Source: Balanoglossus misakiensis
Lineage: Eukaryota > Animalia > Hemichordata
Reading direction: 5' to 3'
DNA: 64,000 bases
Assembly: GCA_040954595.2 (NCBI GenBank)
Contig: CM082590.2
Span: 3,534,001-3,598,000, forward strand
Position numbers and translations under genes: made by a program. Position 1 is the stretch's first letter. Every line of letters begins with the position of its first letter. Positions 1 through 64,000 of the stretch are shown one piece after another. Under the pieces are notes generated by a model. The model worked only from the letters and a program-made list of their open reading frames with translations, made no database searches and was not told the origin of the DNA.

Positions 1-734
1 AATTTAAGAAGCAATGACAGAGTGCCTTGCTCAAAACACAAAACCACTGCCATGTCCAGACTCTCAGCCACAATCTCCAGTCTAGTCACCAGAGAATTGT
101 AACTCTAGCTTCTAAATACACACCTTTAGCCATTCAACTGCAACATCGACAAGGTTTTTTCCATCCTAAAATATAAAAAAGCAGATAAGAGTGCCTATCA
201 TTATTTTTTTATTTGGAAGAGAAGCTTTCTGTCAGGCCTACAGAAATGTTCACCTGGACAACTTGAAGTCGCTCGGCATGCCTTAGCATCCAAGAGCGTT
301 TAATGCTATAATGGAAAGGCACAGTAACACAATAGTTACTGCTTATAAGCTAGTCTTGCTGGCAACATCTAGAAACCTGCATCTATGTTTGGCTGAGGCC
401 ATGAGGGTAGACGCCGCAATTTGTGGTTGGCAATTGTCGGGAAAACATACTTATGAAGTTTGAAAATTTACTGACATACAGCAAAATATCATAGATGACA
501 TATCGCATTACGGTGGTGTATCGGAATCAGTATTTCACATCTTCAGAAAACATCACACAGTCATGTCTTGTGCTCTTACCCATTAGAACGTGTGTCCTAC
601 CAAGAATACCGTCTCTACGCATGTTTTGAAAAGCAATGACATGTATAAAGTGCATGGGTCAAAGACACAACCCCTTCATGTCTGGATTCGAACCCACAAA
701 TGTGTCGTCAACAGACAATTCTTTTTCTACGCAC

Positions 735-773
735 CTTTGAATCTGCTGCAAGATCCATTTGGGTTTTGCCAGC
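735..773 (-). CDS. Ankyrin gene exon, closing half-repeat AGKTQMDLAADSK
   Basis: tctttag acceptor, GTGCGT donor, 39 nt phase 0; resembles the GxTPxDLA cap that ends ankyrin arrays. Confidence 0.65.
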
Positions 774-3010
774 CTAAAGAATCAAGAAGACAGATTAGAC
801 TGTTTTATATTTTTTGCACGACAATATGCCTCTCTTTAAATGAACAAAAATAAACGCCCAAAATAAATTACCAGTAGATGGAATTAATCTTAACTTTGTC
901 GCGCAGTTCTCATTGCATTGTGTACAATGACACAATTTTTTGGAGGATCCGAGATAGATGACACTCCTTTATAACACTAATGTCCACCACTGAAATACAA
1001 CTTTTTGTGAGGCAACCAAAAACATCTATTATTTGAAGAAAACTGCTCACATCAATTGTGGTATTTGCTGGCTGAACATGTCACAAAATGTCTCTTTAGG
1101 AAATTTTAACCTCAATTTTCTATGTGGCTTTTAGACCATTCATTTGCTCTTTTCCTCGGTTACAGATAATTGTATCACACTAGATCATTGTTGTTATGTG
1201 TGCAAATTCAATCATTTGAGTTTCAGATTAGTAAAGAATTGTGTCTTATTGTGCTGGCTGTAATCAGTTGCCATATTCATTCAAGTTTTTGTAAAGGAAT
1301 ATTTGCGAGGGGCGATAACCGACGACCTTTTTGCGCGCGTTGGCCACTTTTTTTCACATTAGGTACATGCATACCAATTTTCAAATCTATCTGGCAGTGG
1401 TTGTTGGGCATGAGTTTCTGAATTTTGACCAATTTCACATTTTCCCAGCTAATTTGCATATGTTTTCCATCTACAGGCCAGCATGCATCTACGCACAAAA
1501 TATCAAGGTGATACGCGCAGTGGTTTTTAAATTTTTGATGTGGACGGATATACAGTCATACTTGCCTTGTTGTGTATGTTGATATCAGCCTTGTATTCCA
1601 ACAGTAACCTCACTATATTCACATAGTCATTCCTTACTGCAACATGTATAGGCGTGTCGCCTTCCTGTCAAATATGAAGACACTATGAAATTCTCGGCCA
1701 GCGACTGTATAGACAGGAGAATAAAGCAAACGTGACGGGTAGCCCCACGCTTCACTGTGTAAACCGCGCCAGGGATCTACCTCACCGTTTACAGAAAGTA
1801 CGCCGATGCAAACTCATCACGACAATGAACCGCTGCTGCTTCACCCTAAACTTACGCGATTCTCAAATTACTTCCTCGTCAATATCGTCAAAATAAAAAC
1901 ATATCCCTTTGTTATCAGACATTTCAGGCATATTTTTCAAAATAACTTCAACGGGTGCGGGTGGGAAGAATGCAAATTGAACATACGATCCGACCCCAAT
2001 AAATTGTTTTTTTTTTCTAATCATCAAACTTTTCTGCGCCACACGCACAACACACGCACATTGTAACACACACAATACCTTCAAACGAAAACTTGTCCCC
2101 AAAGTGAAGCCACCAAAAATACTCAATCTATAACGCTTACATCACCTTCTGCACCGAGACTGGTTCTAACTTACCTTGTTTTGTATGTTGACAGAGCATT
2201 TGGCTTTCAGTAATAACAGTGCTGCTCCTTCCTGACCATAGTATGCTGCCAGGTGTATAGGTGTGTTACCATCCTGTAATACATGTATACAAAGAAATAT
2301 CAGACATCAACACTGTAGTACTAGTTAATGAATGTGGCATTCTTACGAATTGTAATAAGCATCCGGTACTTTTTCAGGCTTTATTTGAAGATTTACGTAA
2401 TAATGCACATTAAATAGAAAACTGTTGATTTCGTTATTTATTATTACAATACCTTTAATCAATAGTGATAAAATTTTCAAGGGGGACACAATGACAGTTG
2501 TTATGATTAATGGTTTATGTGTACAACAACCTTTACATCAGAGAAGCAATATTGTTTCCGATGGGTTGTTGAGAATGTTGCTACATAAATTTGCCTTATG
2601 TGTAAATGCCGGATATTTCACCAGTATGGGGAAAAGTGTCCTGCGGCTTAATCAGTCTATAATAGTATTGGACCGTAGGATAAATCTTAGGATTTTAGCC
2701 TTCCCGAACGAAAGTTTCTTAGATGTGGCCATTTTTTCAATGTCAAAGTCGAACATCTCAGTATCCCTTTACGAAAATATTTCAGTGCCTATGATGGCAT
2801 ATTTCAATCGATCGGTCGTTGATGGGGTGTTTTTACAGGACCTTGAAGGATTTAGCCTGGAGCAGGGCATCTCGATTCAACCCTTCTCGTTATTGTATAG
2901 AGGAGTGACGCTGGGCGACCATACAACGTTGGGCGATCTCCTTTAAAAGTTATTTACAACATCGACAACAACAGCAAGGAATGCTTCATTGTGTTTTAAA
3001 AATAATATTT

Positions 3011-3054
<44 letters not shown>

Positions 3055-6000
3055 TATTATTTCATCAACAAACAAACAATCACTGTCCACTGTAAGTTTA
3101 CAGCGATGCATGTGCAGATGTGACATGACTGCGATCGCCATGCAACCACAGGTAACTATTACGCGTGCGCGAGTGGCACTGTGTGCACACTCAAATCTCT
3201 CTATTTTGAGATAATCCGAACTGATATTTGGTGTCAATTCAAATACGCGAAATCGAACATTATAAGAGTTTGTTTAACGAAGTGAAATATGAGATGCACT
3301 TCAAGAGTACCACTGCTTTAACCCACCGACTGTACTGCTCAGATCCGTCTGCACTGAAAATGATATTCTTGTACAGAAAACAAACAGATGGAACACACAG
3401 TAGCTATTTCTACAAGGAAATGCCTTGTGTTAAATCATTTCTATACATTTGAAAACTGTTTCATCACGTTTTATGAACGGAGGAATCTTCACAAATCTAC
3501 TGTATGCAAACCACGCCTCTGGTTGGAATTTACTTGAGTATTGGAATGTGACAGTCGGGACAATTTTCATGGTTTTCTTGTGTTAAACTTTAAGCTCTCG
3601 TGGGGCTGAGACTGACATGAGACGGCATTACGATAGTGATAGTACGCGCACGAGCATCATTTTGTTAGTAGGACTGCCGCTTATAGTGAGGGCGGCGTAA
3701 CCAAAATTTTCATATCGAGTGGCTCAGATGCGTGTTTATGTGGTGATAGGGCAGTGTCCTTTGAGGGTACATTAACATCACAGCAATTCTTTTACTTGAG
3801 ATTTATGATACGTGCGTGTTTTTTTTTTCATTTGAAGATACCCTCAGTACAATACCTCAAACTGACAATGATCTAAATTTTATAAAAGCTTAGACAGCAG
3901 TTTCATTACCCCTTAAAAGAGCATTGGAATTAGCCAATCATAGAACGCCAATTATGAATGAAAGGTAAGAAATTTGCGGAACCACTATTGACATTCAAAT
4001 GATTATGGTGGACTTCAGCCAGACAACTTTTTTTAGTCTCGCCAGCCAGACCACTCTCTCTGTCATTCAACGGCATAGCCACACGAAGTGCGCCACCAGC
4101 GGTGAAGCCACAAGAATCGAGCATCGGAGACAGCGTCGCCGCTTGTGGCGCCCTTCGTGTGCCTGGCCGCGACTTCGACTGAAAGCGAGGTGATGACGGT
4201 TTATGAAAGAATCCCACTTTGTAGATTTTCGGTTGAAAAGTCATCCCAAGTGTTGGGATTTTTCCGTTGGAAAAGTGACCCTTCTGGGTGGCACATACCC
4301 GTACACCTTCCTATAGGAGTACCCCCCCCCCCGTCCCCGGGCTGTTGTGCAGGATACATGGCACCCCAACAATTTACAATTGTTTATTTTCGGAGCTTTA
4401 TTTCACTTCCCCGTTGTTACTGAAAGCTATTACACTACAGTTTGTTTAAATATAAAATAAATTTGTCATCGTGCATGTAGCAATAGTTCATGGTTACCCT
4501 AGGTCCCTAACTTTCCGGTCAAAAAGTTAACTATTGGTAGATTATTTATCGAACAATCTAATTACGAATTTCGATATGAACACTCTGATCCCAACCTCTC
4601 GAATTACTCGACGTTTTAATAAAATATTGCTTTATAGTGGTATGATATTCAAAAGTGAATTGGTTGGTCTCAAAAGAGATAAGAATTTAACTTGGCCGCA
4701 GGTATAGCCACGGTCCAAAAACTCTCCCTCAAACTCTTTCATACTCTGCATAATCCTATTATGCGTGTCGGTTTATTGCACTAGTTTCGTGATTGACATC
4801 CCGAAGGTTGTCAACGCTACAAAATATAAGTACAGAGTCACCTTTTTGGCCATTCGGGCTATTGGTGAGTGAACATGTAAAGCCACTTACATCATTCTTA
4901 GCATTGACGTCAGCTCCATGGTCAATCAACACTTGTGCCGCTTCCAGTTTATTTCCAACGGCTGTTGCATGCAATGCTGTCCATCTAGACTGAAATTGAC
5001 AAATTCATTTGAATTAAAATGAACACAAGCTTTGTTCCAATGTTGGACTTGTAAGGTGACACGGCTATAATTTCACTGGAATCGAATTGTAACTATAAGT
5101 GTTGACTTATATTATGAGTTAAATGTGTGTAGCATCTATAGTTGTTTCAGACCAAAACACTCTATTGTTTCAGAGAACATTTATAACGTGTCCTATAGAA
5201 TTTTCTAACAAGTGTAACACTATAAAATTCTAATATAATGTAGCGCAATATACATGTTTATGCAGACTCATAGGTGCAACAGGTCTTAATATCGTTTCAT
5301 AAATTACATTGATATGTTGAAATTTTCAATCACACCAAGTACTCTAACAGATAAACATGGCGAACGTATACCGGTACACCCGACACACACAATCCCCTGT
5401 TTCTCTGTTGATGTAAGTTAATATTTAGGTATAGCCTGCTATGAACCCAACGTTGGTACAGGAACACGTTCATCTCCACACATGTGTGTTTACTCAATCA
5501 AGTAATTTCTACAGCAAAGATATCCATCGAAGAGACAGAGGAAATAAATATTACAATCAATCAACAGCTGACCAACCTCAAAGATTCAAATCACGCCTGA
5601 AGAATACACTTGTAATACAAACACCACAGACTAAAGAAATCCGCACTTTTTGTTTATAAGGGCAATCAACGGCACTCTTTTCCATGACCAAATTCACCTG
5701 AATTTCGGTCAACTTACGACGCGGGATTTTCAATCTCTATGTTGTGTCGCTTTTGTGGTTTTAATTTGTTTGTAAACACTTTCATTTTTTATGACATTTG
5801 CAAACATCGATCTGGATTTGTCAATAACCTCGCCACAGACTGTTATACATGTTGTTGTGATAGGGCTCTGTCCTTTGAGGGTACATTAACATCACAAATT
5901 AGTATTCTTTTACTTGAGATTTATGATACGCGCGTGTGTTGTTTTCATTTGAAGGTTCCCTCAGTACAATACCTCAAATTGACGATGATCTAAATATTAT

Positions 6001-9000
6001 AAAAGCCTAGACAGCAGTTTTATTACCCCTTAAAAATGCATTGGAATTAGCCAATCATGGAACGCCAATTATGAATGAAAGGTAAGAAATTTGCGGAACC
6101 ACTATTGACATTCAAATGATTATGGTGGACTTCAGCCAGACAACTTTTTTTAGTCTCGCCAGCCAGACCACTCTCTCTGTCATTCGACGGCATAGCCACA
6201 CGAAGTGCGCCACCAGCGGTGAAGCCACAAGAATCGAGCATCGGAGACAGCGTCGCCGCTTGTGGCGCCCTTCGTGTGCCTGGCCGCGACTTCGACTGAA
6301 AGCGAGGTGATGACGGTTTATGAAAGAATCCCACTTTGAAGATTTTCGGTTGAAAAGTCCTCCAAAGTTTGGGGATTTTTCCGTTGGAAAAGTGACCCTT
6401 CTGGGTGGCACATACCCGTACACATTCCTATGGGAGAACCCCCCCCCCCGGCCTGTTGTGCAGGATACATGGCACCCCGACATTTTACAATAATTTATTT
6501 TCAGAGCTCTATTTGGCTTCGCCGTTGTTACTGACAGCTATTTTACACTGCAGTTTGTTTAAATATAAAATAAATGTGTCATCGTGCATGTAGCAATAGT
6601 TCATGGTTAGGTGCCTAACTTTCCGGTCAAAAAGTTAACTATTGGTAGATTATTTATCGAAAAATCTAATTATGAATTTCAATATGAACACCCTGATCCC
6701 AACCTCTCGAATTACGTGACGTTCTAATAAAATATTGCTTTATAGTGGTATGATATTCAAAAGTGAATTGGTTGGTCTCAAAAGAGATAAGAATTAAACT
6801 TGGCCGCAGGTATAGCCACGGTCCAAAAACTCTCCCTCAAACTCTTTCATACTCTTCATAATCCTATTATGTGTGTCAGTTTATTGCAGTAACACTGGTT
6901 TCATGATTGACATCCCAAAGGTCATCAACACTACAGTACAGTGTCACCTTTTTGGCCGTTCGGGCTATTGGTGAGTGAGCATGTAAAGCCACTTACATCA
7001 TTCTTAGCATTGACGTCAGCTCCATGGTCGATCAACACTTGTGCCGCTTCCAGTTTATTTCCCCAGGCTGCAGCATGCAATGCTGTGGATTCAGACTGAA
7101 ATTGACAAATTCATTTGAATTAAAATAAACACAAGGTATGTTCCAGTGTTGGACTTGTAAGGTGACATGGCTATAATTTCACTGCAATCGATTTGTAACT
7201 GTAAGTGTTGACTTATATTATGAGTTAAATGTGTGTAGCATCTATAGTTGTTTCAGACCAAAACACTCTATTGTTTCAGAGAACATTTATAACCTGTCCT
7301 ATAGACTTTTCTAACAAGTGTAACACTATAAAATTCTAATATAATGTAGCGCACTATACATGTGTATGCACACTCATAGGTGCAACAGGTCTTAATATTA
7401 TTTCATAAATTACATTGATATTTTCAAATTTTCAATCACACCAAGTACTCTAACAGATAAACATGGCGGACGTGATACACCCGACACACACAATCCCCTG
7501 TTTCTCTGTTGATGTAAGTTAATATTTAGGTATAGCCTGCTATGAACCCAACGTTGGTACGTTCAGTACATCAATGTTATAATTATTGAATGTTGCTAGG
7601 AAACATCAAAAAAAGAATTGTCTAAACCAATCTGGACATTTCTCTTAAATTTGTCTTTTTTAAAAGCGTTTGTAGTATCCATTGAATGGAACTGAAATCA
7701 CATATGTCTGGTTCACTGAATTTATGTGACAATCTTATTAAAATCAGATGTAGAGTTAGGCGTTGTCTTTACCTATGGTGATCATTTTGGCTGTTCTGTT
7801 CTCTGTCTTGGCGGTTCTCGGGTGGATGGTCCCTATCCGAACAGAAAAGCCAAGAATCAGCAATAGTAAAGACACCGCCTAACTCTACATCCGATATAAC
7901 CAGATAGTTTTGTGACAATCTGAGACGATCCCTAAGCTTACAATGGCACATAATGCATGGGACACATGCAATCACTAGTTTCCTTCACAAATAAAGATAT
8001 CGTCCAAATGGCAACTCTCCAGCCTGCAATGACACAGATTCCACATATTCTTCGGGTGTCCGCAAATGAAACATTTCAGCCCGGCCTTGTCACGACTCTG
8101 ATATTCTCCCTGTATTCCCCATAGACAAGCACTATGTCCTTACTCTGGCATTGTTCTATGTCCATCGAGGTACAATAACATGTTCATCTCCAATCATGTG
8201 TGTTTATTCACTCAAGTAATTTATACAGCTAAGATATCCATTGAAGAGCCAGAGGAAATAAATATTAAAGTCAATTAACAGCTGACCAACCTCAAAGATT
8301 CAAATCACGCCTGAAGAATACACTTGTAATACAAATACCAGAGACTAAAGAAATCCGCACTTTTCGTTTACATGTATAAGGGAAATCAACGGTACTCTTT
8401 TCCATTACCATATTCACCAGAATTTCGGTCGACTTACGACGCGGGATTTTTAATCTCTATTGTGTCGCTTTTGGGGGTTTGATTTTTTTTGTAAACACTT
8501 TCATTTTTTATGACATTTGCATCCATCTAGACTTGTCAACAACCGCGCCACAGACTGTTACTGGTCACAATATACAGATACTTTCATCCAACACTATGTT
8601 CTTATTCGTTTCGGTTTCAAATTTCTCTTTCTAACCTCAAATTGCAATAAGAGAAACAAAGGAGGAAACAAGCCTTATTGTTTGACACATGTTTTCTATT
8701 TCAAATGCATTAAGCTTGTATATGAAACAGAACTCATCACTCGGCATGAACTGAAAGCAGCAAATGCTCCAGCAAAGCCAGAGTTATGACCGTATGTACA
8801 TGTATACTCATACACATCTGAATGTCAAGTTTGCATTGGCTTTATGGCTGCCAAACAGAAAGTTTGTTTCAGGGTTTTGACAAATATCATTGGAGTAGGC
8901 AAGTGACAGGCGCACATCAGGAAACAAATTATGTCTCATGAAATGCAGGGATGGTGTGATTTTCAATATTACCTACAGTCATAAATTGCGACAACATGTG

Positions 9001-12000
9001 GTGGGAAGGTATTTAAAATAAAGTTGGGCATGACTACGGCAACACGTGGCAAAGGCAAGCCAAATTCTGACAGGAACATTGCGATCAGACTGTTGAACTT
9101 GTAGGGCTTCCCAACAGCCAGCAATCGGGACTTATCTAGTGAAGACATGGAAACGCAGCTGTTCTGCCGGGGGTGGGGGGTGGGGGGGGGGGGGAGATGC
9201 AGGGATTTAGTTACCCCCCCCCTCCCGGTGGAACAGCTGCATTTCCACAGCTACTGAAGATCCAACTCCGAAAAAGTTGGATTTTCAGAAATTTAATTCC
9301 ACTTTCCTCGTGCAACGGAAAATTCGGAACGTGTTTTGCTTTCCAAAAATCTACGCTGGACGCCCATTTGCGTAATACGCCCTTTACGGCAACAATAAAC
9401 TTTACCAGGAAACGCTTACACTAGATGATTTTATGTCTTCGTACAAATACAGAGAAATAAACTGTCAGGTTTAATTCCCGCTGAAATTTTTCCTTGCCTT
9501 TATGCAAAGTACAGAATAATTTTTCAAGACATCGACCGACCGCCTTATGGCAAGTGTCCACGGCTGTTTAGCCAACATCGCGAAACATAGATTTAGGCTT
9601 ATATTGAGCCTTTTTAAATCATGTTCCAACATTCCATAATTATACAAGACAGGCTGTCATTGTTAATCTGCTGAACTTGATCTCAAAGTCAATTGCTCTG
9701 AATGATTGATTTCTTTTTAAATCATGTTCAAAAACTCAATAATTATACAAGACAGGCTGTCATTGTTAAAATAGGTTGTAAAGTCTGGGTCGTTGGGAAT
9801 AAGGCAGAGGGATAGTCCTTAATTATTTATTTTTATTTACCTATGTTCAAAAATGTGTGTTATTGATAATAAAACGTGTCAACTGATGTATGAGTGCAGA
9901 ATAGAATGAGTGTCACTACAGTAACTTACGTTGGTCTGCACATCGACGCTGGCATTGGATTGCAGTAGAAGTTTCACCACGTCACCAGAGCCATTCCGTG
10001 CTGCTTTGTGTAATGGTGCCTCACCAATCTGTGGGAATACAACTGAAATGTGTCATTGAAAATCTCTCACTAGATTCTTGAAATTGAACACGCAATGTTT
10101 CATTAAGCATGCACTGAACATTCAATTTTGAGATGGCACAACATGTTTTGCCGAAACTTTGTTTTTTTGAGGGGGGGGGGATAAATTAATAGTAGGATAC
10201 ATCCCAGTCCCCCTACGCAATGGACATGAATGCATGATGTGGTGTTAGGGCTCTGTCCTTTGAGGGTACATTAACATCACAGGTATTCTTTTATTTGAGA
10301 TTTATGATACGTGCGTGTGTTGTTTTCATTTGAAGATGCCCTCAGTACAATACCTCAAACTGACAATGATCTAAATATTATAAAAGCCTAGACAGCAGTT
10401 TCATTACCCTTTAAAAGAGCATTGGAATTAGCCAATCATAGAACGCCAATTATGAATGAAAGGTAAGAAATATGTTAAACCACTATTGACATTCAACTGA
10501 TTATGGTGGACTTCAGCCAGACAACTTTTTTTAGTCTCGCCGGCCAGACCTCTCTCTCTGTCATTCGACGGCATAGCCACACGAAGTGCGCCACGAGCGG
10601 TGAAGCCACAAGAATCGAGCATCGGAGACAGCGACACCACTTGTGACACACTTCGTCTGCCTGTGCGCGGCGTCGACGGGTGGCGAGGTTTGGCGTTTCT
10701 TTAGAGTCAGTTTCATAACGGTAACTACATGATGACGGTTTATGAAAGAATCCCACTTTGTAGATTTTCGGTTGAAAAGTCATCCCAAGTTTGGGGATTA
10801 TTCCGTTGAAAAGTGACGCTTCTTGGTGGCACATACCCGTACACCTTCCTATGGGAGAACCCCCCCCCCCCCGGCCTGTTGTGCAGGATACATGGCACCC
10901 CTACAATTTACAATTATTTATTCTCAAAGCTTTATTTCGCTTCGCCGTTGTTACTGACAGCTATTACACCACAGTTTGTTTAAATATAAAATAAATGTGT
11001 CATCGTGCATGTAGCAATAGTTCATGGTTAGGTGCCTAACTTTCCGGTCAAAAAGTTAACTATTGGTAGATTATTTATCTAAAAATCTAATTATGAATTT
11101 CAATATGAACACCCTGATCCCAACCTCTCGAATTACGTGACGTTCTAATAAAATATTGCTTTATAGTGGTATGATATTCAAAAGTGAATTGGTTGGTCTC
11201 AAAAGAGATAAGAATTAAACTTGGCCGCAGGTATAGCCACGGTCCAAAAACTCTCCCTCAAACTCTTTCATACTCTTCATAATCCTATTATGTGTGTCGG
11301 TTTATTGCAGTGACACTAGTTTCGTGATTGACATCCCGAAGGTCGTCAACACTGCAAAATATAAGTACAGTGTCACCTTTTAGCCACTCGGGCTATTGGT
11401 GAGTGAGCATGTAAAGCCACTTACCACATTCTTAGCATTGACGTCAGCTCCATGGTCGATCAACACTTGTGCCGCTTCCAGTTTATTTCCCCTGGCTGCA
11501 GCATGCAATGCTGTGGATTCAGACTGAAATTGACAAATTCGTATGAATTAAAATGAACACAAGCTATGTTCCAATGTTGGACTGGTAAGGTGACATGGCT
11601 ATAATTTCACTGGAATCGAATTGTAACTATAAGTGTTGACTTATATTATGAGTTAAATGTGTGTAGCATCTATAGTTGTTTCAGACCAAAACACTATTGT
11701 TTCAGAGAACATTTATAACGTGTCCTATAGAATTTTCTAACAAGTGTAACACTATAAAATTCTAATATAATGTAGCGCACTATACATGTTTATGCAGACT
11801 CATAGGTGCAACAGGTCTTAATATCATTTCATAAAATTAATTACATTGATATGTTCAAATTTTCAATCACACCAAGTACTCTAAGTTCTAACAGATAAAC
11901 ATGGCGGACGTGATACACCAGACACATACAATCCTCGTGTTTCTCTGTTGATGTAAGTTGAAGTCTGGCCCGCTATGAACCCAACATTGGCATGGGACAT

Positions 12001-15000
12001 CTTGAAATTTTCAATCACTCCAAGTACTCTAACAGATAAACATGGCGGACGTGATACACCTGACACACACAATCCCCTGTTTCTCTGTTGATGTAAGTTG
12101 AAGTCTGGCCCGCTATGAACCCAATATTGGCATGGGACATCTTGAAATTTTCAATCACTCCAAGTACTCTAACAGATAAACATGGCGGACGTGATACACC
12201 AGACACATACAATCCTCGTGTTTCTCTGTTGATGTAAGTTGAAGTCTGGCCCGCTATGAACCCAATATTGGCATGGGACATCTTGAAATTTTCAATCACT
12301 CCAAGTACTCTAACAGATAAACATGGCGGACGTGATACACCTGCCACACACAATCCCCTGTTTCTCTGTTGATGTAAGTTAATATTTAGGTATAGCCTGC
12401 TATGAACCCAACGTTGGTACGTACGGTACATCAATGTTATAATTATTTAATGTTGCTAGGAAACATCAGAAAAAGAATTGTCTAAACCAGTCTGGACATT
12501 TCTCTCAAATTTGTCTTTAAAAAAAAAAACGTTTGCAGTATCCATTGTAGGGAACCGAAATCATCTATGTCTTTTTTTTTCAATTTTAAACTCTAAACGT
12601 TCTGGTTCACTGAATTTAACAAAAAACATAAAATGAAAATCGTGCAAATAAGTGTGAAAGTGGAATTCACTAAACAAATTGAATTCGCCCTTCTAATAAA
12701 CATAACAACTTTGTTTGTTGAATTTATGTGACCAATCTGATTAAAAACAGATGTAGAGTTAGGCATGGTCTTTACATATGGTGATCGTTTTAGCCGTTCA
12801 GTTCTCTGACTTGGCCGTTCTCGGTTGGACGGTCCCTTTCCGAACAGAAAGGCCAAGAATCAGCGATAGTAAAGCCACCGCCTAACTCTACATCCTATTT
12901 AACCAGATAGTTTTGTGACAATATGGGACGGTCTCTAAGCTTACAATGGCACACAATGCATGTGGCACATGCAATCACTAGTTTCCTTCACAAATAAAGA
13001 TTTCGTCCAAATGGCAACTCTTCAGCCTGCAATGACACAGATTCCACATATTCTTCGGGTGTCCGCAAATGAAACATTTCAGCCTGGCCTTGTCACGACT
13101 CTGATATTCTCCCTGTATTCCCCATAGACAAGCACTATGTCCTTACTCTGGCATTGTTCTATGTCCACCGAGGAACAGTATCATGTTGATCTCCAATGAT
13201 GTGTGTTTATTCACTCTAGTAATTCCTACAGCTAAGATATCCATCACAGAGCCAGAGGAAATAAATATTACAATCAATCAATCAACAGCTGACCAACCTC
13301 AAAGGTTCAAATCACGCCTGAAGAATACACTTGTAATACAAACACCACAGACTAAAGAAATCCACACTTTTTGTTTATAAGGGCAATCAACGGCAATCTT
13401 TTCCATGACCATATTCACCTGAATTCCAGATTGACTTACGACGTGGGATTTTTAATCTCTATGTTGTGTCGCTTTTGGGGTTTTAATTTTTTTGTAAACA
13501 CTTTCATTTATTATGACATTTGCATCCATCTAGAATTGTCAACAACCGCGCCACAGACTGTTACTGGTCACAATATACAGATAATTGGACATTTCATCCA
13601 ACACTATGTTCTTATTTGTTTCGGTTTCAAATTTTCTTTCTAACTTCAAATTGCTATAAGAGAAACAAAGGATGAAACAAGCTTTATTGTCTGACACATG
13701 TTTTCTATTTCAAATGCATTAAGCTTGTATATCAAACACAGGAAACTTTTGCATTCATCAATAAAGTCAAGGTCAAATATTTTGCCGCTTCAGATTCGTT
13801 ACCTGTGTGACTTGGTTGTACGTGTGAAATGTTGAGTGAGGCAGTGTAAATACTTACCACGCCACCGTATTCACCCTTTGCATTGACATCGTACCCATCA
13901 GTTATCAACGACCGAATCCTTGCAACATCACCATTCTCAGCGGCTTTAATGAGATCCTATAACATTCAGTGAAACATACAATTGTTATTTTTTAATTATT
14001 CCGTCAAATATAAATTTCTTCAGTATTTGAACTGATCTTCGATAATGAATAAACAAAATCACAAACACCAAGAAAGTGCACTGTTACATCACATTGTATA
14101 AACATTTTGCATCGATGATATGGTAACCCTTACGAAAAAAAATAGCGTCAAGGACACTGTGGTCCCATTTGAGGATTATGCGGAAACAGTGACACACCAG
14201 AATAACAATTACAGGCGACATTGCAAGCAGATATGATCGTAGGATATAGAAATATGGAATGTAACAAAATTAACAAGGAACATGCCCAATAAACTGTCAA
14301 ATTGCAAAGCAATCTGGCATGTGGTTTTAAAGAAAAAATATAGCTGCAAGCAGCAATAGCGGGCCCAAGCCAACATAGAACATAGCAACATAGCAAAAAG
14401 CATATCTGCTCTGGATGCCAAGATATGGAAAAGTAGGTCAAAGGTCACCTGAGGTCATGCAAAATTTGGGCAAGAAATTTTGACCCTATACTGGTCCATG
14501 TTCAACAAAAACCAAACCTACAGCCCTATTGGTTAGCCTGGAATTAGGTATGCACATAATTAATGAGATATGCAGGTGTCACAGGTGACCCATAATTTGG
14601 CTTTATTATTTTAGTCCCAACCCTCCAAACGCCAAGTCTGTACCTGCTCTGGATGCCAAGATATGGTAAAGTAGGTCAAAGGTCACCTGAGGTCATGCAA
14701 AATTTGGGCAAGAAATTTTGACCCTATACTGGTCCATGTTCCACAAGAACGAAACCTCTAGCCCTATTAGTTAGCCCGGAATTAGGTATGCACATAATTA
14801 ATGTGTTAAGCAGGTGTTACAGGTGAGCCCAAAAATTCGCCTTTTATTGTGGCCGCATTGTGCTTACTTACCAATAGACAGTCACTGTACAGGACTATTG
14901 CACAGACCAGAATTCCACGATAAGACGTGGACATAGCTTAACCATAGAGGTATAAGTAAAGGTATAAATTTAATAAAAAGACTAAAAAATTCATAAAAAA

Positions 15001-15693
15001 TAAAAAATCCATGATATTAACTTAACACTTACAGGTCGATGTGAGGTTGACATAAGGTACATGCATACCAATTTTTAAAGCAATCTGACCAGTAGTTGTT
15101 GACTTTCAGAGTTTTGATAAATTTCACATTTTACAGGCTAATTTGCATATTTTTGGGCCTGGCAACTTCGTTTGAACAAACTCCCATCTACAGCCCAGCC
15201 TGCACCTACACACCAAATATTGAGGTGATACGCACAGCGGTTTTCAAGTTTTTGATGTGGACGGACATACAGACATACATACATCCATCCATACATACAT
15301 ACATACATACATCCATACATACATACAGACGCAACCGATCCCATAAGGTCCCATGGTATATAGGCCTATACCAATGGGACCTAAAAAGGGCCTGCTGCAA
15401 ACTCCTCCCGCAAATTTGCAGCAGGATTCTGCAAACTCACTGCAAACTGTTGCTGCAAAGTGGCAAACAGTCCTGATTTTACCATGCAAATTAGGGGACT
15501 TGCAAATTTGCTGCAAACTTCCAGCAACAAGATTTTGAATACTGCAGTGAGTTCAAAGCAATTTGAATACTGCAGTGAGTTCACAGCAATTTGAATACTG
15601 CAGTGAGTTCACAGCAATCAAGATTGCCACCTTGGAAATTTGAACATTGCAGTGAGTTTGCAGCAAAGCCAATTAACTAGGGGTACCATTGAA

Positions 15694-15724
<31 letters not shown>

Positions 15725-18700
15725 AAACACACTTTTTCTCTGCTTGAAAATAAATGAAGCAATATTAGATAAAAGGTTATTTTTACATCTTAAAAAACTT
15801 CCCACCTACACTATTTACGAAGGTGGTGTTCATGATTTAAGATAGTTATTTTGTTTACAATTGCTTTAAGAATTTCCAAATAATGTTGATTTTGCAATGA
15901 CAAAGCCTTTGCTTCAGACTCAGTGTACATTCCAGATGTAGCACGATTGAGAAATTGCAGTTTTTACCATGAAATATCGTACCTCTATGAAAAACAACTG
16001 TCAAATAAATTATCATTGGCCATTCAATGCACATACAAAGACGATCAGCTTCTATATTTAAACACGTTCACTCATGATTTAAACACAAGAAATGGATGCT
16101 TAGACACATGGCGATATCCTTGTAATAATGTCAGGACGTTTATTAATAAATCAATCCCGGTTAAAGAATGCAAACATAGTTCATTTCGTTGCAATATCCA
16201 ACAGTACAGACAACAAGTAACAGTAAATTTGCCTGGTGTTTAAAACTAAATGCGAGATGGTCATGAACGGAACTGAACTGACTCGCCGGCGCCCATTACA
16301 GCAACAATGAACAGTATGCCGTATGGACGGACGCGACTGACAACATGCAGCAAAGTCTAGCTAAAAGATTTACCTATCTTTTAACGATCAATTCATCAAA
16401 ACGGCAGCATCGCTGATGGTATAAAATCGCCCTTTCCGAATGGATGAGGATGATAAACATGTCTGACGAACACTGGGACCGCGACATAATCCTTAGAAGT
16501 GTTTACAACAAGAAAACCGTTAAAATATGGCGGGTGTACCTCGCGCATGCGCACAACGCTATTTTCGTGTCATAACCGGAAATAGAGCTCATAGCTATAA
16601 CATTGATCGACTGTGAGTTAGGATCGACTGACGATATTTATAGAAGAAAAATATGTAAAGTAGGATTTGAGTAACCATGAAATATACTCATTTTTTGGAA
16701 AAAAAAGTATGCTTTATTAAATGTAGGGATCTTGTACACTATACTGGGACCTAGCCTGGCCCCAGACCAGTGTTAAGAATTTCTATATATCTAAAACACA
16801 CTGGTCTGTGTGTATTATACAAGCTTGTCTGGGGCGGTTCACAAGCTGTATTCAAGCTTGTAATTTTAAGCCGTAATCTTATCCAAGCTTGTAAAACCTT
16901 TATACAAGCTAAAAGCTAGCATTTCAAAGTTGTGTCATCCTTGCAGCAAGCTTGTACAAGGTTGTGACATCTTGGTGACTTTCGTAACTAATCCACAAGT
17001 TCAATTTGAATAGTTATAAATATCAAATAATTTGCTGGTCTATCCTGGAATCAGAGCCAAAAATCTAACCTGGTCAACATTTAATTTGTAAAAAACTACT
17101 ATCCAATGTGCTTGTTTTGCTCACCCCTCATTGTCAGCAATGGTAGATCACATTTGCTGAATGTGTGGCTGGAGACCATAGGACAGCATAGCCATGTACC
17201 CGGTACTAACACTGGGCCCTGACAATCTCTTTGTACAGTGTAGTTGTGACCTTTAACCTATAGATTGCTTGGAAATCACAAGCTCATTCTGACCATTAAC
17301 AAGTTGCAGTGACTTCACAGCAACCGTTTTTATTTGCTGTAAATTCACTGCACAAGTTTGATTTGCTGTGAATTCTCTGCACAACATGTTTGGGGATTGT
17401 TCACTTTGCATTGAGTTTGCAGAATCCTGCAAACTTCTGCAAACCCTCAATCAGCCAATCTGCAAACTATATGCCTGCTGGGTATTGGCAGCAAACTCAT
17501 AACCATCTCCCAGCAAAAATATTTTTTCGTAAGGGAAAGTATTCTAATTACACATAAACGTACACGGCTTACACCAAAATATAGATACATGTACTGGAAA
17601 ATGCCCCGATGAGTCCATGAACTCATGATAAGGCAACGGTCTCAAGAGAACGGTGAAGAAATGAAATGAGAGTATCACTGTGAATGTTTGTCCAAACTGT
17701 GTGAGCAAGTTATTGTGTAGCTGTAGTAGTGTGTGGGTCATGCGAAGGCTTTGTATACCTGTTCGCTGATGTGCTTCCCAAGAAGCATTTTTGACTGTTT
17801 GATAGGGCTTGCATGATATCCATAAAAGAAACGTGAACAAGGTTATGGTCAATTGACTGTCCAACTACTCTATTGTTATAGTCTACAGATTTGGGATGTC
17901 GTCCTGTTGGTCAGAACATGGAATCCACAACCGACGGTCAGCAATGAACGGATAACACTTGTTTCTGTTGTGATCAGCCACAAAGTCACGGTTGACGTAG
18001 ACAAGCTGCTTTCTATCGGTTAGAATGTCTCACTTTTATAGTAGTTAACCATATGCGCATAGGGACTGGTCAGTTTCTTCGGCCGGGGGTGGATTCTATT
18101 TTGTGGATATCCAAAAGTGACTGACCGCTCCCCTCCTTCATTGACCATGCAAAATTGGATGACCCCTATCACCCAATTCCAAAACAGGGTGACCTCCCCC
18201 AGGCCAAAAAAAACTGACCATTCCCCTATTTCTTGATTTTTATGCCATTATTCTTTGGAGTTGTGGATAATTCACGCACGCGCACAATATCCCTTCATGG
18301 GAAAATGTGAATTTTTGTGAATTTTGAATGCGAATAATAAAACATGGTGCAGAAATTGCTGAAAGGAAACCATTCCATCGGTGAAATTCTGAACACAAAA
18401 TACTGGAATTCCAATTCTGTGATGAAAATATTGTTTATAAGTCAGTAGATATCACAACTTCATGTTTACACGCGCACCGATGTTATTGCATTTCTTTTGG
18501 GGTTACAACAAATATGTGTTCTTGGAGAGAGTGTTAGTGTAAAAAACGTCAAGGGGATAAATATTCATTGCTTTTTGTTGTTCCAAACTTAAGCGAGTGG
18601 TTTGGGGTCAACCGAAAATATTTGCATTTGACATGCCTCACGTCATGCATTATTTTCGTGATTTTACTATCAAAGTTCGGTTGGTTCATGTTTAAAAGTT

Positions 18701-20757
18701 TATAATAATAATAATAATAATTTATTTGTATAGCGTCAGTATCCACAAAAAAATGTGATCAATGACGCTTAAAGCAAAAGTACAATACAACAAATGGCTA
18801 AAAAACAGATTTAAAAAGTAAAGTTTTAACATTTGATTTAAAAACAGATAAGTCTGGTGCCTGGCGAATGATGAGTGGAAGATTATTCCAAAGAATTGGA
18901 GCAGCAACAGTAAAAGCGCGATCACCATAACTCTTGGTGCGTGATCGAACAGGGCAGAGTTTGAACTGATCAGCTGACCTTAAATTGCGACATGGAACAT
19001 ATAGATTAGTCATGCTAGAAAGATAGATTGGACCAAGTTTATGAATGGATTTAAAAATGAGAACTAACATCTTAAAAACAATACGCTCTGTAACAGGTAG
19101 CCAGTGCAACTGATACAAAATTGGAGTGATGTGACAGGTGATTTTAGAACGAGTTACAATTCTAGCAGCAATATTCTGAACGCGTTGGATACGGTTGATT
19201 GAATACTTCGGGAGCCCAAATAAAAGTGAATTACATGAATCAATTCGAGACGTAATGAATGCATGAACTAATTGCTCTGTAGCTGAATGAGATAAATATT
19301 TGCGGATAAGCGCAATGCGACGTAAATGAAAAGTGGCAGAGCGGCAGATCTGTCCAATATGTGGCTTCATTGTCAGACAAGAGTCAAGGATCACTCCAAG
19401 GCTCTTAGCCTGACAATGGACGGGAATCAGAGAATCGCCAACACGAATTTCTGAAATCCCTCTAGCAGACAGATCACCCAAAATACCAGAGAAAATAACA
19501 AATTCAGTCTTATCATCGTTTAAGCACAAGAAGTTTTCAGACATCCAAAACCTAACATCAGAAATACAAAGTTCAAGATTTGAAACAGTTCTTGCTGCGT
19601 TGTCTTTACTAAAAGACATATAAAGTGAAGAGTCATCTGCATAAAAACTATAAAGACAACCATGACTTTGAACTAATTCACCTAATGGAGACGTGTACAT
19701 ATTGAAAAGTATGGGACCAAGAACTGATCCCTGTGGTACCCCAGTGTCGAGCGGATAAAAAGGTGATTGGGTGGAATTTACAAGTACACACTGACTACGA
19801 TTGGAAAGGTATGACTTAAACCACATGAGAACAGTATCTGAGAGACCGAAGCTGTCTCTTAAGCGATTGAGTAAAATGGTATGGTTCACAGTGTCAAATG
19901 CTGCGGAAAGATCGAGTAATACCAAGAAAACATCTCTTTTTTCATCAAGAGCAAGCAAAATGTCATCAAGAGCAAGCAAAATGTTTACTCGTGAGTATGC
20001 ACACATATATCATCAACCTGTCGTTTCGTCTGTCAGCAAAGGATACGGAGAAGATTGAGTCAGCTCATGGGGAATTAATGATTATCCACGCCATGCCTGC
20101 GTCACCTTGAATGAACTCATTTCGGGTCAAAGGTTATCATCCTTTGATATGGCGTCAATCCAGACTGCCCCATATATAGACACATTGCTAGACATGGTTA
20201 CAAAGTAGGCCTGACACAGACATGGATTTCAATGGGTGTTTTATCTAAAGCTACAACTTGCTCATAAAATTGTGTTTACTTGGGACTTGCTCAACCGGTA
20301 AAATATTTTTTGAAAAATATCGCTCAATGGAGACTTTGACTTGTGAATGGAAAACATTATGATTAGTGTGACTTTTTTGTCAACTTGATAATTGTTTATT
20401 TATCAATGCACTATCTAGCAATACACACAGACACTAGAAGTTTCTATATTTTCCGTGTGTCGGGCAAGCTGATCCGTTGAAAAAAAAAACTATTAGACAC
20501 CGCCTAGCGCCACAAGTCTAAACGAAACAGTCATTTGTTTTGTGACCAAAATGTCTGGTTAAATTTACGTGCATGGAGTTGAAGGGAGAAATTTTGAACA
20601 ACAGTCCACAGTCCACAAAACAAACAAAATGTAAACCACTTGTAAAAACAGTCGTCGTACGCGTCACTGCCGGACATCGTTGCCCTTGGTGTGAAATGTC
20701 AGTTACTACAGTTAACAATTCGCTTACCTGTGGATCCTTAAATTTTCCGGAAGCCAT
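735..20757 (-). CDS. Multi-exon ankyrin-repeat protein gene (5' part; continues toward or beyond the window start). Exons 20728-20757, 13858-13956, 11425-11523, 9930-10028, 6997-7095, 4891-4989, 2175-2273, 1566-1664, 735-773
   Basis: Manual splicing of AG..GT/GC-bounded phase-0 exons gives one open frame: MASGKFKDPQ|DLIKAAENGDV..|SESTALHAAARGN..|IGEAPLHKAARNG..|SESTALHAAAWGN..|SRWTALHATAVGN..|DGNTPIHLAAYYG..|EGDTPIHVAVRND..|AGKTQMDLAADSK, matching the G-x-T-P/A-L-H..G-A-D-V-N ankyrin consensus. Confidence 0.85.
1290..1560 (-). mobile_element. Helentron/DINE-like non-autonomous element fragment
   Basis: Shares aggtacatgcataccaatttt..gtgatacgc..tttttgatgtggacgga with 15050-15270. Confidence 0.55.
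1566..1664 (-). CDS. Ankyrin exon EGDTPIHVAVRNDYVNIVRLLLEYKADINIHNK (GC donor)
   Basis: tgacag acceptor; exactly 99 nt ending at AAG|GCAAGT. Confidence 0.8.
2175..2273 (-). CDS. Ankyrin exon DGNTPIHLAAYYGQEGAALLLLKAKCSVNIQNK
   Basis: ttacag acceptor, GTAAGT donor, 99 nt, TPxHLAA motif. Confidence 0.9.
3011..3060. repeat. (ATC)n microsatellite
   Basis: Direct reading of the sequence. Confidence 0.95.
3739..5850. repeat. Ankyrin exon cassette copy 1 (internally deleted, right-truncated)
   Basis: Starts tgtggtgatagggc..cctttgagggtacattaacatcac; colinear with 5853-8728 and 10238-13737. Confidence 0.9.
4891..4989 (-). CDS. Ankyrin exon SRWTALHATAVGNKLEAAQVLIDHGADVNAKND
   Basis: atttcag acceptor, GTAAGT donor, 99 nt. 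Confidence 0.9.
5853..8728. repeat. Ankyrin exon cassette copy 2
   Basis: Near-identical to copies 1 and 3; ends at aaatgcattaagcttgtatat.aaaca. Confidence 0.9.
6997..7095 (-). CDS. Ankyrin exon SESTALHAAAWGNKLEAAQVLIDHGADVNAKND
   Basis: atttcag acceptor, GTAAGT donor, 99 nt. Confidence 0.9.
9930..10028 (-). CDS. Ankyrin exon IGEAPLHKAARNGSGDVVKLLLQSNASVDVQTN
   Basis: ccacag acceptor, GTAAGT donor, 99 nt, PLHxAA motif. Confidence 0.9.
11425..11523 (-). CDS. Ankyrin exon SESTALHAAARGNKLEAAQVLIDHGADVNAKNV
   Basis: atttcag acceptor, GTAAGT donor, 99 nt. Confidence 0.9.
11858..12420. repeat. 140/141-bp tandem repeat, about 4 copies
   Basis: cttgaaattttcaatcactccaag recurs at 12001, 12141 and 12282. 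Confidence 0.9.
13858..13956 (-). CDS. Ankyrin N-cap exon DLIKAAENGDVARIRSLITDGYDVNAKGEYGGV
   Basis: ttatag acceptor, GTAAGT donor, 99 nt; LxxAAxxG..G-x-D-V-N pattern. Confidence 0.85.
14127..17535. mobile_element. Non-autonomous CMC/EnSpm-type DNA transposon
   Basis: TIRs CCCTTACGAAAAAA / TTTTTTCGTAAGGG flanked by a 2-bp AA duplication; dense subterminal tgca-rich repeats including a 28-bp tandem at about 15535-15620. Confidence 0.75.
14142..15387 (-). mobile_element. Helentron/DINE-1-like non-autonomous element (composite) nested in the EnSpm left end
   Basis: Terminal hairpin ggtcccatgg..caatgggacc, matching ggtcccatt near the other end, (CATA)n microsatellite, A/T-run insertion site, internal 239-bp tandem duplication (14406/14645). 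Confidence 0.65.
18703..19985 (-). mobile_element. 5'-truncated L2/CR1-group LINE with open RT C-terminal ORF (stop at 18798)
   Basis: LLDLSAAFDTV, GVPQGSVLGPILF, YADD, LHWLPV motifs; 3' tail aataaa(tta)n at about 18703-18726. Confidence 0.92.
20728..20757 (-). CDS. Probable first coding exon of the ankyrin gene, MASGKFKDPQ
   Basis: atcATGG context, CAG|GTAAGC phase-0 donor that joins the N-cap exon in frame. Confidence 0.65.
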
Positions 20758-20799
20758 GATTACGTCATTGACATTGTGTTGGAATACTTCAAGTATCTG

Positions 20800-20900
20800 G
20801 ATCAGTATCACCGCTCGCTAGAGTTGAACAAGTCACCTTCTTATGTGTTCAAAATGGCGTTGACTACCTGGTCAGGTGACGTTGACAAACTTTTCGGGAC
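20800..20900 (-). promoter_or_regulatory. Putative promoter of the ankyrin gene
   Basis: YY1-like AAAATGGCG (20851-20859) and CpG-richer sequence just upstream of the ATG exon. Confidence 0.35.
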
Positions 20901-21204
20901 ATAGTCTGATAAATGAGAAAGTACGTTAAAACAACAAAAAATACCGGCTTTTGGTCAAAGTTCATGACACCATAAATGTGTGATATATGAAATATACGTC
21001 GATACTATGGTGACGTCACAGCATAATTCATTCAATTTGTTTGTTTCTGAGTTAATCACAAAATTAGTTCGCACTTTAAAACAACAGAGTAATGAGAGTA
21101 TGAGCAACACATGACGTGAATGAAGTGACATATCTCCACTTCGCAATACTCAGTCCAGGACTATGACATCGCTCATGATGACCATGATTCTAACTGAACC
21201 TCGT

Positions 21205-21980
21205 CTGCCACACACTTCATCAACTACATGGAGCATACGGGCGTTTCTCGCAGGCTTCCGCGGGCGTGAGTAGGCTCTGGCCCCGCCGAGTGAGAAAGGT
21301 AACGCACCGTGTCGGTGTTTAAGCAGGCGCGGTATGTAACGCATGGAGACAGGAAAAGGAGGGGTGGCTAACATGCCGCATCTCCAGGCTTCCCCTGGCG
21401 GGACCTCGCTCAAGTCCCCGCCGAGTTAGAAAGGTAACGCGCCGTGTCGTGTTTAAGCAGGCGCGGTAGAGACAAACCTGGTCGACCCCCAGAGAGTACG
21501 GGTTCTGTTCCGCACTCAACGGGAGGAATTTGCACTGTCCCCTGGCCTGGCCAGGGAGCACCTGTACCAAGATTGGCCGTTGTCGGCTCCTCCGAGGTAT
21601 CTCCGTCATCGCCAACGGTAAGTACAGTTGCTCTGGGTTCCACAGGGCCTAGTCGCAACTGTCCCCGCAGAGGGAGGGGGGTAAAAACACCATACGCGGA
21701 GAATAACTTTTTGGCCCCTCTGCGGGTAGGCGCGCCGGAACTAAAAGGAATGGTGGTCTGCCACACACATCAACTATAGAGTATACGTGGCCCTGCAGAG
21801 TTTGAAGGAAACGCCGTGTAAGCTAGGGAACGCGCCGTGACGGTGACATTTGCACGGGTGCGGTATATAACGCATGGAGACAGGAGAAGGAAGGGCAGCT
21901 GGCGTGCTGCCTCTCCGGGGTTCCCCCGGGGGACCTCGCTCATGTCCCCGCCGCGTTAGATAGGGAACGTGCCGTGTCGA
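21205..21980. repeat. GC-rich segment with a diverged direct repeat (about 21205-21460 vs 21760-21980)
   Basis: taacgcatggagacagga..ggacctcgctca.gtccccgccg.gttaga occurs twice. Confidence 0.65.
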
Positions 21981-23329
21981 TGTCGATGTCCTTTAAGCGG
22001 TTATGCTTGCCAGAACTCTATACATGTATAAGGGGGAGTGGTTGTCAATATTTTCATAATATTCTACCTTTTTCAGCAATAATTATGTAAAAAGAGGTTT
22101 TTCGGAAATTGGAAAATGATGTTCGTACTGTTCGCAACACTAACACAGAGATTGGCGGTCATTTTGAACTTCAAATTTTAGACCATTTAATTATTATTCT
22201 TAATTTTAAGAGAACATAATTTAAAGTTGCTTTGAGCAAAATATGAGTAAATTTTAAGACGTCTTCTACCCAAATAATAATGATCACACATGCAGAATTT
22301 GCATTGGATCCTGTTACTACATGTATCACATAACATTGGCTTAGAAACAGGAGGTTAAGTGAATAACATATCAGACGATATTCCGAGTATTCATGACAAT
22401 TTTGTTGATTCTCTAGTACAGCAGCAGACACAAAATTGTGCGAACCTTAGTTTAGATACCTAGGACTGGTCGTATTCAGTGACTAAAGGTATGTTTGGAT
22501 TGATTGATAAACGTCCATTTACAGAATGTAAGCTTTGATTCTATAGTTTCTGCTGAGAGATATCATGAACAGGTACATTTCACGACCTCATTAATTAAGC
22601 CTATACGTCAAACTGTTTATCACTAAGACGAAGAACGATCATTGCATTCAAAATGGGTATGGTACGTGTCACTGTATATTGGAGACAGCAATCCACTCCA
22701 AAAGGAGGAAGAATCACCCAGTACATACAGGTGCACAAACTTTTTTCTTTGGAATAGTTCTGGGCTTATCGGGGCCATTTTGATTTCAAATCTTGCAATC
22801 AGCAACGCAATCATCTCTCTTGAAATGGTAGCTGGGGAGTTTATACTTACACGAATAATTGGAATGTGAGGCAAGAGTATATTTTACATGTAAACATATT
22901 TTATGAGCTGCATTTTAGTTTCAAATATGTCACCAAAATCAGGAGCAAATCACGATCACTGCTCGTGCACATAATGCCTGGTGTCTAAATCTGATCAAGA
23001 AACACTGTGTAGCAGAGGGAATTAGTTGAATGGTTTCATCACATAATGTGATTCCTATTCAGATAAGTGTAATCATTTGGTTAAGTAGTGGCTTGAAAAA
23101 CTAAAGGTATCGATAACTTTACACTTGGTCACATTTCAGAGTTATTTTTTGCGCGATAATGTGATCAGTTACTGATCAGCTGTGTACATCTATTCATCCA
23201 GCCATCAATTCATACCTGACCTGGTGCTTATTTCAATGACTAGTATAATACTGGCATTGGCTTTATATTGTATTTCTCAAAGGTTTAGCCCCATTGGCGT
23301 TAATCTCACATTTATAATCTTTGAGAGCA

Positions 23330-23620
23330 TTTTTTTTCCAATCTTACTGTATAGAAAGGGAAGTTTGGCGTTTCTATATAAGGCTGACCAAATTGAAATA
23401 GTGCATAACAAATGTTGTCGTTTTATTTTGAGATTGTATGGCAATGCGACCACTACCGCTGTTAGAGGTGAGTTAGGGCGTTTTACAATACGTATATGCT
23501 TAGACTTGGAAGGATGATCAAATATTGGCTGCGCTTACTTTCCATGCCACAGAAACGTATTGTGCACATGTTATATTTTTCAATACAAAGAAGCTGAAAC
23601 TTGTCAACCATGTTGGGATA
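23330..23620 (+). mobile_element. Decayed RTE-X-like LINE fragment (second copy at about 34780-35070)
   Basis: DQIEIVHNKCCRFIL..TTAVRGELGRF resembles IEKVQRTWCRIFLG..NEAVIGECGRL at 47787+. Confidence 0.65.
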
Positions 23621-25534
23621 TGATGTTATGATGTTGTTGTTTTCCTTTGGTATGGGCGAAGCATGGCTTAACCTAGGTGTGGGTAGTGATGTCAATTTTA
23701 TCAATTTATTATTTATATCAACAGCAGGAACTTAGAGACGGAAAATGCTGTGAGGATCTTCATCGTTAATGATTAACACTCAGAGGACTGCAGTTCGGGA
23801 CAACCAATTAGCATGACTCATGCCCACCAAAATAGCATTTTCGACAAAGCGCCCTGCTGTACTAACTTTTATACAGAATGATTCCTTTGTTGAGATACCC
23901 GCATGAAGGAATGGTGACAAACCGCATCCCTGGAATTTCTCATTTAATGCATGTCCCCAGGCTGTTTGCCTCATTTTTCTTTTAGGAAAGGAAAGACTGC
24001 TCCTTTACAATGCACCACGCCAACGTCGCTGATTATGGGAACAATTAAACTGTTACGCAAAATCAGTTAATATTTCTGGCGATGCACAATTCAGCTTGAA
24101 ACAGGAAGTTGATAACGCGCGCAAAATGACCCCAATCAGTGATGATCGTGTGTGACCTGGCGTACTCAGGCTATTGGACGCTGACCACTGAAACTCGCGC
24201 AAACAAATTACTTTTTATGTAAAAACACCAGCTAAACTCACATGATATAGCCGACACTGAAGTTTATGAACTAGACATTAAAATCATCTCATAACATCAA
24301 AGTTTTATCCACTATGTAAAACATTTAGAAATGACATTTTCGTGATTCATGTGTGAACACTAACCGAAATAACAGAACAATAAACACAAAATCCGAAATA
24401 CACCCCACAAATAATTTTCCTTCAAATACTCTTTGCAAAACATTTCTGGACGCGGAAATGTTCAGGGGTCAAAGACAAGACCAAAGCAACGATATACTCG
24501 ATGCAAGAAAACGCACCACTGTCACCACCCCCAGGCAAATTAAAAAGAAATAAATGTCAATTGAGCCTCACCCCTCTGATGTTATGCTCGTCTCTATGAA
24601 CAGAAACATCGGACCTTTCTTTCTTACAATGATTGTTAAAGGTATGAGACTACAAGAAGACAATGTATGATCTCCTGTGTGATTGATAATAATACGAGAT
24701 TATATGACAACTAAGACAAGATTTCTCAGAGTAATGTGCACTGCAGTAATTTCAGATGCAAACACAAGCGCATATTGAGATTCTTTTTTATAATGACAAA
24801 TTTGAAGACGACGAACTTTCGACAACAATATAGACATAGACAGTATAACTTATGGTACTACCGCTAACATCAAGAAACACGCTGCTGACCTTTTAAATAA
24901 CATCAAAGTTTTCCTCATTTCTGATATAACGATTCGTCATAATTTTGTAAACTGAGAGGCGTTATGCAAATTTTCCATATATTCTTGAAATCACAGAAAG
25001 GTGAAACAAGAGCGACCTTGTCCCTTTAAGTACAGTCACCAAATTCAAAATGAGATCGTATGCGTCATTATATATTACAGCCAGCAACCTACACAAGTAT
25101 TTAGAAGAAGAAATAATTGCTTGTGTCAATTTGCATTGGTGTACTAAGCATTCTTCTGTATAATTAATTCTCGTCCAGGGCTATCGGTCATTTTCAGTTC
25201 AACTTTTGCAATCAACATATTTTCAAATGCTTGCTGGGAAGTTTCTACTTACATGTATCATCGGGAAGCAGTGGTATATTTAACGTGCAAGTATATTTCA
25301 TGAACTATATTTCAGTTTAAAATAAATATATCTGTTAAAACCGCGATAAAATAAAGATCACTGCCAAGTTTATACATGTAATGTTCAGTCACTAAATTTG
25401 ATCAAAAAACACTATGCAGCTGAGAGAAGCAGTTTACTGGCTTCACTGCACATAACGATTCTCGTTCAGATAAGAAGAATGATCTTGAGTACATATAGGC
25501 GGAGACAACGCAGGTATTTGATGAGGTTACATTT

Positions 25535-25785
25535 CATCACATTCCTGGGTAGATTGAAAGATTCCGTCGTGTGCTAGCACTCCGGTGCATTGCTTGTTAC
25601 CCTTAAAAGTGGGCAGCGCGCTGGACCGCCCGCTCAGGTCTGATTAAATTTGGTCACATTCCTGGGTAGATTAAAAGATTCAGTCGTGTGCTAGCACTCC
25701 GGCGCATTGCTTGTTACCCTTAAATGTGGGCAGCGCGCTGGACCACTCGCTCAGGTCTGATTAAATTTGGTCAAATTCCAGGGTC
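25535..25785. repeat. 117-bp minisatellite, 2 copies
   Basis: attcctgggtagatt at 25541 and 25658. Confidence 0.9.
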
Positions 25786-27949
25786 ATCCTGAGGACAGTG
25801 ATTAATCAACTTTGTACATCCATTCATACCTGACCTGGTGATTATTTCAACGACTAGTAAAAATTAGCATGGGCGTTATATTAACTTGCCATATTTTCTA
25901 AAAGTGAGGTTAAATTTTATCATAAACAATCTGCAAAAATCAATGTGTCACCTAAATTTGTACATTTTCTTCCACAAAATCTCAGTAATTCGCGTCATAG
26001 AGAAAAATCAAACGAAATGGTATAGTTTTAACCATGAATTTAGCACATTTTGGAAACGTCCTGTACATTTAATTAGTTTTTGCTGATACTTTTTTGCCTT
26101 TTGATTGAGGCCGCCATGGGAAGATGTCCACTGACATATTTTATAAAAATATTTTTCTGGATATAAAGTATCGTCAAATTTGGATTTGTCTTGGCAGATC
26201 ACTCTTTTATTGATATAGTGAAGTAAAGGTTTAACACATCGTTTACATATTTTGTTTTATCAAAATGTCATGTGATCGTGGAAGAGAAATGTACGGAACA
26301 CGTGTGGGCGATGTCAAAATCAGAGATAACTCCAGAGAACACCCCCACAATAAAATGGTATGATCACAGTTGTAAACGCATATGCAAGTTGCTTAAACGG
26401 CCGTGCGCTGCCATGGCAACCATGATGCGGCATTCACCTATATACGATTCGCGTACATAACTGCCGTAAAGTTTGTTTCATCACATTTTCAAAGCTTTGG
26501 ATGTCTGAATCATATAACGATAGTCTGATTATCTATGACTATTTCATTGATTCTCTTGTACGGCAGCAGAAAAAATAGCGTGACTTATGTTTTTGACATA
26601 CCTGGCCAATATGTCGGCCATATTTAGAGAGGCATTGTCAAAATGATTGCTCAGTAGCACAGATATGTTTTTCAACAGGTGTTTTTTTCTCAAACTATGA
26701 CTTATTCATACAGTTTAGTGACTAAAGGTTTGTTTGGTGTGATTGATAAACTCCATCTACAGTAGTATTAGCTTTGGTTCTATCGTATCTGCTGTGAGAT
26801 ATCACCAAAAGGAATATTCGACGAGTGTGGCCGGTTTATCTCTAAAAATGTTTATCACACAGACAACACTTCGTAAATATCGGCGGTGACAACACAGGTA
26901 TTTGATGTGCTTAAGTTTGGTCAAATTCCAGGGTCATCCTGTACGATACTGAGGACAGTGATTGATCAACTGTGTACACCCATTCACACCTGGCCCAGTG
27001 CTTACTTCAACGACAACTAAAGATTAGCATGGGCGTTATATTGGATTTTAACTCGCCACTGACAGCAGCATTTTGAAAATGCAATATTCTATTTAAGAAT
27101 TCGGCTTTTCTTGCTTAGTCAACGGCAACAATGTTCATTCCCGATGAACCACAATTTACAGTGTCCTAGCCATTTCTGTACTTAGTGTTTCAAACCTCAA
27201 TCTTCTATATGAGTCAACATTTCATTTTTTGCCTAAATGATCGTCTGTTAAGCATGCTGCGCGTATGGTATATTTATAACAGTCATGTTTAGTTGTTGCG
27301 AGAATGCACTCAGATCGATCCTGGTATGACTAGACATTTGGACGCATCACACCCTATGTGCCACGTTGAGCCTGGTTAGTTGGTGATGACGTCATTCTCT
27401 AAGGGGTGGTGACATTTATATTATCAGACATATTGTCAGTTAAAATTCTAAATTTAATTTGTGTTCACCTTTATCTTCAAAATGCCACACTTACAATCCA
27501 ACCAAAAAGACTAAATTAATGTCATTGTCACAACAGTAAAAATTGATCAGTTTTGGAATAAAGGAATGGCTTGAGTCCCTCGGATGGTGAAGGAGTCACC
27601 GTGGTATGCCCATGCGCAGTTGATGTTTAGATGTGATATGTTAACGGCAGGAACCTAGAGACCAACATGCAGTGTGGAACTTCATAAGTTACAAGTCAGT
27701 GGACAGCGTTAATGATTAAAACTCAGACGACTGCAGGCCAAGACAAACGACTAATATGAATCCAGCCCCAACTAAATACTACCCGAAACATAGCGCCCAG
27801 CTCCACTAACTTTTATATATACTTATATATTTCATTTTTGAGCTCTAGACACCCACGTATAAGTATTGCACTAAGAATCTGAAGCCGTGCTATAATGTAC
27901 GTATAAAAAGATTGCAGTCAAATATAAAAGAACAACTTCTGTTTGTTGA

Positions 27950-28230
27950 GAGTCTCAGTCCAAACAACACATTGGAAATTCCAGGCTTGTGTGTGTTCCC
28001 CTGTCCTCTCAAAATTACCAAGGAACATGTACATAAGAATTTGCATGGGTTCTTCAGACAAGTTGTAAGTGATTCACAGTTAGGTTTTCGTAAAGGTTTC
28101 TCACATGACACATTGCTATGCAAAATGTTAAATGTTCATCAAATAGTCTAAATGGTCTTATACTTTTTACATAACGTAATTTGTTTGACCTGGCATAATA
28201 TAATTTACTACTTTAAAATCGGTACATCTA
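27950..28230 (+). mobile_element. Decayed CR1/L2 RT fragment (second copy at about 40120-40380)
   Basis: KITKEHVH..SQLGFRKGFSHDTLL matches the LINE RT 'SKI.E..V....Q.GFR..S..TAL' region. Confidence 0.6.
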
Positions 28231-28254
28231 AAATACCAATAGAAAATCATTGTG

Positions 28255-28645
28255 ACGATAGATACACGTTACAAACAGTGTCAAGCCGTTTTTCTTGAAA
28301 TGCTGAATTGCAAATATCTGATTATGTCTGGCGTGTAAGTTTAATTTTGGTCAGGGATTTCAGATCGCTTCCTTACGAGGCACCACTGAATAGTCGCTAA
28401 TAATTTGAACAATCGATTCGCTGGATGTTTCAAGCAATTCCCATGCTTACGATAGATACACGTTACAAACAGTGACAAGCCGTTTTTTCTTGAAATGCTG
28501 AATTGCAAATATCTGATTATGTCTGGCGTGTACGTCTAATTTTGGTCAGGGATTTCAGATCGCTTCCTTACAAGGCACCACGGAACACTCGCTAATAATT
28601 TAAACAATTGATTCGATGGATGTTTCAAGCAATTCCCATGCTTAC
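28255..28645. repeat. About 194-bp tandem duplication
   Basis: acgatagatacacgttacaaacagtg at 28255 and 28449. Confidence 0.85.
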
Positions 28646-29800
28646 AGTTGAATAGATAGCTCCAAATGGCATTCAGCATGTTGCTCAAATGATGACCTCA
28701 AGTGAACCAACGTGCTCTGGATATAGGGCAGAATAATAAAAACCGCGCAAACCTACCATGTTTATGTAAAGACGTCATTTCAAGTTAAGAAACAACACTG
28801 AAAATTACTTTAACAATTCAGAAACGGATTCAGATAAAGATAACGTTCTCATGATTTTTGTGTAAACGCTATAGGAAATAACACAGTTTATAAATATAAT
28901 AAACAGCTTACACCCCACATAAATTTTCCCTCGAACACTCTCTACAAAAAATAAAAATTCTCGTCGTGGAAATGTTCATAATAATAGTCAATGACCTTTC
29001 AAATTGCATCAAAGAATAGTGTAAGGGTCAAGGTTCTCTGTGCACCAGCTCCTTTAGGTAATATGTTCCTCTTGGACATAATTTCAGTCGAATGTATATT
29101 GCCAAAACCTTTAAATAGTTTTTTGTATTAGTGTGTGGGGGAAGTTTTTATACATTTGTAACGGCCTTGTTGATCCATTGAATTTGTATACATGTATATC
29201 TGTATGTATGTTATACCTGTATCTTATAGTAATTAGTTATTCAATTATTCATATGACGTAATAGTACTTACCTTCAATTGGTTGATCTTAATTATATGCA
29301 AACCACCTGGAAGTTTCATTTGACCAATGAACACAAGCTAATCTGGCACTATGATGTAATTGCTGATATAAAAGGACATGGTGCATAAAATTGGTCAGTT
29401 CACCTCTGTAGCCAGACCGGCCACACACGTTGGAACTGACATGTATTTGTTCCATTTCAGGTTAGTTTCCTTGTACCTTACCTGTTGCTTGAAGCTTTGT
29501 ATTTTGGTGCATTCTACCGACTCATTTCAGCACAAGTAATTGGTGTCTTTAACTTGCGTCAATTTTCCAATTGTATGTCTATATTTTTCACTTGCATGAA
29601 TTTTGGTGTATTCTGTTGGAGGTGAACTCCCATACATGTGTGTAATTTAGGAGTTCACCTCTGTAGCCAGACCGGCCACACACGTTGGAACTGACATGTA
29701 TTTGTTCCATTTCAGTTATTAAATGTAAGGCCTATGTCTTTGTTACCCGTAACCTGTTTGGTGTGAATATGTTGGAATGAACGGCGACAACCGTGACAAA

Positions 29801-29819
29801 TGGCGTAGTCGGCAGGATT
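29801..29819 (+). promoter_or_regulatory. Primer-binding site complementary to the tRNA-Ser 3' end
   Basis: TGGCGTAGTCGGCAGGATT is the reverse complement of AATCCTGCCGACTACGCCA, 2 nt after the LTR CA. Confidence 0.85.
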
Positions 29820-30882
29820 TGGCAATTCCTACGCAAGTTCTTTTTTCGGGACGGAGAGAGGATGATACTGACAAGTGCCATGTTTTAACTGGTCAGAAGT
29901 GTCTGGACAACGGACAACGCCCAACCAGGTGTGTCTTTCGCTGAGCTGGACGTCCTTGGGGAGCCACCCGGACTGCAGACAGACGGGAGCCAGGTCCAAG
30001 CGTCAACGGCGAGGAAAATTCTCTGCAGAGTGCCAAGTGGTGAAGTCGCTGAACTGTTACCGGCCGGAACTGTTTAGTGTGAAGTGTTCATCGCGGTATA
30101 CAAGGTATTGTGTGTCCAGAACTTGACAGTGTTATTCCGTGCGAACTATAGACAGTGCGCATAAATTCCGTCCGTGGCGCATAGTTTCCATCTGTGATAA
30201 CTTCGGACTTGAACTTGTGGACTGGGTATTTTATTGCAAACGAACTTTCTGGTTATTCGCTGTAGAACCTGGTGTAACGTAATGTTTGTAAATTTTTCTT
30301 AGAAATCTCAATATTGTCTATATAATGCAATGTGGTCAAAGTAGTTTTGACTTTGATTTAATTGTTGAAGTGGGCTCCATGTGGATATAAACCCATGTTT
30401 TGTTGCCTTTAGCCTGCTTTAAAAAAAAAAAAAAAAAAAAAAATATTTTCTTTCAACAGTATATTTTGGTTAAGTGCTGAAGTATAAATTTTCTTTGTAA
30501 ATTTCAGTTCATTATTTTCCAAACGACGTGAAAAAAAAAAAATTGTCAGCACTTGTTGAAAAAAAAAATATTAAGTTATAAGTTAAATATTGTATATTGA
30601 CTTGAGTTAGTTTATTATTGTATTAGTTATTTAGTTGTTTCATTATTATTGAGACTGTCCATGAATGGTCGTATTCATCCAAATCATACATTAGTCTCTA
30701 TAGAACCTTTGGCAGTGTCTGTAAGCTATTCTATGCTTATTTCATTCCCTGTTAACGTATGTGCTATGCCAGTAGATACTGATATTATTGTTAAGATTTT
30801 CCAGTGAAATAGCTTGCATTGCATCGTATTTAACGACACGTCAGAGTCCTCCCAAATTGCCTCTCATTTTCTGGGGAAAAGA

Positions 30883-31412
30883 ATGGCTGTGTCCAAAATA
30901 TCAATTCAAGAGCGAAGCATTTATGTGCAACACTTGCCTTTTGAATGTACAAAGAAAAATTTTAGTGAATTTATCGAGTTACAGCTTGGTTTGGCCCAGG
31001 TTGATCAAATTTATATTTCTGATAAAGATTCCGCTTTTGTCATATTTGAGAATATAGAATCAGCCACAGCCGCTCTGCCAGTAATACATAAAAGCACTTT
31101 TGAAGAAAGCAAATTACGGGCAAGTCGTGTGACCACAGCCCGAGGGTTGGAACTGTGGCATTTAATTGAGGAAACCGAACAAAGTACTGGCCTAGATTAC
31201 AATGAAACCAGTGATCCCAAGACATCCAAACCCAAAGCAGATGTACAGGAAATTATTAACATGTTGAGTTTACTGTCTGAAGCAGATAGGAAAGCGGTTG
31301 CACAGGCCATATCACCTGCTCCACTGAAACCAATCGTATCAACCCCTATGCCACAGCCGATTCCATTTCCAGCATTTCCAGTACCAACTTCAGTTGCAGA
31401 TTCCTCACCACT
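30883..31412 (+). pseudogene. Truncated gag with N-terminal RRM-like domain and Pro-rich linker
   Basis: SIYVQHLPF (RNP2-like) and SAFVIFE (RNP1-like); the frame runs into host sequence after 31412. Confidence 0.7.
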
Positions 31413-33479
31413 GAAAACTGCGTGTTCATCGTCTTGTTTTCATTTCCATGCAATTAATACAAAGACTGGTGACTATTTTGGAACACGTGTTATTTGGTTC
31501 CTAAATTATTTCAATACTCTTGCCGACCTACTTAGTTGATATACCTCTACAATATGTCGGTCATGTCACCTTGAGTGACTGAAGGTGTGTTTGCCTTATA
31601 CATTAACGTCCACACAAAGAATCTAAGCTTTGATTCTTTATCAATGTTATCATTAACAGGTACATTCAACGAGTGTCACCTAATTAAGCTTATACGTCAA
31701 ACTGTTTATCACTCATATGACAATGTGTGGTCTTAAGTGAGGTCACTTCATTGAAAATGAGAATCGTACGTGTCATTGTGGATTGGAGACAACAACCCAC
31801 ATTAAGTATTAAGAATCATCCTGAGCTATTGTACATATAATTGTACAATTTTATTTTAAGTTAACCCATGGTCGGTAATTATCAGGGCAAGTTAAACTTC
31901 AAATCTTAAAATCAACAACAAATCCCTTTCTCTTAAAATGGTTGCTGGGTAGTCCATACTTACACTTATCATTGGCTTAGGAGGCAAAACTGATATTTTA
32001 CATGATGATTTTACATATATATATTTATTGCATAAACATCATGTTATATTGTACATACAGGCGAACAAACCCTTTTTAATGTTAACCCTGGTCGAGAAAT
32101 ATCAGGGACCATATTAATTTTCAATCTTTAAAATTAGCAACAAAACTCTTTCTCTCTAAATGCTTGTTTGGCAGTTTATATACTTGCACCTATCATTGGA
32201 AAGTAGTGGTATATATTTAACGCGCGCGTATATTTTTTGAACACTATTTCTGTTTAAAAACAAACCTGGAGAAAAATAAGATCCCTGCCACGTTTATGTT
32301 TACATGTTTAGTGGCTGAATATGATCACGACACCTTACGTAGGATCATTGTGTAGAGCAGAGTGAAGAAATTTGACAAGAAGAAAGGAATTGGCATAAAT
32401 ATCTGTCGAGACAACACATGTATTTGATCAACTTAATTTTGGTCAATTCTCGGGGTCAACCTTTACCATAATAACGACAGTGTCTGATCAACTTTGTAAA
32501 TCCATGCACACCGGTCCATGTGCTTATTGCAATAACTAGTAAAGATCAACGCTATATTTCAACCCTCCAACTTTATACAATCTGTAATCACAATACTAGG
32601 CTTAACATTTGGTAGGGTGACTTCTAAAAATGTTTAGTTTAATGGCATTCTTCCTGTAGATAATTTTCTAGATACTCTGAAGTGAAGTATCGTCAAATTT
32701 GGATTTGTATTAGCAGGTCACTCATTGGTTAAAAGGTAACACTTCGTTTACATATTCTATCTTTTCAAATGTAAGTGTGATCATGGAAGAGAAATTTACT
32801 AAACACGTGTGGGCGATATCAAAATTAGCAATACCTCTATATTACATCCCCACAATAAAATGGTCGCGCCTGACTTGGTATTATCCTCTCACAGCGCTAG
32901 GCGCATGTAGTGGCAGACGAGTATGCATGTTGCTTAAACGCTCGTACGCGGCCATGGTCGCGTGTGACTTGGTATGATCACAGTTGTAAACGCACATGCA
33001 AGTTGCATAAACGGCAGTGCGCTGCCATGGCAACCATGATGCGGCATTCACCTATATACGACTGTACGATTCGCGTACATTATTGCCGTAAAGTTTGTTT
33101 CATCACATTTTCAAAGCTTTGGATGTCTGAATCATATAACGATAGTCTGATTATCTATGACTATTTCACTGATTCTCTTGTACAGCATCAGATAATAAAA
33201 ATAGTACGACTTATTTATTTGACATACCTGGCCAATATGTCGGCCATATTTAGAGAGGCATTTTCAAAATGATTGCTCAGTAGCACAGGTATGTTTTTCA
33301 ACAGGTGTTTTATCTCAAGCTATGACTTGTTCATACAGTTTAGTGACTCAAGGATTGTTTGGTGTGATTGATAAACTTCAATTACAGTAGTGTTAGCTTT
33401 GATTCTATCGTATCTGCTGAGATATATCATGATACGGTACATTCGACGAGTGTGGCCGGTTTATGTATTCTTTCACTGC

Positions 33480-34122
33480 ATGAATCATTTGATGGAGAGA
33501 AAATAGAAAAGTTAGATTCTGCACTGATTCAAACTGGTCAGATCAATTTATACGGTTGAGAAACAAGATACCGTTTTTTTCCTGGGTTGACTAAATTTGG
33601 AATTTTGTTCGTCAAAGATATTTTTATAGGGAAAATAACGAATCAACTGAGTTTTACTTGTTAAACTTTTATCACAAAAAGCACAAATGTTATGAAAATT
33701 GTGTTTATGCCAGGCCACTATTATAATATATCTATGGTTATACATTGTTTTAACTAAGTTTGCGGAAACCATGGTTATTACCAAACTTGAATTTCCCTAG
33801 CGACTGAATCTCGATCCTGTATTTACCCCTATAACTAGTTTAGTGATGATAAATACTTTGCAAATTAGTCCTTGAACAGTCTCTTGTTTCAAATATTGTA
33901 ATATGAATTTATTTTGGTGTTTTATAATTGTTATTTTGTGGGTGACATCTGTATTGGCGGCCATTATGAAAAAAAACAGAAAAAATGGTTGCCATGGAAA
34001 CTCGTCAACATATATTTAGTGGCTCGGTATCGTAATTTGTTTAGTATACATTAACGCACATCTGAGCCAAGTTTGGTGCTTTTATCACAAAATGCACAAT
34101 CGATCTGTTATGCCGCTTCACT
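33480..34122. mobile_element. MITE-like remnants (Academ-like ..CACTA ends) at the junction of the two duplication copies
   Basis: Two related ends ttatcacaaaa.gcaca..cacta at about 33720 and 34122; unique to the junction. Confidence 0.4.
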
Positions 34123-35069
34123 ATGAGAGATATCATGAACAGGTACATTTCACGACCTCATTAATTAAGCTTATACGTCAAACTGTTTATCACTCAGACG
34201 AAAATTCTTGGTGTGAAGAACGATCACTGGATTCAAAATGGGTATGGTACGTGTCACTGTATATTGGAGACAAATCATCGCTCTTGAAATGGTAGCTGGG
34301 GAGTTTATACTTACACGAATCATTGGAATGTGAGGCAAGAGTATATTCTACATATAAACATATTTAATGAGCTGCATTTAAGTTTCAAACATGTCACCAA
34401 AATCAGGAGCAAATCACGATCACTGCTCGTGCACGTAATGCCTGGTGTCTAAATCTGATCAAGAAACACTGTGTAGCAGAGGGAATTAGTTGAATGGTTT
34501 AATCACATAATGTGACTCCTATTCAGATAAGTGTAATCATTTGGCGAAATAGTGGCTTGAAAAAATAAAGGTATCGATAACTTTACACTTGGTCACATTT
34601 CAAATTTATTTTTTGCGCGATAATGTGATCAGTTACTGATCAGCTGTGTACATCTATTCATCCAGCCATCAATTCATACCTGACCTGGTGCTTATTTCAA
34701 TGACTGGCATCGGCGTTATATTGTTTTTCTGTACGTTTTGGCACCATTGGTGTTAATCTCACAATCATAATCTTTGATAGCAAACTCCTCCCAATCTTAC
34801 TGTATAGAAGGGAAGTTTGGGGTTTCTACATAAGGCTGACCAAATTGAAATAGTGCATAACAAATTTTGTTGTTTTATTTTGAGATTGAATGGCAATGCG
34901 ACCACTACCGCTATTAGGGGTGAGTTAGGGCGTTTTACAATACGTAGGCTTTGACTTGGAAGGATGATCAAATATTGGCTGCGCTTACTTTCAATGCCAC
35001 AGAAACGTATCGTGCACATGTTATATTGTTCAATACAAAGAAGCTGAAACTTGTCAACCATGTTGGGAT

Positions 35070-35820
35070 AAGATGTTATGATGATGTTGTTGTTGTTCTC
35101 ATTTGATATGGTCTTAACCTAGGTGTGGGTAATGATGCCAATTTGATCAATTTATTATTTATGTCAACAGCAGAAACCTAAAGACAGAAAATACAGTGAG
35201 GAACTTCATCGTTAATGATTAGAACTCAGAGGACTGCAGGCCAGGAGACCCAACAATGATGTTAGGATGTTGTTGTTCTCCCATGGCATGGGCGAAGCAT
35301 GGCTTAACCTAGGTGTGGGTAATGATGCCAATTTGATCAATTTATTATTTATGTCAACAGCAGGAACCTAAAGACAGAAAATACAGTGAGGAACTTCATC
35401 GTTAATGATTATAACTCAGAGGACTGCAGGCCAGGAGACCCAACAATGATGTTAGGATGTTGTTGTTCTCCCATGGCATGGGCGAAGCATGGCTTAACCT
35501 AGGTGTGGGTAATGATGCCAATTTGATCAATTTATTATTTATGTCAACAGCAGGAACCTAAAGACAGAAAATACAGTGAGGAACTTCATCGTTAATGATT
35601 AGAACTCAGAAGACTGCAGGCAAGGAGACCCAACAATGATGTTAGGATGTTGTTGTTCTCCCATGGCATGGGCGAAGCATGGCTTAACCTAGGTGTGGGT
35701 AGTGATGTCAATTTGATCAATTTATTATTTATGTCAACAGCGGGAACATAGAGACGGAAAATACCGTGAGGATCTTCATCGTTAAAGATTAAAACTCAGA
35801 GGACTGCAGTCCAGGACAAC
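35070..35820. repeat. 190-bp tandem repeat, 4 copies
   Basis: aggtgtgggt at 35121, 35311, 35501 and 35691. Confidence 0.92.
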
Positions 35821-37509
35821 CACTTAGCATGACTCATGCCCACCAAAATAGCATCTTCGACAAAGCGCCCAGCTGTACTAACTTTTATACAGAATGATTC
35901 CTTTGTTGAGATACCTTCATGAAGGAATGATGACAAACCGCATCCCTGGAATTTCTCATTTAATGCATGTCCCCAGGCTGTTTGCCTCATTTTTCTTTTA
36001 GGAAAGGAAAGATCGCTCCTTTACAATGCACTACGCCAACGTCGCTGATTATGGGAACAATTAAACTGTTACGCAAAGTCAGTTAATATTTCTGGCGATG
36101 CACAATTCAGCTTGAAGGAGGAAGTTGATAATGCGCGCAAAATGACCCCGATCAGTGATGATCGTGTGTGACCTTGCGTACTCAGGCTATTGGACGCTGA
36201 CCACTGAAACTCGCGCAAACAAATTACTTTTTATGTAAAACACCAGCTAAATTCACAGGATATAGCCGGCACTGAAGTTTATGAACTAGAAATTAACATC
36301 ATCTCATAACATCAAAGTTTTATCCACTTTGTAAAAAATTTAGAAATGAAATTTTCGTGATTCATGTGTGAAAACTAACCGAACTAACTGAACAATAAAA
36401 AAATATATATAATTTTCCTGCGAACACTCTTTACAAAACATTTCTGGACGCGGAAATATACAGAGATCAAAGACAAGACCAAAGCAACAATGTAGTTGAT
36501 GTAAGAAAATACACCACTGTCATCACCCCAGACAAATTAATTAAAGAGAAATAAACGTCCTTTGAGCCTCACCGCTCTGATGTTATGTTCGTCTCTATTA
36601 ACACAAAAATTGGGCGATTCTTTATTACAATGATTGTAAAAGGTGTGAGACTACAAGAAGACAACGTATGATCTCATGTGTGATTGATAATAATACGAGA
36701 TTATATGACAACTAAGATTTCTCAGAGTAATGTGCACTGCAGTAATTTCAGATGCAAACATAAGCGCATATTGAGATTCTTTTTTATAATGACAAAATTG
36801 AAGATGACGAACTTTCGACAACAATATAGACATAGACAGTATAACTTATGGTACTACCGCTAACATCAAGAAACACGCTGCTGACCTTTTAAATAACATC
36901 AAAGTTTTCCTCATTTCTGATATAACGATTCGTCATAATTTTGTAAACTGAGAGGCGTTATGCAAATTTTCCATATATTCTTGTTATCACAGTAAGGTGA
37001 AACAAGACCGACCTTGTCCCTGTAAGTACAGTTACCAAATTCAACATGAGAATCGTACGCGCCACCATATATTACAGCCAGTAACCTACACAAGTATTTA
37101 GAAGAAGAAATAATTGCTGGTGTCCATTTGCATTGGTGTACTAAATATTCTTCTGTATAATTAATTCTCGTCGAGAGCTATTGGTCATTTTCAGTTCAAC
37201 TTGTGCAATCAACATATTTTCAAATGTTTGCTGGGAAGTGTATACTTACAAGTATCATTTGGAAGCAGTGGTATATTTCATGAAATATATTTCAGTTTAA
37301 AATATATATATCAGTCAAAACCGCGATAAAATAAAGATCACTGCCAGGTGTATACATGTAATGTTGAGTGGCTAAATTTGATCAAAAAACACTATGCAGC
37401 TGAGAGAAGCAGTTCATTGACTTCACTGCACATAACGATTCTCGTTCAGATAAGAAGAATGATCTGAGGTACATATCGGCGGAGACAACGCAGGTATTTG
37501 ATAAGATTT

Positions 37510-37995
37510 CATTTGGTCACATTCCTGGGTAGATTGAAAGATTCAGTCGTGTGCTATCACTCCGGCGCATTGCTTGTTACCCTTAAAAGTGGGCAGCGCG
37601 CTGGACCGCCCGCTCAGGTCTGATTACATTTGGTCACATTCCTGGGTAGATTGAAAGATTCAGTCGTGTGCTAGCACTCTGGCGCATTGCTTGTTACCCT
37701 TAAAAGTGGACAGCGCGCTGGACCACCCGCTCAGGTCTGATTAAATTTGGTCACATTCCTGGGTAGATTGAAAGATTCAGTCGTGTGCTAGCACTCCGGC
37801 GCATTGCTTGTTACCCTTAAAAGTGGGCAGGGCGCTGGACCATCCGCTCAGGTCTGATTACATTTGGTCACATTCCTGGGTAGATTGAAAGATTCAGTCG
37901 TGTGCTAGCACTCCGGCGCATTGCTTGTTACCCTTAAAAGTGGGCAGCGCGCTGGACCACCCGCTCAGGTCTGATTAAATTTGGCCACATTCCAG
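37510..37995. repeat. 117-bp minisatellite, 4 copies
   Basis: attcctgggtagattg at 37521, 37638, 37755 and 37872. Confidence 0.92.
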
Positions 37996-40932
37996 GGTCA
38001 TCCTGAGGACAGTGATTGATCAACTTTGTACATCCATTCATACCTGACCTGGTGATTATTTCAACGACTAGTGAAAATTAGCATGGGCGTTATATTAACT
38101 TGCCACATTTTCTAAAAGTGAGGTTGAATTTTATCATAAACAAAGTGCAAATTCAATGTCACCTAAATTTGTACATTTTCTTTCACAAAATCTCAGTAAT
38201 TTGCGTCATAGAGGAAAATCAAACGAAATGGTATAGATTTGACCATGAATTTAGCACATTTTGGAAAAGTCCTGTACATTTAATTAGTTTTTGCTGATAC
38301 TTTTTTGCCTTTTGATTGAGGCCGCCATGGGAAGATGTCCACTAACATATTTTATAAAATACTTAAAGGTTTAACACATCGTTTACTTATTTTGTATTAT
38401 CAAAATGTCATGTGATCGTGGAAGAGAAATGTACGGAACACGTGTGGGCGATGTCAAAATCAGGGATACCTCCATAGTACACCCCCACAATAAAATGGTC
38501 GCGTCTGACTTGATATGATCACAGTTGTAAACGCACATGCAAGTTGCTTAAACGGCCGTGCGCTGCCATGGCAACCATCATGCGGCATTTGCCTAAATAC
38601 GACTGTGCGATTCGCGTACATTATTGCCGTAAATTTTGTTTCATCACATTTTCAAAGCTTTGGATGTCTGAAACATATAATGATAGTCTGATTATCTATG
38701 ACTATTTCACTGATTCTCTTGTACGGCAGCAGAAAAAAATAGTGCGACTTATTGATTTGACATACCTGGCCAATATGTCGGCCATAGTTAGAGAGGCATT
38801 GTCAAAATAATTGCTCAGTAGCACAGGTATGTATTTCAACAGCTGTTTTTTTCTCAAGCTATGACTTGTTCATACAGTTTAGTGACTAAAGGTTTGTTGG
38901 GTGAGATTGATAAACTCCATCTATACAGTAGTATTAGCTTTGGTTCTATCGTATCTGCTGTGAGATATCACCAAACGGAATATTCGGCGAGTGTGGCCGG
39001 TTTATCTCTAAAAATGTTTATCACACAGACAACACTTCGTAAATATCGGCGGTGACAACACAGGTATTTGATGTGCTTAAGTTTGGTCAAATTCCAGGGT
39101 CATCCTGTACGATACTGAGGACAGTGATTGATCAACTGTGTACACCCATTCACACCTGGCCCAGTGCTTACTTCAACGACAAGTAAAGATTAGCATGGGC
39201 GTTATATTGGATTTTAACTCGCCACTGACAGCAGCATTTAAAAAAAGCAATATTCTATTTAAGAATTCGGCTTTTCTTGTTTAGTCAACGGCAACAATGT
39301 TCATTTCCGATGAACCACAATTTACAGTGTCCTAGCCATTTCTGTACTTAGTGTTTCAAACCTTAAACTTCTATATGAGTCAACATTTCATTTTTTGCCT
39401 AAATGATCATCTGTTAAGCATGCTGCGTGTATGGTATATTTATAACAGTCATGTTTAGTTGTTGCGAGAATGCACTCAGATCGATCCTGGTATGACTAGA
39501 CATTTGGACGCATCACACCCTATGTGCCACGTTCAGCCTGGTATGTTGGTGATGACGTCATTCTCTAAGGGGTGGTAACCTTTATATTATCAGACATATT
39601 GTCAGTTAACATGCTAAATTTAGATCGGGTCTACCTTTATCTTCAAAATGCCCCACTAACAATCCAACCAAAAAGACTAAATTAATGTCATTGTCACAAC
39701 AGTAAATATTGATCAGTTTTGGAATAAAGGAATGGCTTGAGTCCCTCGGATGGTGAAGGAGTCACTGTGGTATGCCCATGCGCAGTTGATGTTTAGATGT
39801 GATATGTTAACGGCAGGAACCTAGAGTCCAGCATGCAGTGTGGAACTTCATAAGTTACAAGTCAGTGGACAGCGTTAATGATTAAAACTCAGACGACTGC
39901 AGGCCAGGACAAACAACTAATATGAATCCTGCCCCAACCAAATACTACCTGAAACATAGCGCCCAGCTCCACTAACTTTTATATATACGTATATATTTCA
40001 TTTTTGAGCTCTAGACACCCACGTATAAGTATTGCACTAAGAATCTGAAGCCGTGCTATAAAGTACATAGAACAAGATTGCAGTCAAATATAAAAGAACA
40101 ACTTCTGTTTGTTGAGAGTCTCGGTCCAAATAACACATTGGAAATTCCAGGCTTGTGTGTGTTCCCCTGTTCTCTCAAAATTACTAAGGAACATGTACAT
40201 AAGAATTTGCATGGGTTCTTCAGACAAGTTGTAAGTGATTCACAGTTAGGTTTTCGTAAAGGTTTCTCACATGGCACATTGCTATGCAAAATGGTAAATG
40301 TTCATCAAATAGTCTAAATGGTCTTATACTTTTTACATTAACGTAATTTGTTTGACCTGGCATAATATAATTTACTACTTTTAAATGGTTACAAGGTACC
40401 ACTGAACGGTCGCTAATCATTTAAACAATCGATTCGCTGGATGTTTCAAGCAATTCCCATGCTTACAGTTGAACAGATAGCTCCAAATGGCATTCACCAT
40501 GTTGCTCAACGGATGACCTCAAGTGACCCAACGTGCTCTGGATATAAGGAAGAATAATAAAACCAGCGCAAACCTACCACTTTTCTAAAGACGTAATTTC
40601 AAGTTCATAAACAACACTGAAAATTACTTTAACACTTCAGAAACGGATTCAGATAGAGATAACGTTCTCATGATTTGTGTGTAAACGCTATAGGAAATAA
40701 CACAGTTTAAAAATATAATTAACAGAATACACCCCACATAAATTATCCCTCGAACACTCTCTACAAAAAATAAAAATTCTCGACGTGGAAATGTTCATAC
40801 TAATATATAACGACCTTTCAAATTGCATCAAAGAATAGGGTTAGGGTTAGGGCTTTCTTTGCACCAGCTCCTTAACGTAATATGTTCTTCGGGGACATAT
40901 TTTCAGTCAAGTTGTATTCCCCAAGCCTTTAA

Positions 40933-41252
40933 GGATGTACGCGCAGAACATAAACCATAGGATTAAATTGATAATTGCTCTATCAAGTAAAATAAATTCA
41001 GTGGTCAAATAAAATGGTATGGTCACCGCGCTCCATTTTGAGATAAATTTCGTTAAATATTTTGCCCATACACAAACCATTGGTGAAAAATGCTGAGTGA
41101 GCAGTTTTATTTTATTATCGACTAAATTCATGGCTCTGTATTTAAAAAAAAACAAGCGTGGTGACTCCTATATTTTTATACATACAAAGGTGAATCAAAA
41201 AATCTACAATCAAAAGAAATGACAATACTTTCAATTTTAATGAACGTACATT
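40933..41252 (-). mobile_element. Kolobok-like MITE inserted at TTAA, copy B only
   Basis: ttaa|ggatgtacg start; reverse-complement homolog of 51752-52167; empty site at about 29110. Confidence 0.65.
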
Positions 41253-44200
41253 ATAGTTTTTGTATTATAGTGAGTTGGGAATTTTTTTATACATAGAAAA
41301 CTGGGTATTCACCATCTTGTTTTCATTTCTAAGGAGTTGATACAATGATTGGTGGCCATTTTTGAACACGTGTTATTTGGTTCCTAATTTATTTCAATTT
41401 CATCGCTAGAAACAAAAGGATTTAGTCAAAACGTTACAGTACGATATTCTGATTATTTATGACAATTTCGTTGATTCTCTGGTACAGCAGCAGAACATAG
41501 TACGACCTACTTAGTAGAGATATCTCGACAATATGTCGGTCAGGTCACCTTGAGTGACTGAAGGTGTGTTCGCCTTATAGTTTAACGTCCACACACAGTA
41601 TCTAAACTTTGATATATCAATGTTATCATTAACAGGTACATTCAACGAGTGTCACCTAATTAATTAAGCTTATACGTCAAACTCTTTATCACTCAGACGA
41701 TAATTCGTGGTCTTAAGTGAGATCACTTTATTGAAAATGAGAATCGTACGTGTCATTGTGTATTGGAGACAACAACCCACATTAAGTATTAAGAATCATC
41801 CTGTACTATTGTACATATAGATGTACAAACTTTTTTGAAAGTTAACCCATGGTCGATAATTATCAGGGCAAGTTAAACTTCACATTATAAAATCAACAAC
41901 AAATCCCTTTCTCTTAAAATGGTTGCTGGGTAGTCCATATTTACACTAATCATTGGCTTAGGAGGCAAAACTGATATTTTACGTGATGATTTTACATGTA
42001 ATATATTTATTGCTTAAACATCATGTTATATTGTACATACAGGCGAACAAACCCTTTTTAATGTTAACCCTGGTCGAGAAATATCAGGGACCATATTAAT
42101 TTTCAATCTTAAAATTAGCAACAAAACTCTTTCTCTCTAAATGTTTGTTTGGCAGTTTATATACTTGCACCTATCATTGGAAAGTAGTGGTATATACTTA
42201 ACGCGCGCGTATATTTTTTGAACACTATTTCTGTTTAAAAACAAATCTGGAGAAAAATAAGATCCTGCCACGTTTATGTTTACATGTTTAGTGGCTGAAT
42301 ATGATCAAGACACCTTACGTAGGATCATTGTGTAGAGCAGAGTGAAGAAGTTTGATAAGAAGAATGGAATTGGCAAATAAATATCTGTCGAGACAACACA
42401 GGTATTTGATCAACTTAATTTTGGTCAATTCTCGGGGTCAACCTTTACGATAATAACGACAGTGTCTGATCAACTTTGTAAATCCATGCACACCGGTCCA
42501 TGTGCTTATTTCAATAATTAGTAAAGATCAACGCTATATTTCAACCCTCTAACTTTATACAATCTGTAATCACAATACTAGGCTTAACATTTGGTAGGAA
42601 GGCTTCTAAAAATGTTTAGTTTAATGGCATTCGTCATGGAGATAATTTTCTAGATACTCTGAAGTATAGTATCGCCAAATTTGGATTTGTCTTAGCAGGT
42701 CATTCATTGGTTAAAAGGTAACACTTCGTTTACATATTCTATCTTTTCAAATGTAATTGTGATCATGGAAGAGAAATTTACTAAACATGTGTGGGCGATG
42801 TCAAAATTAACAATACCTCTATATTACATCCCTAAAATAAAATGGTCGCGTCTGACTTGGTATTATCCTATCACAGCGCTAGCCGCATATAGTGGCAGAC
42901 GCGTATGCATGTTGCTTAAAGGCTCGTACGCGGCCATGGTAACTATGGTGCGGCATCCAGCTATGCCACTGAACGATTAGCGTGCATTAGTACCGTGAAG
43001 TTTGTTTCTTCACATTGATAAAGCATTGCATGTCTAAAATATATAACGCTCTCTTATTCTGACTAAGTCTTACAGCTGACATATAAAGCAGAGTTAGTAG
43101 CAATAGAGAAATACAATCTTACCTGTCACAACAAATGGCGGAACGTTTCTACACGGTCACACAGCACCACATCTTATGCAGCTCACGGCCAGTCGAATAA
43201 TGTCGACAACCGGTGTGGGTAGATGAGAATGACTGGGTGTGTTAATGTGCAAAGCTGTTTATTGGTTAATTTTTTAGTTCAACTGATAAAAAATGACGTC
43301 AATCACTCCGGACAGACCTAACAGAATGTCCAGTGTGGAATAACTAATTATTTCAACTATTGACGACTCTGTCTCTAATTACAAAGTCCATCTGATTGTC
43401 CCTGTACCAATGACCTGGCTGCGATCCAGCGCAGCCACTGGTACCAGTTGGAACAGAAATATGTTATCACCATTCCGTTTAATCCATTTCTCAGGATTGT
43501 TTTTCAATGCATGATAGCATTCAACATTTCTAATACATTTGAAATAAACAGCTTACTACGCTTAAATTCTAAGCTTGACATTTTTGTAACTGTGGCGGAA
43601 TGTAAGAATATAATCATTTGTTGATATAAACGGAGGCCACATTGACTGCACATCAGAAAATCTTGGTGTAAGTAGCTAATACATATAAGTCAGGCAGGGT
43701 GAACACACTCATGCTGGAAATATTTTATTAACCATCTGACATGTAAATTGCAACGTTTGGCTTTTTTGTAGGCTATTACGGTTTAAGGCAGCGTTCAAAA
43801 ACATCATTGGAGGGGCCATGATAATTAAGAAAAAAAAGATTCTGGTTTCATTCTAACAACTCCTGGCACCAGCAAACAATTCACGTAGGGCCTACCCACT
43901 TCACTTCCAAAATTATTTAGTTTTAGAGACGGACTCTGCGCTGTGAAACATTAATAACTGACCAAAAGGGGATTAAATATTTACTTTAACATGTCCCAGT
44001 ATGTTTTATCCTTTTTGTCTTCTGTTTATGTTCTTTTCTTGCGCATTACAATATTTTGCTCATTCCCAATAAAATTGTTTAGCAGATTTTCTCTACCTGC
44101 AATTAATCAATGCAATTTTGTTTTGCTTGATTGTATCAAAGACTCTACGGTCTATGGTTGTATTGTAGGATGGTGGTCGTGATAGTGTTGACCTGTTTAT

Positions 44201-45629
44201 TTTGTATGACCGAATACTATCTTTAATCCTCCAGACAGGATTTGATAGCTGTCTGCTGTTTGCATGTTTGCTTTGTGTAAACGAATAGCCGTGGTTGTTG
44301 TGGCGCGTCCTGAATGTGCGGGCAGTCAATCAAATACAACACCTCACATCACCTTTGCTCGGAAAATTCTTATACTTACTGTGAACTGGCTGCATCAGAA
44401 AAAAAACAAAATCTTCACAAGCATGATTTTTGGCATAAAAAACGTTATTTCACCGAATTTTGAAAAACCTTTGGCACGTTTGTAATATTTTTGATTCTGA
44501 TTTTTTTTATACTAAATTTTTTAAAATTCATCAAGATTTAGGAAAGTTATTCAAAAACACCTGTGTTGGGGACCACTTTGATGTTACCTGTGTATTGTCT
44601 ATGGGCGAAAATGCGACTTTTCTAAATTGTTGCAATTTCATTGTTATTAAACATACAGCTGTCAAACCCACATATTTAATAAAGTTGACATAACAGATTT
44701 CAAAACTAGTTTCAGTTTTAAAATTGAAGGTCGCTAAGTGTGTGAGTTGTAGGTTACAAAAACATACCACTTTAAAATTTTCATGCTTGTTTTGTTCGGA
44801 GCAACCAGTTTGTTTATTTCTAAAGCTTTCACTTTGATTGTTCAATATGTTGTAGATATGAATATGTTCTTTTAAAAACAGGTTACACTTTTGAAATCGG
44901 TGGATGGGAATTATTGTCATGTATGTGGTGCACCCGAACTTAACTGTATCCTGATTTTTTTTTAAATATACACTTTGCTTTTTTAAGATTATTTTTTATT
45001 TTAAGCATTACCATTATGAGATGTTATAGAAAATTGAAAAGTTTACACTATAAAGATTGGACACCATTAATTATTTCAAATAATGCTGCAAAATAGACTG
45101 AAATAACTCCCATGACTTAACATGTATAAAAACAAAGGAATAAGTTTTTGGGGACAAGTTTTATGTTGAAAACTCGGCGAAAAACGGTTTGTTTTATGCT
45201 TATTCTAACGAATATCTTACAATCAAATACATAGTTTTTAAGCTCAGATTCTGGGCTCTCTAACCCTGAAAACCGTTTTCCAAAAACCATAGAAATAAAA
45301 TCAGAGAGCCAACGATTACAATTTGTTACGATCGTATTTTGCACTCACTTCCGGGTTTCGGCCAATTGCAGACAAATACTTTTTATAAAAGGCTTCGTCT
45401 TATGCTTATTCTAACAGTTATCTAACAATCCAATATATTGTTTTAAAGCTTATAATCTTGGCTCTCTAACCGCTTAAACCGTTTTTCAAAAATCGTAGAA
45501 TTGAAATCAGGGAGCCAACGATTATAATTTGTTATGATCTTTTTTTCGTGTGTAGGGTTAGGTACTTAGGGATTTTGGTGACAGGCAAAATCCTCAGTTT
45601 TTTTAGGTTAAGTTTACATCACTTCTGAC

Positions 45630-47400
45630 TCACTTAGAGTGGGCCGATCTTTAAAGTGTAACGTGTTTTGAAATCGTCAATTACTGCTCTAAAACATGTT
45701 AAAGACTCGAGTTGGTATCTTTTAGAATAAATTAATAGGTTTGCTAAATATAAAGTGATGTTTAAGTGATTCTTTTGTTTTTATGCATGTTAAAGAATAG
45801 GACAAATTATAATATTTGTGACCCTATCCTGATTAGTACAATGAAAGTAGCTTGAGTACTGTTTTTTTCAGGATGTATAGACATTTGAATTTTCTATGCT
45901 ATAGTACATTATTTTTTTAAAAATGTAGACAAGAAGTTATAAAACCGTAATTATGAAAAATAATGTCAGTGCCCCATAGGCTTTACACTGTAGACAACAG
46001 GGTGTCATAGGTTAAAATTTTGGAAAGTAAGAAAACATGTTGTTTAAAGCTTGTTATTTTCAGAGTGTGTAAAGAACATGATGGGATACTCCATACATTT
46101 TTTTTAAAGTTGTTACATGTACAGTAATGCCAGTAGCTATTGAGTCAAAATAGGTAATTCATATATCTCACAATGACATTTTTGTTATATTGCCATTTGT
46201 TTGCAAATTCGCATTAAACACCTAGCATCGTCCAATTTAAAAAACGTTTTCTGTTTTGAAAAGGGTATAAAAAATACATAACAGATTGAAGAATCAAATT
46301 GATAGTGTTAGGAATAAGGAAACCGCATTGTTCCAAGAAAGGCGCTGTCAATCGACAAAGTAGACAATGCTGTTTGACCCCTTTAACAGCATATATTATC
46401 ACACAAAATTGACATTGTTTGTACCACTCTGGTTTCTTTATTTATTCAGCAATGAAGTGCACACTTTAACAATATTTTAAATACATATTGTTCTTTATAA
46501 TACATATGAAACAGTTTTAAAATCGGATGATGCTAAGTGTTTAAACCAACTTTGCAAACATATATTGAAATATATCAAAATTGTCATTGTCAGATTTATG
46601 AATCGCCTATTTTGACTCAATACCTATTGGCATTACTCTACATGTAATAACTTTAAAAAAAATGTATGGAGTATTCAATCATGTTCTTAACACATTCTGA
46701 AAATAACAAGCTTTAAACAACATGTTTTCTTACTTTCCAAAATTTTAACCTATGACACCCTGTTGTCTACAGTGTAAAGCCTATGGGGCACTGACATTAT
46801 TTTTCATAATTACAGTTTTATAACTTCTTGTCTACATTGTCTCATTTAGAGTGGGCCGATCTTTAAAGTGTAACCTGTTTTGAAATCGACAACTACTGCT
46901 CTAAAACATATTGCAGACCTGATGTGGTATCCTTAAGAATAAATTAATATTTGTGCCAACAAAAAAGTGATGTTTAAGTGATTCTTTTGTTTTTATGCAT
47001 GTTAAAGAATAGAACAAATGATAAAACTTAAGACCCAACCCTAAGATGTACAATAAAGGAGATTTAGTACTGATTTTTTCAGGAAGAATAGACATATAAA
47101 TTATCTATTCTGGAGTACATTAATATTTAATCAATGCCGACAAAATTTATAAAAATATAATTATGAAACCAAAATGTTTGTGCCCCATAGGCTTAACACT
47201 GTAGAAAACCAGGTGTCAGGTAAAAATTTAGAAAAGTAAGAAAACATGTCGTTTAAAGCTTGTTATTTTCAGAGACTGTTAAGAACATGATGGGATACAC
47301 ATACATTTTTTAAAGTTGTTACCCGTACAGTAATGCCAGTAGCTATTGATACAAACTAGGTAATTCATAAATCTCACATGGACATTTTCGTTATATTGCC
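45630..47400. repeat. Direct plus inverted repeat complex (45630-46195 direct to 46840-47400; 45923-46200 inverted to 46580-46838), probably TE-derived
   Basis: gtcagtgccccataggctttacactgtagacaac and its reverse complement; gagtgggccgatctttaaagtgtaac twice. Confidence 0.75.
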
Positions 47401-47769
47401 ACTTTATTTTTGGCACACCAGTTGATTTATTCTTGAAGATTACACATTGGGTCTTGAATATGTTTTAGAGTAATGATTGGCGACAGGGTACACTTTTAAG
47501 ATCGACCTACTCCAAGTGTGTAAAATCTGATTTAATAACATGCATCCACTGTTCATGTAATACATGGGCAAGTTTAAATTAGGGACCAGTGTTTATCACT
47601 TACCCTTAGCTTCATTTCTCTTCATGATTGCATTGGTTCATTTCCTGTAGATTATTGTGCATGTTACAACAGATTGACTTCAAAAGTACTGCATTTTAAA
47701 GTCGCCAGTACTTAGGAAGTACACCTATTGGGCAGCACTTTAAACCACTGCATCTTCTTCAAAACATGT

Positions 47770-48920
47770 ATGTATTTATTGAGTGATTGGCTAATCAAGC
47801 TAACAAGGCGTTGACCCTGCTGTCAGTTGCCAGGTGGAAACTAGGGTATTTGCAATTTGAATGTCACTTCAAGGTGTTTGATGCCATGATCTTACCCATT
47901 CTCTGTTATGGATCGGAGATTTGGGGTTTTCAGTTTTATGACATCATAGAAAAAGTGCAAAGAACATGGTGCAGAATTTTTCTAGGTGTGCCAAGGAGCA
48001 CTACCAATGAAGCTGTAATTGGAGAATGTGGGCGGTTGCCAGTGTATGTTCACACAATGAAACGTTGTTGTATTCGTTACTGGGTGAAACTTATAGAGAT
48101 GCCACAGGAAAGACTCCCTAGGCAACCATATTTAATGCTATGTATTCTTGACCGTTTAGGCCGTCACACTTGGGCAACATCGGTGAAACACATTTTATTT
48201 TTGTATGGGTTCGGGCAAGGAAATAGGCGATAAGTGTTTGTTCCTTTCAGCATTTGAGACAAGAATTTCGGATATTTTGAAGCAACAATGGAAGTCCCAC
48301 TGTTCGTCCAAAACCAAACTCCGTACATACACACTTTTTAAATCATTGTTACAGCCTGAAAAATATCTCAATGTCAACTGTACACGAAATGTCAAACCAA
48401 TTTTTGCATGTTTTCACTGTTCTGCCCTTCCTCTTGGAATAGAGGAGGGAAGACACCAGAACGTGGACGTTTCAGAGAGACACTGTAGGCTATGCTCTGG
48501 TGAACAAATAGAAGACGAGTATCACTTTTTACTTGTTTGCCCCTTATATGATAATCTTAGAAAACAATATATTGGTGACATTAAGAATATTAATCCTCAC
48601 TTCCAAATGTTTGTAAACTTCATGAGTGCATCAGAATCCTCCAAGATTCTTTCGCTATGTAATTATGTTTACAATGCTTTTAAACTTAGAGAAACTGTGT
48701 TAAAAAACCATGAATCCATACAATAAGCTGTTAAGTTCCTCACTTTGTATCCTGAGTATGTAATTCCATACATTTGCTTTTTGATGTTGTCACTTGTACT
48801 ATTTGAGTACATGTATTATTTAATTCATTTTTGTACAATCTTCTTATTACCTTTATACCCCCTTGCTTATGGGCTGGAGGCCTTGGAAAGCAATAAACGT
48901 GCACTGTTGTGCACCTGAAC
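47770..48920 (+). mobile_element. 5'-truncated, frameshifted RTE-X-like LINE 3' end
   Basis: FDAMILPILCYGSEIWGF; C-terminal CxxC..EDEYHFLLVC zinc knuckle; aataaa near 48892. Confidence 0.8.
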
Positions 48921-49187
48921 TGAACAACAACAACAACCAGACAAACAAACAATCAATCAACCACAAAAACATAATTATTCACCCCAGGAAAATCAGTTTA
49001 GAGCCAAAAGTACTATTTCTTCTCTATAATCAGAAAAGTTGTTTGTACTTAGTTGAGCCATCAGCCTTTATATTCTGTTTTAGAAAACGAAAACATACGA
49101 GCATGTTTCCCCATTCTGGGCGTTTTTGGCCTTTAAATTTTCATCATTGCTTGTGCTGGACATACACTGAATAAATTCAGACGTTAC

Positions 49188-49597
49188 CTGCATCTGCAGT
49201 GCAGTTCTTCGTCCCTGCCTGAGCAGCAGTGGTACCAAAACCAGCACAGGCCACGTTGTTGGTGACGTCATCATCCGTCACTGTGATTGACCCACAGACT
49301 TTGGTGTAGGCGGCGCAGTTAGCAGCGTCGAGGGTAAGTGACGCGACCAGATCGGCGTAGCTTCCGGACACCGTTACTGCTGTCCCGCCAGGTGCATTGC
49401 TCCCAGTCGCGGTCACTTCGGTTGATTTCGTGACCCATCGGCATTGCTGAAATACACTTTGACGTCACTAGGCGACCCGCCATTTCCAGTTACTGTATAT
49501 GCCAATGTGAAAGTGGTGGAGACGGATTCTCCAACGCGGAATATCCCACTTGCAGGAGCAGGCGATGTTACCGTCAATGTCGAAGCAGCAATATCAT
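49188..49597 (-). pseudogene. Phase-1 exon for a ~137-aa Thr/Ala/Gly-rich Ig/CARDB-like extracellular module with a 1-nt deletion near 49430
   Basis: tttttag acceptor, G|GTAACG donor; DIAASTLTVT..TFTLAYTVTG..VKVYFSNADGS / ..NCAAYTKVC..DDDVTNNVAC..AGTKNC; 410 nt. Confidence 0.7.
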
Positions 49598-49837
49598 CTA
49601 AAAAGGAAGACATGGTGTTGCTCAGTAACTTTGCACTTTCATTTGTGTTTCAAATTTAAATGGAGAAAGTCTCTCTCTCGCCGCCATCGTACCGATTTGC
49701 ACTGTATTGGTCTGAGGGTCTTGTATAGGCCCTACTGAATAACACGCACTTGGCAGTCTAACAGGCCTGGGAGCCAGGATTCTGGGCACCCTGGAAATCA
49801 AACCAGTTTCAACCGACTTAGCAGTGTTAGGGTTAAT

Positions 49838-50225
49838 TAAAAGGACAAATCACTCTCTCGCTGCCCTTTTTCCATTAATTATGTTTGATACACCGTTTAT
49901 GTTATTCTATATGTCGATATATAGTGAATCAACGTTCAACCACACACATCTTCCATCCCATTTGAAAGATAGGAGAGTAAACATCTTGCCAAAATGTATA
50001 AATGGTAAACACCGATTATTCATTTTGGTGAGTTTTTCACTCGCGTGTCTGCAAGTGGGATGGAAGTTGTGTGTGGTCGAACATTGATTCATTATATATC
50101 CACATGTAGAATAAAATAAACAGTGTCTTGTATCAAATATAATTAATGGAAAGGGGTTAAAGAGAGAGAGACGTTGTCCCTTTAATGGCAAACGGGCAGC
50201 GAGAGGGGGCTTTGTCCCTTTAATG
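49838..50225. mobile_element. Palindromic MITE (second copy at about 53410-53643, interrupted by the Maverick)
   Basis: ggacaaa..tttgtccc ends with internal inverted arms; homolog at 53410+. Confidence 0.7.
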
Positions 50226-50566
50226 ATGTGCATGCATGTCACCACCGTCTAATAACAATCAGATACGATAAAGGAATATTCATGTTTTCCAAACATTCTG
50301 CACTTATGTAAATGTATTTCTTAGAGACAATTGAGCTTATTTTGTCTGTTAGTATATTAAGATAACATTTATGACAAATTGCCAAAAAATTAAAGAAATC
50401 TCGGTACAGTCAGAAATCCAGGCAATTTTAAAAAAAGAAAGTGAAATATTTCAGTGAAAAAGAAAACTATAATGTCTATAATGGCATACATTTACATCCA
50501 TTTGTTTTAGTGGCCAGATCACGTGATTGATAGCAAAGAATAGTTCCGCAATAATTGAATACTCAC

Positions 50567-50968
50567 TACAGATTTTGGTGCCGGCTTTGTCAGCGCCAGT
50601 GCCAAAGTCAACACACGCCTCGTTGTTGGTGGCGTCATCATCCGTCACTGTGATGGCAGCACACAGTTTGGTGTATGCGGCACAGTTAGCTGTATAGAGT
50701 ATTAGCGAAGCCGTGAGGTCCCGGAAACTCCCAGAAGCTCCGTATAGTATAGTGCCGCGCGGTGCATCCATACCACCTGCCGTGACTTCACCCGACTATG
50801 TTGAGCCGTCTGCGTTGCTGAAGTAGATCTTCACAGCGGTAGGTGTTGCTCCAGCCCCTGTTACAGTATATGCCAGTGTAAAGGTGGTAAATACACCCGT
50901 CCCATCTGTAAATCCACCTGTTGTTGGGTCTGGTACTGTTACTGTTAACGTTGTCGCTGCCATGTCAT
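50567..50968 (-). pseudogene. Homologous phase-1 exon (402 nt) with in-frame TAG at 50796-50798
   Basis: tttcag acceptor, A|GTGAGT donor; DMAATTLTVT..TFTLAYTVTG..VKIYFSNADGST*SGEVTA..NCAAYTKLC..DDDATNNEAC..AGTKIC. Confidence 0.72.
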
Positions 50969-51092
50969 CTGAAACACGAAAAACAACAACACTGATTTCT
51001 ACATTTGTACATAATTAAATATTAATTCGTAATTGATGACGCATTTATTTGTTATTATCACTATTTAATGGTTTGTTCCCACCTTCTTGTGT

Positions 51093-51637
51093 TTAACAGT
51101 GAGGGTATGACGAGTCTTCAGGGTCTATTTTACTAATGGAAATACATGGACCGATTTTTATTGTGTGACCGGAACTACTTTCGGGAATTGATCGGCTGGC
51201 TGGTACACAGCGTGAACGGTTACGCCCAGTGATCAGTATACACATGATGACTGGCAATGAGGGCAACAGTGTACACATGATGACTGACAATGAGGGCAAC
51301 AGTGTACACATGATGACTGACAATGAGGGCAACAGTGTATTTTGATGACCGAGGGCGCTGCTAGTCACAACTAAAACAGACTTGTTTTATGCCCGAGGGA
51401 AAACAGAATGTTTTGGTGTGACTGGCAGTCCCGAGGTCATCAAAAATACACTGTTGCCCGAATATGTCAGTCATCATGTGTTTTATAACACACCAAACAC
51501 GGAATTATATCAAGACGGGGCAACAGTACCGGGCAGAAACCGATTGAACTGATGCCAAAGAGAACAGTTCGAAATTACTAAGGTGACGGCGTATTAACGA
51601 ATCACGATCGAGGGTTCGCTGCATGGTGTGTTATAAT
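51093..51637. mobile_element. MITE-like repeat with internal 33-bp tandem (about 51235-51340) and an inverted arm
   Basis: cagtgtacacatgatgactgacaatgagggcaa x3; inverted match at about 51430-51480. Confidence 0.55.
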
Positions 51638-51751
51638 GTTGTTTATTTGATTTATTTACCATTTAAAAATTGACAACACATTAAAATGCATTGATAGAGT
51701 CTTCCTCTGGTGCCTTGATAACACAGAAATTCGTTGAAAACTATATATTAA

Positions 51752-52167
51752 GGATATACGTTCAGTAAAATTGAAAGTATTGTCATTTTTTAATTGTGGA
51801 ATTTTTTATTCTCCGTTGTATGTATAATGAAAGTCCGTAATAAAATATACGGGTCACCGCGCTCGTTTATGAAATACAGAGCTATGAATTTGGCCAATAA
51901 TATAAGAAAACTGCTGACTCAGCATTTTTCACCAATGGTTTGTCTATGGGCAAAATTTTTAACGCAATTTATCTCAAAATAGAGCGCGGTGACCCCTATA
52001 TTTTATTTGACCAATGAATTTATATTTGCTGGACTGAGCTATGACTTGTGTAAAATTTCGTGAAAATGACAATAGTAGAATTTTGTTTTCTGGCGATTAT
52101 CAATGTAATCCTATGAGAAAAAGACCAGGCGCGCAGCGTTTCCGGTTTATGTTCTGTGCGTACATCC
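51752..52167 (+). mobile_element. Kolobok-like MITE
   Basis: TTAA duplication on both sides; TIR GGATATACG / CGTACATCC. Confidence 0.75.
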
Positions 52168-52444
52168 TTAAATACAACATGGAGCTATAAGCGAGATACC
52201 TTTCTGCCAAGACTATGACAAAAAATCGCAAATCGAAGAAATCGCAAAAGATTAAAAAAATAATTTACCTAATGAAAATATCTTGACTAAAACTAGTTTC
52301 TAAAAATTGATAAAACCTAACACACGAAAAGCCTTACCATGAGACATGGACGGATTGTTTTATTACTTTTTATTAATTAATTTTCCTTACTGTGGAATTC
52401 TGGTCGGTGCAGCATTTGACCAAAATAAAAAGTAAAATGTTTGT

Positions 52445-52795
52445 GTTACCTGTGACACCTGCTTATCTCATTAATTATGTACATATCTAATTCCAGGATA
52501 ACCAATAGGGCTAGAGGTCTTGTTTATGTTGGACATGAACCAGTATGGGGTCTAAATTTTCTGCCGAAATTTTTGGTGACCTTAGGTGACCCTGACCTAC
52601 TTTCCCATATCTCGGCATCCAGAGCACATACAGCCTTGGCATTTGGAGGGATGGAACACCTGATGGAGTCTCACACTTGACCTCTCCCACTGTTATGGTG
52701 CGCAAATTCGATGGTTGACCTATGTTGACCCCATTCACGCCATGTACCAGTTTGGCGAGGGCCCCGCTACTGCTGCTTGCAGCTATATTTTTTTG
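52445..52795 (+). mobile_element. Helentron-like 3' end, related to 14335-14900
   Basis: ccgcta.tgctgcttgcagctatattttt is the reverse complement of the 14335 region; gacctacttt.ccatatct.ggcatccagagca shared. Confidence 0.6.
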
Positions 52796-53643
52796 CAGTG
52801 TATACATACCTGGAATTTGAGCCTGGCATATAGACAGGAAACCGAGTAGGGAGACGAGAGCCAGTGGCAGGCAGAGGGATCTGTGATTGATTGAATGAAT
52901 GCAAATAAAAGGAGTGAAACATTACAAACGCGCAGCGTCAGTCACATCTTGTGTTTCTCTCGTCTGTATTCAATACACGCAATTTGTTCAAGGAAATTCC
53001 TTCATTAAAAGCCCATCTCTCGATCCCAGGGCAGTACAATGGACTCAAACATGAAAGCCTTTGTCTTAACACGTAACTGTTTCTGGAAACAAAAGATTTG
53101 ACCCACTGTTGAGTAAGGCCTTTAAAGGCACATAAGCTGCAACTTTTGGGATAATTATCATATTTTTTTTCAAACTGTACAAACATTAGCCCATGCAAAT
53201 ATAGGCACTGAACTATATACAAGTATTAAAATCGCTAAATATAAGTGCTCTTTCCCAACCTAAGAAACGTGTACATTGTGATAATATTCTACGTGGTAGA
53301 AGTTGATTTCGTGAAGGAATACAAAGGGACCCGCTGGCAACGTGAGTGGAATGGCATAAGGCATAAGTACCGGAGGTTTTCTGAGTCCTTTACATCTCCG
53401 ATCCCCATATTAATGGGACAAAGACTCTCTCTCACTTAATTATGTTTGATGCAAGACACTGTTTATGTTATTCTACATGTGGATATATAGCGAATCAATG
53501 TTCGACCACACACAACTTTCATCCCGTTTGTAGGATATAAGAGTAAAAATCTAGCCAAAATGAATAAATGGTAAACACCGATATTCATTTAGGCGAGTTT
53601 TTCACTCTCGTGTCTACAAGTTGGATTGAAGTTGTGTGTGGTT

Positions 53644-54370
53644 AGTAGTATACGTGGCTATTTGGGGACTCATTACATATTCATATATTCATATATTCAT
53701 GTATTCATATTATATATTCATGTATTCATGAGATGCAGATATGTTAATGAGGTGGCTACTTGGGGACTCATTATATATTCAAATATTCATATATTCATGT
53801 ATTCATATCATATATTCATGTATTCATGAGATGCAGATATGTTAATGAGGTGGCTACTTGGGGACTCGTTATATATTCAAATATTCATATATTCATGTAT
53901 TCATATCATATATTCATGTATTCATAAGATGCAGATATGCTAATGATGAGGTGGCTATTTGGGTACTCGTTAATATTCATATTATTAATGAGATGCAGGT
54001 ATTTTTATGGAGTAGGTGTTTAATAAGTATGGTAATGATATGAAATATTTTCATGGGGATGTTAATTAAAAGTATAGAAAGTTATTGAATTCGGCAAGAC
54101 TTCTATTTAATTAACCCCCACGTGGTCGGTGGCTACTTGGCTACCGATAAGGGGGTCATTCTCATAGGTGTTGATAGGGAGGCGTTTCAGAGAGGGGGGT
54201 CATACTTAATATGGTAATGATATGAAATATTTTCATGGAGACGTAAATTAAAAGTATAGAAAGTTATTGAATTCGGCGATGTTTCTATTTAATTAACCCC
54301 CACGTGGTCGGTGGCTACTTGAGTACCGATAAGGGGGTCATTCTCATACATGTGATGATGGGTAGGCGTT
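53644..54370. repeat. Maverick terminal (TIR) region with ATATTCAT-rich tandem units and a ~183-bp direct repeat
   Basis: gtggcta.ttggggactc..(atattcat)n..atgcagatatg x3; atggtaatgatatgaaatattttcatgg at 54029 and 54212. Confidence 0.8.
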
Positions 54371-54474
54371 TCATAGTGGGGCATAAAAAGCTGGTCAGAC
54401 TGACTCTCCAGCATTCCGGTAAAGCCACCGTCTTCATAACATTACCAGGCTTATTCATCGTCATCAGCGTTACG

Positions 54475-55008
54475 ATGTCTCGCAAAACATCCGACGGACA
54501 GATATCATCAGAGGCCGGTAACTATGAAAAACGTTTTGCGCTCAACCAACGAGGGAAATACGTGTCAATTTCAACGTGGAAGGGCAGCGTGAAAGTTCAT
54601 ATCCGCCAGTATGATGAGAAAAATCTACCGACACGTAAGGGTCTTGCCTTGGACGTTGGCGAATGGGAGATTCTCAAGTCACATATTGCTAACATAGATG
54701 ACGCGGTTGGTGATGTAATTGATGTTCTGCAGAATTCTACGCCATCGAGACAGGAACCTCCAGCTCTACAGAAGAGACATCACAGACACATCCCGAGAAT
54801 GACGACTGCTGTAGTACATGCTACGGAGAGACGGGGTAGGAAACCCTATGATAGAGAGACCAGCACACCGTTGTCATCGAGGATCAACTATCCGCCGCGG
54901 GAATTGGCGGGGATGACTTCGTGGGAGGCGCCTATGACGAAAAGTGATTACGAAGGTCTTGCAGAGCCTCTATGTCCACCGATGTCAACGAACTATAGTA
55001 ATGAATGA
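54475..55008 (+). CDS. PC4/Sub1-like ssDNA-binding protein with disordered C-terminal tail
   Basis: KYVSISTWKGSVKVHIRQY..PTRKGLALDVGEWEILK matches PC4 (RYVSVRDFKG..IDIREY..PGRKGISL..EQW..LK); cataaaaag TATA-like box upstream. Confidence 0.85.
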   Translation: MSRKTSDGQISSEAGNYEKRFALNQRGKYVSISTWKGSVKVHIRQYDEKNLPTRKGLALDVGEWEILKSHIANIDDAVGDVIDVLQNSTPSRQEPPALQKRHHRHIPRMTTAVVHATERRGRKPYDRETSTPLSSRINYPPRELAGMTSWEAPMTKSDYEGLAEPLCPPMSTNYSNE

Positions 55009-55495
55009 GTGAACAAAATAACTTTTAACCATGGACAGAAAACTGATATCACACCGTGTTTCTTTTTCTTTTCTTTTTTTTACTTGAAAATCTGTTTTGA
55101 TGTGTTATTGCGTGTTTTTTTTTCTTACTTTCGAAATATATACTATTATTTCTAGCTGATGGTGCTATTAAAATTTACGATTAATTATGTGAAACAGAAA
55201 ACACTTTGTTGTTTTATGAGTGATTGTTTGTGTGCGTGTGCTTCTATCAAAAGCCCTCCCTCCCCACTTTGATAATCATATTTATTGTTAAATTTTTTTA
55301 ACGAAGATAAATCTAAATGATTTACATCGATACTGATCAGTCTATGATAACCCCTGTCTAGAGACGGATGTCATTGTAGGAACATGTCGTGCTGTGGATG
55401 GTTACCCCTGCGATTTTCACGCCTATTCAATCGTGTGAAATGTGTGTGTGCGTGTTTTGGTAGTCGTATTGTGGTTAAAAACTCAACATTCACGG

Positions 55496-56593
55496 ATGGA
55501 GCTAGACAGATACCTAAGTCAAAAGTACAGCGAACCCCAAAATGTCTCTGCATTTGCTGGCGTAGACGAATTACACAAGGCGGTAAAAGATGAAGGTCTG
55601 TATAAAGTCTCCAAGGGGAAGATCAGAAAATGGCTAACAACCCAGGATAGCTATACTCTCCATAAAACTGCGAGGAAGAAATTTCTGCGGAATAAAACGA
55701 TTGCCTTCCGAGTTGATGAGATATGGCAGATGGACCTCACCGATGTATCTTCTCTGTCCAGATACAATAGAGGTGTGAAATACCTATTAACATGTATCGA
55801 TGTGTTATCCAGATATGCATTCGCTGAGCCGGTAAAAAATAAATTCCCTCAAACTATTATTGATGGCGTTAAGAAGATTTTCCGGCGATCAGGAAGAACA
55901 CCCGAAAAAATTCATACTGATAAAGGTGGTGAATTCACCAGTAGAAAATTCCAGGAATTTCTTAAACAGCGAGGGATTGAGCATTACACAGCTCAGAATG
56001 AGAATACTAAGTGTGCTATAGTTGAGCGGTTCCATCGTACTCTGAAAGGACGAATGTATCGGTATTTCACGTTGAAAGGAGATTATAAATATCTCGATCA
56101 ACTCAAACATTTTATTGAATCATACAATAATACTCGTCACACCACAACACAAGAAAAGCCTGTGGACGTAACCAGTGAAAACCAGTTACTCATTTGGCGA
56201 AGACTTCATGGAGGTGACATCAAACGATCCCTCTCACAACCATTCAAGTTCAGATTCAAAGTTGGTGATAAGGTTAGGATATCAACAAACAGAGGTGTGT
56301 TTGCCAAAGGATACAAAACGAAATTTTCAGAGGAAATATTCACCGTGGTAAAACGTGTCGCGCGTCGCTATCCTGTGTACAGGCTAGCTGATTACAACAA
56401 CGAGGTTATCACAGGAACTTTTTACGAGTCGGAGCTGACAAAAGTGGTCAAAACGGATGATCTGTATCGGATCGAGAAAGTTCTACGTAAACGACGTAGA
56501 AGAGGATCGACCGAATATTTAGTTAGATGGCTGGGCTATCCACGTCAGTTTGACTCCTGGGTTCAGGATATCAACAACATAAAGAGTGTTTAA
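55496..56593 (+). CDS. int: Retroviral-type (rve) integrase with C-terminal chromodomain
   Basis: WQMDL..HTDKGGEF..IVERFHRTLK DDE triad; YRIEKVL..EYLVRWLGYP..DSWV chromodomain. Confidence 0.95.
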   Translation: MELDRYLSQKYSEPQNVSAFAGVDELHKAVKDEGLYKVSKGKIRKWLTTQDSYTLHKTARKKFLRNKTIAFRVDEIWQMDLTDVSSLSRYNRGVKYLLTCIDVLSRYAFAEPVKNKFPQTIIDGVKKIFRRSGRTPEKIHTDKGGEFTSRKFQEFLKQRGIEHYTAQNENTKCAIVERFHRTLKGRMYRYFTLKGDYKYLDQLKHFIESYNNTRHTTTQEKPVDVTSENQLLIWRRLHGGDIKRSLSQPFKFRFKVGDKVRISTNRGVFAKGYKTKFSEEIFTVVKRVARRYPVYRLADYNNEVITGTFYESELTKVVKTDDLYRIEKVLRKRRRRGSTEYLVRWLGYPRQFDSWVQDINNIKSV

Positions 56594-56604
56594 AACATAC
56601 AGTT

Positions 56605-57377
56605 ATGGAATTCTACATCTTGCTACCGTGTGATTCAAGTCATCATGTCTACCCTGGTAATACAACGACACATTATGTTACGAAACTTGCGCACAGGATG
56701 GAGTTAAGCGGAGAGTGGGAGGTGGCGCTTGTTCAAATAATATACCCTAGGTCCTGGAACAATGTTTCAAATCGAGGGAATATGATTAAATGCACAAGTG
56801 TGAAGATCGAAGATAATGAACATGTGAATGAGAGTAACAATACCAGGAAGGATGAAAACATACGTATCCCTGCAGGGTATTATAGAGATGCAGAAGACCT
56901 GATAGCATGCTTTATCAATAGGATACCCGAAACATTGGTAAATCATGTAAAAATAAAATACAACAGTCGCACAGGACGTGTGGGGTATGAGATTGATGAA
57001 GGATATTGCATCGAGCTTAACACGGAGGTAGCCGAGATGCTTGGTATGAGTCCTGGGATGAAAGTGGGACTGCAGAGAGACAGGCGGATGTAGACTCAGC
57101 ACTCCACGTACTCTATGTTTACACCGATCTGATACAATATCAGTTGGTAGGGAACATCTCTGCACCTTTGCTATGCAATGTTCCTGTTGAAGGAATACAT
57201 AGACAGGCTGTGACATACACAGTCAATAATCCCCACTATTTACCCCTCAGTCGCAATCATTTTGAGACGGTGGAGATCGACATAAGAGACGGTCAAGGTA
57301 GACCCGTGCCATTTGAATCTGGGAGAGTGACCGTAAAACTTCACTTCAGACAGAGACGTCCACCCTATTTGCTATAG
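56605..57377 (+). pseudogene. Minor capsid protein (penton), split by a -1 frameshift near 57060-57075
   Basis: MEFYILLPCDSS..L.GEWEVAL N-terminus; LYVYTDLI..VG..APLL..YLPL..IDIRD..GRPVPF..VKLHFR C-terminus in the other frame. Confidence 0.88.
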
Positions 57378-57405
57378 ACTTACAAATCTGCATCATTCTT
57401 GAACC

Positions 57406-57804
57406 ATGATCCCCGACTCCTACCACAGCTATTATCTTAACCAGGCCAGAGGGAATAATTTCCCCGTATATCGCGGTACCACATATCAACGTGGATCGGG
57501 TCTCGGTGGAGTGTTGGGCGGTCTGTCGCGCTTTGTCTTACCGATGCTGAAGCAGGGTGTCCGAGAAATTGGGAAGACTGCTCTCCATACAGGGGTGAAT
57601 GTGATTGGTGACATTGCCTCGGGACAGAACTGGAAAACGTCATTGAAATCACGTTCTCGCGAGAGTGCTAAAACACTGGGTAAACGGGCTGTCGGTAGTT
57701 TACGCACGCACATAAGCGGTGGTAAACGGACAAAGCGGACTAGTTCGTCATCCGCATCCAGCAGGAAGAGTTCTAGCAGAGTTCCTCGTGATATTTTCAC
57801 CTAA
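57406..57804 (+). CDS. Small basic virion core-like protein (position of Maverick PM)
   Basis: YYLNQ..YRG..YQRGSGLGG motif, amphipathic segment, Arg/Ser-rich tail ending DIF; lies between mCP and MCP. Confidence 0.8.
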   Translation: MIPDSYHSYYLNQARGNNFPVYRGTTYQRGSGLGGVLGGLSRFVLPMLKQGVREIGKTALHTGVNVIGDIASGQNWKTSLKSRSRESAKTLGKRAVGSLRTHISGGKRTKRTSSSSASSRKSSSRVPRDIFT

Positions 57805-57826
57805 GAAATAGTATTGTAGAAGAAAG

Positions 57827-59170
57827 ATGGCCAGCAGTAGCTTTGTGGATCGATCGTCATGTGAATGCACCAAGAGCGAACTAGATTTATTCTCTGTTCC
57901 ACCGACACAGACGAGCTTGCTGGAGAGTCGAATGGTTCAATTTAACCCGATTTCCACACTCGCTGAAGGATCACCGATCGAATTTGTTGTGACTGGTTCA
58001 GCGGCTGAATACATCGATCTGCCTATGACAAGACTTTTCATTAAGGCTAAAGTTACAGCCGCCGACGGAACTGAATTGCCTGCTGCTGCAGAAGTGGGAC
58101 CAACGAACCTCCTGCTTCATAGTCTATTCTCTCAGTTGGAAGTCTCCCTCGGTGGACGAGTTGTCTCCTCGTCTAATAACACCTACGCCTATCGTGCATA
58201 CATTGAAACCCTTCTGAATTATTCCAGCGAGGCAAAATCGACACATCTTACCTCCGCGTTGTTTTACAAAGACACGGCGGGTGCGTTTGACACTGCGAAT
58301 CCACTTTCCGAAGATGCGGTTAATGATGGACTGAAGACACGACACGCGTTCACCAGTAGGAGTAAGATAGTCGACTTAGTTGGACCTATTCACAGCGATA
58401 TATTTTTCCAGAAACGGCTCCTGTTGAATGGTGTTGACTTGAAATTGAAACTTTATAGAGGTAAAAATGAATTTTGCTTGATGTCAAGCCAACCCGAGAC
58501 AGGGTACAAAGTTCAAATCTTGGATGCCAGTCTACATATCCGACGGGTAAAGGTTGCCCCATTCATCTTGGAGAGTCATGCCAGGGCCCTGGAGATATCC
58601 CCAACAAAATATCCTATCACCAGGGTTGAATGTAAATCGTATGCTGTAACCCCAGGACATTTGACCTTCACGAAGGAAAATATATTTCTAGGATCACTAC
58701 CGAGACGCCTTATTATAGGATTTGTTGATTCTGATGCATACAACGGTTCATATCGGAAAAACCCGTTCAATTTTAAGACACATGGTATAAATTATTTAGC
58801 GGTATTTAAAAACAGCCAGTTGGTCACCGGGAAACCATTGACCCCTAAATTTTCCCCACAGGGTGGGGCAAATTATATCAGAGCTTATGAGACATTATTT
58901 TCAGGGACAGACATTTTCACGGATGATAGAGGTCATTGCATAGACAGAGATGATTTTATAGGAGGGAGTTGCTTGTTTGCATTCAACCTGACGCCAGATT
59001 TATCAGGTGGTGGTGATCATTTCAACATAGTTGACAATGGGACATTGAGTGTCGAAGTACACTTTGATAACGCATTACAGGAAACAATTAGCTTAATAGT
59101 GTACGCCGAGTTTGAAAACATAATACAAATTGATAAACCGAGAAACGTCATTACTGACTATTCGAGATGA
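57827..59170 (+). CDS. Major capsid protein (double jelly-roll, hexon-like)
   Basis: CTKSELDLFSVPPTQ, HSLFSQ, YAYRAYIETLLNY, NPFNF, FAFNLTPD, VYAEFEN motifs of Polinton MCP. Confidence 0.95.
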   Translation: MASSSFVDRSSCECTKSELDLFSVPPTQTSLLESRMVQFNPISTLAEGSPIEFVVTGSAAEYIDLPMTRLFIKAKVTAADGTELPAAAEVGPTNLLLHSLFSQLEVSLGGRVVSSSNNTYAYRAYIETLLNYSSEAKSTHLTSALFYKDTAGAFDTANPLSEDAVNDGLKTRHAFTSRSKIVDLVGPIHSDIFFQKRLLLNGVDLKLKLYRGKNEFCLMSSQPETGYKVQILDASLHIRRVKVAPFILESHARALEISPTKYPITRVECKSYAVTPGHLTFTKENIFLGSLPRRLIIGFVDSDAYNGSYRKNPFNFKTHGINYLAVFKNSQLVTGKPLTPKFSPQGGANYIRAYETLFSGTDIFTDDRGHCIDRDDFIGGSCLFAFNLTPDLSGGGDHFNIVDNGTLSVEVHFDNALQETISLIVYAEFENIIQIDKPRNVITDYSR

Positions 59171-59691
59171 ATTCGCTACAAATTACACGTATACTAAGAG
59201 CTGATAAATTTTCCGGTTCATATTTCGAAGGTGTTTTTGCAAGAGACGAGTTACCTCGTATCGTCTCGAGATTCCCCGCAGCTTTTGTCGTCAACACTGA
59301 TCCATCAACACTACCGGGTGAACATTGGCTCGCGATATATTTTGATCATGATGGGGAAGGGGAATTTTTTGATTCGTATGGGAGAGATCCTTCCAGTTAC
59401 GGTCGGAAATTTACTGATTTTTTGAAGAAAAATTCAACAACCGCCTATCACTTCAATGAGATGACGTTACAAGGCCCGTTGTCAACTGTGTGTGGTCACT
59501 TTGTTATTTTTTACATACTTCATAAATGTAGGGGCGTAAGCCTTCGACAGATTCAAGACATGTTTACTCCAAATACTGATTGGAACGATCACATGGTTAA
59601 CAATTTTATTAGGACATGTTTTGGTTTGGATGAGCCCTTGATTGATCCAACTTTTTTAGTACAGATGGCGAAATCTTTCATGGGGCGCTAG
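59167..59691 (+). CDS. Adenain-like (C5) maturation cysteine protease
   Basis: NTDP..GEHW..FFDSYG..LQ..STVCG (H-D-Q-C); ATGA overlap with MCP stop. Confidence 0.95.
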   Translation: MNSLQITRILRADKFSGSYFEGVFARDELPRIVSRFPAAFVVNTDPSTLPGEHWLAIYFDHDGEGEFFDSYGRDPSSYGRKFTDFLKKNSTTAYHFNEMTLQGPLSTVCGHFVIFYILHKCRGVSLRQIQDMFTPNTDWNDHMVNNFIRTCFGLDEPLIDPTFLVQMAKSFMGR

Positions 59692-59948
59692 TGAATGATT
59701 TTACTTCGATATACTGTGGTATAAGATAGTAGGTAGATAGATAGATAGACATACAGACATGGCAGTATTACTTTCAAATGTATTGATATTTAATGTTAAT
59801 TCAAGAATAAAAAAAAAATATTACATGTCAGTTAATTGTAAAGTATTGTAATAAAGAAATTGAAATATTACAGAAAAATATGTCAAAAGTTTTTTTTTTT
59901 TTTTTTTGTGTGTGTGTCTCTCAAAATATTTGTCAATCAAGCAGTGAC
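59692..59948. terminator. AT-rich convergent 3'-end region
   Basis: AATAAA motifs and T-run between the two converging gene blocks. Confidence 0.5.
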
Positions 59949-60773
59949 TTAGTACTTGTCCCATCTGATACGTTTCACTGTCCCTTTTCTTTTTCTCAAA
60001 GGAGTAGATAGAATTCTTTTCTTTTTCCGTGACGAAGTGCCCCGTTCATCATCTTCGGTTTTAAAACCCGAGGGACTGTTTGGTAGCAGCGGCAATAATC
60101 TGGAGGGTGTCGATAGATCGGATTTTTCCTTATGCCCCCTTATATAGGACAACCAGTCGCGATTTGTTACAAGAACCTCGGGAATGTTTATGTCTGCGAG
60201 GGCTCGTGTAAATTGTTGCCATCCGACGGGGTTGCGTCTATCGCCACTTTTACCAACACGTAATGCGTTGTACATCAAGTCAACGAGATTACTATTCCGG
60301 ATCACTTCTCCTCTGTACAAGAGTTCTCCATTATCTGACCAACCGATTACGCCGGGGTGGGATTTCATTCTGTCTAACAATTGTTCAGCACGACGCTTCA
60401 TTGTCTTAGGAACAATACTAATTACACTTTCGGCCACGCTCTGATAGGAATCTATTGTGTCATCTTTATCGATCCCCTCTGCGTCAGATTCCATTTCGGG
60501 GGTCGACTGTGCGTCGTTGGTCACCTGGACACGGACGGGTTTCTCTCGATCCCTCCGTTGTTGACCACTGAGTGCTAGATAACGCTGAAGACTCTGTGTG
60601 TAGAGATTAATCTTCTGATCCTCAGGTAAGTCTGAGCGCTGAAGAATATCCTTCATTTCGGAATCGACTGCAGAAATTGTTTGTGATAGCGGGGACACTC
60701 TACCAGGCTGTTTTCCTTGGAGGGCTTCCAACATTTCCGGTGAGACCAGAGCCATCTTCTTAGCATGCAGCAT
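59949..60773 (-). CDS. Conserved Maverick protein (PZ-like; assigned by position and motifs)
   Basis: AKKMALV, LDxEMxxIL..K..LY.Q.LQRY, W..NGEL...G..I..SNLVDL, P.GW..F...L...NIP. Confidence 0.8.
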   Translation of the reverse strand: MLHAKKMALVSPEMLEALQGKQPGRVSPLSQTISAVDSEMKDILQRSDLPEDQKINLYTQSLQRYLALSGQQRRDREKPVRVQVTNDAQSTPEMESDAEGIDKDDTIDSYQSVAESVISIVPKTMKRRAEQLLDRMKSHPGVIGWSDNGELLYRGEVIRNSNLVDLMYNALRVGKSGDRRNPVGWQQFTRALADINIPEVLVTNRDWLSYIRGHKEKSDLSTPSRLLPLLPNSPSGFKTEDDERGTSSRKKKRILSTPLRKRKGTVKRIRWDKY

Positions 60774-60774
60774 T

Positions 60775-61098
60775 TCACTTGATAAGACTTGAGAGTACGC
60801 CTAAAATCGGGCCCAAAAGTGTGGCGAGAAAGCCACCGCGTTGAATCAGAGTTCGTCTCTTTCTCTCCAGAGGTGTCTTCTTATCGGCTAACAACCGAAT
60901 GGCTGTTTTATGACGGGAAAGTTTCTTTTTATGGCTCGGTGAAATCCTCATGTTACCGTTTAACACATTCTTACAACATTCGCAAATACAATGCAGCAAT
61001 TCCTTACTGGCTCCGCTTATGACACCTCTGCGTTGTTTATCGTTGCATGTGGCTAGTACACGTAAAAAGTCGGCGTGTCTTCTCATACGGCTGGACAT
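60775..61098 (-). CDS. Small basic Maverick protein (PW-like) with QRGG followed by an amphipathic C-terminal helix
   Basis: CICECCKNVLNGN, L..HK..IR.LA, IQRGGFLATLLGPILGVLSSL. Confidence 0.8.
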   Translation of the reverse strand: MSSRMRRHADFLRVLATCNDKQRRGVISGASKELLHCICECCKNVLNGNMRISPSHKKKLSRHKTAIRLLADKKTPLERKRRTLIQRGGFLATLLGPILGVLSSLIK

Positions 61099-61135
61099 GG
61101 CTGAAATGACAGTCGTGTTCTTGAAACCAGTTCTT

Positions 61136-61801
61136 TTACCTCCTTACATACACATAGGTTGTCTCCCCCGGAAATATTGATGTTCTGAGACGGTGGTCGT
61201 CCTTGGTCATTGGTTTTAAATCAAATAGGATATATCCATAGGGTTCAGAGGTCGCATTTTCATAGGCCTCACGCACAAAATTAATATGACCGGGGTAAAC
61301 CTGTTTTGCCAGATGCGTTATTTGTGCCCCATCTCGAGGGTTTTTAAACACCACAATGTAGTGAGAGTTCAAACTGATAGTCCGCATTTCACGACCGCTC
61401 TGGAATAAATTCTGCACAAGAAATAATATCGAAGTGTTCAGGTGATGAGTTCCACGCGTGAACATGTTTGTAATTTCAGCATTATTCTGACATTCCGATA
61501 GCAGATCATCCAGAATAATTAGATTCGGAATTGCGGGATTCACCAAGTCTTTAAAATTGCTGGGAAGTCCTTCAACAAACTCAATAGCGGGTACCAAGGA
61601 TTTTATCTCGCTGAACACCTGTTGAAAAGCACCGTAGCACCAGATGATTTTCTTCGGCGGTGGTGAAAACATCTCATTTAAAGAGCAGAGCAACCTCTTC
61701 ACAAAGTATGTTTTCCCACTTTGTGACGGGCCTGCCACAATACCGTTAAATGGGTGTTCAAACTTGATAATCATCCTGGTTGGCGTAAGCACAGTGTTCA
61801 A
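61136..61801 (-). CDS. A32/FtsK-like genome-packaging ATPase
   Basis: Walker A GPSQSGKT, Walker B LIILDD, FTRGTHH, QNLF, RTISLN. Confidence 0.95.
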   Translation of the reverse strand: MNTVLTPTRMIIKFEHPFNGIVAGPSQSGKTYFVKRLLCSLNEMFSPPPKKIIWCYGAFQQVFSEIKSLVPAIEFVEGLPSNFKDLVNPAIPNLIILDDLLSECQNNAEITNMFTRGTHHLNTSILFLVQNLFQSGREMRTISLNSHYIVVFKNPRDGAQITHLAKQVYPGHINFVREAYENATSEPYGYILFDLKPMTKDDHRLRTSIFPGETTYVYVRR

Positions 61802-61838
61802 ATGATCTCGACATGTCCTGACGATAGCATTTTAGATG

Positions 61839-64000
61839 CTAGAATCCGATATAATCGCAATAATCAGACTCCATTAATAGAGACTCGAACACGTCCATTT
61901 CCTCCTGGCTGATACCCGAGTATCCATACGGGAGCGTGGTATAATCCTCGCACAACACTCGTTTGTCGTAGACAAGACGGAATACTTTCTCCTCCCTCTG
62001 GCTGGTGATCTCCTTCCGCTTCTTATCCCTCCTGATCTTGTGTGGTTCGGTGGTGATAAGTCGACTTGCGCCGGTTCCTGTGACGAGAGCCTTCATGGAT
62101 TCAAAGTTTACTATACTTTTGTTCCTGAAGCTCAACTTCACGCCCTTAACTTTGCACTCTGTATCCACCACCCCATCACTATTCGGTGCTAACTGATATG
62201 CATAGCTCTTGGGTCCGGCGCTGACAAACGTGGTAATATAATTCCCAGATAGTTCGTCGGTGAAATCGCCTAAATAAGAACCGAGCTCAGGATCGTACTG
62301 ACCAGGTCTACTGACATATATACATGAGTCTGTGTCAAAGTAGAGGATCTGGTCATCCCTGAACTTCTCCAGAGTCTCGTATAACTTGAGACGGGCTTGA
62401 GAGGTGGTGTAACAGGCGATCACAACACTTGATCGCGGGTTCGAGCGTGCAAACTCAGACGCATCTGTGTATGTTATGTTCAAAAGTTCATCGCTGACTA
62501 CGTAGAGGTCGTTGACTTCCTTTGTTTCGTCGTTTAAGATGTCGTAGTAGCTCTGCAGGTCAGATACGTAGATCGATTGTGGTAGATTATCCCTCTGTCC
62601 GAATTTCCCCCAGAAAGAGTTCAGCAGCAACTTAGCGAGAGAACGCATCGCGGGGTTTGCCGAGATATTCGCTCTATCGAGCAAGATACCCTCACGCTCG
62701 TAGTAGTCGGAGATGTATTTCGTCTTCTCCTCTTCCGTCTTACACCAGTCTGGATAACCACTCGCCTCCTGTTTCATCTTCAGAAAGGTGTTAATATATT
62801 CAGTGAAGAGACCCCCATCGACATTCTCCTTACTGTACTCTGTCGTATTTGCATAATGCCACACTTCATGGAGTGAAATAATGCGGTATCCAAGCGAAAC
62901 AGCCTTCTTTAACTCCAGAGAAGTCCAGACTCCGGTAAGCGCACGCTCTTCATCTGAGTGTAAGCAAACGTGTGTCGAAGCACACTTCTCAGCACAAACC
63001 CGACATAGAGTGAAAACCAATTTATCGTTACACTTTAACGGCAGTAGTGGTAGAAACAATTCACGTGGTGGTAACACTTTACATTTGATTAAACCCTCGA
63101 AAGCTGTTATATCGTTATCGGGCGGGAAACCTTCTGTAATTACTTCGGGGTGACCGACAACGTATTTACCCCATTTGCAAGACCAAGGGTATAAGCTACA
63201 GATATCAACACATTTTATCTCCTCCCCTGGCTTAACTGTATGATACAATTTAACAGCATTCGTGCGCCCGCCGTAGAATCCGTCGCGAGGTTTTAAGCGA
63301 TCGTAGATCGGTAGAGAGCTGATGTATTCTTTCATCTCCCTATCCTCTTTCATTTGTCTCTCGTACTCACACTCCCAAATCTCAACCATGTCGTAACCTG
63401 CCGCGAGAATGAACTGTCTTCGACTCTGTGTCTTATCATACAACTCTTCCATCGTGAGACCGCTAACAGGATTCATAGTTTTTCCCGAATAGCACTTTGG
63501 GCAACCGTGATAGAAACAACCGTAAAACTCTAACACCCGCTTCTGACTCTCAATGTACCCATCAACCCGCAGACTACCGATTTGAAACTCCCCACTGTTT
63601 CTTGCATGCTTTATTTGTTGACCGAGCTTGTGTGATTGATATTTCAACCATCGTTCGCACTTTACCGAAGATTTAACCGGATTAACATACCCCTGACTAG
63701 GAATGAGACCGATGGTATCCTCTTTCATGAAATTTCTCTGAAAGAGTTTCATACACGCAGACGATATAGTTATGGCGTTTCTAAACGGACACATGCCAAT
63801 GTCATCAGTACATGACTCATCGACGCGCTGGGTTTTTGAGGCGTTCATGAATAATTTACGGAACTCTAGACAGGCCAAACGCAAAACATCCACGTCGCTT
63901 TTGCAATAGGCTATCAGTTCTGCCTGAAAGTCGAACTGTTTACCTGCATCAACCATACCGTTGTACCATCGGATAAATTTCTCCCTATCCCCGGGTTTTT
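61839..64000 (-). CDS. polB: Protein-primed family-B DNA polymerase (5' end beyond the window)
   Basis: YCKSDV (ExoIII), YGGRT, DICSLYP, KLLLNSFWGKF, YFDTDS, KSY, KVKG; frame open to the window edge. Confidence 0.97.
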   Translation of the reverse strand, partial: KPGDREKFIRWYNGMVDAGKQFDFQAELIAYCKSDVDVLRLACLEFRKLFMNASKTQRVDESCTDDIGMCPFRNAITISSACMKLFQRNFMKEDTIGLIPSQGYVNPVKSSVKCERWLKYQSHKLGQQIKHARNSGEFQIGSLRVDGYIESQKRVLEFYGCFYHGCPKCYSGKTMNPVSGLTMEELYDKTQSRRQFILAAGYDMVEIWECEYERQMKEDREMKEYISSLPIYDRLKPRDGFYGGRTNAVKLYHTVKPGEEIKCVDICSLYPWSCKWGKYVVGHPEVITEGFPPDNDITAFEGLIKCKVLPPRELFLPLLPLKCNDKLVFTLCRVCAEKCASTHVCLHSDEERALTGVWTSLELKKAVSLGYRIISLHEVWHYANTTEYSKENVDGGLFTEYINTFLKMKQEASGYPDWCKTEEEKTKYISDYYEREGILLDRANISANPAMRSLAKLLLNSFWGKFGQRDNLPQSIYVSDLQSYYDILNDETKEVNDLYVVSDELLNITYTDASEFARSNPRSSVVIACYTTSQARLKLYETLEKFRDDQILYFDTDSCIYVSRPGQYDPELGSYLGDFTDELSGNYITTFVSAGPKSYAYQLAPNSDGVVDTECKVKGVKLSFRNKSIVNFESMKALVTGTGASRLITTEPHKIRRDKKRKEITSQREEKVFRLVYDKRVLCEDYTTLPYGYSGISQEEMDVFESLLMESDYCDYIGF

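Follow-up and report, generated by a model that had tools for sequence, protein, structure and literature searches.

Has an animal gene diversified the binding surface of its protein by copying one ankyrin exon? This question is raised by a locus of the acorn worm Balanoglossus misakiensis contained in the window, i.e. the whole stretch of 64,000 nucleotides that we analysed (assembly GCA_040954595.2, contig CM082590.2). A gene next to the locus likewise indicates an acorn worm. A sequence-only reading of this DNA had noticed three similar ankyrin exons, and had proposed that they are cassettes of a recognition gene diversified by duplication together with positive selection or gene conversion.

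Structure of the ankyrin gene

The gene lies on the minus strand, as do all the parts of it described below, and its exons follow the order A-B1-C-B2-B3-D-E-F. Seven of them are 99 nt long and in phase 0, so that each ankyrin repeat is encoded by one symmetrical exon. Exon A (13858..13956, bounded by AG/GTAAGT) encodes an N-cap-like repeat, the last five codons of which form the loop into repeat B. Exons B1 (11425..11523), B2 (6997..7095) and B3 (4891..4989) are copies 1, 2 and 3 of one cassette; all three are open, each has an AG acceptor and a GTAAGT donor, and the acceptor and donor cores are identical among them. The three copies originally noticed were real, base for base, but the three-exon picture was incomplete: exon C (9930..10028), a distinct repeat present as a single copy in the window, parts B1 from B2 and had been missed, as had exons A, D, E and F. 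Exon D (2175..2273) is likewise an ankyrin repeat with a single copy in the window, and exon E (1566..1664) encodes a repeat followed by a GC donor (AG/GCAAGT). A candidate exon F (124..165; 42 nt, phase 0), predicted from the sequence, looks like the beginning of a C-capping repeat; its reading frame is still open at the donor, and the gene thus likely continues past position 1 of the window. At the other end, a CpG-rich region (16200..16800, CpG observed/expected 1.1-1.2) may contain the promoter or a first exon, and a scan for start codons upstream gave many weak candidates, none of them decisive.

Six of the seven 99-nt exons, B1-B3 included, passed the Pfam Ank model PF00023 (32-41 bits; cut-off 21.1). 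The Pfam search gave no match for exon A, which was assigned to ankyrin clusters at 0.95 in the ESM Atlas. Searches of both strands with blastn and tblastn found no further copies of the six exon types in the window, nor inverted or non-coding repeat exons in the introns. The window, which the gene exits after exon F, contains neither a ROC, COR or death domain nor any other effector domain, and among the long open frames of the ORF list none upstream of exon A showed a NACHT or NB-ARC domain.

Single-exon searches found no close homologue of the gene. With exon B2, 476 of 638 candidates passed, and no recognisable orthologue was present among the best 120 of the 476; exon A gave 6,483 matches, of which the best 150 were generic ankyrin proteins. 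The highest identity for a single repeat was 70% over 27 residues among 270 fetched proteins, and a P-loop pattern occurred in 0 of 271 fetched proteins. With exon D, 1 of 13 candidates passed, a krill NF-kB-type protein that showed 60% identity across 63% of the query and was not accepted as an orthologue. ESM Atlas searches led to generic ankyrin clusters, the PDB search to DARPins and ankyrins only, and a metagenome pattern scan to 0 matches.

Mosaic structure of the duplicated cassettes

Self-BLAST and alignment delimited cassette 1 (B1 and flanking intron, 10237..11990), cassette 2 (B2, 5853..7560) and cassette 3 (B3, 3739..5459). Their pairwise divergence is 5.1-5.8%, and their identity by BLAST, with gaps counted, is 89-93%. 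The shared intron described earlier as near-identical over kilobases does accompany every copy; its extent, however, is about 1.7 kb per cassette and its identity, over the 1,584 columns without gaps, 94-95% (81-92 differences). The duplicated block begins downstream of exon C with a copied intron stretch (7717..8729), 91% identical to 12719-13738 in the intron following exon A. Another multi-kb duplicated block is found at 22-43 kb of the window; the three sub-block pairs compared contained no clean coding exons, and it was unusable as a control.

Each cassette has deletions and junctions of its own, exon C is interleaved with them, and the intronic similarity switches partner along the cassette. 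A runs test on 127 intronic sites gave 56 runs against 85 expected (p<1e-4), and p=0.0009 when adjacent sites were merged. The cassettes share tracts in a mosaic pattern, as gene conversion or unequal crossing-over leaves behind, and with p<0.001 in both forms of the test these results uphold the cassette duplication and exchange originally proposed.

Sequence change at the predicted binding face

Alignment reproduced exactly the reported differences among the copies. B1 and B2 differ at 3 of 99 nt, in codons 11 and 33; B2 and B3 at 10 of 99, eight of them in the residue-changing codons 2, 3, 9 and 11 and two silent; and B1 and B3 at 12 of 99. The scaffold said to be invariant was so, codons 12-32 encoding the same residues in all three copies. 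In the ankyrin numbering that we take to apply, the changed residues occupy positions 2, 4, 5, 11 and 13, three of the five being positions randomised in DARPins; the other two (4 and 11) belong to the framework. The register behind this assignment, already part of the sequence-only reading, was supported by ungapped alignment of exon B to solved DARPins (PDB 6mol and 5le2), where residues vary opposite codons 3, 11, 12 and 31. Nine of the ten changes private to B3, one of those nine silent, fall within its first 33 nt, and this patch could be a single conversion tract. Dense patches also arise outside the exon, since B1 carries an intronic one with 10 changes within 33 columns.

Taking the neutral expectation from the intron rate of the three cassette copies (131/1,584), the six DARPin-randomised codons (18 nt) contain 8 nucleotide changes against 1.5 expected (Poisson p=1.6e-4), about five times the rate of the introns, and they also differ from the remaining 81 nt of the exon (Fisher p=2e-4). 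They account for 4 residue replacements where 1.15 were expected (p=0.029), whereas codons 13-30 have none against 3.45 expected (p=0.032). When each changed codon was scored as one event, p was about 0.05. Comparing exon with flanking intron, as had been suggested, thus gave an excess at the six randomised codons but not over the whole exon (13 changes vs 8.2, p=0.07), where pN was not above pS (0.113 vs 0.149 for B1/B3; 0.092 vs 0.131 for B2/B3). The selection signal in the window alone is site-restricted and modest.

Variation in public contigs of another sample

The public data consist of short contigs from one other sample, which may be a pool and whose variants may be alleles and not paralogues. 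Over a stretch without a second copy in the window, this sample differs from our sequence at 16 of 527 nt (3%). Within the 99-nt exon lie 29 of the 31 variant rows listed, in a table biased by the requirement of 2% of summed depth for a call, a depth that reaches its minimum in the exon's variable central part. Variable places comprise 11 of the 18 nt of the randomised codons vs 10 of the other 81 nt (p=4e-5), and of the 14 alleles with a share of at least 10%, 12 change the residue when taken as single steps. In exon B, codons 11 and 12 (ankyrin positions 13 and 14) have multiple alleles, encoding at least five and at least four residues, respectively, with several alternative bases per place; manual reading of loose contig ends extended these lists by E and F at codon 11 and by A and N at codon 12. 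Common alternatives exist at codons 8, 32 and 33, and codons 13-30 hardly vary. B-type exons that are 13-14% different occur in two long contigs (1,836 and 2,328 nt) with unlike flanks, so that donors for conversion are available.

In run X3 the coverage was confined to the exon (6998-7096), and the loose ends enter exon-A-like and exon-C-like coding sequence. Judging from its contigs, no RNA source being listed by record, these exon-exon joins likely represent spliced transcripts; they run from an A-type into a B-type exon and from a B-type into a C-like one, and no join was observed that involves B2 or B3 in particular. In two joined X3 contigs, read by hand, exon A differs in its last five codons, the loop being wholly replaced beside 15 identical nt. 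No contig among those listed spans the whole array.

As far as these sequences can tell, positive selection at the binding-face codons is likely. What held of the original claim is that change concentrates at these codons and that the same codons are multi-allelic in public data; counted per event, the signal is marginal (p 0.03-0.05), and over the whole exon pN is not greater than pS.

Alternative explanations

The same pattern might be produced by neutral turnover, the cassettes duplicating in a repeat-rich, duplication-prone region and swapping patches with older paralogues while surface codons, unlike the scaffold, merely tolerate change; selection for new binding would not be required. 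The unremarkable pN, the non-significant whole-exon excess and the per-event p of about 0.05 fit this explanation, and so do the single tract formed by the B3 changes, the equally dense intronic patch of B1, the second multi-kb block at 22-43 kb and the diverged donors. Relaxed constraint, however, caps change at the neutral rate, yet the six codons evolve at about five times that of the introns; conversion tracts should bring silent and flanking differences with them, whereas the public variants concentrate on codons 11-12; and the exon A loop was wholly replaced, over five codons, next to identical sequence. On this balance we consider neutral turnover unlikely, albeit far from negligible.

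Much less probable is that B2 and B3 are unspliced passengers of an intronic duplication, either pseudo-exons or a reservoir, and that the protein is A-B1-C-D-E-F. Both kinds of join found in X3 would be consistent with it, none being specific to either copy, and a precedent is provided by the Ectocarpus ROCO introns, in which non-coding repeat exons are described (PMC3341825). The identical splice cores and open frame of all three copies speak against it, as does the lack of replacements in codons 13-30 (p=0.032). Even more improbable, in our judgement, is an assembly artefact in which the divergent haplotypes of one highly heterozygous individual were joined end to end. The 3% by which the other sample departs from the window is near the cassette divergence, and the array is spanned by no listed contig, but three copies mutually 5.1-5.8% apart exceed what two haplotypes can supply, their divergence is greater than the 3% figure (p 0.01-0.05), each copy has its own deletions and junctions, exon C lies between two of them, and the similarity switches partner along the cassette.

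Proposed model

On the whole, we favour, with moderate confidence, the reading of this gene as a one-repeat-per-exon ankyrin array with one exon-plus-intron cassette present three times, likely a member of a multi-copy family for intracellular recognition in acorn worms whose predicted binding-face residues have likely been selected apart. A block with exon B, at most some 3.5 kb long, was copied twice and placed downstream of exon C, and the tracts shared among the copies bear the signature of conversion or unequal crossing-over. Because all the exons are in phase 0, any combination of them stays in frame, and the reading frame survives the gain or loss of a cassette. In the family, as represented by the one other sample, codons 11 and 12 of exon B and the exon A loop vary and codons 13-30 hardly change; as the variable positions are predicted to line the concave target-binding surface, the variants may differ in binding, and selection for new specificities may keep them. 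The array probably forms the sensing part of a candidate ankyrin-ROC-COR-death-domain protein, which would signal on recognising foreign or altered molecules.

A germline-only version, i.e. a fast-evolving family of immune sensors, is a tentative proposal that we place just short of an even call. We think it improbable that acorn worms possess an anticipatory recognition system, a natural DARPin library of an invertebrate deuterostome in which single-repeat exons of a large family are swapped between loci and, inside a single individual, joined in different combinations through splicing or somatic rearrangement. Should the family prove to be an immune sensor, a diversified class of receptors would be added for the sister group of the echinoderms, and evolution would be seen to alter those ankyrin positions that protein engineers choose for randomisation, together with a longer variable loop.

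Comparison with known systems

No paper on an animal ankyrin version of repeat-exon shuffling was listed in searches of CC-licensed PMC and bioRxiv papers, and the closest known systems are the brown-algal LRR-ROCO genes and the fungal HIC NLRs. In brown algae, candidate immune receptors are described as undergoing repeat-exon shuffling and having a few hypervariable binding residues (PMC3341825; Teng et al. 2024, PMC11378527). The acorn worm gene has in common with these ROCO/NB-ARC genes the encoding of one repeat per exon, the local duplication of exon-plus-intron blocks with recombination, and a few variable sites on the binding face, the immune role being a candidate one in both (PMC3341825, PMC11378527). 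It differs in its host, an animal, and in its exons, which encode ankyrin repeats (99 nt) instead of LRR (72 nt) or TPR; moreover, inverted or broken intronic copies were not found within this window, nor is a ROC domain visible there, and the case for selection relies on three copies and contig variants instead of site models.

The fungal HIC NLRs contain near-identical WD40, ANK or TPR repeats with a few hypervariable positions under diversifying selection (PMC13449251, PMC10197012). Repeats homogenised by unequal crossing-over or conversion are common to both systems, and ANK versions occur in fungi (PMC13449251, PMC10197012). In contrast to the fungal genes, internal conservation is confined here to a single repeat type (B) amid divergent repeats, every copy is accompanied by some 1.7 kb of intron, and no NACHT/NB-ARC was seen. 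With the DAPK1-like ankyrin-ROC-COR-death proteins the gene shares an N-terminal ankyrin array and an intron-rich structure; those proteins carry ROC, COR and death domains, whereas this gene is known from the ankyrin exons of the window alone.

Finally, as in DARPins, a fixed ankyrin scaffold carries residues that vary in the beta-turn and in helix 1 (PMC8229355, PMC6590788). No comparison with DARPins was found in the main text of the wheat Lr14a paper (PMC7878491). DARPins are engineered libraries (PMC8229355, PMC6590788), whereas the acorn worm case is one of germline variation, in which positions 1, 4, 10 and 11 are variable as well and a longer loop that varies is contributed by exon A.

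Structure of the ankyrin gene and its cassettes

The ankyrin gene, which runs on the minus strand toward window position 1, is likely a member of a multi-copy family. Its repeat exons are frame-neutral, a cassette has been duplicated recently, the copies have exchanged sequence, and variation is concentrated on the predicted binding face. The three exon copies placed by the sequence-only reading at 11425, 6997 and 4891 were confirmed as minus-strand exons of 99 nt in phase 0 with AG/GTAAGT borders (B1, 11523-11425; B2, 7095-6997; B3, 4989-4891), and the nucleotide and residue differences listed for them were matched exactly (3 per 99 nt for B1/B2 and 10 for B2/B3); B1 and B3 differ at 12. That account overlooked five further minus-strand exons: the N-cap-like exon A (13956-13858), exon C between B1 and B2 (10028-9930), D (2273-2175) and E (1664-1566), all of 99 nt, and the candidate exon F (165-124; 42 nt), which reads into its donor in an open frame. 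The Pfam Ank model was matched by six of the seven 99-nt exons (B1, C, B2, B3, D and E) and not by exon A. Exon E has a GC donor (AG/GCAAGT), and its intron would be of the GC-AG type if the gene model is right. A scan within the window did not find the start codon; as a candidate, the promoter may lie in the CpG-rich stretch at 16.2-16.8 kb. The gene likely extends past window position 1, and any C-terminal domains would then lie beyond the window. Upstream of the CpG-rich stretch lies a LINE-type reverse-transcriptase frame of 403 codons (RVT_1; 18798-20009, minus strand).

Each B exon is embedded with its flanking intron in a minus-strand cassette (B1, 10237-11990; B2, 5853-7560; B3, 3739-5459), the introns differing pairwise at 81-92 of 1,584 gap-free columns (5.1-5.8%). 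The source stretch 13738-10237, from directly after exon A to directly before exon C, is present again downstream of exon C in two copies, each partly deleted (8729-5853 and 5845-3739); the duplicated block is thus not a simple tandem. No additional, inverted or broken copies of ankyrin exons were found within the window. The intron upstream of B1 also contains a 141-nt tandem repeat in 3.5 copies (11887-12380); a single unit of this repeat is present in the cassette of B2 and in that of B3.

Variation at the predicted binding face

We take the randomised positions of DARPins, which are engineered libraries, to be ankyrin 2, 3, 5, 13, 14 and 33, which correspond to exon B codons 33, 1, 3, 11, 12 and 31, respectively, a register checked by ungapped alignment of exon B to PDB DARPins. 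Six randomised positions are described in PMC6590788. The exon-versus-intron comparison proposed earlier upheld an excess in these six codons (18 nt), with 8 changes where the intron rate predicts 1.5 (p=1.6e-4, rising to about 0.05 when each codon counts as a single event), and not across the whole exon, whose divergence among the three copies does not significantly exceed that of the introns (p=0.07); the remaining 81 nt had 5 changes against 6.7 expected. Residue replacements numbered 4 in the six codons (1.15 expected, p=0.029) and 0 in codons 13-30 (3.45 expected, p=0.032). Nine of the ten B3-private changes, one of them silent, fall within the first 33 nt of the exon, 10 changes are likewise packed into 33 columns of the B1 intron, and pN does not exceed pS in either B3 comparison (B1/B3, B2/B3). 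Selection is beyond what the three window copies alone can decide.

Sequence of this region is present in three public runs of one sample (X1, X2 and X3; shares of sampled words, 0.36, 0.34 and 0.13); all three were guessed to be DNA and none is registered as RNA. Over a stretch of 527 nt that has no second copy in the window, the sample and the window differ at 16 nt; the sample therefore comes from a different animal, from a pool or from a close relative. Contigs aligning to B2 plus 40-nt flanks numbered 78, 167 and 5 across the runs. Exon B holds 29 of the 31 listed variant rows, and variable places make up 11 of 18 nt in the randomised codons against 10 of 81 elsewhere in the exon (p=4e-5), in a table (threshold, 2% of summed depth) biased toward the variable middle because depth is lowest there. 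When only shares of at least 10% are counted, variable places number 8 among the 18 nt and 5 among the 81 (p=2e-4), and 12 of the 14 alleles were non-synonymous as single steps. In codons 11 and 12 every base is variable, and at four of the six there are two or three alternatives, a multi-allelic state independent of the depth bias. In the hand-read loose ends among those listed, codon 11 encodes E, F or R and codon 12 encodes A, N or E; together with the window copies (R, W and V; G) this gives at least five and at least four residues, respectively. Common alternatives also occur at codons 8, 32 and 33, and at least two long contigs among the pieces listed carry B-type exons 13-14% different in unlike flanks. 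At window position 7061 the base giving Glu at codon 12 accounts for 100% of X1 and 86% of X2 depth, contig depth not being equated with copy number; the Gly of all three window copies is a minority state by comparison, and fits a recent common origin or homogenisation of B1-B3.

Likely transcripts and alternative explanations

Coverage in X3 is confined to the exon (6998-7096), with zero depth in both flanks, and four of its five contigs fit only partially. Two loose ends on the 5' side agree with the final part of exon A over as many as 15 nt, followed by five changed codons (KYLFL and SCYGW; EYGGV in the window), and one on the 3' side is an ankyrin start closest to exon C (21 of 29 nt by hand count), from which it differs at ankyrin positions 3, 5, 6 and 10. 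Since these ends are exon-exon joins, X3 most likely contains spliced transcripts from members of the family, with processed retrocopies as the alternative. The joins support the exon order A-B-C, and they show that the variation extends to exons A and C. They do not demonstrate inclusion of B2 or B3 of this locus; that these two are unspliced passengers seems improbable to us.

The odd-one-out copy among the cassettes switches block by block along the alignment, with near-identical blocks, each at another place, for B1/B3 (1 of 198 columns differing), B1/B2 (1 of 195) and B2/B3 (2 of 200). The 127 intronic sites form 56 runs where 85 would be expected (p<1e-4, or p=0.0009 once neighbouring sites are merged). 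Such a mosaic is characteristic of conversion or unequal crossing-over, bearing out the gene conversion suggested before, and is hard to obtain from two mis-assembled haplotypes, which makes an assembly artefact a very remote prospect. Neutral turnover with conversion would accommodate the mosaic and the undistinguished divergence of the whole exon, and we regard it as possible although rather unlikely; the concentration of variation in the randomised codons leads us to favour, with some reserve, diversifying selection on a putative recognition surface. Single-exon homologue searches returned, among the matches listed, generic ankyrin proteins only. By itself the window locus is a real, modest example, strengthened by the family-wide variation and likely expression.

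Other features of the window

The intron-less cluster at 54271-64000 comprises a PC4-domain ORF (54271-55008), an integrase and chromodomain ORF (55439-56593), an A32-type ATPase ORF (61136-61831, minus strand) and ORFs without a Pfam match (56554-57093, 57812-59170, 59158-59691 and 59949-60800), and we take it to resemble a Maverick/Polinton-type element. Gene exons at 49177-51014 (minus strand) encode a repeated cysteine-containing domain in two copies 69% alike. The sole homologue of such an exon among 121 candidates was an uncharacterised Glandiceps talaboti protein (56% identical, 318 aa, without a Pfam family), whose hydrophobic ends suggest that it is secreted and possibly GPI-anchored. 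This match makes an acorn worm the likely source of the window. A large nested duplication occupies 22342-43048, where 22.8-29.1 kb recurs at 34.3-40.9 kb (89-95%) alongside older 68-74% copies and internal tandem arrays of 117, 190 and 195 nt; clear coding exons were absent from the three sub-block pairs compared. The 243-codon frame at 30808-31539 (plus strand), with an RRM-like match (E=1.4e-4), is possibly a retroelement ORF1 remnant.

Comparison with known systems

One repeat per exon is not in itself unusual in animal ankyrin genes. Among the hits listed by searches of the open-access literature, none described hypervariable ankyrin cassettes from an animal; supplements may contain lists of animal ANK-ROCO genes. 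The closest known system is that of the brown-algal ROCO and NB-ARC genes, with shuffled LRR or TPR exons. In contrast to these, the window has neither inverted intronic exon copies nor an effector domain, and the repeat type, ankyrin, and the host are both different.
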